Positions 1-64,000 of a DNA stretch of 64,000 nucleotides are shown piece after piece. Below the pieces are notes generated by a model. The model saw only the letters and a list, made by a program, of their open reading frames with translations. It was not told the DNA's origin and made no database searches. How positions within the stretch are numbered: position 1 is the first letter of the stretch; every line of letters begins with the position of its first letter. The position numbers and the translations under genes are program-made. The stretch is from Bdellovibrionales bacterium. GTDB taxonomy: Bacteria; Bdellovibrionota; Bdellovibrionia; Bdellovibrionales; UBA1609. Where the stretch lies: assembly GCA_965205945.1 (NCBI GenBank), contig CBDBIB010000003.1:736394-800393 (forward strand), in the 5' to 3' direction.

Positions 1-275
1 GAGTAAGTAGATTATTAAGGCCTTTTTAAATAGAAACAAAGGGAGAAAGAGACTTAATAACAATTTTATAAAAAAAACTTCCTTAAATTAATATGGTTAT
101 TAAAATAACAAGTGTTTTTAGAGTTTTTTTTATTAGCAAGAGCCCTTTTTTCTGTATGAAGCCTTAATCTAAAAGGCCATCTTTAATTATAATAACGGCT
201 TTAAATGGTTAATACTTCACAGTTTTAAATACGTTATTGGGATTTAAAGATAGGTGAACTAATGTTTTATACCTT

Positions 276-2024
276 TTAAAGGTCTGTATTTGGAGGAATT
301 TCAGACTGGTTTCCATTATCTCTAGTAATAGTTGGTTTAAACCCACTAGGTACAAATTGAGGGTGAGTAATATTATTTTCCCAATAGCCTATTTTCGTGG
401 CTGTTTTATCCCATAAACCATATGCAACAAAATCTGTTAGCGCGTCAATACTGTTAGAAATATCTTTTGTTAAGGGTTGATTTTTTTTTGATAATAAATC
501 TATACGATCAATTGGAATAAGTTTATCTAAGTTAAAGAAGGGATCATTATATTTATATTCAGCAAAGAAACTTTCTTCTTTTCTCCAATTTTTAATCCCT
601 GTAATATGGTAAGAAATGGCTTGTTTTAAGGCATTAAAGCTTTGTTCTTTGTAGTTTTTAACTAAAGTTCCTTGTCCAAAAAAGCTTCCATGATGCATAT
701 AAGGAGCTGTTTCTATAACATTTCTAAGGCTTGGAACTCTGAATTTAAAACAATCTTTAATATTATAGGTTGCTAAGGCTCGACCCATATCAGGAGCATA
801 GGTGTTAGTAGTTGTAACATCTTTTATATGACAACGGGGGTATTTCCCTCTCTGCTTTTGGATACTTGGAAAAAACCCTGATTCACCTAAATCAAAAATT
901 AAAGAAGGTTTACTAAGAGAGCTTAAAGGGTCACTTTTTACTGCTAAAGACGCAAACTTAATTCCTCCAAAAAGTGTACTTGAGTGGCATTGGACACAAT
1001 TTGCTCCGGTATATTTTTTCTTTTCAATTATAAAACTATTTGAAGAATCACTAAAAAATATGGCAGCACCAATTTTTTGTTTTTTTGTTAGTGCATTAGT
1101 TTTTCCTAAAACGTATTTGTCAAAAGGGGTGTTTATTGCAACATGGGAGGTAACAAATGCAGCTAAAGCTTTTCCAATATTTAAATCATTAACAGGTTCA
1201 TTATAAACTTTATTGAATAAGTTAACGTATTTTTTTATACTTCGAATTTTAGCTACTGCAATGGCAGTGCACTCATTTCTAAGTGGAACAGTTCTAGTCT
1301 TATTTTTTCTATAAGAAGGTACCCCTTCGATTAGTTCGGGAGTAGAGTTAAAGGCATCAAATTGTACTCCTGAGTACCTATTGCCAGCATGACTGTGACG
1401 AATTTTAACGGGAGTTTTAAAAAGAGGCCCTAGTGGGGAAAAAATATTTAATTCTTCATTTGGTAAAGGGTTTGTGCCACACATTTCTTCTTTTGTATGA
1501 ATGGGTAGTAAGGTTTGAAAATTAAGCTTTCCAAATCTTCCATCCCATAATAGGCCACTATCGTTAATAGGGTCAGATCTGTATACTACATTTATAGTAG
1601 AAAGAGCATTTCTAAACATAGGGGATTGACAATTAAAGCCAAAACTATCATTACCACAATGTCTAGAGGTTGAAAGAGTGCCTGAAGCCCATTTGCTGCC
1701 GATATTGTCTCCATGTGGCCCTCCTTTGCCGAGAGCACCAAAATCTAGTCTATTTCCTGTAGCAAAGCCATGGTTGCTTAAATGGCAAGTTGCACAACTA
1801 ACATCGTTATTACGTGATAATACAACATCGTTAAAGAGTAATCGGCCTAGCTTTAATTCTGTTGCAGACGGCTTATAACCAAGAACTTTGTTAAAGTTAG
1901 GTGGGGGCGGGGTGGTTAAGTACTTTGAGTGATTTTTTTGTAAATATAAGTCAGCCTCATCTAATGAATTTTTTTTACAAGCAGAAATAATGAGTATAAT
2001 ATAAATTAAAAATAGCGCCTTCAT
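276..2024 (-). CDS. Di-heme cytochrome c peroxidase/MauG-family lipoprotein
   Basis: Heme motifs CATCH and CVQCH; LGRLLFND-LSRNNDVSC, LWDGR, VPSLRNV-TAPYMHHG. Probable start is M23 of the ORF (2024), giving lipobox LIISAC. Confidence 0.85.
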   Translation of the reverse strand: MKALFLIYIILIISACKKNSLDEADLYLQKNHSKYLTTPPPPNFNKVLGYKPSATELKLGRLLFNDVVLSRNNDVSCATCHLSNHGFATGNRLDFGALGKGGPHGDNIGSKWASGTLSTSRHCGNDSFGFNCQSPMFRNALSTINVVYRSDPINDSGLLWDGRFGKLNFQTLLPIHTKEEMCGTNPLPNEELNIFSPLGPLFKTPVKIRHSHAGNRYSGVQFDAFNSTPELIEGVPSYRKNKTRTVPLRNECTAIAVAKIRSIKKYVNLFNKVYNEPVNDLNIGKALAAFVTSHVAINTPFDKYVLGKTNALTKKQKIGAAIFFSDSSNSFIIEKKKYTGANCVQCHSSTLFGGIKFASLAVKSDPLSSLSKPSLIFDLGESGFFPSIQKQRGKYPRCHIKDVTTTNTYAPDMGRALATYNIKDCFKFRVPSLRNVIETAPYMHHGSFFGQGTLVKNYKEQSFNALKQAISYHITGIKNWRKEESFFAEYKYNDPFFNLDKLIPIDRIDLLSKKNQPLTKDISNSIDALTDFVAYGLWDKTATKIGYWENNITHPQFVPSGFKPTITRDNGNQSEIPPNTDL

Positions 2025-2032
2025 TAGAGTGT

Positions 2033-3028
2033 TTAATATACTACAACATTGCCTGAATCTAAAAGTGTAGAGTATATATTTAAAGGCCATTTTATAGATT
2101 TAAGTCTAATATTAGAGTAAAATTCTTGCTTATTTAGGTTAGAGCTTAAATTTTCATTGGAAAATTTCTTAATTTTACTGCAGGATTTAGAAGGACTAGA
2201 GCTTGTTTTGCATAGGTTTTTATAGGAAAAAAAGTCAATTTCAGCAGAAGTAGGTGTCATACTAGAGGGATCTATTAAAAAGTTAGCATTAAAGCTTAAG
2301 GCATAGATTGTATCCATATCTGCTACGTTAATCAACTTAGTAGACTTAATCAAAGAGTATCCGGTGATATCTTTTTCAACTATTATACTATAAATAGTAG
2401 GCAAAAGATCCTGATCAAGTTTATTGCAAGTGGAGTCAACTTTGTTGTTATTTAATTTTAAAAATTCACAGCAATGAATATCTCCTAAGATATTAACAGG
2501 ATAGACTTTAGTTTCATAAATTTCTTTAAGGGTGGATTCATTGAGTTCTTTTAAAAAATTCTCCTGTGTAATACAACGTGAAAAGATTATTTCTCGATTT
2601 TTTGACATGTTTTTATTAACAGAAGAGGTTTTTAGCGTTTTAAAAAAAGTCCAATTATTAGTTTTTAGTCTTGATTTTAAATTAGAAGTAAAAGATATGT
2701 CCATATCTGGATTTACAGAAAGCCAATTTTTATTGTAAATTTGATAAGCTTCAAGTTTATTGTTAGCTGTAAATTTTAAATGATAGCTAGTTTCTGGATC
2801 AATATTCTCTAATAAAGTACCTTCTATACCATATCTAATTTTTTTAAAATAACTATGATAAATAGAATTATAAGTGGTTTTATTAAGAACAGAGTTATTA
2901 TTTTGAATAAGCATAAGAAAGCTTGATGATATTCCAAGAAAAACAAAACTAAGAACTGTTATTGATATTAATAATTCAATTAAAGAAAATCCACTATTGT
3001 GTGTGTTTATGAATTTAAATTTTTTCAT
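2033..3028 (-). CDS. Prepilin-type N-terminal cleavage/methylation protein
   Basis: G-FSLIELLISITVL class III signal with Glu+5. Confidence 0.8.
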   Translation of the reverse strand: MKKFKFINTHNSGFSLIELLISITVLSFVFLGISSSFLMLIQNNNSVLNKTTYNSIYHSYFKKIRYGIEGTLLENIDPETSYHLKFTANNKLEAYQIYNKNWLSVNPDMDISFTSNLKSRLKTNNWTFFKTLKTSSVNKNMSKNREIIFSRCITQENFLKELNESTLKEIYETKVYPVNILGDIHCCEFLKLNNNKVDSTCNKLDQDLLPTIYSIIVEKDITGYSLIKSTKLINVADMDTIYALSFNANFLIDPSSMTPTSAEIDFFSYKNLCKTSSSPSKSCSKIKKFSNENLSSNLNKQEFYSNIRLKSIKWPLNIYSTLLDSGNVVVY

Positions 3029-5568
3029 TTAGATTTAATAAGATTATCCGCTTCTTTTGTTAAAAGAATTTCAGCGATATTAGTATCGGCTTTAATCAGA
3101 TCATATACAGATTTGTATATATTGTTATTGTTATCTTCTAAAGGAAGTTTAGAAAGTTCTTGGTGAAGCTGATATGATCCTGTGGTATAAGAGGTGCTAC
3201 CACCCCCTACAGGCTCAACAGCAATCCAAGCCGCATTATAGTACTTTTGGGCTGTATCTGGAAAAGGTTTATTATATTCATTACTGCTTAAATTCAGTAA
3301 AATATGACTCCATTGAAGAGGTGTTTGAGGAGGGTAAAAATAAGCAGATTCATTTTTACAAATTAAAACACCGTCCGTGTATTTCTTACCAACACCTGAA
3401 GATATAAAGTACCCAAGGTTTTTGTTAAAGCAAACATATGAGATTGATTTTTCTTGTGTTTCGTCTATAAAAGTCACCCCTTTGTGTTTAATATTATGAA
3501 GAATAATACCAGCTTTCTGAGAGCTCGGTGTAATTAAGAAGTTTTTAGTTGTGTCTGGATGTTTACGAAGATTTACTTCTGAGTTTAAGCCAAAAAATAA
3601 AGAAGATTCTTTAATACTTGGTTGTGTATTTAAATTTACAATTTGAGGAAGAGAAGCTAAGGAGTACCCTGATGCGTTCTGATCATAAGCAGCCCAAAAA
3701 GCAGTTGGTATTAAAGACACTTCTTTTTTGGAATTTCTAGTAGTATCTAAAATCTGCTCATTTGTTTGAGGTGCTATAAAAAGCCCTTGATTTGCTAAGT
3801 TAATAAATTTAAGCTCTGATTCCTGAATATTAAAGTACTCTTTAAGAGTATCTTCATCAAGATTTAACCATTCTGTCAGCTTATCTTTATTTAAAACCTC
3901 TAAACCCTGTTCAAAACAAATTCTTGGAGCATCAAATTTGGTCGCTTTTTTAATGATGCCAGTTTGTATATCTCTAGCAAATCGAAATTTACCGAAAGAA
4001 AAACACATAACAGGAAGTTTATTTGAGCAAAGATTAGGTGTTAATTCTATTTTTCTATTTTTAAAACTTGTACTTAAACAGTTTTTTGATGAAGATCTAA
4101 GTTTATTAACAGTGGTGAATGATTTAATATCAAATTGATTTTTTGATGCGCACTCTGGTATGCCTCCATCAAGAGGTTCTATTGGGTGCCCATCTGAATA
4201 GTTTGTTCTTTGGACAGGACCAAAAGTTCCAAGTCCTAGGCGAGCACAAGATTTCATATAACAAGTAGTACACGCAACCTCACCAGCACTTGAAAAGACT
4301 TCAGGTGTGTCTTTAATAGATTCTTTATTTCTTCCTGATGTGCGGTATAAATCAAATGAAAAGTTTCCTTTATAAAAAAGGCCTTGTTCCACTGATGAGC
4401 AAATATTATTACAAGTGTTTTGTATGTTTTTAATGGAAAATGAGAAATTATTTGTTCCATTTTTTATTGAAATTGCGTTTTGACGGTTCATTTGTGAATT
4501 AATATTTGAATCTTTAATGCGAATATTTGATGAAAGCTTAGAAGAAAAAGATAGATTTAAATCAGCATTGATAGTGTCAGGATATTTTCTATTAGGATTA
4601 TAGTTTAAAATCATATCAATATCTAAAGTATCATCAAACTGTCGACTGTCATCTGAGTTTGAACATTTAAAAGTTTTTTCATTACAAGAGATTTCAACAT
4701 TGTATCTAGAATCAATAGATAGATTTGTTCCATCAATTTTACCAACTTGGATACCTGGCTTTAGTAATTGAAACTCTAAGAGTGTGTTGTTCTCTCTTTC
4801 AAAAGAGGTACTATTGTAAATATTTTCTCCAGAATTATCAACTAAGCCACTTCCAGATGGATATACTTTATAATATTCTTTTTCTGATCTAGAGCCTTTA
4901 GGAGAAGAAAACCATTTTTGTTTTTCTATTTCACAGTATCCAACATTTGAGGCAGGTACAAACAATTTGTTTGACCTTATAGCTTCTTCCTTGTCGTTAA
5001 AAATAAGTGTATTAAAATCAAAAGCAATCTTTTTTATATCTTCTTTTTTTTTGTTTTGAGGAAATACAGACATGGTTATATTTCTTGCATCAATATTAAT
5101 AGGGTTTAGTCCTATTACAGTATAGTAGAGTTGATTTTGTTTAAACATTTTAAAACATTTTTGGTATTTTGAGTTAGTAGTAAGTTTTTTTGAACAGCTA
5201 ATCGAAGTCCAATTACTAGGCAAGTAGTCAGACCATTTTTCTTTGTGTTCAAAAAAACTAAAATCTAATAAAAGCTCTACATAGTTAATTCCAGGTCTTA
5301 TGTTTTCTATTGATATATTTTTACAGATACCGTCAGTTCTTTTTCCAGTTTTTTTAGAGTAAGTTTTAAATAGAATACTTTTTGCAGCACTAAGAGCTGT
5401 TTCTTGCTCATAAAAAGACTCTACCTTACTGCTTTGTTGAGTTTGGTTTTGTGAAATATTTGAATTAATATTTACTATACCTGCAACAACGATTAGTGAA
5501 ATAGTTGAAGCAAGTATCACCTCAACTAATGACATTCCAGATTGAGTTTTAATTTTACTATTGTTCAT
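3025..5568 (-). CDS. Large Cys-rich prepilin-type protein (847 aa), possible minor pilin/adhesin
   Basis: G-MSLVEVILASTI class III signal; many Cys; 4-nt overlap with the next gene. Confidence 0.75.
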   Translation of the reverse strand: MNNSKIKTQSGMSLVEVILASTISLIVVAGIVNINSNISQNQTQQSSKVESFYEQETALSAAKSILFKTYSKKTGKRTDGICKNISIENIRPGINYVELLLDFSFFEHKEKWSDYLPSNWTSISCSKKLTTNSKYQKCFKMFKQNQLYYTVIGLNPINIDARNITMSVFPQNKKKEDIKKIAFDFNTLIFNDKEEAIRSNKLFVPASNVGYCEIEKQKWFSSPKGSRSEKEYYKVYPSGSGLVDNSGENIYNSTSFERENNTLLEFQLLKPGIQVGKIDGTNLSIDSRYNVEISCNEKTFKCSNSDDSRQFDDTLDIDMILNYNPNRKYPDTINADLNLSFSSKLSSNIRIKDSNINSQMNRQNAISIKNGTNNFSFSIKNIQNTCNNICSSVEQGLFYKGNFSFDLYRTSGRNKESIKDTPEVFSSAGEVACTTCYMKSCARLGLGTFGPVQRTNYSDGHPIEPLDGGIPECASKNQFDIKSFTTVNKLRSSSKNCLSTSFKNRKIELTPNLCSNKLPVMCFSFGKFRFARDIQTGIIKKATKFDAPRICFEQGLEVLNKDKLTEWLNLDEDTLKEYFNIQESELKFINLANQGLFIAPQTNEQILDTTRNSKKEVSLIPTAFWAAYDQNASGYSLASLPQIVNLNTQPSIKESSLFFGLNSEVNLRKHPDTTKNFLITPSSQKAGIILHNIKHKGVTFIDETQEKSISYVCFNKNLGYFISSGVGKKYTDGVLICKNESAYFYPPQTPLQWSHILLNLSSNEYNKPFPDTAQKYYNAAWIAVEPVGGGSTSYTTGSYQLHQELSKLPLEDNNNNIYKSVYDLIKADTNIAEILLTKEADNLIKSK

Positions 5569-5592
5569 TTTAACTCCATTTCATACTTTGGC

Positions 5593-6816
5593 TTAATGGG
5601 GTGGTGAAACATATTGTATCATTTTAGTGACGCCAATGTCTCTAGTGGTGGAAGAAGTTTCTGTGGTTACTTCTTCTGCTAATCGTCTAGGTATAATGTC
5701 AGAGTTCTCATCTTCAAAGTTAAATCCATAAGAAAGATCCATATAAACTTCTTTATGTACAGAACTTTCAGTTTTTCTGCTGCCAGCACGAGTAGAAGAA
5801 GTGACACGAGTTACGTGAGTTTTCTGAGTTGGAGGTAGGCATGGGATTTTATCTTCATAGGTTATTATTTTTCCAGGCATTAAAACACTTTCACCATTAG
5901 CTAATATATCTATAGTTTCAATTCGATCGCTCATTTCTGGATAGTTTTTCGTGTTAAATTTCATTTTTTTAAAGAAATTTAATTTATATATTGCCCCAGG
6001 ACCTTCGTTTTTTATAGATAGAGTGACATGCTTTTCTCCTTCAATAAGGTCGTCTACTTCTTCAGTACTTCCTCCTTTTTGAATAGTTGAATATGATCTA
6101 GGGACATCATTTTTTGATCGACATTCTTTATTTGGGTTATGAGACTGTCCAGGCGTGCATACAAGATTACAGGCTGCGGAGTTTTCAACGCTAAGAACAG
6201 GAGTAGCAAAAGGCCTTCTAATTAAAGAGTTTTTTTCTCCTATGACTTTATTTTTGTACTGAGCAGTTGCAGTAATAAGAATAACTTTATTGTCTTGATC
6301 TAAGTATTCAAATTGAGAATCTTTAGGGCCAATAATTTTACCTAAAGACTTATCGGTTTTAAAATCTTTAATTTCAAAACTTATCCTTATGCTGTAATTT
6401 TCTTTATTTGTGAATATATTGTGTCCGGATGGAATTTCTAGTAAGTAGTCGTTGCCTTTAGACACGTCGTTAATTCCGTAGAAATTTAAATCAACTGTTC
6501 TCCCATCATTATTTAACGAATATTTCTCACCGCCCCAAATGCATTGTTTTTTAATTGGAGCAGGCCAACTGCCCTCATCAAGATCGCGACATAATATTAG
6601 ATTATTTGTAATAAAATAAGAGGCTAATGATAAAGACTTATCTAAGTATTCTAGTACATTTAAATCTGTCTCGTGACCTATTCTAGCTTCGTTATCTGTA
6701 ATAAGGTTAGAGGTTACTATAACAGTCATAACACCTACCATGGAAAGTGCTCCGATAACTGGTAGTAGAGCTAAACCTTTTTGATACTTTAAACTTTTCA
6801 TTATTAAATTTTTCAT
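5593..6816 (-). CDS. PilX/GspK-like minor pilin (no Glu+5)
   Basis: KG-LALLPVIGALSMV hydrophobic N-terminus; first gene of the pilin cluster. Confidence 0.6.
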   Translation of the reverse strand: MKNLIMKSLKYQKGLALLPVIGALSMVGVMTVIVTSNLITDNEARIGHETDLNVLEYLDKSLSLASYFITNNLILCRDLDEGSWPAPIKKQCIWGGEKYSLNNDGRTVDLNFYGINDVSKGNDYLLEIPSGHNIFTNKENYSIRISFEIKDFKTDKSLGKIIGPKDSQFEYLDQDNKVILITATAQYKNKVIGEKNSLIRRPFATPVLSVENSAACNLVCTPGQSHNPNKECRSKNDVPRSYSTIQKGGSTEEVDDLIEGEKHVTLSIKNEGPGAIYKLNFFKKMKFNTKNYPEMSDRIETIDILANGESVLMPGKIITYEDKIPCLPPTQKTHVTRVTSSTRAGSRKTESSVHKEVYMDLSYGFNFEDENSDIIPRRLAEEVTTETSSTTRDIGVTKMIQYVSPPH

Positions 6817-7126
6817 ACAGTATAAATCGGACAGATTTTAATATTTCTTGACCTTTTTCTTGAAAAATATGTCTTAAAATTTTAATAGTGTATAGTTTTG
6901 AATCGCTTTTTATTAAAAGCTGCAGCAATGTTGCTGTACTTGTTTTAAAAAAAGGTTCTAACATTTAAAAAATATTTAAACTAATTTTAATTAGTAGCTA
7001 ATAAGTTGACTTATTAAAACGAATAAACAGAAAGAGGAGAATAAAAAGGCGGCTTTAGATATGTTGACTTCATACCATTTCGGAAAATTTTTGGATAGTT
7101 GGGACCTGAAGGGAAATTTAATTCAG

Positions 7127-7924
7127 TTAAACCACATTCTTCATAACAACTACTTTTTCACTTGGCAAACAATTTAAATACACCACATTCTCTCGCTCCC
7201 AATTCCTAATTCCTCTGCTACTCCAGCGCTCTGGCTTTAACCTTCTTGCTGCTTCATAAACTTCCTTACGCTTTTCTAATATCTCTTTATCTTTTCCTAA
7301 ATGGCGCTCTGATGGCGTCACAAACTTTATTCCACTGTGACGATGCTCTTCATTGTACCAATTAACAAAATTATCAACCCAGTCTCTTGCATCACCTATG
7401 CTTTTAAAAAACTCTGGATAATCCGGCACATACTTTAACGTCTTAAATAAACTTTCTGAATAGGCATTGTCATTACTTACACTCGGCCTACTAAATGAAC
7501 TTGAAACTCCCAACCAATCAAGTGTTGCTAGCATCGTTGCTCCCTTCATTGAGCCGCCATTATCTGAATGTAATACTAGCTCATCTCTTTTTATTTTTTC
7601 TCTCTCACAAATCTCTTTAATTAACTCTGATGATAAATCCATACTTTCTCTAACGTGTACTTTATAACCTACAATCTTTCTACTAAACACATCCATAAAC
7701 ATATATAAATAATAAAACCGACCCCGCACCAAAGTTTTTAAATAAGTAATATCCCAAGAATAAACTTGATTCACTTCCGTTGCAGTCATTCCTTTTGGCT
7801 TTTGTTTAGTTTTTGGTTTTGTTCTTCCTCTATGAACTAAAAGTTTATTCTCTTTTAAAACTTTATAAAAACTTGATTCACTTGCTAAATAAACTCCATC
7901 ATCTGCAAGTTTTGAAACTATCAC
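7127..7924 (-). CDS. IS3 OrfB DDE transposase (frame stays open upstream to the frameshift site)
   Basis: WDITY, LHSDNG, NDNAYSESLFKTLKY, WYNEEHRHSGI. Confidence 0.95.
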   Translation of the reverse strand: MIVSKLADDGVYLASESSFYKVLKENKLLVHRGRTKPKTKQKPKGMTATEVNQVYSWDITYLKTLVRGRFYYLYMFMDVFSRKIVGYKVHVRESMDLSSELIKEICEREKIKRDELVLHSDNGGSMKGATMLATLDWLGVSSSFSRPSVSNDNAYSESLFKTLKYVPDYPEFFKSIGDARDWVDNFVNWYNEEHRHSGIKFVTPSERHLGKDKEILEKRKEVYEAARRLKPERWSSRGIRNWERENVVYLNCLPSEKVVVMKNVV

Positions 7925-8166
7925 ATGAGGAGAGTCATCAACATACTTTTTTAAAGTACAGGTGTTAATGATCTCATCTTTTTCTTTATCACTTAATTTA
8001 TTTTTTGGAGGCGATAAGGGTCCTTTTCTTTTATCAGTTAAAGAAAGTTTCCAGCGGTTGAAAGTTTTAATATCAATTTCTAAATCGCTGCAGGCAAGTT
8101 TAAGTCTACAGCCATTTTTAGAAGAGGTGTTAATTAATTCAAGACAAACTTCTTTGTCATCAGGAC

Positions 8167-8667
8167 TTAATCTTCGTCCTCTTTGACCCCCCAGATCTCG
8201 TGGCTTTTTTTTAACAAGATGATTCTAGCAGACTGTTCAGCTAGAGCTTTTTCAGCTCGATTTAAAGATCTTTCTAAGTTTATTTTATCTTTCCTTAAAG
8301 TTTTAATTTCAGGATCAAGTGAAGGTCTTCCAACAGGATTTTGTCCAAGTAATTCTTTTTCAAAATTAATAAGGTCTGAAGAGTTAAGTCCATTTTCTCT
8401 AAGAAATTTTCCAAGTTCGTTTTCATTTAAAGATTGAGTTTTTTTAATAAAGTTAAGTTTGTCTTCAAGAGAGAGTTTTTTATTGCTGTTGCTGTGGGTC
8501 ATAGAATTTAAATTAGCATATTTTTTCTTCCATCCATAGAGGGTTGAAGAGGCAATGTTAAGTTTACTAGCGGTGTAAGTGAGTCCTTTTTTGTCAGCGA
8601 GTAATTTTTTCACAGCGTTGAGTTTAAAGTTTTCATTATAAGTTTTATTGAGGTTATTGTTTTTCAT
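8167..8667 (-). CDS. IS3 OrfA
   Basis: N-terminal HTH, coiled coil, LKK encoded by A8G slippery run. Confidence 0.9.
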   Translation of the reverse strand: MKNNNLNKTYNENFKLNAVKKLLADKKGLTYTASKLNIASSTLYGWKKKYANLNSMTHSNSNKKLSLEDKLNFIKKTQSLNENELGKFLRENGLNSSDLINFEKELLGQNPVGRPSLDPEIKTLRKDKINLERSLNRAEKALAEQSARIILLKKSHEIWGVKEDED

Positions 8668-9024
8668 ATGTTTTCCTTTTTAAGCCCCTGATATTGTTTA
8701 AATAAAGTGGATTTCAAAAGTTAAACTGAATTTTAAATAATTAATTTTTCTCTCAGGTCCCAACTATCCAAAAATCGGGGGATTTCGGCATTGAATAAAG
8801 AGCTTAAAGTTTAAGCCTTTTTACTAAAGCAGTCCTAAAGATATTCTCTCCTTATTCATTAAAAAAGGCTGCTAGTAGCGCTCAAGCCCTGTTATTTGTG
8901 GCGCTACAATAAAAACAACAAATATTTTGGAAAAAGAAATTGTAAAAGTAAGAATTTTATAATATTTAAAGCTCTATTTCATAAATAAAAAAGTTTTTTA
9001 ACCCTTAATATTAGGAGAGTAAAT

Positions 9025-9702
9025 ATGAGAAAAATAATGGTATGTATAGCGTTCCTACTGGCTTCATCGTTTTTAGAGGCTAGAGAATCTAGTTTAAATG
9101 GTGTTGTGCTTGAAAATACGTTTGGAGTTGAGAGCTTAAATGAACAAGAGGATAAATATGAGGCTGAATTTTTAGATGAACTTAATTACAATTCAGCTGA
9201 TGAAGATTTTAATTTGTATGTAGACAGTTTTAATGCAGATCTATTAGGTGCAGATGAGTCATTTGATTTACAAGGCTTGGGTTCGTGGATTGAAGATGTA
9301 TTTAGATTTCCTAGAGAAGGCCGCATCGGTAGAGGAGGCCGTAGAGGTGACAGAAATAATCGAGGTATAAGTTGCACATTTGAAGATAAAGGGTGGTTTG
9401 AAGAGCATCGTAATGGACATGGATCTTGTAAAGAGTGCCTTAGGCATCATGGAGAATGTCGTAAGGAGTGTAGCGAAAATCAGTATGTTTGTAGAGCCAT
9501 CTTTATTCATTATTATAGAAGCGGCGAGCGCTCCTATCACGGAAAAGCAGAAAACCGAAGTCGTGCTAAAAGACGAGCTCTTAGAAAGTGTGAAAGAAGA
9601 AATGATCTTACTAGTGGGTATTGTTCGGTTCGTAACTGTAGAAATGAATCAAGGATAATTTCTAGAGATTCATGTAGAAGAAGGAGGGGCGGGAGAAGAT
9701 AA
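9025..9702 (+). CDS. Secreted protein with acidic N-half and Arg/Cys-rich C-half
   Basis: AGGAG RBS, signal peptide, 10 Cys in the C-half. Confidence 0.75.
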   Translation: MRKIMVCIAFLLASSFLEARESSLNGVVLENTFGVESLNEQEDKYEAEFLDELNYNSADEDFNLYVDSFNADLLGADESFDLQGLGSWIEDVFRFPREGRIGRGGRRGDRNNRGISCTFEDKGWFEEHRNGHGSCKECLRHHGECRKECSENQYVCRAIFIHYYRSGERSYHGKAENRSRAKRRALRKCERRNDLTSGYCSVRNCRNESRIISRDSCRRRRGGRR

Positions 9703-9750
9703 AATCCCCAAAATCCGAGTTTTATTTATTAATTTTTAATTTAAATTTAC

Positions 9751-9776
9751 AAAACCCACTTTTGAGAGGGTTTTTT
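9751..9776 (+). terminator. Probable intrinsic terminator
   Basis: aaaaccc...gggtttttt hairpin after the 9025 gene. Confidence 0.55.
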
Positions 9777-10049
9777 GTTTAAGCTTAGGCTTAAGCTCCA
9801 CTTGCATTTCTGGCTCTTAAAATCCGAACCACATTTTCCACCCTTTAGATAGAGAGTGGAAAGGGTATAGATTCTTAGAGCGTATTCTATAGCTGGTGTT
9901 AGGGTAAAAGTCAGAATTAGATTTTATGATTTAAGAGGGAACTAAAGTCTTTAAACCTCATACTTTTAATCTGATTTCTTAATTTAGAGGTTCATCTTTG
10001 AGATTATATTTCTAAGTATAACCTAAGGTTTAATTTAAAGCCATGAGAG

Positions 10050-11000
10050 TTAATTATTCTTAATTTCTAGAACAAGCTTTCCGGCAACTTTGCTTTTTTC
10101 ACTCATTAAGTGAGCGTTTTTAATCTGATGGAATGGAAAGATTTTTGCAATTACTGGTTTAAGTACTTCGGCTTCAACAAATTTTTTGAGTGTATTAAGA
10201 TCCTGACTATTGGGTTTAACAATGACTGCATATGCTTTTTGTTTTCTAAATATATTAAGCAGTGGCATACCCAGAACGGAGCTAAAGGTTACACGGGTAG
10301 TAACATAGGTTCCTGAGGGCTTTAAACATTGGCCGATAGTATGGTACTTTTGGTTACCAACCGCATCAAGAAAGACATCATAGGTCGTAAGGCCTGTTAA
10401 AAAATTTCCTGCAGTATAGTCGATGACATGATCGCATCCTAATTGTGTGGCCAATTTAATATTTCGGGAACTGCATACGCCAGTAACCATACACCCTAAG
10501 GCTTTTGCAATTTGTATTGCAGCACTACCAACACCGCCTGAGCAACCATTGACAAGAACATGATGATCTGGTCTTACACCTGCCTTATTAATCAGTAACT
10601 GTAAAGCAGTCAAACCAACTAATGGTATGGATGCAGCTTCGACATCATTTAAATTCCATGGGGCGTATGTAATATTATTTTCTTTAGTCAGCAGGTATTC
10701 AGCGTATGCACCACCCTTGACAGGGTCAAGGGAACCCCAAACTCGATCCCCCTTCTTAAATTGCAAACAATTTGCTCCAACATCAGCAACTACACCAGAA
10801 AAATCACAACCTAATACCTTTGGAGGTTTTTTTTTCCCTAAGGGTTTAATATCGCCTTTTCGTATTTTCCAATCGATGGGATTGATCGAACACGCATGAA
10901 CTTTAACAAGTAGTTGATCATTTTTAGGAACAGGATCTTTTAGGCTTTTTATTTTAAGGCAACTTACTTCACCATATCCAGTTGTGTAGATTGTTTTCAT
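10050..11000 (-). CDS. NAD(P)-dependent medium-chain dehydrogenase/quinone oxidoreductase family
   Basis: SINPIDWK, LGCDFSG, GAYAEY, NGCSGGVG, GKLVL. Confidence 0.9.
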   Translation of the reverse strand: MKTIYTTGYGEVSCLKIKSLKDPVPKNDQLLVKVHACSINPIDWKIRKGDIKPLGKKKPPKVLGCDFSGVVADVGANCLQFKKGDRVWGSLDPVKGGAYAEYLLTKENNITYAPWNLNDVEAASIPLVGLTALQLLINKAGVRPDHHVLVNGCSGGVGSAAIQIAKALGCMVTGVCSSRNIKLATQLGCDHVIDYTAGNFLTGLTTYDVFLDAVGNQKYHTIGQCLKPSGTYVTTRVTFSSVLGMPLLNIFRKQKAYAVIVKPNSQDLNTLKKFVEAEVLKPVIAKIFPFHQIKNAHLMSEKSKVAGKLVLEIKNN

Positions 11001-11139
11001 GATTTACCCCGTCTATTTATGTTAATATAAAACTTAGAGTTTTTATTTTTCTTGGAAAAAAACAAACACTCTACTCATATAACTAAATTGATTCTTTTTT
11101 CATATTTCAATGGATTTTTATAATCAATTAAGGAGTGCA

Positions 11140-11352
11140 ATTTTTCTGTATTACTCTAAACTTTAATGTATTTAAGACATTTTACAATTCATAAAAAATA
11201 TAATGCATCGTTATGCAAATAAATTTAAAGAAACTGGTGTTTTAGTGGTAACAGAGTTTGGAGGATTAAGGGGCTTTAAGTTTAACCCGAAGGTATTTAC
11301 TTTTGTTATAATTAAAAAATCTTTTAAGAGTGATTTTAGATTTTTAATTTAA
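11140..11352 (+). pseudogene. Decayed winged-helix gene resembling 21018-21350
   Basis: 11203-11352 reads MHRYANKFKETGVLVVTEFGGLRGFKFNPK versus KQLEKFEGAGVLVAVEVGRSRVFEFNPR. Confidence 0.5.
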
Positions 11353-11462
11353 AGAATACACATTTGTTTTTAGAAAGAGATTTTGATTGGAGCAAAACAT
11401 TAAAAAATCTATTTCTCATTAATTTAATGAAACTTTATTCCTTAAATCTAATTTTTTCTGAT

Positions 11463-12989
11463 TTATTTTAAGTATTTTTTTTCAGATTCTTTAACTATAG
11501 AGTTCATCATCCAAAAAACTTTATGAGTTCCGTAACAAATATACAAAAGTATGGGGCCTGTAAATAAAATAACAAGGTTCTTAATAAGTAAAGCTCCTCC
11601 GAAAAAAAGAAGAACCGCAGCTAAAGCCCCTTCCATAATAGACCAATAAATTTTAAGGTACTTATGGGGGGCAAGCTTCCCACCTGAGGTAATCATGTCC
11701 ACAACAAAAGAGCTGGAATCAGAAGAGGTGACGTAAAAAATAAGAATACTAATAACAGCAAGAATAGAACCTACTAGCGGAAAGGCTCCAAAATTTAAAA
11801 CAGTAAAGAGAGAATTTTGTGGTGCCACCTGTACTAAAGGCTCCATGTCAACAGAGCCACTTTGATGTAATTCGTATCCAGCATAGCCAAATACAGTGAA
11901 CCAGATAAGGCAAATCATAGAAGGAATAAGTATAGTGCAAAGAATATACTCTCGTACAGTACGTCCTTTTGATATACGGGCAATAAAAAGTCCAACAAAA
12001 GGGGTCCATGAGGCCCACCAAGCCCAGTATAAAATAGTCCAATTCTGAATCCATGTTTTATCTTCAAAGGCTGCTGTATAGGTCAGATTTTTAAAAAAAT
12101 CAGAAATATGTAAGCCTACAGCTTGAATGTTAGCCCCCATAAGTTTAGCTAGAGGTAAGGTTGCTATAATTAATATAAAAAGACTTAGGGCTATATAGAT
12201 ATTAATTTGACTTAAGTACTTGATGCCTTTTTTTAAACCAGAAAAAACAGATATTGTAGCCAATACTGTTATAAGTAGAATAATAATAACTTGGATGTTT
12301 TTATTTACCGGAAGAGCAGGGAAAACTTTCTGGAGTCCTGCATTGATTTGAGCAACTCCTAAAGTAAAAGCGATGATAATTCCTATTAAAATTGAAAATA
12401 CGGCAAAAACATCTAAAGAATTTTTAAGATAAGAAAGCTTTTTAGGAATCAACTCAGAAAATATCATGGGCCGCTCTTGGTTGAATGTTACAAACGCAAA
12501 AATTAGTCCTGTAGAGCTATAGATAAGCCAGGCGGGAGCTCCCCAATGAAAATAAGTAATTTTTAAAGCGTGTAAAAAGCGCTCATTATCTGGAAAGTTA
12601 GAAATTTGAGGAGCATTAAAATAGTGAAACATAGGCTCATAAACTCCAGAGTAAAGTAGACCAATTCCAAGGCCTGCACTAAACAACATGGAAATCCAAC
12701 TCAATAAAGAAAATTCAGGTTGATCTGTTTTTTTTCCTAATTTTACATCACCAAATTTATATAAAATAAGAAAGATATAATATATCAGCCACAAAATAGA
12801 AAAAATGAAAAGCCAACCGAAATTATTTAAAAAAATATTTTTAACAATACCGGAACCCTTAGAGAAGCGTCCTCCATCCCACACAGTAAAAACTATAATG
12901 GAAAATAATAAAAGATTTGAATACCAGAAAACCTGAGGGTTTGTGATAGAATGAATAGTGTTTAGGAATGAGGATAATTTTTTTTTCAT
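11463..12989 (-). CDS. BCCT family (betaine/carnitine/choline) transporter
   Basis: SWISMLFSAGLGIG, YFHWG, WTILYWAWWASWTPFVGLFIARISKGRT. Confidence 0.95.
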   Translation of the reverse strand: MKKKLSSFLNTIHSITNPQVFWYSNLLLFSIIVFTVWDGGRFSKGSGIVKNIFLNNFGWLFIFSILWLIYYIFLILYKFGDVKLGKKTDQPEFSLLSWISMLFSAGLGIGLLYSGVYEPMFHYFNAPQISNFPDNERFLHALKITYFHWGAPAWLIYSSTGLIFAFVTFNQERPMIFSELIPKKLSYLKNSLDVFAVFSILIGIIIAFTLGVAQINAGLQKVFPALPVNKNIQVIIILLITVLATISVFSGLKKGIKYLSQINIYIALSLFILIIATLPLAKLMGANIQAVGLHISDFFKNLTYTAAFEDKTWIQNWTILYWAWWASWTPFVGLFIARISKGRTVREYILCTILIPSMICLIWFTVFGYAGYELHQSGSVDMEPLVQVAPQNSLFTVLNFGAFPLVGSILAVISILIFYVTSSDSSSFVVDMITSGGKLAPHKYLKIYWSIMEGALAAVLLFFGGALLIKNLVILFTGPILLYICYGTHKVFWMMNSIVKESEKKYLK

Positions 12990-13038
12990 AAGTGTTTTTA
13001 TGTTAATATTTGATTAAATCATACATCCCTGCTATATG

Positions 13039-13055
13039 ATTCGGAAAAGGCGAAT
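13039..13055. promoter_or_regulatory. Putative LysR operator ATTCG-N7-CGAAT
   Basis: attcggaaaaggcgaat between the divergent BCCT and LysR genes; contains T-N11-A. Confidence 0.55.
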
Positions 13056-13058
13056 TAT

Positions 13059-13970
13059 ATGGAATTTAAAGCAAATTGGAATCACCTGTACTGTTTTTAT
13101 GAAGTGGCTAAAACAAGCTCTTTACAGGTTGGAGCTTGTAATTTGGGTATATCATCAGCCACGGCAAGTGAAAAGATTAAAAGGCTTGAAGCAAGCTTGA
13201 AGCAAAAGTTGTTTGACCGTTCTCAAAAGAAAATGAATTTAACTAAAGAGGGCGTGTTCATGTTTGAAAATTGTAAAGAAATTTTTGAAATGGGTAAGCG
13301 TTTAATTGACGCTAGTATTAAGAAAAAGGTTGTTGGGTATTCTGTTCGTGTTGGAATACAAGATTCAGTGTTAGGAAAGATTAGTATAAACTTTTTATCT
13401 CATTATTGGGATATTTTTAAGCCTTATGGAAGTGTCAATACACAGGCTTTTAAGTCTGCTGAAACCTTATTTCAAAATTTAATTAATTATCAGCTAGACT
13501 GGGTTATAACGGTGAGCCCTGCTTTAGAAAAAGAAAGTAGTTTAAATTGTCTGGAAATAGGAGCTTTTAAGGTTATTTTGTGTGGTTCCCAAAAGTTATT
13601 AAGAGAACAAAATATTTCTAGCCAAGATTTAATTTATAATTACCCTTTGGTTCGCCTTAATGATGATTATGCTGTAAATAACTCAATTAATAGCTTATTT
13701 AATGGTTTAAATATTCCTCTTAAAGGTATTATTGAAACAGATCATTTTGATTTAATGGTTAATCTTATTTTTAGAGGAAGAGCCTTAGGTTTTCTCCCCC
13801 AAGTATACGTTAAGGAAAATATCATAGTCTATGATATAGCTCCATTATCAGATATACCTGCTTTTAAAGTGCCTCTTTATCTAACCTATAGACTCAGAGA
13901 TGACAATATGGTGGCTGTAAAGGAGGCTCATAATCTTGCAATTTCTTTTTTAAAGCGCCTTCCTTTTTAA
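13059..13970 (+). CDS. LysR-family regulator (NhaR-like N-terminus)
   Basis: NWNHLYCFYEVAK, IKRLEASLKQKLFDR, LTKEG. Confidence 0.9.
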   Translation: MEFKANWNHLYCFYEVAKTSSLQVGACNLGISSATASEKIKRLEASLKQKLFDRSQKKMNLTKEGVFMFENCKEIFEMGKRLIDASIKKKVVGYSVRVGIQDSVLGKISINFLSHYWDIFKPYGSVNTQAFKSAETLFQNLINYQLDWVITVSPALEKESSLNCLEIGAFKVILCGSQKLLREQNISSQDLIYNYPLVRLNDDYAVNNSINSLFNGLNIPLKGIIETDHFDLMVNLIFRGRALGFLPQVYVKENIIVYDIAPLSDIPAFKVPLYLTYRLRDDNMVAVKEAHNLAISFLKRLPF

Positions 13971-13987
13971 ATTCGGTTTATACGAAT
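13971..13987. promoter_or_regulatory. Second ATTCG-N7-CGAAT site
   Basis: attcggtttatacgaat directly after the lysR stop codon. Confidence 0.45.
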
Positions 13988-14063
13988 ACAGGTGTTCTTT
14001 CTGACACAGTTTAGACTTTCTTAGAAAGAAGGCAATTAAAATGCCTTAAAAGGAAAGTAGTAA

Positions 14064-14144
14064 ATGAAAGCTAAAAATAAGACTGTAAAAATTTCAACGC
14101 TTTTTGGATATGCTAAGCAATTAAGAAACGTAACTACCGTTTAA
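14064..14144 (+). CDS. Putative 26-aa small protein MKAKNKTVKISTLFGYAKQLRNVTTV
   Basis: AAGGA RBS upstream; lies downstream of the second operator-like site. Confidence 0.3.
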   Translation: MKAKNKTVKISTLFGYAKQLRNVTTV

Positions 14145-14250
14145 AAATTTAGGTTACGATTAATGCTAGCCTAACTGCCTGAAAATAAAAAACATACTGA
14201 GAGTGACGACGTGCGGAGAGTTTGTAGTTTATACTGCTGAATTTTACAAT

Positions 14251-14790
14251 CTAGTAAACAGGTGTAATGCTAAAGTCTCTTTGCTTTAAAAGCTCAAGGG
14301 TGCTGTCTTCAACGATTAGGTGTTCTGCTCCAACTGCAATAAAAGTTTGTCCTTTTGTTACACTATCCTTAATTTTTGGAATTCAAGTGATATTTCTCTG
14401 TTTTAAAAGAAGATCGTATTGCCAAATTTCCATTAAACCGTTATTTCCTTTTGTTCTAAGCTTTTGTTCTAAGCAAACTAAATTAGAAATTTGATAGCAG
14501 TCATAGAGGCCTGGTTAATTTTAATATTTTTGTACTTTAGAGTAATCTTTTAGATTGCTAAAGATTTTTGTCATTTTGATAACGTTTCTTCTAGTAAGTA
14601 ACTCTAGAGCTATTTTAATAACTAGTGTTGTTTAAGCCATGTCACCAGGCATTAAAGTATTGAGGTTAGTTTTAGGGTCTTTGTCTTTTACTTTTATAAA
14701 AGGATCCTTGCTAATTTTTTAAATGTTGACACAATTATTTTTTTAAAGGCGCCATTAAGAGAATCACTATTGAGCTGGTTTTTAGAAACA
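14251..14790 (-). pseudogene. TraB/GumN-family pseudogene
   Basis: Minus strand reads LLKQRNIT*IPKI...TFIAVGAEHLIVEDSTLELLKQ; TGA at 14383-14385 in place of the conserved Trp; more stops upstream; 5' end approximate. Confidence 0.7.
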
Positions 14791-15183
14791 ATCGTTAGTG
14801 ATCTAATTTTTTTAAGTTAAGAGTATAAAAAATATTTTTTAAATTTAAAAACTCATATTGAGTCGAAAGATATTTTTATATGAGCTGTCTCATTGCGAGT
14901 AAAATATAAATGACTAAAAACACAAAGATGATTTTTGAAAGTTGGGTTATGTTTAAACCATATTATTTAAACTTTGAGGGTGTTGATCTTAAAAAATTAT
15001 TAAGTGTACCATTTTTATAGGCTTAATTAGAGACAAAACACATAGAACATGCGGTTTAAATGTTAGGCTGTATTGTGGCTTTAATGAAATATATGAATAA
15101 AAAAATATTTAAAAAATAAAGCACTAGGAGTTTTGCCTTCTATAAATATTTTTAAGTTGGCTGTAATTTAACAGGGAGAAAGT

Positions 15184-18100
15184 ATGAAGATAGCAAATGT
15201 AATCTTAATAACCATTGGATTGACTTTAGCTTTATTAGGGTGCAATCAAAACCTTCTTACTAATGAAGAAAACTCTTTAATTGGAAATATTTTTGATAAT
15301 GATACGATACTTAATCTTTCTTTTAGCTCTTCTCTTCCTGATATCACATCAAAAAACTCAGAGGTTTACCCATTAAGTGGTATATGTGATCCTGCTTCTG
15401 GGAGCGTAACTATTGTTGTAGACTCTTCTAATATTACAAAAAAATTTCCGTGTAATTTAAAAGGATTCTTTTCAGGGGTAATAGATTTAAGAAAAGTAGT
15501 TTCGACTACCCCTAAAATTTTAGCAACTCAAGGAGAATTAAAAACTTCAGATTCAGTGCTAAATGATCAAACTGGCCCAGCATCAGCTCCTATAGCAATT
15601 GCGCCAGGAAGATACGTTGGAGGCGACTATTATAATTTATCTATTTTATGCAATGAGCCTGGAGAAGTAGTGAGTATTAGTGGGGAAGGTATCGATCCAG
15701 ACACACAAGTCTATACTTGTACTAATAGTGGAGCAGAAGATTTTCCGTTAATGTTAGCAAATCTAATACAGACTAGTAACCCTAATAACTTAATAACCTC
15801 ATCAACTGATGAATATAAAAACCCCTCATCTGCAACAACAATAGTAAATGTTCCAATAGATAATGTAGCACCTATAGTAGCTATACAAGAAGGTGCCAAT
15901 ATAATTCAAGGGCAAGCAGCAAACTTTACTATTACAATTACTGATCAAAATATTTCAACACTTAATTATACTGTAAACACATCTGGTGCAGAACAAAGAT
16001 CTTATTCTTGTACTTTAAACCCTTGTTTTATAACTACAGGAATAATCTCATCAGTGGGTCAACTAACATTAACTGTAGCAGCCAATGCTGTAACAGATGA
16101 TGTTAACAATACAGGCGACAGTGTTTTAAAATCAAAAAGTCTTACAGTAATTGCAGCAGGAGATTTAAGCTTTAATAACCCACTTGATACAATCAATACT
16201 CTAAATGCGAGCTCTTATCCTGTAACAGGAGTTTGTGATGACGATTTAGGTGATGTTATAGTAACAGTAGGTCCAACAATAAGTGAAAGTATTTCATGTG
16301 ATTCTCCAGGAGTATTTAATGGGAATATTAATCTAAGCGGTGTAGCTTTAAACCCAGCACCAATTCATGTAACTCAAGGTGTAAAAACTGCGGATACTAA
16401 TTCAGTAAATGATCAAACTCCTCTTTCTAGTGCTCCAACAGTAGCAGATCAAACTTATAAAAATGGAGAAGATATAACACTAGCTTTAAATTGTAATGAA
16501 GCTGGAGAGATGGTGACATTTACAAGTGTATCATTAATGCCAAATCCACAAATGCACACTTGTTTAACTCCAGGATCTGAAAATGTAACATTTTATTTTG
16601 TAGCAGGGCAAGAAACCTTAAATCCAAATAATGTTATAGTAAGTTCTGTAGATGTAAATGGTAACCCAACAACAAACTCCACTGAGTTTAACTTACCAAT
16701 AGATAATGTAGCACCTACAGTCGCTATACAAGAAGGTGCCAATATAATTCAAGGGCAAGCAGCAAACTTTACTATTACAATTACTGATCAAAATATTTCA
16801 ACACTTAATTATACTGTAAACACATCTGGTGCAGAACAAAGATCTTATTCTTGTACTTTAAACCCTTGTTTTATAACTACAGGAATAATCTCATCAGTGG
16901 GTCAACTAACATTAACTGTAGCAGCCAATGCTGTAACAGATGATGTTAACAATACAGGCGACAGTGTTTTAAAATCAAAAAGCCTTACAGTAATTGCAGC
17001 AGGAGATTTAAGCTTTAATAACCCACTTGATACAATCAATACTCTAAATGCGAGCTCTTATCCTGTAACAGGAGTTTGTGATGGAGCTTTAGGTGATGTT
17101 ATAGTAACAGTAGGTCCAACAATAAGTGAAGATATTCCATGTAATTCTGGAACATTTAGTATTGATCTTAATCTAAGCAGTGTGACTTTAAACCCAGCAC
17201 CAATTCATATAACTCAAGGTGTAAACACTGCTAATGCTAATCCAGTAAATGATCAAACTCCTCTTTCTAGTGCTCCAACAGTAGCAGATCAAACTTATAA
17301 AAATGGAGAAGATATAACACTAGCTCTAAATTGTAATGAAGCTGGAGAGATGGTGACATTTACAAGTATATCATTAATGCCAAACCCACAAATGCACACT
17401 TGTCAAAGTCAGGGGCCTGAAAATGTAACATTTTATTTTGTAGCAGGGCAAGAAACCTTAAATCCAAATAATGTTATAGTAAGTTCTGTAGATGTAAATG
17501 GTAACCCAACAACAAACTCCACTGAGTTTAACTTACCAATAGATAATGTAGCACCTACAGTCGCTATACAAGAAGGTGCCAATATAATTCAAGGGCAAGC
17601 AGCAAACTTTACTATTACAATTACTGATCAAAATATTTCAACACTTAATTATACTGTAAACACATCTGGTGCAGAACAAAGATCTTATTCTTGTACTTTA
17701 AACCCTTGTTTTATAACTACAGGAATAATCTCATCAGTGGGTCAACTAACATTAACTGTAGCAGCCAATGCTGTAACAGATGATGTTAACAATACAGGCG
17801 ACAGTGTTTTAAAATCAAAAAGTCTTACAGTAATTGCAGCAGGAGATTTAAGCTTTAATAACCCACTTGATACAATCAATACTCTAAATGCGAGCTCTTA
17901 TCCTGTAACAGGAGTTTGTGATGGAGCTTTAGGTGATGTTACAGTAACAGTAGGTCTAACAATAAGCGAAGATATTCCATGTAATTCTGGAACATTTAGT
18001 ATTGATCTTAATCTAAGCAGTGTGACTTTAAACCCAGCATCAATTCATGTAATTCAAGGTGTAAAAACTGCTAATGCTAATCCAGTAAATGATCAAACTC

Positions 18101-20106
18101 CTCTTTCTAGTGCTCCAACAGTAGCAGATCAAACTTATAAAAATGGAGAAGATATAACACTAGCTTTAAATTGTAATGAAGCTGGAGAGATGGTGACATT
18201 TACAAGTGTATCATTAATGCCAAATCCACAAATGCACACTTGTTTAACTCCAGGATCTGAAAATGTAACATTTTATTTTGTAGCAGGGCAAGAAACCTTA
18301 AATCCAAATAATGTTATAGTAAGTTCTGTAGATGTAAATGGTAACCCAACAACAAACTCCACTGAGTTTAACTTACCAATAGATAATGTGGCACCTACAG
18401 TAACTGTAGCAGCAGAAGGAAATATTGTAGAAGGAAATAGTGCAAACTTTACAATAACAGTAAGTGATGGAACCGATTTTATAGCATTTACACCTACACC
18501 AAGCTCAGGAACGATAAGTTCTGGTGTTTGTTCTCAAACGCCATGTCAAGTAACTGTAGATGGGGCAACTGTAGGTACGCTTATTTTAACGGTAAATGCA
18601 GGTGATGTGGTAGATGCGGCAGGAAACACAAACGCCGCACCTACAAGTGATAACTTGGCAGTGAGTATTCCACAAATACTAGGGGTCATAGTGTCGTCAA
18701 CTGATGGGGATAGTGATACATGGTACGAAGATTTAGATACAGTTTCTATTCAGGTACAATATGATGCCGACGTTGTGCTTGACACTTCCAGTGGAACACC
18801 AATTATCCAGGTTACCTTATCTAGTGGAACTAAAACAGCTATATATTCTCAAGGCTCAGGCTCTCGGAATTTAGATTTTACAATACCTGTTGTAAATAAC
18901 GATTATCAATGCAGTGGGATTTTAGCTTTAGGGGGTATGAATTTAAATGGTGGTATAATTAAAAGTAGTCTAGGTGGAACTGTCAACAATTCTGGTTTAC
19001 CGTCTTCTGTGAGTGGAGCAAAGATAGATGCTAAGAGCCCTACTGCTCCAAGTGCGCTATCCAATGATCCGACTAATGCGTTTAACAATTTTTCTAGTGA
19101 GTTAAGTTGGGTTCAAGGCACTGATGAATGTGAGCTTTCAGTTGAATATGGATTTGGAACTAGCCCAGGAGCATTGGATGCTCAAAACTATATAAATATA
19201 GGTTCAGTAGAAGCCTACCAAGCACAAAGTGGTAATAATTCAGCTTTATTTAATTTACTTGCAAATACTAATTATTACACATCGATTAGATCTGTAGATG
19301 ATGCTGGAAATATGTCACAAGAAGAAAATAGTTTAGCATGGAGTTTTGCATGCTTAGAGCCATGGGGGGGTATAAGTAGACTTGTTTCTCTAGACAGTTC
19401 AAATGAAGAGTCTATTTTTGATATAAATAATATAGACGCATCAGATACTAGTTTTGATGGTTTGGTTAATAGGTGGGAAGATCAAAGTGGAAACAACAAC
19501 CATCTAGAAGCACCTTCGCTTTCAGCAAGACCAAGTTATAACTATGACGGTTTAAGTTCAGGATTAGATTCCTATGTTCAAGGTGATGGAGAAGATGATA
19601 CCTTAGTAAAAGATATTGATGATATTTCAACAGACTTTACATTTTATTATGTATTAAATGCGTTAAGCACAGGGCCTCGTGAATTTGAAAGTTATTTTAG
19701 TAATACTGATAACAAAGAAAGCACTGGAAGTTTTCAATTAGATATTGGTGGATCAACGAGAGGGTGTAGCAATAAATTTAGAGTACTTTTAAGGCACACT
19801 TTTGGAGTTCTTCCTGTTAGTATTTGTGGCGCTGACTACACTACAGGAAAACATGTATTTGTAGTTGACTATAACTCTGCAAATACCTCAATGTCTTTCT
19901 CTATAGATGGAGTAGAATATGGCAGTTATAACAGCCTTATAAGTGCTCCAATTTTTAGATGGTTGAGGCTGTTTCAGAATAGAGAAGGGATGCAGTTTCA
20001 AGAAGCTCAGGTGCTAGAGTTAAATCTAGTAACTCAAGGTTTAAATAGTAGTCAACGGGATGCAATATCTGAGTACTTAGTTTGTAAGTGGAATGTGCAG
20101 TTATAA
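15184..20106 (+). CDS. Large repetitive surface lipoprotein/adhesin with Ig-like repeats and a C-terminal LamG/ConA-like domain
   Basis: Lipobox LLGC; DNVAP motifs; VNRWEDQSGNNNH motif in the C-terminal domain. Confidence 0.8.
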   Translation: MKIANVILITIGLTLALLGCNQNLLTNEENSLIGNIFDNDTILNLSFSSSLPDITSKNSEVYPLSGICDPASGSVTIVVDSSNITKKFPCNLKGFFSGVIDLRKVVSTTPKILATQGELKTSDSVLNDQTGPASAPIAIAPGRYVGGDYYNLSILCNEPGEVVSISGEGIDPDTQVYTCTNSGAEDFPLMLANLIQTSNPNNLITSSTDEYKNPSSATTIVNVPIDNVAPIVAIQEGANIIQGQAANFTITITDQNISTLNYTVNTSGAEQRSYSCTLNPCFITTGIISSVGQLTLTVAANAVTDDVNNTGDSVLKSKSLTVIAAGDLSFNNPLDTINTLNASSYPVTGVCDDDLGDVIVTVGPTISESISCDSPGVFNGNINLSGVALNPAPIHVTQGVKTADTNSVNDQTPLSSAPTVADQTYKNGEDITLALNCNEAGEMVTFTSVSLMPNPQMHTCLTPGSENVTFYFVAGQETLNPNNVIVSSVDVNGNPTTNSTEFNLPIDNVAPTVAIQEGANIIQGQAANFTITITDQNISTLNYTVNTSGAEQRSYSCTLNPCFITTGIISSVGQLTLTVAANAVTDDVNNTGDSVLKSKSLTVIAAGDLSFNNPLDTINTLNASSYPVTGVCDGALGDVIVTVGPTISEDIPCNSGTFSIDLNLSSVTLNPAPIHITQGVNTANANPVNDQTPLSSAPTVADQTYKNGEDITLALNCNEAGEMVTFTSISLMPNPQMHTCQSQGPENVTFYFVAGQETLNPNNVIVSSVDVNGNPTTNSTEFNLPIDNVAPTVAIQEGANIIQGQAANFTITITDQNISTLNYTVNTSGAEQRSYSCTLNPCFITTGIISSVGQLTLTVAANAVTDDVNNTGDSVLKSKSLTVIAAGDLSFNNPLDTINTLNASSYPVTGVCDGALGDVTVTVGLTISEDIPCNSGTFSIDLNLSSVTLNPASIHVIQGVKTANANPVNDQTPLSSAPTVADQTYKNGEDITLALNCNEAGEMVTFTSVSLMPNPQMHTCLTPGSENVTFYFVAGQETLNPNNVIVSSVDVNGNPTTNSTEFNLPIDNVAPTVTVAAEGNIVEGNSANFTITVSDGTDFIAFTPTPSSGTISSGVCSQTPCQVTVDGATVGTLILTVNAGDVVDAAGNTNAAPTSDNLAVSIPQILGVIVSSTDGDSDTWYEDLDTVSIQVQYDADVVLDTSSGTPIIQVTLSSGTKTAIYSQGSGSRNLDFTIPVVNNDYQCSGILALGGMNLNGGIIKSSLGGTVNNSGLPSSVSGAKIDAKSPTAPSALSNDPTNAFNNFSSELSWVQGTDECELSVEYGFGTSPGALDAQNYINIGSVEAYQAQSGNNSALFNLLANTNYYTSIRSVDDAGNMSQEENSLAWSFACLEPWGGISRLVSLDSSNEESIFDINNIDASDTSFDGLVNRWEDQSGNNNHLEAPSLSARPSYNYDGLSSGLDSYVQGDGEDDTLVKDIDDISTDFTFYYVLNALSTGPREFESYFSNTDNKESTGSFQLDIGGSTRGCSNKFRVLLRHTFGVLPVSICGADYTTGKHVFVVDYNSANTSMSFSIDGVEYGSYNSLISAPIFRWLRLFQNREGMQFQEAQVLELNLVTQGLNSSQRDAISEYLVCKWNVQL
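15853..18375 (+). repeat. Three near-identical intragenic tandem repeats (843, 840, 840 bp)
   Basis: ccaatagataatgt recurs at 15853, 16696, 17536 and 18376. Confidence 0.95.
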
Positions 20107-20429
20107 CTTGATACTTGTTTGAGGCAGTGTCCGTCTTGATATATAGTTTACAAAAATTATACTGGAGACAAAGAGTCTTTTTAGTGGTTTTAGTAAGGGT
20201 GTTAAGTTTAAAGACATTTAAGCCTGAAGAGGTTTAAATTGTGGATTACTACTAATGGGGTATAAAAGAACTTGCCGTTCCATTTTTTTTTATTATTATC
20301 TATTTTAGAAACTTTAGAAAAGGTGCAAAATTTGCATTTTTATTTTTTTCAGACTTTCCGAAAAGAAAATATGAGTACTCCGGTCCATATCGGAGACATC
20401 GGTGGATTTAGTTTTATAATGACTGGTTT

Positions 20430-20662
20430 TAATCTGTTAAGTCTATCGCAGAAGACTTAGAGGTTGATTTAAAAACTGCAAAGAGGTGGATAGGTATATT
20501 AGACTTACTTTATTATTGTTTTGAAATTCCATCTTATGGGGCCTCAAAAATTAGAGCTGTTAAAAAGGAGCAAAAACTTTATATGTGGGACTGGAGTCAA
20601 ATCAAGGAGCTTGGGATTCGCTTTGAAAACATGGTGGCTTGTCAGCTCTTAAAATACTGTCA
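20430..20662 (+). pseudogene. AAA_14/DUF4143-type ATPase fragment
   Basis: SVKSIAEDLEVDLKTAKRWIGILDLL, frameshift, YYCFEIPSYGASKIRAVKKEQKLYMWDWS...RFENMVACQLLKYC. Confidence 0.7.
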
Positions 20663-20773
20663 ACCAAAGTGGCCCGAAAATGGCTCGAAGTAAATCTTAC
20701 TAAAATCAAGAAATTAGATTTAGTTTTACTTTGTTATTTTCTCTAATAATTTTAGTACTTTAGAGCCGATAAA

Positions 20774-20789
20774 TGGTCGGGGAGACAGG
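20774..20789 (-). repeat. att core copy 1 (tRNA-Pro 3' end)
   Basis: tggtcggggagacagg, identical to 35431-35446. Confidence 0.9.
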
Positions 20790-20829
20790 TCGGATTGTGG
20801 CTTAGACCTAAGTATTTGAAAAAAATTAA

Positions 20830-20928
20830 ATAATTTAACGATAACAACAACTTAAAGTCTTTCTGACTTGGAGTGAATTAGAATAGTTTGGTAGGAATTG
20901 GAGTGTATTCTGGGGGTGGTGTTAGGAA
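20830..20928 (+). repeat. 99-bp element-end repeat, copy A
   Basis: About 8 mismatches versus 24272-24370. Confidence 0.9.
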
Positions 20929-20965
20929 GTTAGAGCTATTTTTCTCAAATTAAGCTATAAAAATA

Positions 20966-21010
20966 AAAAACTACTTAGTAGTTGATAAAAACTATAAAGT
21001 AGTTGATAAT
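20966..21010 (+). promoter_or_regulatory. Sigma70-like promoter overlapped by two tandem 21-bp operator repeats
   Basis: aaaaactacttagtagttgat / aaaaactataaagtagttgat; TTGATA(20982)-N17-GATAAT(21005). Confidence 0.65.
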
Positions 21011-21017
21011 TAAGTAT

Positions 21018-21350
21018 ATGGATTTTTCTGCACTATTCGGATCAGAAGCAGCAAAAAAAACGCTTCTTTATATTCAAAACTATGAAAAAGGTTACGCTGC
21101 TGAGATAGCTAAAACTTTTGAGGTTTCAAATAGTATGATCAAAAAGCAGTTAGAGAAGTTTGAAGGAGCAGGAGTTCTGGTGGCAGTTGAAGTGGGTCGC
21201 AGCAGGGTATTTGAATTCAATCCGAGATATCCCCTTCTATCAGAGCTTAAAGGACTGCTTAGTGGTCTCTTAGAGCTTCAATCAAAAGAAGATATAAAAA
21301 AGTACTTTAGAAAAAGATCAAGGCCTAGGCGAAAAGGAAAACCTCTTTGA
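21018..21350 (+). CDS. Winged-helix HTH protein (putative antitoxin)
   Basis: GYAAEIAKTF...QLEKFEGAGVL...GRSRVFEFNPRYP; ATG at 21018 preferred over TTG at 21003. Confidence 0.75.
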   Translation: MDFSALFGSEAAKKTLLYIQNYEKGYAAEIAKTFEVSNSMIKKQLEKFEGAGVLVAVEVGRSRVFEFNPRYPLLSELKGLLSGLLELQSKEDIKKYFRKRSRPRRKGKPL

Positions 21351-21892
21351 TTGATAAGAATACAACACTTAAAGAGTTGGCTTTTGTAGTTTCAAGCCAA
21401 TTAGAAAAACATGACGTATCAGCAATTCTTGTAGGAGGTGCTGTGGTTTCAATATATACAGAGAATGAATACCAGTCTTACGATTTAGATTTTTGTTCAG
21501 TGGACTCAGTTAAAAAAATTGATGAAGCTCTTTTTCAAATTGGATTTAAGAAAGAGGGGCGGCGCTATAAACATTCTAATTCTGATTACTTTGTCGAGTT
21601 TCCTGGTGCTGTTGTGGTGCTAGGAAATGAGCATCAGACAGATTATGATCAATTGTCTGTTGATGGCAGAATACTAAAACTCCTTTCTCCCACACAATCT
21701 ATTAAAGACAGATTAGCAGCCTATTACTACTGGAAAGACTTGCAGTCTTTGGATCAGGCCTTGATGATTGCTAAAAATCAAAAATTTAGCATGGCAAGTG
21801 TTAAAAAATGGTCTGTTGCTGAGGGCGAACTTAGCAAGTTTGAAGAGTTTGAGAAAAAGTTTAAGCAGCTTACTTTGGGAAATAGAGATTAA
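21347..21892 (+). CDS. Nucleotidyltransferase-fold protein (putative TA toxin)
   Basis: LVGGAVV...SYDLDF (GG...DxD); 4-nt overlap with the HTH gene. Confidence 0.75.
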   Translation: MIDKNTTLKELAFVVSSQLEKHDVSAILVGGAVVSIYTENEYQSYDLDFCSVDSVKKIDEALFQIGFKKEGRRYKHSNSDYFVEFPGAVVVLGNEHQTDYDQLSVDGRILKLLSPTQSIKDRLAAYYYWKDLQSLDQALMIAKNQKFSMASVKKWSVAEGELSKFEEFEKKFKQLTLGNRD

Positions 21893-22115
21893 ACCCTAAT
21901 GAGTTTTATCTTTAGAGAAGTGTGGCACTTTTGTCATTACCAAGGGAAATTGACGTTTTAACTACCAAGGGATTATGTTGGTATCGGTGTGTTAAAAAAA
22001 ATACTTAACTTAACCAGTAATCTATGCAGCCTTTAAATTACCTTTTCTGGGCCCATCCTTTTCCTTGGTAGAATTCCCCTTAGTATTTAGGACCAATACC
22101 CCTGTGAAGCTTATA

Positions 22116-22383
22116 GACCGTATGGAAACCGAGTATTTGGGAAGAGTATCTTGAGCGTCTAGAGAGACATCAAGAAGAACTGACACTTAAACCTAGTACA
22201 CTTGAAGGGGCCATGGAAAAACTTGATCTAAAAGATCTAGCAAAAGGCATTTTTGGTCATGCCGAAAAAGATAATCTTGATTGTTTTAAACCATTTGTTG
22301 CTCGTGCTGTAAGAAAGTTAACTCAAAGACAGTATCTCGTCCTTAAAAAAATATATTGGTATCAGTGCACACTTTCTCAAAAT
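22116..22383 (+). pseudogene. Truncated sigma region-4/LuxR-like HTH gene cut by an IS
   Basis: AVRKLTQRQYLVLKKIYWYQCTLSQ runs into the IS left end. Confidence 0.45.
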
Positions 22384-22452
22384 TGGGCCTCCCCAAAAAT
22401 ACTGGACAGTTTTCTAAGTGCGAACTAAACCTAAAAGGAGAGGTAAAAAGGC

Positions 22453-22793
22453 ATGGAGAAGAAGAAAGAGGCTACAGAGTCTAAAAAAAAGTACAATACT
22501 TTTTCAGAAGAATTTAAAGAAGAAGCTGTTGAATTGGCAAAGAGAGTTGGAAACAGCCAGGCATCAAGAGATCTAGGAACTACTGAAACCAGCATTAGAA
22601 ATTGGAGAAAAAAGCTAAATCTAAAACTCCTGAAAGCTTATTAAAAGAGGAAAATAAGAAGTCATATAGAGAGCTTGAGAAAGAAAATAAGCGTTTAAAA
22701 AAAGAGCTTGGCTGGATGCAAGAAATTAATACAGTGTTAAAAAAAAGCACAGCGATTTTCTCCTCAGATCAGATCAAAAAGTCAAAATCATGA
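22453..22793 (+). CDS. IS3 OrfA split over two frames (22453-22644, 22602-22793)
   Basis: FSEEFKEEAV HTH, then ELEKENKRLKKE...VLKKSTAIFS in the -1 frame. Confidence 0.8.
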
Positions 22794-23656
22794 AAGAGCT
22801 AAGTTTAACAATTCCCGTCTATTTTTTATGCATTTTTTTTGGAGTAAGTAAGAGTACTTTTTATTATTTAAATAATAAAAAAAGCTCAAAGTCGTTTCAA
22901 AGGAAAACAAAAATAAAGGAAAGAATTAAGAGCATTTTTGAATCATCGTATAAAACTTATGGTTCACCACGTATTTATGAGGAGTTAAAAGATAAAGAGA
23001 TTTTCGTGAGTGAGAATACAGTTGCAAAATACATGAAGGAGTTGGGCTTAGATGCCCGTCATAAGAAGACTTTTAAAGTTTTAACGACTGACTCCAATCA
23101 TAAGTTTAAAGTGGTACCAAGGCTTTTTAAAGTTGAAGAAGAGCACTCCTTACCAACAGGGCCAGGAAGAGTTTTAGCAGGAGATATCACTTATTTAAGA
23201 TTAGGAACAGGCAGGAATTTTTTATACTTAGCCGTAGTAATTGATTTATTTAACCGTGAAGTTGTTGGTTGGAGTATAGGTAAAAGCTTAGAGACAAGAT
23301 TGGTGTTAAAAGCACTTGAAATGGCCATAAAAAAAGTTGGCCCAAGTGCTGAAGTGATTTTTCATTCAGATCGTGGGTCTCAATACGCTAGTGATGCTTA
23401 TAGACAGTTTTTAAAAAACAAAAAGATAAGACCAAGTATGAGTAGAAAAGGAAATTGCTATGATAATGCATATACTGAAAGTTGGTTTTCAAGTTTTAAA
23501 AAAGAATTTTTATATAGAAAAAGCTATACTGGAGAAAGAGAATTAAGATCGTTAGTATTTGAATATATTGAAGTTTGGTATAACAAGAAAAGAAGGCATT
23601 CTTCTCTTGATTATCAAAGCCCTAAAGGGTATGCAATTAAACACAACCTCGCATAG
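22790..23656 (+). CDS. IS3 OrfB DDE transposase
   Basis: YGSPRI, GDITY, FHSDRGSQY, GNCYDNA, WYNKKRRHSSL. Confidence 0.95.
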   Translation: MKELSLTIPVYFLCIFFGVSKSTFYYLNNKKSSKSFQRKTKIKERIKSIFESSYKTYGSPRIYEELKDKEIFVSENTVAKYMKELGLDARHKKTFKVLTTDSNHKFKVVPRLFKVEEEHSLPTGPGRVLAGDITYLRLGTGRNFLYLAVVIDLFNREVVGWSIGKSLETRLVLKALEMAIKKVGPSAEVIFHSDRGSQYASDAYRQFLKNKKIRPSMSRKGNCYDNAYTESWFSSFKKEFLYRKSYTGERELRSLVFEYIEVWYNKKRRHSSLDYQSPKGYAIKHNLA

Positions 23657-23688
23657 GAAAAAGTGTCCTATTTCTTTGGGGAAGTCCA

Positions 23689-24244
23689 AATTGAGGAACT
23701 CAAACAGGTTGAGGTAAGGTTTAGTGACTCCATCCGCTCTCTTGCATTACAAGGTACGGATAGCCTCGAAACGGCCATTGCGCTTCTGGTTGAAGACAAA
23801 AAGAAGGCCAACAAAGAAATAAATGAGCTGAACGATGAGTTGAATAAAATCATTGAAAAAGAAAAATCACACAAACGAGGTTACGAAGGTCACGATTTAA
23901 AACGCTTTTTAAGCATGGCCTTTAGAGACTTTGATAAAATGTATGACATAGAGAAAAAAACGCTACTACAGGCCGTTTTTTCTCAAATCCTAGTACACAC
24001 AACTGATGATGGTGTCGATCTTGAGATCGTGACCTCATTAGATCCCTTCCAATCACCTGCCCCTGCCTCTAGCACTAGGGGCAAGGGTGAAGGTTTCGCA
24101 AAAATACTTAAATTCCCTTCTATTAAAAATCAAAAAACAGAAATAAAAAAAGGCCATTTTCTATCATCCAAACCCGTTCGGGGTGTGGAGGGCACAAAGT
24201 GGCCTTTTGTCGTAAATGATCGGGGAGACAGGTGGCACTTTTGA
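23689..24244 (+). pseudogene. C-terminal fragment of a large serine recombinase-like gene reading through att
   Basis: Coiled coil then EKKTLLQAVFSQILV; the start is supplied by the IS end; the tail NDRGDR is encoded by the att core. Confidence 0.5.
24217..24232 (-). repeat. att core copy 2
   Basis: tgatcggggagacagg, 15/16 match to the tRNA-Pro 3' end. Confidence 0.9.
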
Positions 24245-24271
24245 AATTCCACAAGCACCCGAAAACACTAT

Positions 24272-24370
24272 ATAATTTAACAATAACAACAACTTAAAGT
24301 CTTTCTGACTTGGAACGAATTGGAATATTTTGGTAGGAATTAGAGTGTATTCTGGGCTTGGTGTTAGGAA
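24272..24370 (+). repeat. 99-bp element-end repeat, copy B
   Basis: Matches 20830-20928. Confidence 0.9.
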
Positions 24371-24443
24371 ATTTGGGATCAATTGATGAGTGAAGGGCCT
24401 CTTTTGGTTGCAATTCCCTTAATATAGGTTTATATTTACCAAT

Positions 24444-24743
24444 ATGAAGAAAGCCTCACTCATTTTTACAGAAAAATATCTTGTAGGAAGTGATGTTGTT
24501 GTGGAGATCAAGGTTTGGCAGTTGCCTAAATCTGATTGGAAGAGGTATCCAGATAAGATCAAATACCGCTTGGTGTGTATCAACACCAGGACTGGTAAAA
24601 GGGTCTTGATGGACAACCACTCTCCTAAAGGACACCACGTTCACTTAGATGATGTGGAAAAAGACTATGAGTTCTGCACGGTGGAAGCACTCTTCAGTGA
24701 TTTTAAAAAATTTGTTCTAAACTATATGGAGGTGAAATTATGA
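24444..24743 (+). CDS. DUF6516/TumE-like toxin
   Basis: IKVWQLP...YPDKIKYRL...MDNHSPKGHHVH...YEF...LFSDF. Confidence 0.75.
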   Translation: MKKASLIFTEKYLVGSDVVVEIKVWQLPKSDWKRYPDKIKYRLVCINTRTGKRVLMDNHSPKGHHVHLDDVEKDYEFCTVEALFSDFKKFVLNYMEVKL

Positions 24744-25108
24744 AAACACTCACTATCGCTTTAAAAACCAGTGATGATCTTTTTGATGACGCTATTCAGT
24801 CCATGAAAGAAGCTATGAAAAAAGAAGTTAAAAAAGCGCCTCAATATATGATCACATTCACAAGCCCAAAGGAATTTGATAAGTTTTTAAAACACATCAA
24901 ACTTATTCGAGTGATTAAATATCTTAAACCAGAATCTGTTTACGAACTGGCTAAGGTGATGAAAGTAGATGTCTCAAACCTTAATAAGTCCATTCAGTTT
25001 CTAGAAGACTTTGAGGTCATCACGGTTAAAACAACTAAAAAGAATGGCAGGACTCTTAAAAAACCTATTTTTGAATTTGATGACATTCGGATTAAGATGG
25101 CGGCTTAA
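24740..25108 (+). CDS. HTH antitoxin-like protein (HVO_A0114-like)
   Basis: PESVYELAKVMKVDVSNLNKSIQFLEDFEVI...GRTLKKP; ATGA overlap. Confidence 0.75.
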   Translation: MKTLTIALKTSDDLFDDAIQSMKEAMKKEVKKAPQYMITFTSPKEFDKFLKHIKLIRVIKYLKPESVYELAKVMKVDVSNLNKSIQFLEDFEVITVKTTKKNGRTLKKPIFEFDDIRIKMAA

Positions 25109-25276
25109 GCTGTTATCTTTATGGCTTAAAGAAAAACGAAAGGGGTTAGTGGATGGCTAAAGCCCCCGATTTTTGGATAGTTGGGACCTGAGAGAAAAAT
25201 TAATTATTTAAAATTCAGTTTAACTTTTGAAATCCACTTTATTTAAACAATATCAGGGGCTTAAAAAGGAAAACAT

Positions 25277-25777
25277 ATGAAAAACAATAACCTCAATAAA
25301 ACTTATAATGAAAACTTTAAACTCAACGCTGTGAAAAAATTACTCGCTGACAAAAAAGGACTCACTTACACCGCTAGTAAACTTAACATTGCCTCTTCAA
25401 CCCTCTATGGATGGAAGAAAAAATATGCTAATTTAAATTCTATGACCCACAGCAACAGCAATAAAAAACTCTCTCTTGAAGACAAACTTAACTTTATTAA
25501 AAAAACTCAATCTTTAAATGAAAACGAACTTGGAAAATTTCTTAGAGAAAATGGACTTAACTCTTCAGACCTTATTAATTTTGAAAAAGAATTACTTGGA
25601 CAAAATCCTGTTGGAAGACCTTCACTTGATCCTGAAATTAAAACTTTAAGGAAAGATAAAATAAACTTAGAAAGATCTTTAAATCGAGCTGAAAAAGCTC
25701 TAGCTGAACAGTCTGCTAGAATCATCTTGTTAAAAAAAAGCCACGAGATCTGGGGGGTCAAAGAGGACGAAGATTAA
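25277..25777 (+). CDS. IS3 OrfA
   Basis: Identical protein to 8167-8667; A8G at 25732-25740. Confidence 0.9.
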   Translation: MKNNNLNKTYNENFKLNAVKKLLADKKGLTYTASKLNIASSTLYGWKKKYANLNSMTHSNSNKKLSLEDKLNFIKKTQSLNENELGKFLRENGLNSSDLINFEKELLGQNPVGRPSLDPEIKTLRKDKINLERSLNRAEKALAEQSARIILLKKSHEIWGVKEDED

Positions 25778-26019
25778 GTCCTGATGACAAAGAAGTTTGT
25801 CTTGAATTAATTAACACCTCTTCTAAAAATGGCTGTAGACTTAAACTTGCCTGCAGCGATTTAGAAATTGATATTAAAACTTTCAACCGCTGGAAACTTT
25901 CTTTAACTGATAAAAGAAAAGGACCCTTATCGCCTCCAAAAAATAAATTAAGTGATAAAGAAAAAGATGAGATCATTAACACCTGTACTTTAAAAAAGTA
26001 TGTTGATGACTCTCCTCAT

Positions 26020-26817
26020 GTGATAGTTTCAAAACTTGCAGATGATGGAGTTTATTTAGCAAGTGAATCAAGTTTTTATAAAGTTTTAAAAGAGAATAAA
26101 CTTTTAGTTCATAGAGGAAGAACAAAACCAAAAACTAAACAAAAGCCAAAAGGAATGACTGCAACGGAAGTGAATCAAGTTTATTCTTGGGATATTACTT
26201 ATTTAAAAACTTTGGTGCGGGGTCGGTTTTATTATTTATATATGTTTATGGATGTGTTTAGTAGAAAGATTGTAGGTTATAAAGTACACGTTAGAGAAAG
26301 TATGGATTTATCATCAGAGTTAATTAAAGAGATTTGTGAGAGAGAAAAAATAAAAAGAGATGAGCTAGTATTACATTCAGATAATGGCGGCTCAATGAAG
26401 GGAGCAACGATGCTAGCAACACTTGATTGGTTGGGAGTTTCAAGTTCATTTAGTAGGCCGAGTGTAAGTAATGACAATGCCTATTCAGAAAGTTTATTTA
26501 AGACGTTAAAGTATGTGCCGGATTATCCAGAGTTTTTTAAAAGCATAGGTGATGCAAGAGACTGGGTTGATAATTTTGTTAATTGGTACAATGAAGAGCA
26601 TCGTCACAGTGGAATAAAGTTTGTGACGCCATCAGAGCGCCATTTAGGAAAAGATAAAGAGATATTAGAAAAGCGTAAGGAAGTTTATGAAGCAGCAAGA
26701 AGGTTAAAGCCAGAGCGCTGGAGTAGCAGAGGAATTAGGAATTGGGAGCGAGAGAATGTGGTGTATTTAAATTGTTTGCCAAGTGAAAAAGTAGTTGTTA
26801 TGAAGAATGTGGTTTAA
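26020..26817 (+). CDS. IS3 OrfB DDE transposase
   Basis: Identical protein to 7127-7924; frame open back to the slippery site. Confidence 0.95.
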   Translation: MIVSKLADDGVYLASESSFYKVLKENKLLVHRGRTKPKTKQKPKGMTATEVNQVYSWDITYLKTLVRGRFYYLYMFMDVFSRKIVGYKVHVRESMDLSSELIKEICEREKIKRDELVLHSDNGGSMKGATMLATLDWLGVSSSFSRPSVSNDNAYSESLFKTLKYVPDYPEFFKSIGDARDWVDNFVNWYNEEHRHSGIKFVTPSERHLGKDKEILEKRKEVYEAARRLKPERWSSRGIRNWERENVVYLNCLPSEKVVVMKNVV

Positions 26818-26881
26818 CTGAATTAAATTTCCCTTCAGGTCCCAACTATCCAAAAATTTTCCGACCCCACTTACAGACAAA

Positions 26882-28177
26882 ATGATTTTGGCTTCTGAAA
26901 AAATTGATTCGAATTCAGCTTATAAGTCTCAACTGGACTGGGGGCCTTTTAAAAAAGCTGAGCTTCGAGCTCAGAAAAAGCCTATTCGTGGAGGTTTTAC
27001 TTTTGGTTCACCTTTCAAACTTGTGAACTCGCATTCTACTTGTCAGCAGTGTCTCTACTCTTTTGAGGTAGACACCTATGGTCGTGGTTGCGTTCATAAT
27101 TGTGTTTATTGCTATGCAAAGGCTGAGCTTACAGTTCATGGTTACTGGAACAATCCATATCCAGCTCCTGTAAACATCAATGAAATTAGAAAAGTATTTC
27201 ACACTGTTTTTGAAACAGATAGAAAATCTAAGTTTCGTGAAGTGATGGAAAAAAGAATCCCTATTCGTATTGGGTCTATGAGTGACTCGCTCATGCATAT
27301 GGACAGCAAATATGGTGTTACAAAAGAACTCTTAAGAATTTTAAAGCATTATAAATACCCATATGTGATTTTCACTAGGTCAGACTTGGTGGCCCAAGAT
27401 GACTATATGGAGCTTATTGAGCCAAACCTGGCCTCTGTTCAGTTTTCCATATCGTCAACAAACGATAAACTGAACAAACTCATTGAGCCAGGTGCGCCCA
27501 GTGCCAAGCGTAGGTTATCAGCTCTTACGAAACTCAACAAAGCAGGGTTTTGGACCACAGTAAGGATCAACCCGCTTTTCCCAATTATGCCTGATGGTTA
27601 CTTTACTGATCCAAATTTTGAATGGTGGGGTGAGGGTGAAGTTCCAAAATTTGATTACTCTTCATTCGATATGGTTGATGAAATTGCTGCAACAGGCACC
27701 CCCTCAATTTTAGCTGGCTTTGGTAGATTTAGTTCATTCTCACTAAATCAAATCGAAAAGGCTGTAGATTTTGATCTTCGTCAGTTCTACAACCCTGGCG
27801 AGGGTGGAGTCAAAAAATCAAAACGTGATTTTCACTTTTCAGACAAAGAGATTCGGTACTACTACGAACAGATTAAAGAGCGTTGCTATAAAAACGCCAT
27901 GGAATTTACAACATGCTATATTGGTAATGGTGAAGAGCACTTTTGGAAAGATCAGGATTTATGGTCTAACAAAAAAGACTGCTGTAATGTGAAGGGCCGG
28001 GTTGAAGCTTTTAAAACCGACTCTCGTGAAATACCTTTTGAAACAAGGTTGAGGTTCACAAATCATAAAAAAGCAGAGCCTATCAACGCCGAAACTCTGC
28101 ACAAACCTCTAGGTGGTCTTGAAACTATTGATCTGCCTAAAAAAGAAAAATCTAAGTCGCCAGAGGCTACACTTTAG
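26882..28177 (+). CDS. Radical SAM protein, spore photoproduct lyase-like (original start probably 25153)
   Basis: DTYGRGCVHNCVYCYA (CxxxCxxC), RIGSMSD, IFTRS, IEPGAPS..RRL, VRINP. Confidence 0.85.
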   Translation: MILASEKIDSNSAYKSQLDWGPFKKAELRAQKKPIRGGFTFGSPFKLVNSHSTCQQCLYSFEVDTYGRGCVHNCVYCYAKAELTVHGYWNNPYPAPVNINEIRKVFHTVFETDRKSKFREVMEKRIPIRIGSMSDSLMHMDSKYGVTKELLRILKHYKYPYVIFTRSDLVAQDDYMELIEPNLASVQFSISSTNDKLNKLIEPGAPSAKRRLSALTKLNKAGFWTTVRINPLFPIMPDGYFTDPNFEWWGEGEVPKFDYSSFDMVDEIAATGTPSILAGFGRFSSFSLNQIEKAVDFDLRQFYNPGEGGVKKSKRDFHFSDKEIRYYYEQIKERCYKNAMEFTTCYIGNGEEHFWKDQDLWSNKKDCCNVKGRVEAFKTDSREIPFETRLRFTNHKKAEPINAETLHKPLGGLETIDLPKKEKSKSPEATL

Positions 28178-28182
28178 TTGTT

Positions 28183-28572
28183 ATGGCTAAAAAGACTTTC
28201 ACAGGCGTAAACATTCAGTGGCCCATCTCTGAGCTTATTGTAAGCGGTGAGAAGACTGTGGAGACTAGAACTTACGCTCTGCCTGAAAAGCACTTAAACC
28301 AAGCAATGGTCTTGATCGAAACGCCAGGAAAGCAGGGTAAGTTTAAGGCTCGTATGGTGGCCGTGATTAAATTTACAGACTCTTTTAAATACAAAAGCAA
28401 AACAGCTTTTTATAAAGATATCGACCGCCATAAAGTCACTAAAGACTCTTTATGGGCCTGGTCAGATGAAAAACCTAAATGGGGGTGGGAAGTCACAGTT
28501 TTGAAGACTTTTAAGGCTAAAGAAGCTCCCAAGAAAAAAGGAATTGTTTTTACAAAAGACATCAGTCTTTGA
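28183..28572 (+). CDS. ASCH (PUA-like) domain protein
   Basis: NIQWPISELIVSGEKTVETR (GxKxxExR). Confidence 0.85.
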   Translation: MAKKTFTGVNIQWPISELIVSGEKTVETRTYALPEKHLNQAMVLIETPGKQGKFKARMVAVIKFTDSFKYKSKTAFYKDIDRHKVTKDSLWAWSDEKPKWGWEVTVLKTFKAKEAPKKKGIVFTKDISL

Positions 28573-28652
28573 TGTTACACATTTGTTTTCACCCGACCAG
28601 CTTATCTGGTTTATGAATGATTTTGACTACTTAGGTTTTGAATTGGAAAGTC

Positions 28653-28674
28653 TGCTGTTAGGTTCCTAACAGCA
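28653..28674. repeat. Perfect inverted repeat tgctgttagg-tt-cctaacagca
   Basis: Lies between convergent genes; terminator and/or integrase arm-type site. Confidence 0.6.
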
Positions 28675-28680
28675 ACACTA

Positions 28681-29499
28681 TCAAGCCTTCTTTTTAAGGA
28701 GCTCTTCTCCAATTAATGCAGACCCTAATGAATTAGCCACCAGAAATGCGTTGTCGTCCATGAGCGTTCCTCTAACGAACGTATTCGAAAAGGGTGTAGT
28801 CACGGCTTTGTGCCCTTCGAGAGTGCCATCTAACCCTAAGTGGTATGAAACTCCCACAGCGCCTCCGAAGGCTATGCATTTTAGGTTTGTAATTAAGAAA
28901 CCAATACTCTGGTGTTCAGCAGTTTGTGGGTCTAAGTAAGACTGGGCTGCTTCAAAGTAGCGAATTAGAAATCTGCTCACTAATCCTATCCCTATAGTAG
29001 GAATAATAGAATGGGTAAGTGCACTTCTATGTTTACCGATCCCCAACCAGCTAATGTCTTTGTCTGGTATAGCATTTCCTGCTTTGGCTCCAGCATAAGC
29101 CCCTAAACCTGTAGAGATAATATAAGCTGTTGCTTTAAGAGCGAACACGGCTCTTCCTTCTGGTGATAAACTTTTAAAGTGTGAATTTAGAGCTCTACTA
29201 TTTTTCCATGTTGAAACACTAGTGTTTTTAATTCTAGAGGGAAGCTTTTTAAGCTCGCTTGCTGTTTGTTTGGCATCTGTCCCAATGCAGTGGAGAGCCT
29301 GTTTAGGGCCTTCTTCTCGAGATATTTTTATGAAGTTTGTAGAGTATTTACCTGCGGCTATGAATGGTCTAGCAGCGGCCTTACCCATTTCAGGGAGGTC
29401 TTCTTTAATTACGCCTTTACAAACTGCTTTGTAATCATTCCTAGCAGCAAGCGTGAGGGCGGAAATAATACCTTTGTCTTGATCTAGTGTGCGATCCAT
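28681..29499 (-). CDS. YdjM-like membrane metal-dependent hydrolase with N-terminal extension
   Basis: IPDKD...HRSALTHS...SYHLGLD, with hydrophobic segments. Confidence 0.65.
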   Translation of the reverse strand: MDRTLDQDKGIISALTLAARNDYKAVCKGVIKEDLPEMGKAAARPFIAAGKYSTNFIKISREEGPKQALHCIGTDAKQTASELKKLPSRIKNTSVSTWKNSRALNSHFKSLSPEGRAVFALKATAYIISTGLGAYAGAKAGNAIPDKDISWLGIGKHRSALTHSIIPTIGIGLVSRFLIRYFEAAQSYLDPQTAEHQSIGFLITNLKCIAFGGAVGVSYHLGLDGTLEGHKAVTTPFSNTFVRGTLMDDNAFLVANSLGSALIGEELLKKKA

Positions 29500-29508
29500 A
29501 TGTCCTCC

Positions 29509-29544
29509 TGTTCGCCATAACGAATAGTTCGCTTAACCGAACTA
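29509..29544. promoter_or_regulatory. Tandem TTCG-N6-CGAA operators
   Basis: ttcgccataacgaa and tagttcgcttaaccgaacta, 17 bp apart. Confidence 0.6.
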
Positions 29545-29576
29545 TAAGTGGTGAATGATCTTTAAACTATATTATA

Positions 29577-29804
29577 ATGGAAAATTATGAATTAGATGAA
29601 AAAATTACTTTATTAGGGCAGAGAATCTCTAAATTGAGACGTCGAAAGGGTTTAACTGTAGAGAAGTTAGCATATGAGTCGGGAGTCTCAAAAGGGAATT
29701 TATCTGATCTAGAAAACGGTAAAGTAAACCCTAGGTTCACAACACTTTTATTGCTTTCTGAGGGGCTAGAAGTCTCTCTGTCAGCACTTGTTAAAATTTA
29801 CTAG
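29577..29804 (+). CDS. XRE/C-protein-like HTH regulator
   Basis: LGQRISKLRRRKGLTVEKLA...LSDLENGKVNP. Confidence 0.9.
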   Translation: MENYELDEKITLLGQRISKLRRRKGLTVEKLAYESGVSKGNLSDLENGKVNPRFTTLLLLSEGLEVSLSALVKIY

Positions 29805-30310
29805 GTGTTTCGCTCTAAAACTTGCATCAATTTTTCTCTAATGGAGCTACTTTTTATTTTTTGACGATTTGTTTTTTCATTAAATATTCCGAGATGCCTG
29901 CCAAGTAGTTCAAGAGCCTTAAGGCTGTCTTTGAGTTTAATGCTTATTTCTGGACCCAACTTCCTCTGTTTAACTTTTATTAATTCTATAGCGGATGCTG
30001 ATGTTGTTAAAGAGTTTGAAGGGATTAAATAAATTCCTTTTTCATTCAATGTCACAAAGTTATCAATTGATGCAAAGGCGATTTTAGCTAGTTCCTGCAC
30101 TACTGCATCAGCATTTATCTTTAGGCGTAGAGAGCGTTCTTTTTTGAGTTCTGAAATATAAGTTTGAATGTCAGGTTTTGTAAGGTTCTCTTGGCCAATA
30201 GACCTAGCTGTTTTGTGCGAATAGCCTGCTCTAATGGCCGACTTAGTGGCGCAAAGGTCAACGAGGTACTCTGCACAGAAAATTCTTTGTTTTTCAGTTA
30301 ATACAGCCAT
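29801..30310 (-). CDS. terS: Phage terminase small subunit
   Basis: LTEKQRIFCAEYLVDLCATKSAIRAGYS..TARSIGQENLTKPDI; KALELLGRHLG. Confidence 0.92.
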   Translation of the reverse strand: MAVLTEKQRIFCAEYLVDLCATKSAIRAGYSHKTARSIGQENLTKPDIQTYISELKKERSLRLKINADAVVQELAKIAFASIDNFVTLNEKGIYLIPSNSLTTSASAIELIKVKQRKLGPEISIKLKDSLKALELLGRHLGIFNEKTNRQKIKSSSIREKLMQVLERNT

Positions 30311-30409
30311 ATCTATATTTTATGATAGGTATGACTTTTGTGATAGTGAAAAGGCGCCGCCTTTTCTTTAAGGGCTAAATATCTTAAACAAAATACTCAT
30401 TGAACTTTT

Positions 30410-32635
30410 CTAAAAATCATCAAATTCATCAGAACCTTCAGAAAAACCGATTCCAACAAAAACATCTCCGTTAGACCTATGAATTCGCTTAAATCCCTTA
30501 TTATACATTTGCTTATAAAACTCATTTCTGGTGATAGGTGTAAACCTAGCTCCAAAAGATTCAGACCAAAACTTGAATTCATCATAAAGGTCTTTGGGCT
30601 TTATATAAGACTTTCTATCTAAACTGATTAAGCGAGTATTATTACTAAAGGCCTGGACCTCTTTATTCTCGATATCTTGAATAAACTGAGAGACCCAATC
30701 ATGGCTTGTTTGCCATTTTGAAAGCTCAGATTTCCCAGACTTCGGATTGATGAAGTGCCCCTGTGAAAGCATAAGGGATTTTATACCTTCTAAAGCAAAG
30801 TTAATGATTCCCTCAGGTGAGTGTTCAAACACTTTATCAGAAAAGTCTTTGTCGAATTCAGTTTTAGTAAAACAATTTTCAAATTTTAAAATGCTCCAGC
30901 GTCTAGTGTGTGCTCCGCTGATTCCATCTCCTAATTTTGGTAAGTGGTTTCCTGCAAAAATATGAATTGCTGGAAGTGGAGCGTAAATAGGTGCTTGGAA
31001 CTTCCTATCAATCCTAACGGCTACTCTGTCTTCAATCTTCTTTAAATTGCCATCAGACATTTCTTTTTTACAATCTATATCAGTAACTATGTTAATTAGT
31101 TTGCCAACCATTGATTCCATTAAAAAGCCTTTGAATTCATGTGGTTCAACAGAGCTCAAATTGTCTTTTTGAAGAAGTTTGGTGATTGGCAGTAAGCATG
31201 ATGGCTTCCCTGACCCTGCGGCTCCAACCATAAGAAATAGACGTGGATAAACTGGGAATAGACAAGCTCCGAACATCTGTTTCACAGCTTCAATTTTTTC
31301 AGTTTTATCTGAGTCTCCTTGAAAAGTAGAATTTAGCATCTCTAGAAACAGCTGGTTTTCAACTTTAGGGTTATTAGGGTAATTAAATTGAATGATATTC
31401 GTCAGGTAGTCTTTAGCGGAGTGTCCTCTAAAATCAAACTTGAAATTTTTACCTTTGCCACTTAGATGTAACGTGCCATTCTTAAAATTAACTTTCGTTG
31501 GCACAGGTCTAAATAAGTCTATGGATTGAGGCGGTGTTGGTGTGAATGTCACAAGCATTTTAAAAGCTTTTTCTAATGCTGTTCCTGATATTTTATTCTT
31601 TTTTGTTTTTGCTATTTGCTGTTTAATCTCGTCGATAGCGTCATTGTCTGCTAAGTTCCATTTTAGTGAGTCATATAAGAATAAACTTCTATTCTGCTTT
31701 ACTATTTTTCCATCAAAGAATTTATTATTCTTTCTATCATAGGAACAACCATAAACCTCTTTGAGTGTGGTCATAACTATTGAAAAGTCTTTACTTCCCT
31801 GATTACTGGTGGATACCAATTGGTCTAGATCTAATTTATTCTGTTTGCCATACTCTAAAGAGTTTTTAAGTTTTTCCTCTAGCTCACTTTCTCTCCAAGG
31901 TGGCTCACAGGAATGATTCCACTCCTTGAATATAGGTAGAGCAGCATTTGCGCTCAAACCAAAGCCTTTTGTTAGGAGGCAGGCTACGTGGAATGTCTGC
32001 GTGTCACCTCCTTCATGTTCTACAGCGGGCTTTTGCATTAAAATTGTATTTCTAATTTCTTCAATTGTGAACTCTCCACTAAGGGCAGAAGGCTCTATTT
32101 TTGTTTCACTAACTTTGTCGATATAGTCGTTTGGATCAATCTCTGGCAGGTCTGCTAAATTTAAACCGTTCCATGATTCGATTTCTTTATAAAAGCCTCC
32201 TTTAGGATGCAGAGAGCCTGGCGCGATGACGTATCCACCATCGGCTTTTATGTCGACGTCTATCTTTTTACCGTTGTGAAGAATCTTAATTTTACAATTA
32301 AAAGCATTTGGAAGTTGATAGACCCATTGCTCTCCTCTGTTGGTCTTCGTTTTCATTGGTGTGTGTGGTAAATTAGTTTTAGCCCAGATTAGGGCTTCTT
32401 CGGAATCCAAATCAAAAACACCAGTTTTGGACTCTACTCCTGTTACAATACCAATGTTGCAAAGTTTATTTTTAAAAGCTGATTGTAATTGTTCAGGTGT
32501 CATTCTCTTTTTTTGACATTTTTTCCATTTAATCAAAGTCGGCCCTTTTTTTCCATAAGCCACGGGGACTACATTAAGCCCCATGTTGTAAAGTTTAGTA
32601 GCCATATTGCTCGCGTCTTGAGGGGTTTTAATCAC
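30410..32635 (-). CDS. Bifunctional primase-polymerase / D5-like SF3 helicase
   Basis: NIGIVTG, VFDLD, GGYVIAPGSLH, CEPPW..EL..K, NFKNGTL, GAAGSGK. Confidence 0.9.
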   Translation of the reverse strand: MIKTPQDASNMATKLYNMGLNVVPVAYGKKGPTLIKWKKCQKKRMTPEQLQSAFKNKLCNIGIVTGVESKTGVFDLDSEEALIWAKTNLPHTPMKTKTNRGEQWVYQLPNAFNCKIKILHNGKKIDVDIKADGGYVIAPGSLHPKGGFYKEIESWNGLNLADLPEIDPNDYIDKVSETKIEPSALSGEFTIEEIRNTILMQKPAVEHEGGDTQTFHVACLLTKGFGLSANAALPIFKEWNHSCEPPWRESELEEKLKNSLEYGKQNKLDLDQLVSTSNQGSKDFSIVMTTLKEVYGCSYDRKNNKFFDGKIVKQNRSLFLYDSLKWNLADNDAIDEIKQQIAKTKKNKISGTALEKAFKMLVTFTPTPPQSIDLFRPVPTKVNFKNGTLHLSGKGKNFKFDFRGHSAKDYLTNIIQFNYPNNPKVENQLFLEMLNSTFQGDSDKTEKIEAVKQMFGACLFPVYPRLFLMVGAAGSGKPSCLLPITKLLQKDNLSSVEPHEFKGFLMESMVGKLINIVTDIDCKKEMSDGNLKKIEDRVAVRIDRKFQAPIYAPLPAIHIFAGNHLPKLGDGISGAHTRRWSILKFENCFTKTEFDKDFSDKVFEHSPEGIINFALEGIKSLMLSQGHFINPKSGKSELSKWQTSHDWVSQFIQDIENKEVQAFSNNTRLISLDRKSYIKPKDLYDEFKFWSESFGARFTPITRNEFYKQMYNKGFKRIHRSNGDVFVGIGFSEGSDEFDDF

Positions 32636-32985
32636 TGCTCCCTCCCGTTATTGTTTTGGAAAATCAAAGCAAAACTTTTAAGATTTATTAAAAATTGGTC
32701 GATTGTTTTGCGCCCCTCATGTATTTTTTTTTCATCAGCGCCACTTTCTTCTAGGACTTTCTTCAGGTGTTTGTCTAAGTCTACTCCGTTGAGTTCTAGG
32801 CTGGTTAAGAGTATCGAAATTACAGCGATGGTTCTGTCTTCCAAAATTGCTAATGAAGGCTTGTGTTCATGATTTCTAGAATGCAGGATTACTCCACTGT
32901 TTTTAAGAAAATTTTCGTCAGATGAACTAATTTTATTTAAGTTTAATTTATATTTACTTTCCATTTTCGTCCTTTTTGAAGCCAA
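32632..32985 (-). CDS. Hypothetical satellite protein
   Basis: Overlaps both the HTH and primase genes in an operon. Confidence 0.6.
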   Translation of the reverse strand: MASKRTKMESKYKLNLNKISSSDENFLKNSGVILHSRNHEHKPSLAILEDRTIAVISILLTSLELNGVDLDKHLKKVLEESGADEKKIHEGRKTIDQFLINLKSFALIFQNNNGREQ

Positions 32986-33172
32986 GATTGGCTGGCTCTA
33001 GTTTAAGTGTTTTTGATATAGCTATGACTTCTTCTGAGGTCGGTTCTGTATACCCTTTAATAATTCTAGACAGTTTTGATTCGCTGAGATTATCAACACG
33101 AGCTGCCAGCTCAGTCTGTGTTAGTCCTGCTTTTTTAATTTCTATCAGCAGTTGATAGTTTTGTTTTCTCAT
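32954..33172 (-). CDS. Cro/XRE-like HTH protein
   Basis: GLTQTELAARV...LSRIIKG..EP; AGGAGG RBS. Confidence 0.85.
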   Translation of the reverse strand: MRKQNYQLLIEIKKAGLTQTELAARVDNLSESKLSRIIKGYTEPTSEEVIAISKTLKLEPANLGFKKDENGK

Positions 33173-33214
33173 GATTTACCTCCTTCAGAGAAAAGTTTTT
33201 GCAGAGGTAAAGAT

Positions 33215-33796
33215 ATGTCGACTAAAAAATCCAAAATAGGACGTGAGCTGGGAAAAAGCTCTTACGAGGATGAATTTTTACAGCTTCACAGGTTGGATGA
33301 GGTGAAAGACTTCGAGTCTTTTAGTTCTTTTGCTATTGCATACGGTTTAAATGCTAATAATTTCGATGGCATCGTCAATTTTATAAATGAGGTAAGGTCA
33401 GAGCTTGATACGGAGAGTTCAAGTTACGATAGTTTTGAAGTTTGTGTTGTTGATGCATTAGCTCATGGCATTTTGTATGAAAATGTTAAAGGTCAAAACT
33501 ACTCAGATAGAAGGAGTGATGTGAAGAAAAAATTTGGAGGAGGGAGAAAACACCCATGTAAAAACCTTGATCTTCAAGTAGCGACTGAGCTGGTTTCCCT
33601 ATATATGTTAGGCGAAGATACCCGTAAAAAGAATAATTCTACGTATTTAAAAAAATCAAATAATTATATTTTTGAAACAATATGTTCAGTTTTGCATCTT
33701 ATTGGTGTTAATAAGGAAACTAGGTCTATCTCTAAAGCATGGAATCAAGCTGAGAGCTTCTATAAAGACAGGAAGTCTCCCTATCAAACTTTTTGA
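33215..33796 (+). CDS. Hypothetical protein divergent from the Cro-like gene
   Basis: ATG at 33215 with GAGG RBS; no family recognised. Confidence 0.55.
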   Translation: MSTKKSKIGRELGKSSYEDEFLQLHRLDEVKDFESFSSFAIAYGLNANNFDGIVNFINEVRSELDTESSSYDSFEVCVVDALAHGILYENVKGQNYSDRRSDVKKKFGGGRKHPCKNLDLQVATELVSLYMLGEDTRKKNNSTYLKKSNNYIFETICSVLHLIGVNKETRSISKAWNQAESFYKDRKSPYQTF

Positions 33797-33889
33797 CTCA
33801 TAGCATGGTACAAAATCCCAGCTCACGTCCTAGTTGTTTAATCCTATTCATGTACTTTTCTTGCAAAAACTTATTGCAAGAAAGGTGCT

Positions 33890-34090
33890 ATGGAAATAGA
33901 AAAAAGCTTTAAACCGCTCTTTGAAAACCGAGATGAAACATTAAACGTGAAGCAGGCAGCAGCCTTCTTAGGGGTCAGTGATAAAACTGTATATGAAAAG
34001 TCGAAAGACGGACTCATACCCCATCAGAGGCTCGGTGCCCGCTACATATTCCTTCGTTCCGAGTTGGTTAGATTTTTGAAAGGAGACTAA
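33890..34090 (+). CDS. Excisionase/AlpA-like HTH_17 protein
   Basis: LNVKQAAAFLGVSDKTVY...IPHQRLGARYIF. Confidence 0.9.
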   Translation: MEIEKSFKPLFENRDETLNVKQAAAFLGVSDKTVYEKSKDGLIPHQRLGARYIFLRSELVRFLKGD

Positions 34091-35383
34091 ATGTCCAATC
34101 AGAAATTCAATCCAAATCAATATAAGAACAAAAAAACAATTTATGTATCAGTTCCAGGAGTTCCAGGTGTGAACTCTATCTGGGACTGGTCAGAACGTAG
34201 AAAGAAATACTGCAAGAGAACTCTTGGTAATAAGTTTTATTCTGTAAAACGCATTAAGGGACGTCAGACGGCTAAGTGCTTTCCAAGATTGGCTGATGCT
34301 AAATTATGGCAACACAATCAGATGGAAGAGATTGATCCAGAAGACAGTGATCTTTATTTTTCTGAACTTAAAGAAAAGTTTTTTAAAAAGAAAAAAGGTG
34401 AAATTCGTATAGCTACTTACGAGAGCTACGAGTCTAAATCAAAGCACCTAAAGTATTTTGAAAAAATGCTGGTTTCAAGTATCACACCCAAAGTTATCGA
34501 TGCTTGGCTTGAGCACTTAAAGACCCCAAGGTATCTAAAGAAGCAACACAAGAGTCGAACAAGTTACAGACACGAGTTAGATGTTCTAAGAACAATCTTA
34601 GACTACTACGGAGAATACATTTGTGAAGACAATTCTTATAACCTTCCTTTTAAGAAAAGGCATAAGAGTGACTGTGTGGTTGATAGAGTTAAATACAAAC
34701 AGGCTAAAGATAGAAACAAGCGTAAGTTTATACCTAGAGAGACTGTGATGACTTTTTTGAAAGAGCTCAAAAAAAGTTCTACAGCTAAGCCTGAAGATGA
34801 GGTCTTTACAATTTTAGCTCTCTTTCAGTTTTCAACAGGAACTAGAATCGGAGAAGCTTGTGCTGTTAGTTGGAAGGATCTCCACTTAGACAGTAAAGTA
34901 GTCATGATTAAACGTAGTGTTTGTTGGAGCCGTAAAGCTGGCAGAGAAACCTTTATAGCTGAAACCACAAAAACAGGTGAGAGCAGAAACATATTTTTAC
35001 CTGATGAACTGGTTGCAGAGTTAAGAGCTTGGAAATTAAAAACAGGAAAGCCAAAAGGCTTGGTTTTTAGTTCTGATGGCTTTACTCCACTAACGAGAAG
35101 GTCTGTTCAATACCGCTATAACCAAGCTTTAGAAAAAGCAGGGTCAGAATGGAAAGGAACTCATTTATTAAGACACAGTTTTGCAACTGACTTTTTAGAA
35201 AAGACTCAAAATCCAAAGGCGCTTCAAGGTATTTTAGGGCACTCAACAGCTCAACAAACAAATTACTATTCTAAGATCACCGATGGGCTAATGCAGAAAG
35301 GAATGGACCAATATAAAGATTCATATTCTGAAATTGCAGAGGTCATAAACATGGGTGCTGTTAGGAAGGTGTTAGGAAGCTAA
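34091..35383 (+). CDS. int: Tyrosine integrase
   Basis: TGTRIGE, TKT, HLLRHSFAT, LGHS, YYS catalytic set. Confidence 0.95.
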   Translation: MSNQKFNPNQYKNKKTIYVSVPGVPGVNSIWDWSERRKKYCKRTLGNKFYSVKRIKGRQTAKCFPRLADAKLWQHNQMEEIDPEDSDLYFSELKEKFFKKKKGEIRIATYESYESKSKHLKYFEKMLVSSITPKVIDAWLEHLKTPRYLKKQHKSRTSYRHELDVLRTILDYYGEYICEDNSYNLPFKKRHKSDCVVDRVKYKQAKDRNKRKFIPRETVMTFLKELKKSSTAKPEDEVFTILALFQFSTGTRIGEACAVSWKDLHLDSKVVMIKRSVCWSRKAGRETFIAETTKTGESRNIFLPDELVAELRAWKLKTGKPKGLVFSSDGFTPLTRRSVQYRYNQALEKAGSEWKGTHLLRHSFATDFLEKTQNPKALQGILGHSTAQQTNYYSKITDGLMQKGMDQYKDSYSEIAEVINMGAVRKVLGS

Positions 35384-35430
35384 CCCCTAAAAACAAAAAA
35401 GCCAGCAATATAGCTAGCTTATTCATCAAT

Positions 35431-35507
<77 letters not shown>

Positions 35508-35664
35508 AAAACCCTATATTTTAAAATGATGAAATTAGGGTCTTATCTGTAAGATGTCAAATTTCATTTTAGCCCATAGCCTTGATAGTTTTAGTTTTTA
35601 TATGATCTATGTGATTATATAAAGTATAGTTAAGGAAAGTCTTTAGCGAAAGGTTAACTTTAGA

Positions 35665-36987
35665 ATGCTTAAAAAATCATCCGTTTTTTTGATCTTTAGT
35701 TTAGGTTTAGCTTCTTTTGCTAAGGTAGATACAAGAATTAAATGGGGTGGGGATTACAGGTTTCGCTCTTATGTGAGTGAGAATCTTACTTTTAAAAATT
35801 CTGAGAAAGAGGATTTTTATAATCATCGATTTATTCTTAAAGGAGAAATGGCTCCTAATGATAGTATAGAAACATATTTTTCAATTAATATGAATCAAGT
35901 TGTTGGTGGAGAAGGAAAACGAGGGTTTTCAGGTTTAGAGGGCTTTAATGATAATCTAAAAGATGTTCAAATATTAACAGCATATGCTGATTGGCATTTA
36001 GGGAGCTCGTTTTTTTTAAAACTTGGTCGAACAAATCTTAATTGGGGAAATGAAGTTGTTGTTTCAAGTAATTTAGACGATCAAAGACCTTATACATTTG
36101 ATGGTCTGTTTTTTGGTTATGATTCTGAAAGTTTTATGCTCAATGCTGGTGTGTTAAAAATTGGAGATTGGAGCAGGGATAAAGGGTCACCTTCTACAGT
36201 TGATCCAGGGGAATCAGCATACTTTGTTGTTCTAGATTTTAAATCTTTTGGAAAAATTTTTGAAACAGTAGAGTTTTTTTTACTAAGACTTCAATCTTCA
36301 GATTTTATTGATGCAGAAAATAGTATAAGTATAAAGGGGTATTCATTAGATCGCCTTGGCTTCTCTTTGGCAGGGTCTAAGAGGAAAGTATTTTATCAAG
36401 TTGATTACGTAAATTTATTAGGTTCGTATAATGGAGGAGTAAGCGCTCAGGCTTGGATGGGGCATATGAACTTGGGTGTGAACTTTGGAAATAAGCAACC
36501 AGGTTCAGTTTATCTTATAGGGCATTATGATTCAGGGGATGATTCAAGTAGTATGACAGTAGATGAAAGCTATAGACCAGTTTACTACAATCATCATAAA
36601 TATGCAGGTTTAATGGATCTTTTTGCTTGGGGTAATCTAACGTATTATGGCTTAGGGGCAAACCTTTTTTATAAAGAACAGACAGAGTTTAAAGCACAGA
36701 TATTAAGATTTAGCTTAACGGATAGCTTTAAGGGGCCGAATGCAATTTCTTATTTAGGTTATGGAGAGAGCAGTTCTTTTATAAGTGAAGAGGTTTCAAA
36801 AAATACAAATGCAGATTCAAGTTTAAATTTAGGAACAGAATTTGATATTGCAATAACAAGAAAGTTTTTATCAGGTGTAGATTTAGAGTTAATTTTTGGG
36901 GTTTTTATTCCAGATGATTATTTAAAAGCGTATGATAGAAATGAAGAAATTTACTCACTTAGACTTAGTATAGGGTTTGAGTTTTAA
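35665..36987 (+). CDS. Alginate-export-family outer membrane beta-barrel
   Basis: Signal peptide, GGDYRFR, SGDD, HKYAGLMDLF-WGNL, LGTEFD, terminal Phe. Confidence 0.75.
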   Translation: MLKKSSVFLIFSLGLASFAKVDTRIKWGGDYRFRSYVSENLTFKNSEKEDFYNHRFILKGEMAPNDSIETYFSINMNQVVGGEGKRGFSGLEGFNDNLKDVQILTAYADWHLGSSFFLKLGRTNLNWGNEVVVSSNLDDQRPYTFDGLFFGYDSESFMLNAGVLKIGDWSRDKGSPSTVDPGESAYFVVLDFKSFGKIFETVEFFLLRLQSSDFIDAENSISIKGYSLDRLGFSLAGSKRKVFYQVDYVNLLGSYNGGVSAQAWMGHMNLGVNFGNKQPGSVYLIGHYDSGDDSSSMTVDESYRPVYYNHHKYAGLMDLFAWGNLTYYGLGANLFYKEQTEFKAQILRFSLTDSFKGPNAISYLGYGESSSFISEEVSKNTNADSSLNLGTEFDIAITRKFLSGVDLELIFGVFIPDDYLKAYDRNEEIYSLRLSIGFEF

Positions 36988-37586
36988 TGAGATTAAGTGA
37001 AATATTAAACAAAATTGAAAATCTTGCACCCCAGTGGTTTTTAGCAATAGCTGTAATATTTGTTTCAATAGCTTTAATCATTTATAATAAACCCCCTCAT
37101 CAGTTTTGTGATACTCAAAAAAAGGCTTTTATCAATCAGCAGAAAAAGTTTTTAGCGAGTAAAAGCTATGATAGTTTTTTTCAAAGGTGTTTAAGTTCTA
37201 ATAATCGAGGAGCTTGTGAGCCATATTTTGTGGGTTTTAAAAAAATGCTGGATGATTTTAAGGTTATAGATGAGAAATGTCTCCAGACTGTAGTTGAATC
37301 ACCAAGAGTAAGATCGGCTTTAACTTCATTTCTTGTTCAGGTAGCAAGACTCGTTTGGGGGAGTAATGGGCCGAGCACCATTTACGGTCTAGGGGGTTGG
37401 TTTGGACCTAGTCATTTTCGAACTTTTTGCAGGGTAAAGAGTCGATATAGTCAGTCATATGGTGAGAAGGCTTATGAGGCGTTAGTAGATAAGATTTTAA
37501 ACATATTACCTAACAAGAAAAAATTTACGAAAATTCAAAAAAGAGATAGAAGTCTTTTTGCAACCCCTTGTTCTCAATATTTTTAA
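36987..37586 (+). CDS. Membrane-anchored Cys-containing hypothetical protein
   Basis: N-terminal TM helix, six Cys, coupled to the upstream gene. Confidence 0.65.
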   Translation: MRLSEILNKIENLAPQWFLAIAVIFVSIALIIYNKPPHQFCDTQKKAFINQQKKFLASKSYDSFFQRCLSSNNRGACEPYFVGFKKMLDDFKVIDEKCLQTVVESPRVRSALTSFLVQVARLVWGSNGPSTIYGLGGWFGPSHFRTFCRVKSRYSQSYGEKAYEALVDKILNILPNKKKFTKIQKRDRSLFATPCSQYF

Positions 37587-37610
37587 GAAGGTGCGTTATA
37601 AAGGCTCTCT

Positions 37611-37886
37611 TTAATATTCAAATGTTTTTGGAGTTGGTACTTTAGGGTTTTTGTAATGATCAGCGGCATGTGTTCCTTGAGGAACAAGAGCTATTTGGCG
37701 AGCTTTTTTAATTGCTCTAGAGAGTGAGTTTTGTTGTTTAGTGCTTAATTTACTTACTCTAGCCGGGACAATTTTTCCTGCATCTACTAAAAAGCGAGTA
37801 AGTGAGGCTGGATCTTTGTAGTCAAACTTAAAATTAAGAGGGTATTCTGGTCTAAATTTTGATTTATAGCCTTTTTTTTCGTTCAT
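37611..37886 (-). CDS. rpsR: 30S ribosomal protein S18 (Cys-free)
   Basis: FDYKD...GKIVPARVS...AIKKARQIALVP. Confidence 0.93.
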   Translation of the reverse strand: MNEKKGYKSKFRPEYPLNFKFDYKDPASLTRFLVDAGKIVPARVSKLSTKQQNSLSRAIKKARQIALVPQGTHAADHYKNPKVPTPKTFEY

Positions 37887-38059
37887 CTATTTAAGTCTCC
37901 TTGTGCCTTTAAAATAAAAATGAACTATAACTTAAAAAAAACTTGCCAACAAGCCTAAAATCTAATTACTATGCTGATTTCCTGTTTTAGTAAAGCTTAC
38001 TAAGCCTTGTCTTATAGATCAGTACTGAATAATAGGAGATACCATAAGGAGTTGTTGCC

Positions 38060-38365
38060 ATGGCAAGATGTGAATTAAGTGGTAAGGGACCTGTTGCTAA
38101 AAATATTGTCAGCCATTCTAATATTAAGAATAAGTCTATTGCAAACCCAAATGTACAGGCGAAAAGACTTTTTAGCCAAACCTTAAATCGTTTAGTTTCA
38201 CTAAAAATTGCTACAAGTACTATGCGTACGATTGAGCATATTGGTGGGCTTGATAGATTTCTTATAAAATCTAAAGATTTAGTTCTTTCTAAAAGAGCAA
38301 AAGCTGTGAAAACACAAATTCTTAAGAAATTAAGAGTAGCTACAAAGACTAAGGTGGAAAACTAA
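38060..38365 (+). CDS. rpmB: 50S ribosomal protein L28
   Basis: MARCELSGK...VSHSNIK...PNVQ...GGLD. Confidence 0.93.
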   Translation: MARCELSGKGPVAKNIVSHSNIKNKSIANPNVQAKRLFSQTLNRLVSLKIATSTMRTIEHIGGLDRFLIKSKDLVLSKRAKAVKTQILKKLRVATKTKVEN

Positions 38366-38634
38366 TGGCCTCTAGAACACTTAAGTTAAAAATCAATAAA
38401 GGGGATAACGTTAAGGTTATTTCTGGATCAGGAAAAGGTCATACTGGAACTGTTTTAGCACTTAACACTAAAAAACTTAAGGTTAAAGTTTCTGGACATA
38501 ATATGCAGACACACTTTGATAAAGAAAAGGGAATCTCTACAAAAGAGGGATATGTTGATTATTCAAATATAAAACTTGAAACTACTTTAAAAAGAAAAAA
38601 AGCGCCGGCTAAGAAAAAAGCTGCTAAAGTATAA
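38365..38634 (+). CDS. rplX: KOW protein, L24-like
   Basis: KINKGDNVKVISGSGKGHTGTV...EGYVDYSNI. Confidence 0.65.
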   Translation: MASRTLKLKINKGDNVKVISGSGKGHTGTVLALNTKKLKVKVSGHNMQTHFDKEKGISTKEGYVDYSNIKLETTLKRKKAPAKKKAAKV

Positions 38635-38644
38635 GCAGTATTAA

Positions 38645-39466
38645 ATGAAAGACGTGGTTACAGACTTAAAGGTCTCAGTCTTTCAAATTTGTTCAGATGA
38701 TTCTTTTAAAAATAATTCAAAAAAAATATTAGAGTTATTAAGGGCTCATAATTTAAAATTAGTGGATCTTTGTGTTTTTCCAGAAAATGCTCTTTATATT
38801 AGTATAAGCAAAAAAAGCAAAGTTCCAAAGATATCGCTAAAGCAAGGTTTTTTTAAAAAAATTCAAGAGCTAGCTAAAAAAAATGATGTAGTTATTCATT
38901 TAGGAAGTGTTCTTATTTACAGAGAAAAAAAATGCTATAATACAAGTCTTGTTGTAAATTCAAAGGGGGAAATTAAAGAGGTTTATGATAAAATTCATCT
39001 TTTTACTGCAAAAATAGGCTCTTTAGATATTGATGAGGGAAGCCTATATTTTTCAGGAAATACTCCTAAAATTATTAGAGTAAAAGGTTGGAAGATAGGC
39101 CTAAGTATTTGCTTTGATTTAAGGTTTTCAGAACTTTATTCTTTTTATGCAAAAAATCATTGTGACATGATATTGGTGCCATCAGCGTTTTTTAGGAAAA
39201 CAGGAAAAGTACATTGGCAGACTTTATTAAAGGCAAGGGCTATTGAAAGTCAATGTTATGTAGTGGCACCCGGGCAAGTTGGGGTTCATGAAAGTATTGA
39301 TGAAAAATCTATTAGAAAAAGCTATGGGCACTCCTTAGTGATTCATCCATGGGGAGATGTTTTAGCTGATTTGGGGGAAAAGATTGAATGTGTTCAAACG
39401 GTTGTTTTGGATAAAAAAGAAATTAAAAAAGTTAAAAATTCAATCGTTATGAAAAGAAGACTTTAA
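38645..39466 (+). CDS. Carbon-nitrogen hydrolase (Nit1-like)
   Basis: FPEN, YDKIHLF, ICFDLRF, RAIESQCY, YGHS. Confidence 0.9.
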   Translation: MKDVVTDLKVSVFQICSDDSFKNNSKKILELLRAHNLKLVDLCVFPENALYISISKKSKVPKISLKQGFFKKIQELAKKNDVVIHLGSVLIYREKKCYNTSLVVNSKGEIKEVYDKIHLFTAKIGSLDIDEGSLYFSGNTPKIIRVKGWKIGLSICFDLRFSELYSFYAKNHCDMILVPSAFFRKTGKVHWQTLLKARAIESQCYVVAPGQVGVHESIDEKSIRKSYGHSLVIHPWGDVLADLGEKIECVQTVVLDKKEIKKVKNSIVMKRRL

Positions 39467-39491
39467 AATTAATTAAGGAAATATATAAGGA

Positions 39492-40637
39492 ATGCCGAGG
39501 TTTTTTGCAACATGCATAAAGGGTTTAGCCCCAGCACTTAAGGCTGAACTAAAGAGTTTTGATTTAAAACTTAAGGCGTTTTTTGTAAAAGACTCAGGGG
39601 TGGGTTTTAATGGGTCTTGGCAAAAAGCTTATGAAGTGAATTTAAGGTCTAAGGTGGCTTCAAGAGTATTGATGCCTGTTCTAGATTATAAAGCTTTTAG
39701 TGATGAGCAGATTACTTACGGGGTTAGAAAATTTGATTTTTCTAAATATATTCCTAAAAATGGAACCTTTTGCCTTCGAGTAAAGCTTAAAGAAAACGCT
39801 CACTATAGAGATCAGCGTTTTGTAATGAATCAGTTAAGAGTAGGACTTTTAAAACATTTTTCTGAAATTAAAAGAAAAGATATTTTAGTTTCTGTGGGTG
39901 AACCAGATCTTGAAATTTTTGTAGGGGTTTTTGGAGCTCAATTTTCATTTTCATTAAACCTAAGTGGGCCGCCGTTATCAAATAGAGGTTATAGACTTAA
40001 AGGAGAAAAAGCTCCATTAAGAGAAAATTTAGGAGCAGGACTTATAAAACTCACAGGTTGGGATGGAGAGCTTGCATTAGTTGATTTTTTCTGTGGTAGT
40101 GGGACTTTTTTATTTGAAGCTGCAACATTAAAACACCCAAACCCACTTAATAGATTTTTTGGATTTACTCAATGGAACAATTTTGACTCTAAAAAATATA
40201 AAGAGGTTCTTAAAAAAATTAAAAATTTAAAAATTAAAAATTTAAATATTAAAAATTCATCTAAAATCTATGGTTTTGATCAAGATCCACGAAGTATAGA
40301 TTCTATAAGAATGAATGTTAAAGAGTTTAATCTTTTAAAAAATATTCACTATAAACAAGTGGCTTTAAAAGATTTAAACCCTGGGGCTATGGGGCTTGAG
40401 CCAGGAATTGTTATTTTAAATCCCCCATATGGTCAAAGATTTGGTAATTTTAATGAGGCTTTAAAAGTATACAGTCTTATTGGAGAGGTTTTAAAAAATC
40501 AATTTAGTGGTTGGAAAGCCTTCATATTATCACCTGATGTAGAGCTTACAAGAGCCTTAAAAATGAAAGCCTTTTATAAAACTCAGATTGATAATGGTGG
40601 CATAGATTGTTTTTTTTTAGGATATAAAATTAATTAG
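39492..40637 (+). CDS. THUMP-domain RNA methyltransferase (RlmL-like)
   Basis: RGYR..APLRENL, DFFCGSGT, NPPYG. Confidence 0.88.
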   Translation: MPRFFATCIKGLAPALKAELKSFDLKLKAFFVKDSGVGFNGSWQKAYEVNLRSKVASRVLMPVLDYKAFSDEQITYGVRKFDFSKYIPKNGTFCLRVKLKENAHYRDQRFVMNQLRVGLLKHFSEIKRKDILVSVGEPDLEIFVGVFGAQFSFSLNLSGPPLSNRGYRLKGEKAPLRENLGAGLIKLTGWDGELALVDFFCGSGTFLFEAATLKHPNPLNRFFGFTQWNNFDSKKYKEVLKKIKNLKIKNLNIKNSSKIYGFDQDPRSIDSIRMNVKEFNLLKNIHYKQVALKDLNPGAMGLEPGIVILNPPYGQRFGNFNEALKVYSLIGEVLKNQFSGWKAFILSPDVELTRALKMKAFYKTQIDNGGIDCFFLGYKIN

Positions 40638-40698
40638 AGTTTGTTTAAGTTAAGGTGTCTTAAAACTTTTATAAAGTAAAGTTTTCTTAAAAATAATT

Positions 40699-41067
40699 TT
40701 ATATGGGCTTATTTAAAACCATATAAATTGTGAGTAAAATTAATGCAGTATAAAAAAGAATTAATTTTGTTTGGTTTTTTTTTGGAAGTTTTTTTAAAAA
40801 AAAAGGTATCATTCCAAACATAACCCAAACAAAAAGTTTAAATAAAAACCAACCTTGCATAAAGGGGTTTTGAATATTGGCTTTAGCAAGCAAACCAAAT
40901 CCTGTAAATAAAACTAGAAAAAGGCTTAAGCCCTGTAGTTTTACTAAATTTTTACGGATTTGTTCAAAAAAGGCTTGACCAAATGCTGAAGACATCAGCA
41001 TCCCTGTGGTTAGAATCATAATAAATAAAGAAGATAAGTGTAGCCACTTGTAGAATATATAAGACAT
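40699..41067 (-). CDS. SirB2-like small membrane protein
   Basis: YKWLH...GWFLFKL...NKP, four TM helices. Confidence 0.6.
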   Translation of the reverse strand: MSYIFYKWLHLSSLFIMILTTGMLMSSAFGQAFFEQIRKNLVKLQGLSLFLVLFTGFGLLAKANIQNPFMQGWFLFKLFVWVMFGMIPFFLKKLPKKNQTKLILFYTALILLTIYMVLNKPI

Positions 41068-41159
41068 AAGTTTAGTAATTACCTGTAGTTTTAAGAGTTG
41101 ACAAGAATTCTTGTTAGGTTACCTACAAGAGTCATAAATAATATGTAGGAGGTAAGTTA

Positions 41160-43208
41160 ATGGAAATTGGAATGCTCGCACCCATTGTAGGCGTAGTAGG
41201 ATTGGTGATTGCTTTATTGATTTATATGAGTCTTTTAAAGCTTTCTACAGGAACAGATAAAATGAGAGAAATTGGTGAAGAGATTCACTTAGGTGCTATG
41301 AGCTTTTTAAAAGCTGAATATAAGATTTTATCTATTTTTATAGTGGTTGTTGCAGGGCTTTTATTTTGGAGATTTGGTGGGCCTACTGCTATTGCATTTA
41401 TGTCTGGAGCTATTGTTTCTGGATTAGCTGGCTTTATTGGGATGAAGGCGGCGACAAAAACTAATGTTAGAACTGCTGCTGCCGCAAAAGAGTCTGGACA
41501 AGGTAAGGCTTTGTTAACAGCTTTTAACGGTGGGGCTGTAATGGGCTTATCTGTAGCAAGTTTAGGTTTAGTGGGTTTAGGTATTTTCTATTATTTTTTT
41601 GGGCAGTATGTTCAAACAATTGGTGTGATTTCAGGGTTTTCAATGGGCGCTTCATTGATTGCTCTTTTTGCAAGAGTCGGCGGTGGTATTTTTACAAAGG
41701 CTGCTGATGTTGGTTCTGATTTAGTTGGTAAAGTTGAAGCTGGTATTCCAGAGGATGATCCAAGAAACCCTGGTGTTATTGCAGATAATGTTGGAGATAA
41801 CGTTGGTGATGTTGCAGGTATGGGTGCTGATATATTTGAGTCCTATGTTGGAGCTATGGTTGCATCAATTGCAATTGCTGCAACCATGGGGTTAGATATT
41901 GTTTTAAAACTTGCTCCAATGGGTGGGGATGCTGGAAGGTCACTTTTAATGGGCCTTCCATTAACTTTATCTGTTATAGGTTTGATTTCTTCAGTTATTG
42001 GTATTTTAGGAATGGTTTTTTTTAAGAAAATGAACCCAGCAATGGCCCTTAATATGTCAGTGTTTACGGCTTGTGGTTTTTTCGCTTTAGGAGCATATCT
42101 TTTATTGTGTGGAATGGCTCTTTCTACAAATCTTTTTTGGGCTATTGTTGCAGGTGCTCTTGCTGGTCTTGCAATCGGTCATATCACTGAGTATTACACC
42201 TCTAAGGGGCCTGTGTTTAAAATTGTTCAAGCCTCTAAAACGGGTCCTGCAACAAACATAATCCAAGGTTTTGCAGTTGGTTTAGAGTCTTGTGCTCTTC
42301 CTCTTATTTGTATTTGTGGGGCTATTTTTGTTTCATTTTACTTTGCAGGTCTTTATGGTATTGCTTTAGCAGCTGTGGGAATGCTTGCTACTGTGGGTAT
42401 TACAATGACTGTTGATGCTTATGGTCCTGTTGCAGACAATGCTGGTGGAATTTCACAAATGGCAGGCCTTGGCTTAGAGGTTAGAAAAATTACTGATGGA
42501 TTAGATGCCGTTGGAAATACTACTGCTGCTGTTGGTAAAGGTTTTGCAATTGGTTCTGCGGCATTAACCGCTTTAGCGTTGTTTGTTGCTTATGGTCAGT
42601 CTGTTGATGTTGTAAGAAGTGCTGCTGGAATGAAAATGCTTTCAATTGATATCTTAAATCCGTTGGTTGTTATAGGTTTATTCTTAGGGGCGGTTGTTCC
42701 TTTAGTTTGTGGTGCAATGACGATGACTTCAGTTTCTAAGGCTGCGGGTAAAATGGTTGATGAAATTAGGCGCCAGTTTAAAGAAATTCCAGGTCTTTTA
42801 GAAGGTAGAGGAAAACCTGATACAGTAAGATGTGTTGAAATTTCTACTAACGCTGCATTAAAAGAAATGCTAGCTCCAGGGGCAATAGCAGTTGCTGCTC
42901 CAGTAGCTTGTGGATTCTTACTAGGTGCTGAAGCTTTAGGTGGAATGTTAGCAGGTGCGACTGTTGTAGGTGTTGTTTTAGCCCTTCTTATGTCTAACGC
43001 TGGTGGTGCTTGGGATAATGCTAAAAAAGCAGTTGAAACAGCTGCAGTTAAAGGTGTTCAAAAAGGAAGTGATATTCATACAGCAACAGTTGTTGGTGAT
43101 ACGGTGGGTGATCCATTTAAAGATACTACTGGTCCAGCAATGAATATTTTAATCAAGCTTATGTCTGTTGTAGCTTTAATTATAGCCCCCATTGTAGCAA
43201 CGATTTAA
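41160..43208 (+). CDS. hppA: Membrane-integral pyrophosphatase, K+-dependent type (probably Na+-translocating)
   Basis: [26 protein letters not shown] (Ala variant), GDPFKD. Confidence 0.95.
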
Positions 43209-43330
43209 ATTTGTTAAAAATAATGTCTTAAAATCAAACAAAAACGACTTTTAAAGGGTTGGTTTAAGTTATGGTTGAATTTAACCGATGTTGTTTTTGT
43301 TAACTTAAAAAGATTTAAGCAAAAAAAGGA

Positions 43331-43849
43331 ATGGCTATGAAATTAAGATATGCTTTATTAGTGTTTTTATTCTTTGGTTTTACTGCTTGTGAGAATATTC
43401 AAGAATTATTAGATGAGACGGAAAAACTGTTAGGTGGATCGGTTGAAATTATGGATGGCACTTATGAAAGTGAATGTATGGAGGATGAGAGTGATGGAGC
43501 GAAAAGTCAAATAGTATTCTCCACTATTAGTAATGGTAAGAGGCAGATATCTTATCAAATCTTTAATTATGAGAATGATCTAGATTGTTCTGAAGCATCA
43601 ACAAGTCAAGGAGAGATTACAATTGAAACCATTGTTCTTGCTGAGAATGGTTTTGGCGGCAATATTTCTTATTTTAAAGAAGGAGGAAATCAGGGCTCTG
43701 TGGTTGCTTATTATGTTGATGATATTGCTAAGGCAATCTATATACCTAAGTTAGAAGGGAGTTCTGGTGAAGGACCTGAAGAACTTAAAGAATATTTTTC
43801 AAACTTTATTCAAAATCCAAGAAGTGGAATTAAGTATACACGACAGTGA
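43331..43849 (+). CDS. Acidic lipoprotein, paralog 1
   Basis: Lipobox FTAC; DGTYESEC; ends YTRQ. Confidence 0.7.
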   Translation: MAMKLRYALLVFLFFGFTACENIQELLDETEKLLGGSVEIMDGTYESECMEDESDGAKSQIVFSTISNGKRQISYQIFNYENDLDCSEASTSQGEITIETIVLAENGFGGNISYFKEGGNQGSVVAYYVDDIAKAIYIPKLEGSSGEGPEELKEYFSNFIQNPRSGIKYTRQ

Positions 43850-44452
43850 AAAAGGTTAGTTTAAACTTTTAGATATTAAATCTGGTGCTGAATTATTTTA
43901 AAAGTATTAAATTTAATACCGAGTTTAAAAAATTCTAAATTAAAAATTATTTATTAAAATAAAGGCCTTTATAATGTTTTGTTAGAAAGGTATTTGTACA
44001 CCATTACCTAGTTTAAATTTTAAAAGAGTGTAAGTTAGGTTATCTTCTCATAAGATACTTAAGTGGTTATTTTAAGAATGATAGTGTACTTGCAATAGCC
44101 ATTAAGTTTAGGGTTAAAATACACTTGTCTTAAAACTAAATTTTAAAATTTGTAAGAGTAAAAATAAAATTTATGCTAGTGGGGTATATTAATCTATAAA
44201 GTAAGTGCTACCAAGGGTAGTGGCGCTCATCATTAAGAGTTGTATCTTTAAAATGTGGAGGGCAGTTTTTGTACTTTGGCCGCTAGTTAGGCACTACTGC
44301 TTTTAATGTATTTTAAAAAAGGTTAGCAATTAAGCATTCCAAAACTTAAGTCTTGAATTAACTTAACTTTTAATGGGTTTAAAAATTAATTTGACTACCT
44401 GATAAAAAACTGTAATCTTTCATCGTGTGTTAATTAAACTAAAAATAAGGAG

Positions 44453-44959
44453 ATGTTTATGAAATTAAAATATACGCTATTAACTTTTTTACTATTGGGT
44501 TTTGCAGGTTGTAGTGATAGCGATGATGGTAATGAGGCAGTTAATGTTATAGATGGTACCTATTCATCAGAGTGTATCGAAGTAGATAATGAAAGTGGGG
44601 ACAACACGAGTAAAATAAGTCATATTATATTTTCAACAACTGAAGACGGTGTAAGGCAGCGGGCTGCTCGAGAAAATACTTATACTGGAGTTATGTGTGA
44701 TGCGGGCAAAGCAGATGGCCCATCTGTTGCAGCATCAAATGTTACCTTTGCTGATTATGGTTTTGGTAATGGTGTTTCCTACTATACTGGAGCAACCAAT
44801 TCGACCCCTTATCATCTTGACGGTAATGTGCTTTATGAAGGCACTCCTGTTGAGAGTTCATCGATAACTGAAGAGGCAGGTGAAACTTCTGCAGACATTT
44901 TTGCTGGATTTATTGAAACTCCAGTAACTGATGATAGCGTTGGGCATACACGTCAGTAA
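44453..44959 (+). CDS. Acidic lipoprotein, paralog 2
   Basis: Lipobox FAGC; DGTYSSEC; ends HTRQ. Confidence 0.7.
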   Translation: MFMKLKYTLLTFLLLGFAGCSDSDDGNEAVNVIDGTYSSECIEVDNESGDNTSKISHIIFSTTEDGVRQRAARENTYTGVMCDAGKADGPSVAASNVTFADYGFGNGVSYYTGATNSTPYHLDGNVLYEGTPVESSSITEEAGETSADIFAGFIETPVTDDSVGHTRQ

Positions 44960-45004
44960 AGCAGTTAGTAAACTAAACTGTTTATAAATAAATTTAAAAA
45001 GATC

Positions 45005-45038
45005 AATGGCTAGGCTTTAAAAGTTTGGCCATTTTTTT
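45005..45038 (+). terminator. Probable intrinsic terminator
   Basis: aatggctaggc...gtttggccatt followed by a T tract. Confidence 0.6.
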
Positions 45039-45323
45039 ATACTTCATAAAAGAGTTTAGTTACTTCATTTTAAATAATTTTTTACTAAGAAAAATTTAAT
45101 TTTATGGCATTTGAAATTGATTTAAGAGGAAGTTAATTGATTACTATGAAGATAAATTATTTTATTCTCGTTTAAGAATTTTTGAGGTTAAATTTAGAGA
45201 ATGATTTTTAGCTATAGAAAATAAAAAAAGCAATACTAAAGTAAACGATTTATTTTTAAGTATCTGTATTATGAGCTTAAAATTTAAATCCTAGCTCTTT
45301 TTTTTACCTCATAGCTATCAACA

Positions 45324-46106
45324 TTAAAGACTGTTTAAATTCCAATCATAACCAGAAAAAGTAATAGAGTAATCTTTTGAAAGAATGAGTGCTTTTTCTT
45401 TTTCGTTAATGGCAATTGAGTTTGCATATATGGTTAAAAAAGCTTTTAAAGACTTATAGTTCTTGGTTTTAAAATCATTGCCGTACCACTTAAATATATT
45501 TGAAAGTTGAACAGATTTGTTTTTAATATTGACACGGTTTCTTGAGTGATCTTTTAAAAAATTTTGAGCTGCAGATTCAAATTGGCTATTTAATTTTTCT
45601 GCGATCCATGGAGTGTTTAAAAGTGCAGGGCATCCAATTGATGCACAATTAAAAGCAAAATGTATTCTAGCATCATTTCCTAAGGTTTTAGAGGCTCTAA
45701 CAAATTTATGTTCGATTTGATTTAAAAAAGAATCTTCTTTAAAAAGTTTAAAAAATTTTTTTTTCCAAGGAGATGAAAAAAAAGTTCCAATTTTTTTAAT
45801 TGATTTAACAGGGTAGTTATCAAGAATGAGCTTTATTGTATAAGCGTTATAGGCGTTTATGTAAAAAGCCAACTGTTGTTTTACAGTGAAATTGTTAAAA
45901 TCTTTTTTTTCTACTGAACTAATACTTTTAAGATATTTATTAAGTTGATTAGTATTAAAATTTTTATAATCAACAACAGAGCTTGTTTTATTAGGAGACA
46001 TTTTAACATGAGCATTTAATAAATTTGCAAATAGGCTGTGTTTATGGTCAAAAGCAAGGGATAAAGAAGAAGTTAAAACAATAAAGGATAAGATTAATAT
46101 TTTCAT
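45324..46106 (-). CDS. DUF547 secreted protein
   Basis: LAFYINAYNA, RIHFAFNCASIGCP, IFKWY..DF, YDWNLN. Confidence 0.9.
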   Translation of the reverse strand: MKILILSFIVLTSSLSLAFDHKHSLFANLLNAHVKMSPNKTSSVVDYKNFNTNQLNKYLKSISSVEKKDFNNFTVKQQLAFYINAYNAYTIKLILDNYPVKSIKKIGTFFSSPWKKKFFKLFKEDSFLNQIEHKFVRASKTLGNDARIHFAFNCASIGCPALLNTPWIAEKLNSQFESAAQNFLKDHSRNRVNIKNKSVQLSNIFKWYGNDFKTKNYKSLKAFLTIYANSIAINEKEKALILSKDYSITFSGYDWNLNSL

Positions 46107-46143
46107 CTTTTTATTTTTAAATAAAAAGTATTTTATATCAAGT

Positions 46144-47208
46144 TTAGTCTTTAAGATTTAAATGCTTCATTACTTTATTTAAGTTTTGTTTCATTCTAGC
46201 AAGGCTTCCAAAGGCAGCATTATTTTTTAACCCTTCTTGGAGAGGTTTTAAAGGGTAGCCATAATAGCTTCCAGATTTGTGAATGCTTTTATGTACAACA
46301 GAATGACCTGCTAAATTCACATTATCAGTAATTGTAATATGTCCAGTAACAGTAGAGCGTCCACCTGTTGTAAAGTAGTCGCCAATAGTGGTAGATCCGG
46401 CAACAATAAATCCTGCTGTAATAATACAACCTTTTCCCATAGTGCAATTGTGTCCAATGTGGCAAAGATTGTCGATTTTAGTGTGAGCTCCAATAGAGGT
46501 TTTTCCAAAAGTACCACGATCTATTTTACTTCCTGGACCAACATGTACAAAACTCTCTAAAACAACATAGCCTTGGTGTGGAATAGGAAAGTGCTCTCCC
46601 TTTAACGTTGAGGCATATCCAAAGCCCTCAGTGCCTACGGCGGCATGTGGATGAATCTCACAGTTGTCTTTTAATATTGAGTTTTGAGCAATGAGTGCAA
46701 ATTCATGAACACGACAGTTTTTTCCTAGGGCTGATCCTGACTGAATAACTGCACAGGCACCAATAATAGAGCCCGTCTTAATCTTAACATTTTTACCAAT
46801 AAAAACATTAGGGCCAATTTTTACATTTTCAGCAATATCGGCTGTTGGGTGAATAATAGCAGCTAGTGAAATATTTGTTTTAAAACCCTTAAACTGTTCT
46901 AAAAGTTTATCGGTAGCAAAAATTTCTTTTCCACAAAGAGCCATTACAAGTCTTGGATTATTAGACTTTAAAGCATTTATCTTTAAATCTGGTGGAAGTA
47001 GGTGGGCATGGGATTTAGATACAACAATACAAGAAATGCTAGATTTTAAAGCTTTTTGAATAGACTCTGGTTTTGAAATAAAAACAATAGAGTCAGGTTT
47101 AGGTTCATCTTCTGAAGAAAGGCTAATAAGCTTACGTTCTAAGTTATCTTTTATATGTATTGATAAAAGATCATTATACCGTTTAACAAATTCAGATACT
47201 GTAATCAT
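46144..47208 (-). CDS. lpxD: UDP-3-O-acylglucosamine N-acyltransferase
   Basis: Hexapeptide repeats, GFGY, IDRGT, TKIDNLCHIGHN; start probably MITVSE (47208). Confidence 0.92.
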   Translation of the reverse strand: MITVSEFVKRYNDLLSIHIKDNLERKLISLSSEDEPKPDSIVFISKPESIQKALKSSISCIVVSKSHAHLLPPDLKINALKSNNPRLVMALCGKEIFATDKLLEQFKGFKTNISLAAIIHPTADIAENVKIGPNVFIGKNVKIKTGSIIGACAVIQSGSALGKNCRVHEFALIAQNSILKDNCEIHPHAAVGTEGFGYASTLKGEHFPIPHQGYVVLESFVHVGPGSKIDRGTFGKTSIGAHTKIDNLCHIGHNCTMGKGCIITAGFIVAGSTTIGDYFTTGGRSTVTGHITITDNVNLAGHSVVHKSIHKSGSYYGYPLKPLQEGLKNNAAFGSLARMKQNLNKVMKHLNLKD

Positions 47209-47302
47209 GGCTAATCCTTTTAAGAAAAAAACAATAGTACTAGTCAAATCAATAAGAGTGTTGTATCTTGACGGCAACGTCTAAGAAACAACGCAAGGAG
47301 TT

Positions 47303-47683
47303 ATGATGGCAACTAAAGCTTCGGGCAGCAAGGCTGCAAACAAAAAGAAAGCTACTAAAAAAGCTACTAAAAAAACTACTAAGAAAGCAGCGTCTAAAGG
47401 TGAAGGTGTTATAAAAAAAGTAAAAAAAAAGCGTGTAACAAAGGCAGAGCGTGAAGCAAAAGAAGAGTCAGATCGTTTAAAGGATAAATGGCAAGAGCTT
47501 CATACATTATCTGAAGGGCAGCCTGCTAAAAAATATAAGATTACGGATTCATATGAGTCTAACTCAGCCTTAGATCATGCAAAGCTTGGTTGGGGATATG
47601 TGTTGATATCACAGAACAATAGGTTAGAAGTACTGTTTGAAGAGGGGATTAAAATTTTAATTTCAAACTACGAAGGATCATAG
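47303..47683 (+). CDS. Lys/Ala-rich N-tail plus small beta (Tudor/SH3-like) domain protein
   Basis: KKATKKATKKTTKK; HAKLGWGYV...LEVLF. Confidence 0.65.
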   Translation: MMATKASGSKAANKKKATKKATKKTTKKAASKGEGVIKKVKKKRVTKAEREAKEESDRLKDKWQELHTLSEGQPAKKYKITDSYESNSALDHAKLGWGYVLISQNNRLEVLFEEGIKILISNYEGS

Positions 47684-47688
47684 TTTAA

Positions 47689-47907
47689 ATGGCAAAAGAC
47701 GATTTAGCACAGTTAGAAGGAAAGATCTGTGATGCAGGTGCTGGTGGCCTTTATCAAGTGGAATTAGAAAATGGAGCAAAACTTAAGGCCAAACTGTGTG
47801 GAAAAATGAGAAGATTTAATATTCGTGTCGTTGTAGGCGATAGGGTTACAATTGGTGTTTCCCCTTATGACCCAACCCATGGCTTGATTATGTATAGGCA
47901 TAAATAG
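47689..47907 (+). CDS. infA: Translation initiation factor IF-1
   Basis: VELENG...GKMR...GDRV...SPYD. Confidence 0.96.
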   Translation: MAKDDLAQLEGKICDAGAGGLYQVELENGAKLKAKLCGKMRRFNIRVVVGDRVTIGVSPYDPTHGLIMYRHK

Positions 47908-47972
47908 TCTTAAAAATTTAAATATTTATTAAAATATAATTAACATAATTAACATAATGCTACGGAGTTTAT

Positions 47973-50318
47973 ATGAACGCTGCAGAATTTATATTAGAAA
48001 ATACAAACTTAAAACAAACTAAAGGTTTTAAAAAAGCAGTTTCTTTATTTAACAAGGGGTTTAGCTTTGGAGAGATTTGTTATGCTCCTGAAGTTTGGGC
48101 TGATAAAAGCTTTGGTTTTTGGGAATTAGATAAGCTTGAAAGTTCTTATCAGAATTTTATTACCTTTAATAAAAAGAAAGAAAAATATATTAAAGACATT
48201 GAATCTAGGCAAATACCACTAAAAAGCGTATTACAAGCTATTTTTAAAGCTAGTAGTTTAAAAGAATTAGAGGATATTTTTCGCCCATATAAAAGAAAAA
48301 AGAAAACTAAGGCTACTTTAGCAAGAGAGGCAGGGCTTTTAGATTTTTCAAATATTATTAGAGAAAAAGCACTAAAAGGCGAAGACTTTGAAAAAGGTTT
48401 AGAGTTTGAGGCTAAAAAATATATTCAGCCCTCACTAGGCTTTATTACTTTTGAAACAGTTCTTAAGGGAACTCAAGATATTTTAATTGAGCAAGGGCTT
48501 AAGAATGTGAATTTACGCGCAAACCTTTTAAAAGAAGTGCTTAAAAATGCAAAGATTATTATAAAAGCAGGTGAAAAATTAAAAGAAGGTGGGCGATATT
48601 CAAATTTTATAAAAGCCCCTGTTCAAAATTGTGAGTATTACTTAAGCTTTAAAAATTATGATAAGTTTCCTCAGATTAAAAAGGCTTGGGAAGAGGGATT
48701 TTTAAAAATAACGTTAGATTTTCCTTTAGATGGACAAATTAAAGCGTTTAAAAAAGCATTTGTTTCTAAAGGGGCTGGGGATTTAGAGTCTTTTTTAAAT
48801 ATCGTGAGTAAGAAAGCCTTAGATATTCATGCTCTTCCTTCTGTGACAACAGAAGTATTTGATAAATTTTATACGGTGTCACAGACAGTGTATTTATCTA
48901 AGCTTAAATCTGATTATAAGAGTCTTCTTCAAACCCCCGCTTTTAAGAATAAACCTATTCTTGCAATATTAGAAAAAGAAAATCAAATGGCCTCTGTTGT
49001 TTTTGTAAGTCATGAAGGTGAGTTTGTATCCTCTACTTTAATAGATTTTTTAAAAGAAGATGTTGTTCAAAATCTAAAAACCCTTATAGAAAGCATTACT
49101 AAAAATGTAGAGCTTGGCTGCATTGCTATTTCCTTGAGTGATTCAGTTAGGAAATTTGAGAAATTAACGGCTAGAGCATTATTGGAATTAAATAAATCAA
49201 ATTCTATACAACTGGTTATGGCTGATCCAAGAGGGTTAGCTCAGTATGTTAATCAGCCTGAGGCAAAATTTGGATTTAAAGAAGCTATAGATAACTCTTC
49301 GCTTTCTTGTTATTATTTAGCAAAAAGAGTTCAAAATCCTGTTTTAGAGTATGGTTCACATTTGCCATCAACATTACTAGAAGTGCCTAATTTTATGGAT
49401 AAAGCAGAAGTGGATAGAGAGCTTTTAAAGGTGTTAAGTTATTATGTATGTTCAATAGGCTTATCTATTTGGGATGTGAACTGGGGACTTTTAAAAAATT
49501 TAAATTGGTTTAAGTTTGAAGAGGAATCTGAATTAAAAGATTTAAGTGAAAAGATTTTTAAAAGTCGGGCCAAAGAGAAAAAGGATTTAGAAAAAATTTT
49601 AAGTTTAAAAGATTTTGTTAGATTTTCAAAGTATTTTAAGTTTTCAGAAGCGTTAAATCTTTTAGACCGCTCAAGACTTTCTCAAACAGAATTTTCAAGA
49701 GTAAAAGATTTTTTAAAAGAAAAGGAGATAAGCTTATTAAAAGGGCCTATTCTTAATTTATATAAAAGAGTTGATGAGGAGTGGTATAATCTTTTAGGTA
49801 AGGATTTTTCAAACTATTTGAGTTTAGAATTATCAAATCCCTTTAAAGATTTTAGAAAAACATATAAAGTATTTTCATTTTCTAAAACAGCAGAAGAGCT
49901 AAGTGAAGTTAAAAAAGATAATCTGTATTGGGGGATTGTTACAAAATTTTCAACTTTTGGAGCTTTTATAGATATTGGAGTTGGTGTTAATGGTTTGATT
50001 CATTTATCAGAACTGTCTAATGACTATATTTCTGATGCTAGAAAAGTTTTAAAGCTTGGTCAGTGGGTGTTAATTAAGGCTATTAAAGTTGATTTAGAAG
50101 AAAAAAAACTTTCTTTTTCTAAGATTAAAGTTGATCAAGATTTTTTAAAGAAAGTTACAAATAAGAAATCTAAAGTTTTAAAAAATGAAAAAAGAACCTT
50201 TAATAAACCACTAGTTAAGAAGCTTGATAAAAATTTAAAAAGAGGGAAGCCTCAAAATAGAAAACCTAAAGAGCTCTTTAATAACCCTTTTGCTGCTCTT
50301 CAGGATTTAAAAAAGTAA
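47973..50318 (+). CDS. Divergent Tex-like protein with C-terminal S1 domain
   Basis: LEDIFRPYKRKKKTKATLAREAGL; FGAFIDIGV..GLIHLSELS; NNPFAAL. Confidence 0.8.
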   Translation: MNAAEFILENTNLKQTKGFKKAVSLFNKGFSFGEICYAPEVWADKSFGFWELDKLESSYQNFITFNKKKEKYIKDIESRQIPLKSVLQAIFKASSLKELEDIFRPYKRKKKTKATLAREAGLLDFSNIIREKALKGEDFEKGLEFEAKKYIQPSLGFITFETVLKGTQDILIEQGLKNVNLRANLLKEVLKNAKIIIKAGEKLKEGGRYSNFIKAPVQNCEYYLSFKNYDKFPQIKKAWEEGFLKITLDFPLDGQIKAFKKAFVSKGAGDLESFLNIVSKKALDIHALPSVTTEVFDKFYTVSQTVYLSKLKSDYKSLLQTPAFKNKPILAILEKENQMASVVFVSHEGEFVSSTLIDFLKEDVVQNLKTLIESITKNVELGCIAISLSDSVRKFEKLTARALLELNKSNSIQLVMADPRGLAQYVNQPEAKFGFKEAIDNSSLSCYYLAKRVQNPVLEYGSHLPSTLLEVPNFMDKAEVDRELLKVLSYYVCSIGLSIWDVNWGLLKNLNWFKFEEESELKDLSEKIFKSRAKEKKDLEKILSLKDFVRFSKYFKFSEALNLLDRSRLSQTEFSRVKDFLKEKEISLLKGPILNLYKRVDEEWYNLLGKDFSNYLSLELSNPFKDFRKTYKVFSFSKTAEELSEVKKDNLYWGIVTKFSTFGAFIDIGVGVNGLIHLSELSNDYISDARKVLKLGQWVLIKAIKVDLEEKKLSFSKIKVDQDFLKKVTNKKSKVLKNEKRTFNKPLVKKLDKNLKRGKPQNRKPKELFNNPFAALQDLKK

Positions 50319-50385
50319 AAAGTTTTTAAATAGAGTTTTAATTGTATTACAAGACTAAAAGTTTTTAAGAATAATAAAATAAAAG

Positions 50386-51174
50386 CTAGGCTTTTTTTAA
50401 AAGTTCATTAGTGACTTGACAAAACCCATCACCACCATTAAGTGTAGTGATCCATGTGGGCTTGAATTTTAATTTAGGTATAAATTTTTTAATATTTGCC
50501 ACTCCAATGGAGTATTTAAACTGCTTAAAGTTAGGCTCATCGTTTGGACTGTCTCCTATAAAAAGTGCATGTAGACAAACTTTATTAAAATTAAGATCTA
50601 GTTCTTTTAAACAAAATTCTTTGATCATTGAAAATTTGTCATAATCACCAAACCAACCATTAATATGAATAGAACTCACCCTAGCACTGGAGCCATGTTT
50701 TTTATAAATAGAGATAATTTTTTTTATTTCACTTTTACTTAAAGGAGAAACATCTTCACAAAAATCTACTGCAAGATCCATAAGTCGAGAAAATTGATCA
50801 GATGCAATGGCGGCATTAGGAATCAATTTAAGAACCTCATCTTTGATATTATTAAGTTTTTGCCTATTTTTAAGTCTATCCTCTTGAGTATTAAAGAAAT
50901 AACGAATCATTTTCTTATTTTTGTAGCTAAAGTAAAAGCCTCCATTTTCACCAATAACACCATGAACAGGCCAAAATCTAGCAATCATCTCACACCATCC
51001 AGCAGGTCTTCCTGTGACTGGAATAATCTTAAAGCCATTATCATAAAGCCTCCATAAAGCATCATAAGCATTGCTTTTAAGTCTGCCATGACTTGTAAGG
51101 GTGTCATCAATATCCGTGAAGATGTATTTGATTTTTAAATTAGATAAATTTGCTGAAAATAATGGCTTAGACAT
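50386..51174 (-). CDS. HAD-IIB family hydrolase
   Basis: TDIDDTLT, VTGRP, GDSPND. Confidence 0.9.
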   Translation of the reverse strand: MSKPLFSANLSNLKIKYIFTDIDDTLTSHGRLKSNAYDALWRLYDNGFKIIPVTGRPAGWCEMIARFWPVHGVIGENGGFYFSYKNKKMIRYFFNTQEDRLKNRQKLNNIKDEVLKLIPNAAIASDQFSRLMDLAVDFCEDVSPLSKSEIKKIISIYKKHGSSARVSSIHINGWFGDYDKFSMIKEFCLKELDLNFNKVCLHALFIGDSPNDEPNFKQFKYSIGVANIKKFIPKLKFKPTWITTLNGGDGFCQVTNELLKKA

Positions 51175-51275
51175 TGGTGCTCCATATCTTTATAATGTTT
51201 AAAGAAAGTGGCTATAAAGCCATTACTATAAAGTGCTTATACTATTAAGTAGTTATAAATTAACAAGAGGATTGC

Positions 51276-53900
51276 ATGGCATCAAAATCTGTACAGGGTA
51301 AAAAATTGGTAATAGTAGAGTCTCCTACAAAAGCTCGTACTATTCGTAAGTTTTTAGGGTCAGACTTTATTGTAGAGTCTTGTATGGGACATATTAGGGA
51401 TTTGCCAAAATCTGCTAAAGAAATTCCTGAAAAATATAAGAAAGAAAAATGGGCAAGGCTTGGTGTAGATGTTAAAGGTGATTTTAAGGCTATTTATCTG
51501 GTTCCAAAAAATAAAACAAAAATTGTTACACAATTAAAAACTCTTTTAAAAGAGGCTAAGGAACTCTATCTTGCAACGGATGAAGACAGAGAGGGAGAAA
51601 GTATTAGTTGGCATTTACTTGAAGTTTTAAAACCTAAAATTCCTGTTAAACGAATGGTGTTTCATGAGATTACAGAAAAAGCTATTTTAGCAGCCTTAAA
51701 AGACACTAGAGAAATTAATTTTGATATGGTTAGGGCTCAAGAAGCTAGAAGGATTTTAGATCGTTTAGTGGGTTTTACAATATCACCTCTTTTGTGGAAA
51801 AAAGTAGCCTATGGTTTGTCTGCAGGTCGGGTACAGTCTGTTGCTGTAAAACTGATTTCTAGAAGAGAACATGAGCGTATGGAGTTTGTAAGAAATAAAT
51901 ATCAATCTGTAACAGCTCATGGACAAAAGAATAAAACCACTTTTCAAGCAAGGCTTTTAGAATGGGAGGGCAAAAAACTTGCTACGGGAAAAGATTTTAA
52001 AGAAAAAGCTTTAGGTTTAAAGGAGAGTAAGAAAAGTTATATTCATTTAAATAAAAAACTATCAGGTCAGGTTTTAGACGCTTTAGAGGATAAAAACTTA
52101 ACTGTTATAAGTGTTGAAGAAAAACCAATTTCAAGAAAACCATCAGCACCGTTTATTACATCAACACTTCAACAGGAAGCTAGTAGAAAGCTTTTAATGA
52201 CTTCTCGTGAAACAATGCAGGTTGCTCAAAAACTTTATGAGCAGGGTTTTATTACTTATATGAGAACAGATTCTACTTTTTTATCCGCTCAAGCAATTAA
52301 GGCGGCAAGAATGGCCATTAAGGATCTTTATGGTAAAGACTATCTTCCAGATGTTTCTCGTGACTATACTAAGAAAAAAGTTAAAGGCGCGCAAGAAGCC
52401 CATGAAGCCATTCGTCCAGCAGGAGTAGATTTTGTAAAACCTGAAGACACAAAACTTAAAGGGCTGCAGCTTTCCTTATATGATTTAATTTGGAAAAGAA
52501 CAATGGCCTCACAAATGGTAAATGCACAACAAAAGCAACTTGCTGTAAGGTTTAAGGCAGGAGATGGGCTTTTTGGAGCAAATGGTTTGTCTTTAGTTTT
52601 TCCAGGGTTTTTTAAAGCCTACGTTGAAGGTTCAGATGATCCAGATCAAGTTTTATCTGATAAAGAAGTTCATCTTCCTCAGCTTAAAAAAGATGACCAC
52701 GTTAAAGTAAATAAATTTGTGGACAACAGCCATGAAACAAAACCCCCATCAAGATATACAGAGCCAAGTTTAATTCAGATACTTGAAAAAGAAGGGGTCG
52801 GACGACCCTCTACTTATGCTTCAATCGTTGGAACAATTCAAGACAGAGGTTATGTGAATAAAGTTGGAAATTCATTGCAACCAACATTTACGGCCTTAAT
52901 TGTAACAAAACTGTTAGAGAATTACCTGCCTAACTATGTAGATTTAGGGTTTACATCAAATATGGAGGACTCTTTAGATGGTGTTGCTGAAGGGGAAAAG
53001 GTTTGGACGGATTATTTAAGAGAAGTTTATTTAGGAGAGAGTGGGTTAAAAGCATCAGTTGATAAAAAAGAAGAAGAAATTGATATAGAGACCTCAAGAA
53101 GTATTCAGATTGTAGGCCTTAAGGGACTTAATTTTAAAGTCGGTAGATATGGCGCTTATGTATGTAAGAACGTAGATGGAACAGAAGTGTGTGCTTCCCT
53201 TCCTGAAGATCATGCTCCGGCTGATATGAATCTTGAGTATGTTGATAAGGCTATTGATCGAAAAATTAATGGAGTGGATGCTTTAGGGGTAGATCCTGAA
53301 ACAAACCTTTCAGTGTATATTTTAACAGGGCGTTATGGACCCTATGTACAGCTAGGGGATAGTAAGGGTGAAAAAGAAAAACCAAAGCGATCTTCAATAC
53401 CTCCAACAATGAACCCTGATGAAATCACTATTAAGCAAGCGTTAGAACTTTTATCTTTACCAAAAACTTTAGGGACTCATCCAGATACAGGTATTCAGAT
53501 TAAAGCAGGTCTTGGAAGGTTTGGTCCTTTTATAGTCTATGAAAAAGACTTTAGATCTATTCCAAAAGACATGGACTTATTTACAATTACTTTAGAGCAA
53601 GCCTTAGAGCTTTTGGCCCGTTTAAAAGGTAGCCGTGGTAGAGCCGCACCCATTAAAATTTTAGGAAAGCATCCAACTTTAGATGAAGAGATTAGTGTAT
53701 ATAATGGTAAATTTGGACCATATTTAAAATGTGGTAAAATCAATGCCTCTTTCCATGAGAATATGGAGATTGAAAAGGTTACATTAAAGCAAGCTTTACA
53801 ATTTTTAAACCCTAAAATTAAAGAAGCTAAAGTAAAAAAGAAAGCGACTAAGAAGGCTACTGTGAAGAAAAAAATAATTACTAGAAAGAAAAAAAATTAA
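51276..53900 (+). CDS. topA: DNA topoisomerase I with C-terminal GR(Y/F)GP repeats and Lys-rich tail
   Basis: IVESPTKA, DEDREGE, SAGRVQS, ITYMRTDS. Confidence 0.97.
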   Translation: MASKSVQGKKLVIVESPTKARTIRKFLGSDFIVESCMGHIRDLPKSAKEIPEKYKKEKWARLGVDVKGDFKAIYLVPKNKTKIVTQLKTLLKEAKELYLATDEDREGESISWHLLEVLKPKIPVKRMVFHEITEKAILAALKDTREINFDMVRAQEARRILDRLVGFTISPLLWKKVAYGLSAGRVQSVAVKLISRREHERMEFVRNKYQSVTAHGQKNKTTFQARLLEWEGKKLATGKDFKEKALGLKESKKSYIHLNKKLSGQVLDALEDKNLTVISVEEKPISRKPSAPFITSTLQQEASRKLLMTSRETMQVAQKLYEQGFITYMRTDSTFLSAQAIKAARMAIKDLYGKDYLPDVSRDYTKKKVKGAQEAHEAIRPAGVDFVKPEDTKLKGLQLSLYDLIWKRTMASQMVNAQQKQLAVRFKAGDGLFGANGLSLVFPGFFKAYVEGSDDPDQVLSDKEVHLPQLKKDDHVKVNKFVDNSHETKPPSRYTEPSLIQILEKEGVGRPSTYASIVGTIQDRGYVNKVGNSLQPTFTALIVTKLLENYLPNYVDLGFTSNMEDSLDGVAEGEKVWTDYLREVYLGESGLKASVDKKEEEIDIETSRSIQIVGLKGLNFKVGRYGAYVCKNVDGTEVCASLPEDHAPADMNLEYVDKAIDRKINGVDALGVDPETNLSVYILTGRYGPYVQLGDSKGEKEKPKRSSIPPTMNPDEITIKQALELLSLPKTLGTHPDTGIQIKAGLGRFGPFIVYEKDFRSIPKDMDLFTITLEQALELLARLKGSRGRAAPIKILGKHPTLDEEISVYNGKFGPYLKCGKINASFHENMEIEKVTLKQALQFLNPKIKEAKVKKKATKKATVKKKIITRKKKN

Positions 53901-54130
53901 TGCTATTTAAAATTTTTTATTAACAGTCTCATAGTCAAGTGTATAGAGAAAGAGTCGTAAGTTTTTAAGACTATTCTTGATAGTAGTTTATTCTTGCTAA
54001 AGATAACAAAGTATTTTGTATGAAAAAGTTAATCTAGAATAGATTTGTTTATTCCTTAGTTTTATAGAATTAAATAGTTTAACTTAGAATGTTTCATATG
54101 TAATAACGCTAGTAAAAAGTATTAATTTTT

Positions 54131-54982
54131 TTAGGAAAATTCATAAAAATCCATTAATTGGATTATATTAGCATGAGGCACTGAGTGTGTAATAGAGTCA
54201 ACACTAATGTAATCAACTCCCATAATAGCAACAGATTCAACCCGATTAAGTGTCATGTTTTTACAGGCTTCAACTTGAATACTTTTTCCAGTTTTTTGGA
54301 TAAGATTTAAAGCTTTAGATATTTCTTCGTTTGAAAAATTGTTAAGTATAATTCTGTGAGCATTGGTTTTTATAATAAGTTCAACATGACTTAGATTTAA
54401 AGCCTCAACAGTGAGGTGAAGGTCAGGATTCTTTTTTAGACAGTTTTTAATAGCTTTTTTAAAATTAAATTCATAAAGGTTTAAGTGATTTTCTTTTAAC
54501 ATCATAGAGCTAGAAAGGTTACTTTTATGATTTAAACCCCCTCCATCACGAACAGCTTTTTTTTCTAAGCTGTGATAAAAAGGGGTTGTTTTTGGAGTGT
54601 CTAGGATACGACATTTAGTTTTTCTAACTTTTTGACTAAAACGCCAGGTTTGTGTAGCTATGCCGCTAAGATGTCCAATCCAGTTTAAAAGAGGTCTTTC
54701 CACAAGTAGGAGAGATTTCCAGGGGCCTTCAAGTAAGGCAATGCATTGCTCTTTATAAACTATGTCACCATCTTTAAAAAAACTAGTAATGCAAAGGTTT
54801 AATTCTTTAGGAATAGAGTTTAATATAAACTCACTTCCAGAAATACAAAGATCCTCTTTAGCTAGAATTCTTGCTGTTTTTATGTATTTAGGAAGATTTA
54901 ATGAATCTGAAGTCTTATCTCCAAAGGGAGCATCTTTTTTTAAAAACTCTGTCCAAAACCCCTTAGAAAGAGAGTCTATCAT
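54131..54982 (-). CDS. nadC: Quinolinate phosphoribosyltransferase homolog with degenerate active-site motifs
   Basis: HLSGIAT, LDTPKTTP, GGG.NH, LKENH, GVDYISV. Confidence 0.75.
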   Translation of the reverse strand: MIDSLSKGFWTEFLKKDAPFGDKTSDSLNLPKYIKTARILAKEDLCISGSEFILNSIPKELNLCITSFFKDGDIVYKEQCIALLEGPWKSLLLVERPLLNWIGHLSGIATQTWRFSQKVRKTKCRILDTPKTTPFYHSLEKKAVRDGGGLNHKSNLSSSMMLKENHLNLYEFNFKKAIKNCLKKNPDLHLTVEALNLSHVELIIKTNAHRIILNNFSNEEISKALNLIQKTGKSIQVEACKNMTLNRVESVAIMGVDYISVDSITHSVPHANIIQLMDFYEFS

Positions 54983-56001
54983 CTAAGATTATCTTCATAT
55001 TTGATTTCACCTGTAAGGCGTTGAATTTCTTTTTGGATCATTTCTTTTGCTAATTCAGGAACGACATCCCAAACAATGCTTTCAATAATATCATTGCTTT
55101 GAGCAAGAATAAGTCTTTTAAGCTCTTCTTTAGAAAGTTCAGAGGTAATGTTGGGTGTGGTTTGAGTGGTGTCTTTATCTTTAAGTTTTAAAGGTTGGGT
55201 TTGAGGCTTTACTGGGTTGTAGCTTTTTTTAAGTATTGGAGAAGGGTTTGGGGCTGAGTCTTTAGGTGCTTTAGGCAAGTTTTCTTTTAAAGATTCAAAA
55301 GGAAGGTTGTTATCATCAAAAGAATGTAGAGAAAAAGAGTCTACATCATCTAGGCCTTCAGGGGCGTTAAGTGTTGAAGAATCTGTGTCCCCTTCTTTTT
55401 TTAAAATACTTTCAAAATCTGGAATGGGGGGAAGGTTGTTATTATCATCAAGATTTAAATCTTGTAATGGCTGAGGATTAGATTTTTTAATAAAAGAGTT
55501 ATTTAAATTATCAGCTTTTAAAGGAGAAGTATTTTCATTACTTTTAATATTTTTAGGATTTAAGGGGCTTTCTTCATTATTAATTTTAAGGGGAGTATCA
55601 ATAATTAAATGATCACTTAATTCATTTTGATTTAGTTTTAAAACAAGTTTTTTTACAATAGCTCTAAGGGTATTAGTTTCAAAAGGTTTTTCAATACTTT
55701 CATCAGCCTTACAGGATTTAAATTTTGCTTGATTAAGCTCCATAAATCCACTCCACATGAGCACAACAGGGGTTTGACTAGAAGCCTTATCTGCCTTTAA
55801 CTTTTGGCAAGCATCATAGCCATTTAATTTTGGAAGTAAAACATCCATAAAACAAATGTCAGGTTGAAAGGTCTGGTAGATTTCTTGTAAATCAACGCTT
55901 TGATGGACTGTTTGAATTTGCACGTTATAATCTTGTAGTGCAATGGAGAAGGCTTTTTTTATAGAGGGGCTTTCATCTGCTAGAAGAACTCGTAAAGACA
56001 T
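54979..56001 (-). CDS. romR: RomR-like response regulator
   Basis: Receiver domain, Pro/Asn-rich linker, IESIVWDVVPELAKEMIQKEIQRL C-terminal motif. Confidence 0.75.
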   Translation of the reverse strand: MSLRVLLADESPSIKKAFSIALQDYNVQIQTVHQSVDLQEIYQTFQPDICFMDVLLPKLNGYDACQKLKADKASSQTPVVLMWSGFMELNQAKFKSCKADESIEKPFETNTLRAIVKKLVLKLNQNELSDHLIIDTPLKINNEESPLNPKNIKSNENTSPLKADNLNNSFIKKSNPQPLQDLNLDDNNNLPPIPDFESILKKEGDTDSSTLNAPEGLDDVDSFSLHSFDDNNLPFESLKENLPKAPKDSAPNPSPILKKSYNPVKPQTQPLKLKDKDTTQTTPNITSELSKEELKRLILAQSNDIIESIVWDVVPELAKEMIQKEIQRLTGEIKYEDNLR

Positions 56002-56134
56002 ATGTAAATTAAACGATAGGATTTTAGTAGAGTCAACGCTCTTGCTAAGCTTATTTTTTAAGCTTTTTAGGAGCTTTAAAAAAAGTCTTTAAATTAAAAT
56101 TTCTTTTAAAGTCAGAGGGTTTAGTTTTAATTAC

Positions 56135-56542
56135 TTAATCATTGCTTTTGTTATGTTTTTTTCTGTGAAGCTGTATAAATTTCTTTTTTTGAGAATCATT
56201 TAAAAGAGATCTTTTTTTAAGTAGAGTTTTAAATTTATATTTTTTAAAATTGGTATTGGCTTGAAGCATTTTTTTATGGTGGCGTTTAAGGGTGGACTCT
56301 AAAGTGTTAGATTTCATAGCTTCTTTAAAAGCTTTTTTGGTTTCTTTTTTTTCTTGAAGAAGAGATTTCATTTTATCTTTTCTAGAGGCTTGAATCTTTT
56401 TAAGTTTCTTTTGCTGTTCCTCACTAAGGTTAAGTTGCTGAAAGATTTTTTGCATTTTGTCTTTGTATTTTTGCCGTTCTTTTTTTGCAAAAGTTGGTGA
56501 CACTATGCTTAGTGATAGAAAAATAAGTAGACAATATTTCAT
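56135..56542 (-). CDS. Spy/CpxP-like periplasmic protein
   Basis: Signal peptide, LNLSEEQ and LNDSQ motifs. Confidence 0.7.
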   Translation of the reverse strand: MKYCLLIFLSLSIVSPTFAKKERQKYKDKMQKIFQQLNLSEEQQKKLKKIQASRKDKMKSLLQEKKETKKAFKEAMKSNTLESTLKRHHKKMLQANTNFKKYKFKTLLKKRSLLNDSQKKKFIQLHRKKHNKSND

Positions 56543-57055
56543 TATAGCTCCTTGCTATTAAAGTTTGTATTAATTAACTCATAAATATTTAAATAATCAT
56601 AGTTTAAAAAATAGAATTGAAACATAATATTTTAGGTGTCAAACAAAAGCCATTTAAATAAAGAATTTTATTACACTAAAAATTCTTAAAAAATAAGAGC
56701 TTTTAAATAAATTTTTTAATCTTAACTTAACCTATGTCCTACAACAGCGTTAAACTTAACTATTCTTTTAAGGGGGTAGGGTAAAAAATTAAGAAAACAC
56801 TAAAAGTATTGATAAAATTTAGAAAAAAGTAGTGTTTATGCTACTCTAAAGGGTTTAAAAGATATTTATAGAATTTTTTGTTTAAAAAGAAATTTTAATT
56901 TAAGAGGCCTATAAAGGCCTCTAAGATTAAGCAGATCATGATATTTTTAAGTTTATATGGTTTAAAGAAAGGTGTGAGAAACAGGCAAAAAATAGGGTTC
57001 TTGCCTGTTTTAAAGATTTATTGATCAAACTTATAATAGCGATTAGTTTTAGGAA

Positions 57056-58129
57056 ATGATTAAAATCTTGAATCGATATCTTTTAAAGATTTACTTAAAA
57101 TACTATATTTTTAGTCTTTTAGTTCTTACCTTCTTATTTTTGTTAATTGATGTTGTTACAGTCTTAAATAGATTTCAGGTATCAGGTAGTGTTTATTTAG
57201 AGTATTATTTCTACTATATTCCATGGATAATTTCTCAAATGATGCCAATTGCTGGAGTGCTTGCTACTGTATTTTTATTCGTAACTATTCAGAAAAACAA
57301 TGAATTGATTGGTTTTTATTCTTTAGGTATTTCTATTTACCAAGTTTTATCCCCATTAGTGGTTGTTTTATTTTTAATTTCTTTTCTGGGTTGGTTTTTT
57401 ACGGATAAAGTTATTCCAAAGGCTAATGAGCGTAGAAATTATTATTATTATGTGGAAATGAAGAAAAATCCGCTTAGTTACAACCAGTTTAAGAAAAAAA
57501 ATATATGGCTTAAAACCCAAGAGGTGATTATTAATTTTAAGCAAATGCTTTCAGAATCAGAGGTTCAAGGGGCTAAAGTTTTTTTCTATGATAGAGATAA
57601 ATGGCGACCCACTCGTATTATTGATGCTAAAAAAGTAAGGTTTGATAAAACAGCGTGGGCTTTTAAAGATGGAGTTGAAACTTTGTACGAGCCTGCTGGT
57701 GTTGTTTTAAGACCCTTTAAAGAAATTATAACAAAACCATTAGAGGATTTAGTGGGGCTTAAGAAGAGCCTGCCAAGAGTGGAATCAATGAGTCTGTCAG
57801 AGCTTTCTTACGCAATTAAAAAAGCAAAAGCTTCCTCTATGACAACAAGGCTTTTAGAGATGGAATATTATGGAAAACTTAGTTTTATATTTTCATCACT
57901 TTTTTTAAGTTTATTGGCCCTGCCTTTTTGTATAAAAGATCAAAGATCTTCAAATCTTTTTGTAGGTTTGGGGGTTACTTTAGGATTGGTCCTTCTTTAC
58001 TGGGTAGTTTATAGTCTAGCATTGAACCTTGGAAAGACGGGGGTGATGCCGGCAATGATGGCAGCATGGCTTCCAGGAGTGCTTAGTGTAGCTACTTTTT
58101 TTATTTTAATGAGGCGACAAAGATTTTAA
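57056..58129 (+). CDS. LptF/LptG family permease (LptG-like)
   Basis: ILNRYLL, NNELIGFYSLGIS, AAWLP. Confidence 0.85.
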   Translation: MIKILNRYLLKIYLKYYIFSLLVLTFLFLLIDVVTVLNRFQVSGSVYLEYYFYYIPWIISQMMPIAGVLATVFLFVTIQKNNELIGFYSLGISIYQVLSPLVVVLFLISFLGWFFTDKVIPKANERRNYYYYVEMKKNPLSYNQFKKKNIWLKTQEVIINFKQMLSESEVQGAKVFFYDRDKWRPTRIIDAKKVRFDKTAWAFKDGVETLYEPAGVVLRPFKEIITKPLEDLVGLKKSLPRVESMSLSELSYAIKKAKASSMTTRLLEMEYYGKLSFIFSSLFLSLLALPFCIKDQRSSNLFVGLGVTLGLVLLYWVVYSLALNLGKTGVMPAMMAAWLPGVLSVATFFILMRRQRF

Positions 58130-58391
58130 AGTTAATCTTATTAAGTTCATTAAAAAAACTTATTTTAGCTTAAAAGCTAGGTTTTTTATGAGAGCTTTAT
58201 TTTAAATTATGGGAAACTTTCTTTTTTTTAAGAGAGGGCTTTAATGTAGCCAAAAATATTAAGTTATGACCTAAATCTTTAACTTATTAAGGTTAGCAAA
58301 CTGCCTGTTATCTAATTAATTTGATTCTTTCAACTGATATAGGTTGACCAAATTAAAATAACGAGTCAGATTTTTTTAAAAGGAACTAGGT

Positions 58392-58967
58392 ATGGCTTTA
58401 TTAGAAGTTTTAAAATTTCCAGATTCAAGGCTAAGAAGACTTTCTAAGCCTGTTGTTAAGGTTACAGCTGAATTTAAAAAACTTGCTCAAGATATGCTTA
58501 AAACAATGAAGGAGCAAAAAGGAATTGGCCTAGCAGCTCCTCAAGTAAATAAGCTAATCCGTTTAATCCTTGTTGACACAAGATCTCAAAAAGATGGCCG
58601 ATATGAGCCTTTAGAGATGACAGATTTAGAACAAAAAATCAAACAACCTTTAAGTCTTTTTAACCCAGTGGTTACTAAATATGAAGGTGATACAACTTAT
58701 GATGAAGGCTGTCTTTCTGTTCCTGGTTATTATGAAACCGTAAAGCGCTTTAAATATATTGAGGTTGAGGCTTTAGATTTAGAAGGTAACAAAATCAAGC
58801 TTAAAGTTGATGGACTTATAGCAATTTGTATTCAACATGAAATTGATCATTTAGATGGAAAACTTTTTATTGATCGTTTAAGCCTTTTAAAATCAAATAA
58901 GATTAAGAGTAAAATTAAAAAACATGGGTATCCCCAAAAAGAAGAGACTAAAGAGGATGAAGATTAA
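58392..58967 (+). CDS. def: Peptide deformylase
   Basis: GIGLAAPQV, EGCLSVPG, QHEIDHLDG. Confidence 0.97.
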   Translation: MALLEVLKFPDSRLRRLSKPVVKVTAEFKKLAQDMLKTMKEQKGIGLAAPQVNKLIRLILVDTRSQKDGRYEPLEMTDLEQKIKQPLSLFNPVVTKYEGDTTYDEGCLSVPGYYETVKRFKYIEVEALDLEGNKIKLKVDGLIAICIQHEIDHLDGKLFIDRLSLLKSNKIKSKIKKHGYPQKEETKEDED

Positions 58968-58972
58968 AGAGA

Positions 58973-59932
58973 ATGTTGGATAGAAAATATCGTATTCTTT
59001 TTATGGGAACTCCAGAGTTTGGATGTTTAACCCTTCAAGCATTATCGATTGATCCACAAATAAAAATTGAGTTAGTGGTTAGTCAGCCGGATGCAAGGAG
59101 TGGCCGTAACATGAGGCTTACGGTTTCTCCTATTAAGCAAAAGGCTTTAGAGCTTGGATTAGAGGTGGAAACACCAAGTAAAGTTTCAACTCCTGAATTT
59201 ATAGAGAAAATTAAATCTTTAAACTTAGATGCTACTTTGGTGCTGGCCTATGGAAAACTTTTAAAACAAGATTTGTTAAATATTTTACCAGGTAAATTTG
59301 TCAACATTCACGCAAGCCTTCTTCCAAGGTGGAGAGGAGCGGCACCTATTCAAAGAGCTATAATGTCAGGAGATAAAGAAACAGGTTTATCCTTTCAAGT
59401 TATGCATTTAAAACTTGATTCAGGGCCTATAATTTTTAAAGAAAAAACTAAAATTCAGCCAGAAGAAAATTCCTTAGAACTTGCTAATAGATTGTCACTT
59501 TTATCATCAAAGCTAGTATGTGGTGTTCTTAAGGGTCATATCAATAATAAATTTAGTCTTTTAAGGCAAGATGAATTAAAAGTTACTTATGCAAAGAAAA
59601 TAGAAAAATCTGAAGGGCTGATTGATTGGACAAAAAAAGCTCAAGATTTGCATGATCATATTAGAGGACTTAAATGGGGACCAGGGGCCTATACCTATTA
59701 TCAAGGAAAAAGGCTTAAAATTTCAGATACAAAAATTAAATTAAATCAGAATTTTAAACAAGGTTATGTAGAGTCTATTCAAGAGACTGAATCTAAAGAT
59801 TTAATTTTATGGATAGGAGTTGCCCAGGGTCTTTTAGGTATTAAGGTGGTTCAACCAGAGGGTAAGTCAGCTATGAAAATAAGAGATTTTATTAGTGGTT
59901 ATGGCTTGACCAAAGGGCAAAGATTTTCTTAA
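58973..59932 (+). CDS. fmt: Methionyl-tRNA formyltransferase
   Basis: FMGTPEF, NIHASLLPRWRGAAPIQ. Confidence 0.97.
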   Translation: MLDRKYRILFMGTPEFGCLTLQALSIDPQIKIELVVSQPDARSGRNMRLTVSPIKQKALELGLEVETPSKVSTPEFIEKIKSLNLDATLVLAYGKLLKQDLLNILPGKFVNIHASLLPRWRGAAPIQRAIMSGDKETGLSFQVMHLKLDSGPIIFKEKTKIQPEENSLELANRLSLLSSKLVCGVLKGHINNKFSLLRQDELKVTYAKKIEKSEGLIDWTKKAQDLHDHIRGLKWGPGAYTYYQGKRLKISDTKIKLNQNFKQGYVESIQETESKDLILWIGVAQGLLGIKVVQPEGKSAMKIRDFISGYGLTKGQRFS

Positions 59933-59941
59933 GTCCTTTAT

Positions 59942-60610
59942 ATGAAAGAGAAACATAATAAAGAGGTCTTTTTAGTAGCGCCTAGTATGCTTTCTTGTGA
60001 TTTTTCAAATATTAAACAAGAACTACAGGCAGTCGATGCTGCTGGAGCTGATATGATTCATTGGGATGTGATGGATGGACATTTTGTTCCAAATATTACG
60101 TTCGGAGCTCCTGTAATAGCAAAAACAAGAAAAGTTTCAAAGAATATTTTTGACGTGCACTTAATGATTGATAATCCAGAAAAATATTTAAAAAATTTTA
60201 TAGATGCTGGAGCTGATTCAATTACAGTACATATTGAATCTACAAAAAAAATTAAAGAGTGTTTTCAGATTTTAGATAAAGCAGGAGTTCAAAAAGGAAT
60301 TACTTTAAAACCGAAAACAGACTTGTTAATTATTGAGCCTTATTTATCTAGAGTTGATATGGTCTTAGTAATGACTGTTGAGCCAGGTTTTGGTGGTCAA
60401 AGTTTTATGAAAGATCAGATTAAAAAAGTTAATAGGCTTTATGATTTAAGACTAAAGAGCAATTATAAATATAAAATACAAATTGATGGAGGGATTAATG
60501 ATAAAACAGCCCTTTTAGTTAAGAATGCTGATGTATTGGTTACAGGGAGTTTTGTTTTTAAAAATAATTATGTTAAAGCAATAGGAAAATTAAAGAATGC
60601 AAAAAAATGA
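59942..60610 (+). CDS. rpe: Ribulose-phosphate 3-epimerase
   Basis: HWDVMDGHFVPN, MTVEPGFGGQ, IDGGI. Confidence 0.97.
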   Translation: MKEKHNKEVFLVAPSMLSCDFSNIKQELQAVDAAGADMIHWDVMDGHFVPNITFGAPVIAKTRKVSKNIFDVHLMIDNPEKYLKNFIDAGADSITVHIESTKKIKECFQILDKAGVQKGITLKPKTDLLIIEPYLSRVDMVLVMTVEPGFGGQSFMKDQIKKVNRLYDLRLKSNYKYKIQIDGGINDKTALLVKNADVLVTGSFVFKNNYVKAIGKLKNAKK

Positions 60611-62135
60611 GCTTAAACTTACAGGGCGGGATTTAACAATTGATAGTGTGTGGAGAGTTTCTCAAAAAGAATATAAGATAAAGCTTTGTAGTGAAGCTAG
60701 AAAAAATGTTTTAGAGTCTAGAAAGTATATCCAAGGACGTATTAGCAAAGGTGAAACTATGTATGGTGTGAATACTGGGTTTGGTCATTTTTCAACTGTT
60801 GCTATTTCAAAAGAACAGCTTAGCAGGCTTCAGAAAAACTTGATTAGATCTCATTCTTGTGGAGTTGGGAGCCCTTTCACACCTGAAGAAGTAAGAGCTA
60901 TTATGATTTTAAGGGCGAATGCTTTATCGCGTGGGCATAGTGGCATTAGGCCTGAGGTAATTGAAAAGATAATTGAATTTATTAACAACGATTTAACTCC
61001 CTACATTCCTTCTCAAGGGAGTGTAGGTGCTAGTGGTGATTTGGCACCATTGGCACATTTAGCACTTTGTATTATTGGTGAAGGTGATTTATGGGATGGT
61101 GTAAAGAAAATTAAAACAGCTGATAAGTTAAAAAAGTTAGGAATTAAACCCTTGCAGCTTGAAGCAAAAGAAGGTCTTTCTATGATTAATGGTTGTCAAG
61201 TGATGACGGCAGTGGGGCTTTTAAACTGCTATAGATCAAAAAAAATATTAGAGCTTTTTGATCTTGCAGGGGCGATGACATTAGAGGCCCTTAAGGGAGC
61301 AAGGGCGGCTTTTGATCCTTTGATCTTTGCAACTAGACCGCACCTAGGAGAAGCAAAAACTGCAAGAAATATGTTAAAACTTTTAGGTAAAACCTCTCCC
61401 ATTGCAGAGTCACATTTAAATTGTGGTAGTGTTCAGGATGCTTACTCACTTCGTTGTATTCCAGCGGTGCATGGAGCAACAAAAGATTCAGTTCAAAGAG
61501 TCATTCAGGTTTTAGAAGTTGAAGCAAATTCTTCAACAGATAATCCACTAGTTTTTGCAAAAGAGGATAAAATTTTATCATGTGGAAACTTCCATGGAGA
61601 ACCGGTGGCATTTCAATTAGATTATTTAGGAATTTGTTTAAGCGCTTTAGCAAGTATTTCTGAATGTAGGATTGAAAAGTTAATCAATCCATCTATGTCA
61701 GGGCTTCCTGCATTTTTAGCTCCAAATGGTGGCCTAAACTCTGGAATGATGATTGTTCAAGTCGCTGCAGCATCTTTAGTTAGTGAAAATAAAATATTAG
61801 CACATCCAGCATCAGTTGATAGCATTCCGACTTCTGCAGATAAAGAAGATCATGTGTCTATGGGAACAATTGCAGCTAGAAAGGCTAAGCAGATTTTAGA
61901 AAACACTGAAAATATTCTAGCTATGGAAATTTTATGTGCTACCCAAGGATTGGATTTATTAAAACCACTTAAGCCTAGCGGTATAATTTTAAAAGTCTTA
62001 GAGTTTATTAGAGAAAGAGTTCCCTTTGCTAAAGCCGATCGTGTTTTTGCAGAGGATATAAAAATTATCCGCTTAATGATTTCTAACAGAGAACTTAATA
62101 CAATTCTTAAAGAGAATGTAACTTTAGAGGTTTAG
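60597..62135 (+). CDS. hutH: Histidine ammonia-lyase
   Basis: YGVNTGFG, GSVGASGDL, QDAYSLRC. Confidence 0.97.
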   Translation: MQKNELKLTGRDLTIDSVWRVSQKEYKIKLCSEARKNVLESRKYIQGRISKGETMYGVNTGFGHFSTVAISKEQLSRLQKNLIRSHSCGVGSPFTPEEVRAIMILRANALSRGHSGIRPEVIEKIIEFINNDLTPYIPSQGSVGASGDLAPLAHLALCIIGEGDLWDGVKKIKTADKLKKLGIKPLQLEAKEGLSMINGCQVMTAVGLLNCYRSKKILELFDLAGAMTLEALKGARAAFDPLIFATRPHLGEAKTARNMLKLLGKTSPIAESHLNCGSVQDAYSLRCIPAVHGATKDSVQRVIQVLEVEANSSTDNPLVFAKEDKILSCGNFHGEPVAFQLDYLGICLSALASISECRIEKLINPSMSGLPAFLAPNGGLNSGMMIVQVAAASLVSENKILAHPASVDSIPTSADKEDHVSMGTIAARKAKQILENTENILAMEILCATQGLDLLKPLKPSGIILKVLEFIRERVPFAKADRVFAEDIKIIRLMISNRELNTILKENVTLEV

Positions 62136-62144
62136 GAGATAGTA

Positions 62145-63791
62145 ATGAGAACAGTTAAAGCTCCACATGGTAGTAAATTAAACTGTAAAGACTGGCCACA
62201 AGAAGCTGTGTATAGAATGATTCAAAATAATTTAGACCAAGAGGTTGCTGAAATTCCTGAAGACTTAGTTGTTTATGGTGGTATTGGTAAAGCCGCACGT
62301 GACTGGTCATCATTTGATAAAATTTTAAAAACTTTAAAAACTTTAGAAAATCATGAAACTTTACTTGTGCAATCAGGTAAACCTATTGGAATTATTCAAA
62401 CTCACAAAGAGGCTCCAAGAGTTCTTATTGCTAATTCAAATCTTGTTCCTAAATGGGCTACTTGGAAGCATTTTGATGAGTTAGATAAAAAAGGCTTAAT
62501 GATGTATGGGCAAATGACTGCAGGGTCATGGATATACATAGGGTCTCAAGGAATTGTCCAAGGAACATATGAAACTTTTATGGAGGTTGGGCGTCAACAT
62601 TTTGGTGGTAATTTAAAGAATAAACTTATAGTAACAGCAGGTCTTGGTGGAATGGGTGGGGCCCAACCACTTGCTGGCGTTTTTGCTGAAGCTATAGTTT
62701 TAGCTGTAGATATTGATAAAGAACGTATGCAAAAAAGAGTGGAGACTAATTATTTAGATGAGATTGCTCCAAACATTGAATTAGCAATCAAAAGGATTAA
62801 AAAATATAAGGAAGAAGGTAAAGCTGTTAGCGTTGGTCTAAAAGGTAATATGGCTGAGGTCTTGCCTGAACTTTTAAAAAGAGGCTTAATGATTGATGTT
62901 TTAACAGATCAAACTTCAGCCCATGATCCTTTAAGAGGATATATACCATTAGGGTATTCTTTACAGGAAGCTTTTGTTTTAAGAGCATCAGATCCTGAAA
63001 AATATATTAGGCTTTCAAAAGATTCTATGAAAATACATGTAGAGGCTATGCTTGAGTATCAAAAAAAAGGGGCCATTACTTTTGACTATGGAAATAATAT
63101 AAGAGCAATGGCTCAAGATGCAGGGCTAAAGAATGCTTTTGATATTCCAGGCTTTGTCCCAGAATACATAAGGCCGCTTTTTTGTAAAGGAAGTGGGCCT
63201 TTTAGATGGGTGGCTTTATCAGGAGATCCTAAAGATATTTATAAAACAGATGAGGCTTTAAAGAAACTTTTTCCCGATAAACTAAGTCTTCATAAATGGT
63301 TGAATGCTGCTAGAGAACGGATTGCTTTTCAAGGGTTGCCGGCAAGAATTTGTTGGCTTGAGTATGGAGAACGTGAAAAAGCTGGTTTAATATTTAATGA
63401 AATGGTTAAAAGTGGTGAATTAAAAGCTCCAATCGTTATTGGGCGTGATCATTTAGACTGTGGGTCAGTAGCCTCTCCAAATAGAGAAACTGAGGCTATG
63501 AAAGATGGTTCAGATGCTGTTGGAGATTGGCCGATATTAAATGCGTTAACAAGTGTAGCAAGTGGTGCAACATGGGTTAGTTTTCATCAAGGTGGTGGTG
63601 TAGGTATGGGGTACTCTCTTCATGCAGGACAAGTTACAGTAGCTGATGGTACTGAGTGTGCTAAGAAATGTTTATCAAGAGTTTTAAATAATGATCCTGC
63701 AATGGGTTTATATAGACATATTGATGCGGGCTATGATGATGCAAAAGTCATAGCTAAAAAACGTGGTGCTCAAAGTTTATGGTTAGATTAG
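62145..63791 (+). CDS. hutU: Urocanate hydratase
   Basis: [21 protein letters not shown]. Confidence 0.97.
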
Positions 63792-63794
63792 ATT

Positions 63795-64000
63795 ATGAAA
63801 ATTTATAAAAATATTAAGACTCTTTATACATTTAAGGGTTTTTTTACAAAAGAAGGTATTAGACCTGTTGAGAAAGATTTTTCGCCCATTAAAGACGCTG
63901 CGATGGTTGTAAATAAAGGTTTTATTCAATGGGTGGGAAAAGAAAAAAATCTTCCTAAAACATATTCAGGAAAAGTTTATAATCTTAAAGGTCTTAACGT
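63795..64000 (+). CDS. hutI: Probable imidazolonepropionase, truncated by the window end
   Basis: MKIYKNIKTL...IKDAAMVVNKGFIQWVGK amidohydrolase N-terminus directly after hutU. Confidence 0.7.
   Translation, partial: MKIYKNIKTLYTFKGFFTKEGIRPVEKDFSPIKDAAMVVNKGFIQWVGKEKNLPKTYSGKVYNLKGLN

Follow-up and report, generated by a model that had tools for sequence, protein, structure and literature searches.

Does a radical SAM gene followed by an ASCH gene, carried on an integrated island of a Bdellovibrionales bacterium, form a self-contained two-gene system, or is it a part of something larger? The pair lies in a stretch of 64,000 nucleotides of contig CBDBIB010000003.1 (assembly GCA_965205945.1; hereafter the window), and an initial annotation of this DNA had presented it as a two-gene module in the cargo position of a phage satellite, a candidate nucleobase-modification or anti-phage system. 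Comparison with related loci leads to a different reading, to which we give a probability of roughly one in two: the pair would be the orphaned remnant of a conserved operon, encoding a DNA-base-directed accessory module of methylation-based restriction.

Table 1 Features of the window in and around the tRNA-Pro island
Feature	Position	Strand	Remarks
att-like repeat of the tRNA-Pro 3' end, distal copy	24213..24233		Left island end
TumE-like toxin and HVO_A0114-like antitoxin	24444..25108	+	Left island end, left neighbour of the IS; outside the conserved module
IS3-type insertion sequence (IS)	25163..26863	+	1687-bp core (25170-26856) with 7 nt of end letters on each side; adjoins the 5'-truncated radical SAM gene
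IS orfA	25277-25777	+	
IS orfB	26020-26817	+	
Radical SAM gene, 5'-truncated	26882..28177	+	431-aa ORF, SPL/COG1533 clade, starting at an internal Met
ASCH-fold protein gene	28183..28572	+	129 aa; 5 nt 3' of the radical SAM stop codon
Predicted membrane protein, 272 aa	28681..29499	-	3' of the ASCH gene; outside the conserved module
Small terminase subunit (Terminase_2)	29801..30310	-	Pfam match
PrimPol-D5_N-DUF5906 primase-helicase	30410..32635	-	Pfam match; island replication module
Excisionase-like ORF, 66 aa	33890-34090		5' of the integrase
Tyrosine integrase	34091..35383	+	
tRNA-Pro(TGG)	35427..35507 (gene 35431-35507)	-	att core at its 3' end; right island end

The pair is conserved and adjoins DNA methyltransferase genes in relatives

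Both ORFs of the initial annotation are real (431 aa and 129 aa, 5 nt apart), and their association extends well beyond the window. A search with peptide patterns derived from the protein of the window recovered 65 non-redundant loci, a sample in which distant relatives are under-represented and close kin are not independent, and 62 of these could be assessed for gene order. Of 38 genome loci, 36 have the ASCH gene 3' of the radical SAM gene, as do 37 of 38 further loci and 61 of the 62 assessable non-redundant loci, i.e., the two form a near-obligate pair. The claim of a two-gene module stands in this respect; its other half, a self-contained cargo system, does not, as the pair in relatives is one operon of a larger unit. 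A DNA methyltransferase homolog is present in 41 of the 44 loci with at least 3 kb of downstream sequence—30 of the type IIG-like Eco57I/N6_Mtase kind and 11 of the N6_N4_Mtase kind, some together with ResIII or Mrr_cat—and lies within 2 kb of the pair in 38 loci, while the queries used found none in L026 and L031, both of which have long flanks. Since the methyltransferases belong to two unrelated families and the genes come in several orders, this adjacency appears to be functional rather than inherited.

The locus closest to that of the window, L053 (89% identity at the amino acid level and 79% at the nucleotide level), lies on a related integrative element and carries a Z1 motor gene, a cold-shock protein (CSD) gene, a type IIG methyltransferase gene, a gene for a small protein, and the radical SAM and ASCH genes; in relatives, the type IIG and cold-shock domain genes occur together. 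The small upstream protein is a candidate ribbon-helix-helix protein by its pattern, although Pfam matches just 3 of 11 members, to DUF6290 (E 0.0038 at best), and a profile search of it against PDB sequences gave nothing significant. The 272-aa membrane protein is discounted as a possible third component, since it is not conserved alongside the module: it shows no similarity to the ORF in the same position in L053 and does not cluster with proteins of any other locus.

The distribution of the family is patchy, the radical SAM gene being found in 37 of 301 genomes of the phylum and in none of four other genomes of the same genus, and the family is associated with mobile elements or defence islands, in support of the earlier proposal. 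Neighbors elsewhere include Thoeris-like TIR, AbiE, PDC-S14 and HEPN/RES genes. Among loci, identity is approximately 60-70% and 47-65% for the pair as opposed to 22-71% for the restriction neighbors.

These data bear on the view that the two genes suffice as an anti-phage system that a satellite carries as cargo, with ASCH sensing modified nucleic acid of the phage and the radical SAM enzyme either damaging that nucleic acid or making an antiviral product. The patchy distribution, the defence-type neighbors just listed and the satellite-like islands of the window, L004 and L030 are consistent with it. We nevertheless consider it unlikely: a methyltransferase homolog is there in nearly all loci with sufficient flank, nothing in PADLOC matches beyond a 15-bit viperin trace, the copy in the window is truncated, and the pair is far more conserved than its restriction neighbors, which would be unusual for a sensor engaged in an arms race. 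Linkage to two unrelated families of amino-methyltransferases also fits a writer of DNA hypermodification, where the radical SAM and ASCH proteins would take the m6A or m4C made by the methyltransferase, or an adjacent base, and turn it into a more complex self mark; the five extra invariant cysteines of the radical SAM family (see below) could hold a second cluster, as in group-inserting radical SAM enzymes. This is improbable given that the pair has no conserved neighbors from pathways that would donate sulfur, carbon or sugar, and that its nearest relatives are of the repair type and not biosynthetic.

A truncated copy, probably a remnant, on the satellite-like island of the window

In the window, the pair sits inside an 11.2-kb island with att copies at 24213 and 35427 (Table 1). 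The tRNA-Pro 3' end is repeated as a 13-nt core at both 24213 and 20770, the two copies delimiting a second, integrase-less remnant in tandem (20770-24213). The excisionase and integrase of the island are homologous to those of L053 (74% identity for the excisionase), and capsid or tail families are absent among the 13 ORFs scanned (a set covering the smaller ORFs only in part). Integrase, PrimPol/D5, Terminase_2, att repeats, a length of 11.2 kb (about 10-15 kb being usual for such elements) and the lack of any virion gene found are together the gene content of a PICI-like satellite, and describing the pair as satellite cargo was fair, the island being integrated at tRNA-Pro with an integrase, a primase-helicase and a small terminase. 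A small terminase gene adjoins the pair also in L004 and L030.

The radical SAM gene of the window is, as read from its sequence, 5'-truncated by the IS. DNA homology to L053 begins at 26864, the first base past the IS, and nothing homologous to L053 is found in the left IS flank. The homologous reading frame runs upstream of 26882 to 26864 (FPTPLTDKM), and radical SAM homologs, including those approximately 90% identical, have N-termini about 31-34 residues longer ('...FIETPLTDKMI'). The earlier suggestion that the gene could be restored from a MAKAPLTDK start is not supported, as these close homologs start about 31-34 residues upstream and homology ends at the IS. With the IS excised over the extent shared by its eight full genomic copies (25163-26863), the upstream ATG is out of frame; it is in frame when only the 1687-bp core is removed, via read-through of the IS-end letters. 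The eight copies are 99.6-100% identical and share inverted repeats of 37 nt as well as the kinds of 7-nt ends; the integrase-core (rve) Pfam match was made on an identical copy at 7127-7921 of the window, and contig depth is approximately 333 over the IS as against 4-6 in its flanks. The missing target duplication at this site is weak evidence of a deletion because only two of the eight copies show one (4 bp).

All of the L053-type partners are, by sequence comparison, lost from the window copy, and the genome of the window contains no PF02384 match and no homolog of the partner proteins, in cis or in trans. The linkage to methyltransferase and restriction genes in 41 of 44 loci, together with the disappearance here of the partners, the small upstream gene and the 5' end, speaks against self-contained cargo. 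What is left of the pair is, judging from alignment columns, not yet decayed: the retained radical SAM sequence carries one private change in 116 otherwise-invariant columns and the retained ASCH sequence none in 25. None of the invariant residues is missing from the truncated gene, and its expression from the IS end would still be possible; being devoid of a nearby partner and of its native promoter, the remaining pair is probably silent or unregulated.

A radical SAM protein with a predicted fold like spore photoproduct lyase

The 431-aa protein belongs to the radical SAM superfamily (PF04055, 44.2 bits for a cut-off of 29.5, E 3.1e-11), and the motifs pointed out earlier—CVHNCVYC (CxxxCxxC), CQQC, TTCYIG and DCC—are all found in it. 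In an alignment of 42 sequences, C54, C57, C70, C74, C77, C345, C367 and C368 are invariant; C70, C74 and C77 are the CxxxCxxC cluster residues, and five further invariant cysteines lie beyond them. Assignment to a named family falls short in all cases. The best HMM matches over the core, to the PA0069 family (NF033668, E 6.6e-24, 84.6 bits for an NCBIfam cut-off of 360) and the Rv2578c family (NF038135, E 6.2e-20, 71.5 bits for an NCBIfam cut-off of 430), cover only core residues 48-238, and all models of the spore photoproduct lyase (SPL) family are below threshold (PF20903, 18.2 versus 27; TIGR04070, 18.3 versus 400; TIGR03886, 18.4 versus 437.55), as are those of prokaryotic viperin (NF038283, 15.4 bits versus 180) and of radical SAM mobile pair protein B (TIGR04470, 45.6 bits versus 410). 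The partner of mobile pair protein B is a second radical SAM gene, pair protein A; here, the partner is ASCH. Distant matches to the core domain only (22-32% identity) occur in nine phage GenBank records, and a scan of viral contigs gave eight pattern matches, none of which was confirmed.

The predicted overall fold is like that of solved SPL structures. SPL is the best match of the model (Foldseek E 3.7e-6), and in VIA its entries hold ranks 1-6 (Z 13.7-14.4, rmsd 4.1-4.5, 267-276 residues aligned), the top one having Z 14.4 and rmsd 4.2 over 274 residues (model residues 18-346); the next entry is MqnE, an unrelated radical SAM enzyme, at Z 13.5, so that the margin of SPL is small, approximately one Z unit. 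A profile search against PDB sequences gave nothing significant, the best real match being again SPL (E 0.13). PA0069, Rv2578c and COG1533 are radical SAM families reported as genes of the SOS/LexA regulon, with DNA as their presumed substrate and no assigned lesion specificity. DNA-directed chemistry is thus suggested, because the best structural match is SPL and the nearest named families belong to the SOS/LexA regulon.

The reported SOS regulation, the SPL match and the high sequence conservation would also agree with ordinary DNA-damage repair, i.e., a PA0069/Rv2578c-like SOS gene with a helper that ended up in islands acting as general collectors of accessory genes. We find this quite unlikely: the score against PA0069 (84.6) is far from the cut-off of 360, the gene is limited to 37 of 301 genomes of the phylum and to none of the four others of the genus, and adjacency to a methyltransferase holds across differing gene orders.

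A predicted ASCH fold beyond the reach of sequence families

The 129-aa protein matches no family in Pfam, NCBIfam or PHROGs (at E <= 0.01 or 0.001), and its profile finds nothing significant in the PDB, with only TTHA0113 at E 0.4. Its identification as an ASCH protein is nonetheless upheld, despite the Pfam miss, by the predicted fold and an invariant GxKxxExR motif. The AlphaFold2 model (pLDDT 90.2), a PUA-like beta-barrel, retrieves TTHA0113 (2dp9) first in Foldseek (E 1.7e-5), followed by EOLA1, ZmASCH, YqfB and TRIP4, with a probability of 1.00 for 2dp9, 5y7d, 5guq and 9kyf, and it matches ASCH proteins of BFVD at E 5e-7 to 1e-6. The motif, reportedly named in ASCH by Iyer et al. in 2006, is invariant across 44 homologs (G22, K24, E27, R29), and the family has an additional invariant Trp/His-rich block (S89, W91, K99, W102). 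No ASCH homolog was found in phage GenBank records. Twelve longer ASCH-containing proteins were found, of which one has a cold-shock domain (P0243, a CSD-ASCH fusion) and none contains, by precomputed Pfam, a domain of the radical SAM or methyltransferase type. A complex prediction of the radical SAM and ASCH proteins scored 0.00, which we count neither for nor against their interaction.

RNA is the more usual association of ASCH proteins, and the nearest ASCH structures include the RNase ZmASCH and the N4-acetylcytidine (ac4C) amidohydrolase YqfB. An RNA-directed module, acting, say, on a modified base of tRNA or rRNA as YqfB-type ASCH does on N4-acetylcytidine, would agree with these structures, and both the cold-shock gene and the CSD-ASCH fusion point to single-stranded nucleic acid. 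It is very unlikely, as the conserved neighbors apart from CSD are all DNA enzymes and the closest relatives of the radical SAM protein are DNA-acting or regulated by DNA damage.

A putative base-directed accessory of restriction

We return to the preferred reading of an orphaned accessory module. Its operon—small upstream protein, SPL-clade radical SAM enzyme and ASCH protein—would travel on integrative elements and defence islands of Bdellovibrionota and a few other bacteria, beside DNA methyltransferase genes of the N6-adenine type and restriction genes. The basic, Trp-rich ASCH protein would bind a modified DNA base, in the simplest case one that is N-methylated; from its [4Fe-4S] cluster and SAM, the radical SAM enzyme would generate a 5'-deoxyadenosyl radical and use it for an SPL-like hydrogen abstraction on the ASCH-bound base. 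In SPL of Geobacillus, the catalytic hydrogen donor is Cys140, with a tyrosine relay formed by Tyr96/98. The pair would then edit or repair the modification state of DNA bases in the service of neighboring restriction-modification, and would have no stand-alone defence role. The parts of writer, eraser or reader, suggested in the initial annotation, are candidate functions that could correspond to modification, repair or sensing alike. In the window, the IS3-type element may have removed about the first 31-34 codons and the small upstream gene, and comparison with L053 suggests that the Z1 motor, the cold-shock protein and the type IIG methyltransferase were lost as well. The links of ASCH to RNA, the CSD gene beside the type IIG gene and the fusion in P0243 count against a DNA-only reading, as do the narrow lead of SPL over other radical SAM enzymes (only about one Z unit) and the far sub-cut-off scores of SPL-clade HMMs against SPL-like chemistry.

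Restriction-modification is thought to need just a methyltransferase and a nuclease. A strongly conserved pair beside two unrelated classes of adenine/amino methyltransferases points to an unrecognised third activity, namely repair, editing or erasure of DNA bases; in predatory bacteria, this apparently undescribed pair almost always adjoins DNA-methylating restriction systems on mobile islands. A more specific form of this proposal, which we put forward as speculative and rather doubtful, is that the small protein, the radical SAM enzyme and ASCH constitute a new radical-SAM DNA-base editor working with restriction-modification, either with the aromatic pocket of ASCH reading N6-methyladenine that is then converted or removed, or, more boldly, with an SPL-like C-C cleavage stripping carbon-linked hypermodifications from phage DNA so that the neighboring restriction enzyme can cut. 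If true, a restriction-type defence would for the first time include a radical-SAM component; the chemistry known from SPL/COG1533, a clade with SOS-regulated members to which no lesion is assigned, would be widened, and a new enzyme acting on modified DNA could result. The window copy being an IS-truncated orphan, intact loci of the L053 type are the relevant representatives of the module.

Comparison with known systems

The view that the pair is not a named system agrees with the absence of any matching PADLOC system and of a description in the literature searched. In PADLOC-DB v2.0.0 no significant system was obtained for the pair (only pVip, E 0.003 and 15.1 bits, and BilB, E 0.005), its L002 orthologs gave no match, and no description of a radical SAM-ASCH pair was found in the literature searched. 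Stand-alone EVE/ASCH proteins are known from type I restriction-modification operons, mostly archaeal, where modified-DNA binding has been proposed (Bell, Wolf and Koonin 2020, PMC7641849); like the pair, they place a reader domain of the PUA superfamily next to restriction-modification genes, but they have no radical SAM partner, the sole radical SAM mention in that paper being a cobalamin-dependent enzyme near EVE. The ATP-dependent restriction enzymes of the CglI/NgoAVII type are described as using a DEAD-Z1 motor subunit (PMC5861437). A conserved neighbor of the pair in relatives (c6) is likewise a Z1-domain protein (Pfam 2e-65; MzaC 2.3e-107), although this likeness to CglI/NgoAVII and MzaC concerns the neighbors in relatives and not the pair, and the window does not have these genes; within MzaA-E, only MzaC was matched among the neighbors scanned, which are a part of all neighbors.

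With PICI-like satellites, the island shares tRNA integration, an integrase, an Xis-like ORF, a primase-helicase and a small terminase, a likeness in gene content, and it differs in the tandem integrase-less remnant at 20770-24213. The families of PA0069 and Rv2578c (COG1533 'SplB') typically stand alone; they are reported as SOS-regulon genes, in contrast with the patchy, mobile pair with ASCH seen here. TTHA0113, EOLA1, ZmASCH, YqfB and the ASCH domain of TRIP4 have the fold and a GxKxxExR-type motif in common with the window protein, which is only 13-19% identical to the solved ASCH structures, has no Pfam ASCH match and carries its own Trp/His-rich block. Finally, SPL (PDB 4FHC and related entries) shares the radical SAM TIM-barrel and the CxxxCxxC cluster at 14-16% identity, while the window protein has approximately 90 extra C-terminal residues and five more invariant cysteines, and its family has ASCH as a partner and a link to methyltransferases, as opposed to the sporulation context of SPL.

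A conserved radical SAM-ASCH pair

Two open reading frames of 431 and 129 aa lie as the initial annotation had placed them, adjacent on the same strand (see table). The 431-aa protein matches the radical SAM domain at 44.2 bits (Pfam cut-off 29.5) and carries the cluster motif C70-x3-C74-x2-C77 and five further invariant cysteines; the CQQC, TTCYIG and DCC cysteines are all invariant in an alignment of 42 sequences. Its other family signals are all below threshold and limited to the core, i.e., PA0069 (84.6 bits, NCBIfam cut-off 360), Rv2578c (71.5 against 430), radical SAM mobile pair B (45.6 against 410), the SPL family model (18 bits) and a trace of viperin. Spore photoproduct lyase (SPL) is the top structural match of its AlphaFold2 model (pLDDT 75; Foldseek E 3.7e-6; VIA Z 14.4, rmsd 4.2, 274 residues aligned), with a lead over other radical SAM enzymes in VIA of only about 1 Z unit. 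Given this margin and the sub-threshold scores, "SPL-like" is apt as a clade label, but membership of SPL or PA0069 does not hold. Language-model neighbours include SPL-family clusters with a membership that is about half viral.

The second protein has no match in Pfam, NCBIfam or PHROGs, and its proposed ASCH identity is borne out by the predicted fold (pLDDT 90.2), whose first structural matches are TTHA0113 (E 1.7e-5), then EOLA1, ZmASCH, YqfB and TRIP4; viral ASCH proteins match likewise. Across 44 homologues, the motif G22-x-K24-x-x-E27-x-R29 is invariant and a Trp/His-rich block is shared as well.

Features of the pair and its surroundings (window positions)
Feature	Position	Strand	Details
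IS core, another copy	7088-8774		1687 bp
Predicted lipoprotein	15184-20106		1640 aa; just outside island
Copies of tRNA-Pro 3' end	20770 and 24213		13-nt exact core
Tandem island remnant	20770-24213		without integrase; 20770-24233 sits between two att-like copies
HTH + DUF2204-like nucleotidyltransferase pair	21003-21892		in remnant
Second, different IS3-type element	22453-23656		in remnant
Island	24213-35447		TumE/HVO_A0114 toxin-antitoxin pair, IS, radical SAM-ASCH pair, membrane protein, HTH gene, small terminase, PrimPol-D5 primase-helicase, regulators, Xis-like ORF, tyrosine integrase
IS3-type element	25163-26863		directly upstream of radical SAM gene; 37-nt inverted repeats
Radical SAM ORF	26882-28177	+	431 aa; ORF call, Pfam PF04055
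ASCH-fold ORF	28183-28572	+	129 aa; 5 nt after radical SAM ORF
tRNA-Pro	35431-35507

Distribution and linkage

Close radical SAM homologues number in the hundreds, mostly labelled Bdellovibrionota (60-90% identity), and ASCH homologues 173. Many entries of the two sets pair up by the length of their contigs. Of 38 genome_contigs loci, 36 have ASCH directly 3' of the radical SAM gene (the other two being a fragmented gene and the end of a contig), and the same order holds in 37 of 38 further loci (one contig end); removal of near-duplicates leaves 65 loci, with ASCH next in 61 of the 62 assessable, a near-obligate pairing. In 33 of the 52 loci whose upstream sequence is long enough, a conserved small protein of about 80 aa, with an unconfirmed ribbon-helix-helix-like pattern, is encoded ahead of the pair.

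The module is accessory and horizontally moving: a phylum-wide sample of 301 genomes has true radical SAM orthologues in 37 (31 of 169 genera), the gene was not found in the four other same-genus genomes searched, and single loci occur in one Polynucleobacter and one Spirochaetales assembly. One Oligoflexales chromosome holds at least seven copies or fragments, suggesting that the pair rides a proliferating element there. This chromosome (2.18 Mb; L020, L026, L027, L028, L032, L038) has its copies mostly beside N6_N4 methyltransferase genes, AbiE pairs, recombinase fragments and transposases. Peptide patterns from the window's radical SAM protein did not find the module in IMG/VR; among GenBank phages there are only distant relatives that share the core domain, and PHROG 13321 (function not annotated) matches the core at 3.5e-30.

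Of the 44 loci that extend 3 kb or more downstream, 41 have a DNA methyltransferase homologue (at most 2 kb away in 38). One of the three scored negative, L013, has a 298-aa fragment that clusters with the type IIG group; the other two, L026 and L031, have defence-type neighbours of another kind, a ThsB-like TIR in one and a DEAD-MZB helicase in the other. Thirty of the homologues are proteins of about 1,000-1,300 aa with Eco57I, N6_Mtase and MmeI-type domains, matching PADLOC type IIG and DrmMI models, and 11 are N6_N4_Mtase proteins, in some cases with a ResIII helicase next in line or Mrr_cat fused to them. Another recurrent neighbour is a motor protein with a Z1 domain (matching PADLOC MzaC at 2.3e-107), a type known from the H subunit of CglI-type restriction enzymes (PMC5861437); a DUF2779 protein, a cold-shock-domain protein, an AAA_5 protein and PDC-S14 recur too. 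Gene order and orientation differ from locus to locus, a point in favour of functional linkage and against common descent as the sole cause. Outside Bdellovibrionota, the Polynucleobacter locus has another set of partners, DISARM-like or BREX-like: the pair is preceded, in the same orientation, by an MmeI-like methyltransferase and an SNF2-PLD protein and is followed by an Mrr_cat nuclease.

A truncated orphan in a satellite-like island

The island has a satellite-like gene content, and its description as an integrated satellite with the pair as cargo is reasonable: integrase, primase-helicase, small terminase and tRNA-Pro att copies are present, and a small terminase adjoins the pair also in two other loci (L004, L030). 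The membrane protein downstream of ASCH is not conserved. The first ~160 nt of the remnant resemble the main island's left end (89% over 112 nt), and its nucleotidyltransferase pair matches PADLOC PDC-M05A at 5e-9. The neighbouring lipoprotein has three long near-identical internal repeats (Big_3_3 trace).

Eight full copies of the IS upstream of the pair (99.6-100% identity) occur in the 1.87-Mb genome, at a contig depth of ~333 versus 4-6 in the flanks; its bounds follow from seven extra end letters of the same kinds on all copies. On one side these are CCCCCGA (one copy has CCCTCGG) or CGGAAAA, on the opposite side TTTTCCG or TCGGGGG, and they look like halves of two palindromes. Radical SAM homologues at 90% identity start ~31-34 residues farther upstream, running into "...FIETPLTDKMI"; the window retains only "FPTPLTDKM" after the IS. 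At L053, the closest relative locus (79.2% DNA identity over 1699 nt, 26864-28562), homology begins at the first base past the IS, and the left IS flank has no homologous DNA. The "restored MAKAPLTDK start" of the initial annotation is thus not ancestral, its ATG being in frame only by read-through of IS-end letters. The simplest account of these sequences is truncation through an IS-associated deletion; the missing target duplication is weak evidence here, since only two of eight copies have the 4-bp duplication. The retained coding sequence has not decayed, with private changes at 1 of 116 otherwise-invariant columns in radical SAM and 0 of 25 in ASCH.

L053 (89% aa identity) encodes HEPN/RES, Z1, CSD, a type IIG methyltransferase with a TaqI_C specificity domain, the small protein, radical SAM and ASCH, then a DUF3987 primase, an Xis 74% identical to the window's and a split integrase. 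From this content and the related Xis, the window's island most probably once carried the full set. No such partners occur in the window or the rest of the source genome, which offers only a single N6_N4 methyltransferase, on another contig, and a marginal hit to Eco57I. The window copy is an IS-truncated orphan.

Proposed function and relation to known systems

The intact cluster motif, the near-obligate ASCH-fold partner and the linkage to amino-methyltransferases and restriction genes on mobile islands form the basis for a proposed function. ASCH would bind a modified base, on which the radical SAM enzyme would carry out SPL-like radical chemistry. Identity among loci is ~60-70% (radical SAM) and 47-65% (ASCH), versus 22-71% for adjoining restriction genes, a conservation more in keeping with a fixed chemical substrate than with a target that is sequence-specific or caught in an arms race. 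The target may instead be RNA or single-stranded nucleic acid, in line with the neighbouring cold-shock gene and a CSD-ASCH fusion. Pair conservation and SOS-regulon kin (PA0069, Rv2578c and COG1533, the nearest named relatives, are reported as LexA/SOS-regulon genes) make an accessory role the favoured reading: the pair would act on the modification or damage of DNA bases in connection with methylation-based restriction, whether by repair or proof-reading, hypermodification, or erasure of phage modifications. The fusion is a 277-aa eukaryotic transcriptome protein (P0243) related to this ASCH subfamily; in bacteria, a separate cold-shock gene goes with the type IIG methyltransferase beside the pair.

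Of the initial interpretation as a candidate nucleobase-modification or anti-phage system, a mobile, defence-linked, unnamed pair stands, but not a self-contained two-gene system whose start can be restored. Neither protein is covered by a PADLOC v2.0.0 model, and the pair is not described in the full-text literature searched on radical SAM/SPL with ASCH, Z1 with radical SAM, COG1533 and PA0069/Rv2578c. The family is of interest as an accessory of restriction-modification systems that has apparently gone undescribed. Nearest to it in print is the idea of stand-alone EVE/ASCH proteins encoded next to type I restriction-modification operons, which, in the portion of PMC7641849 consulted, differ from the pair in standing without a radical SAM partner.
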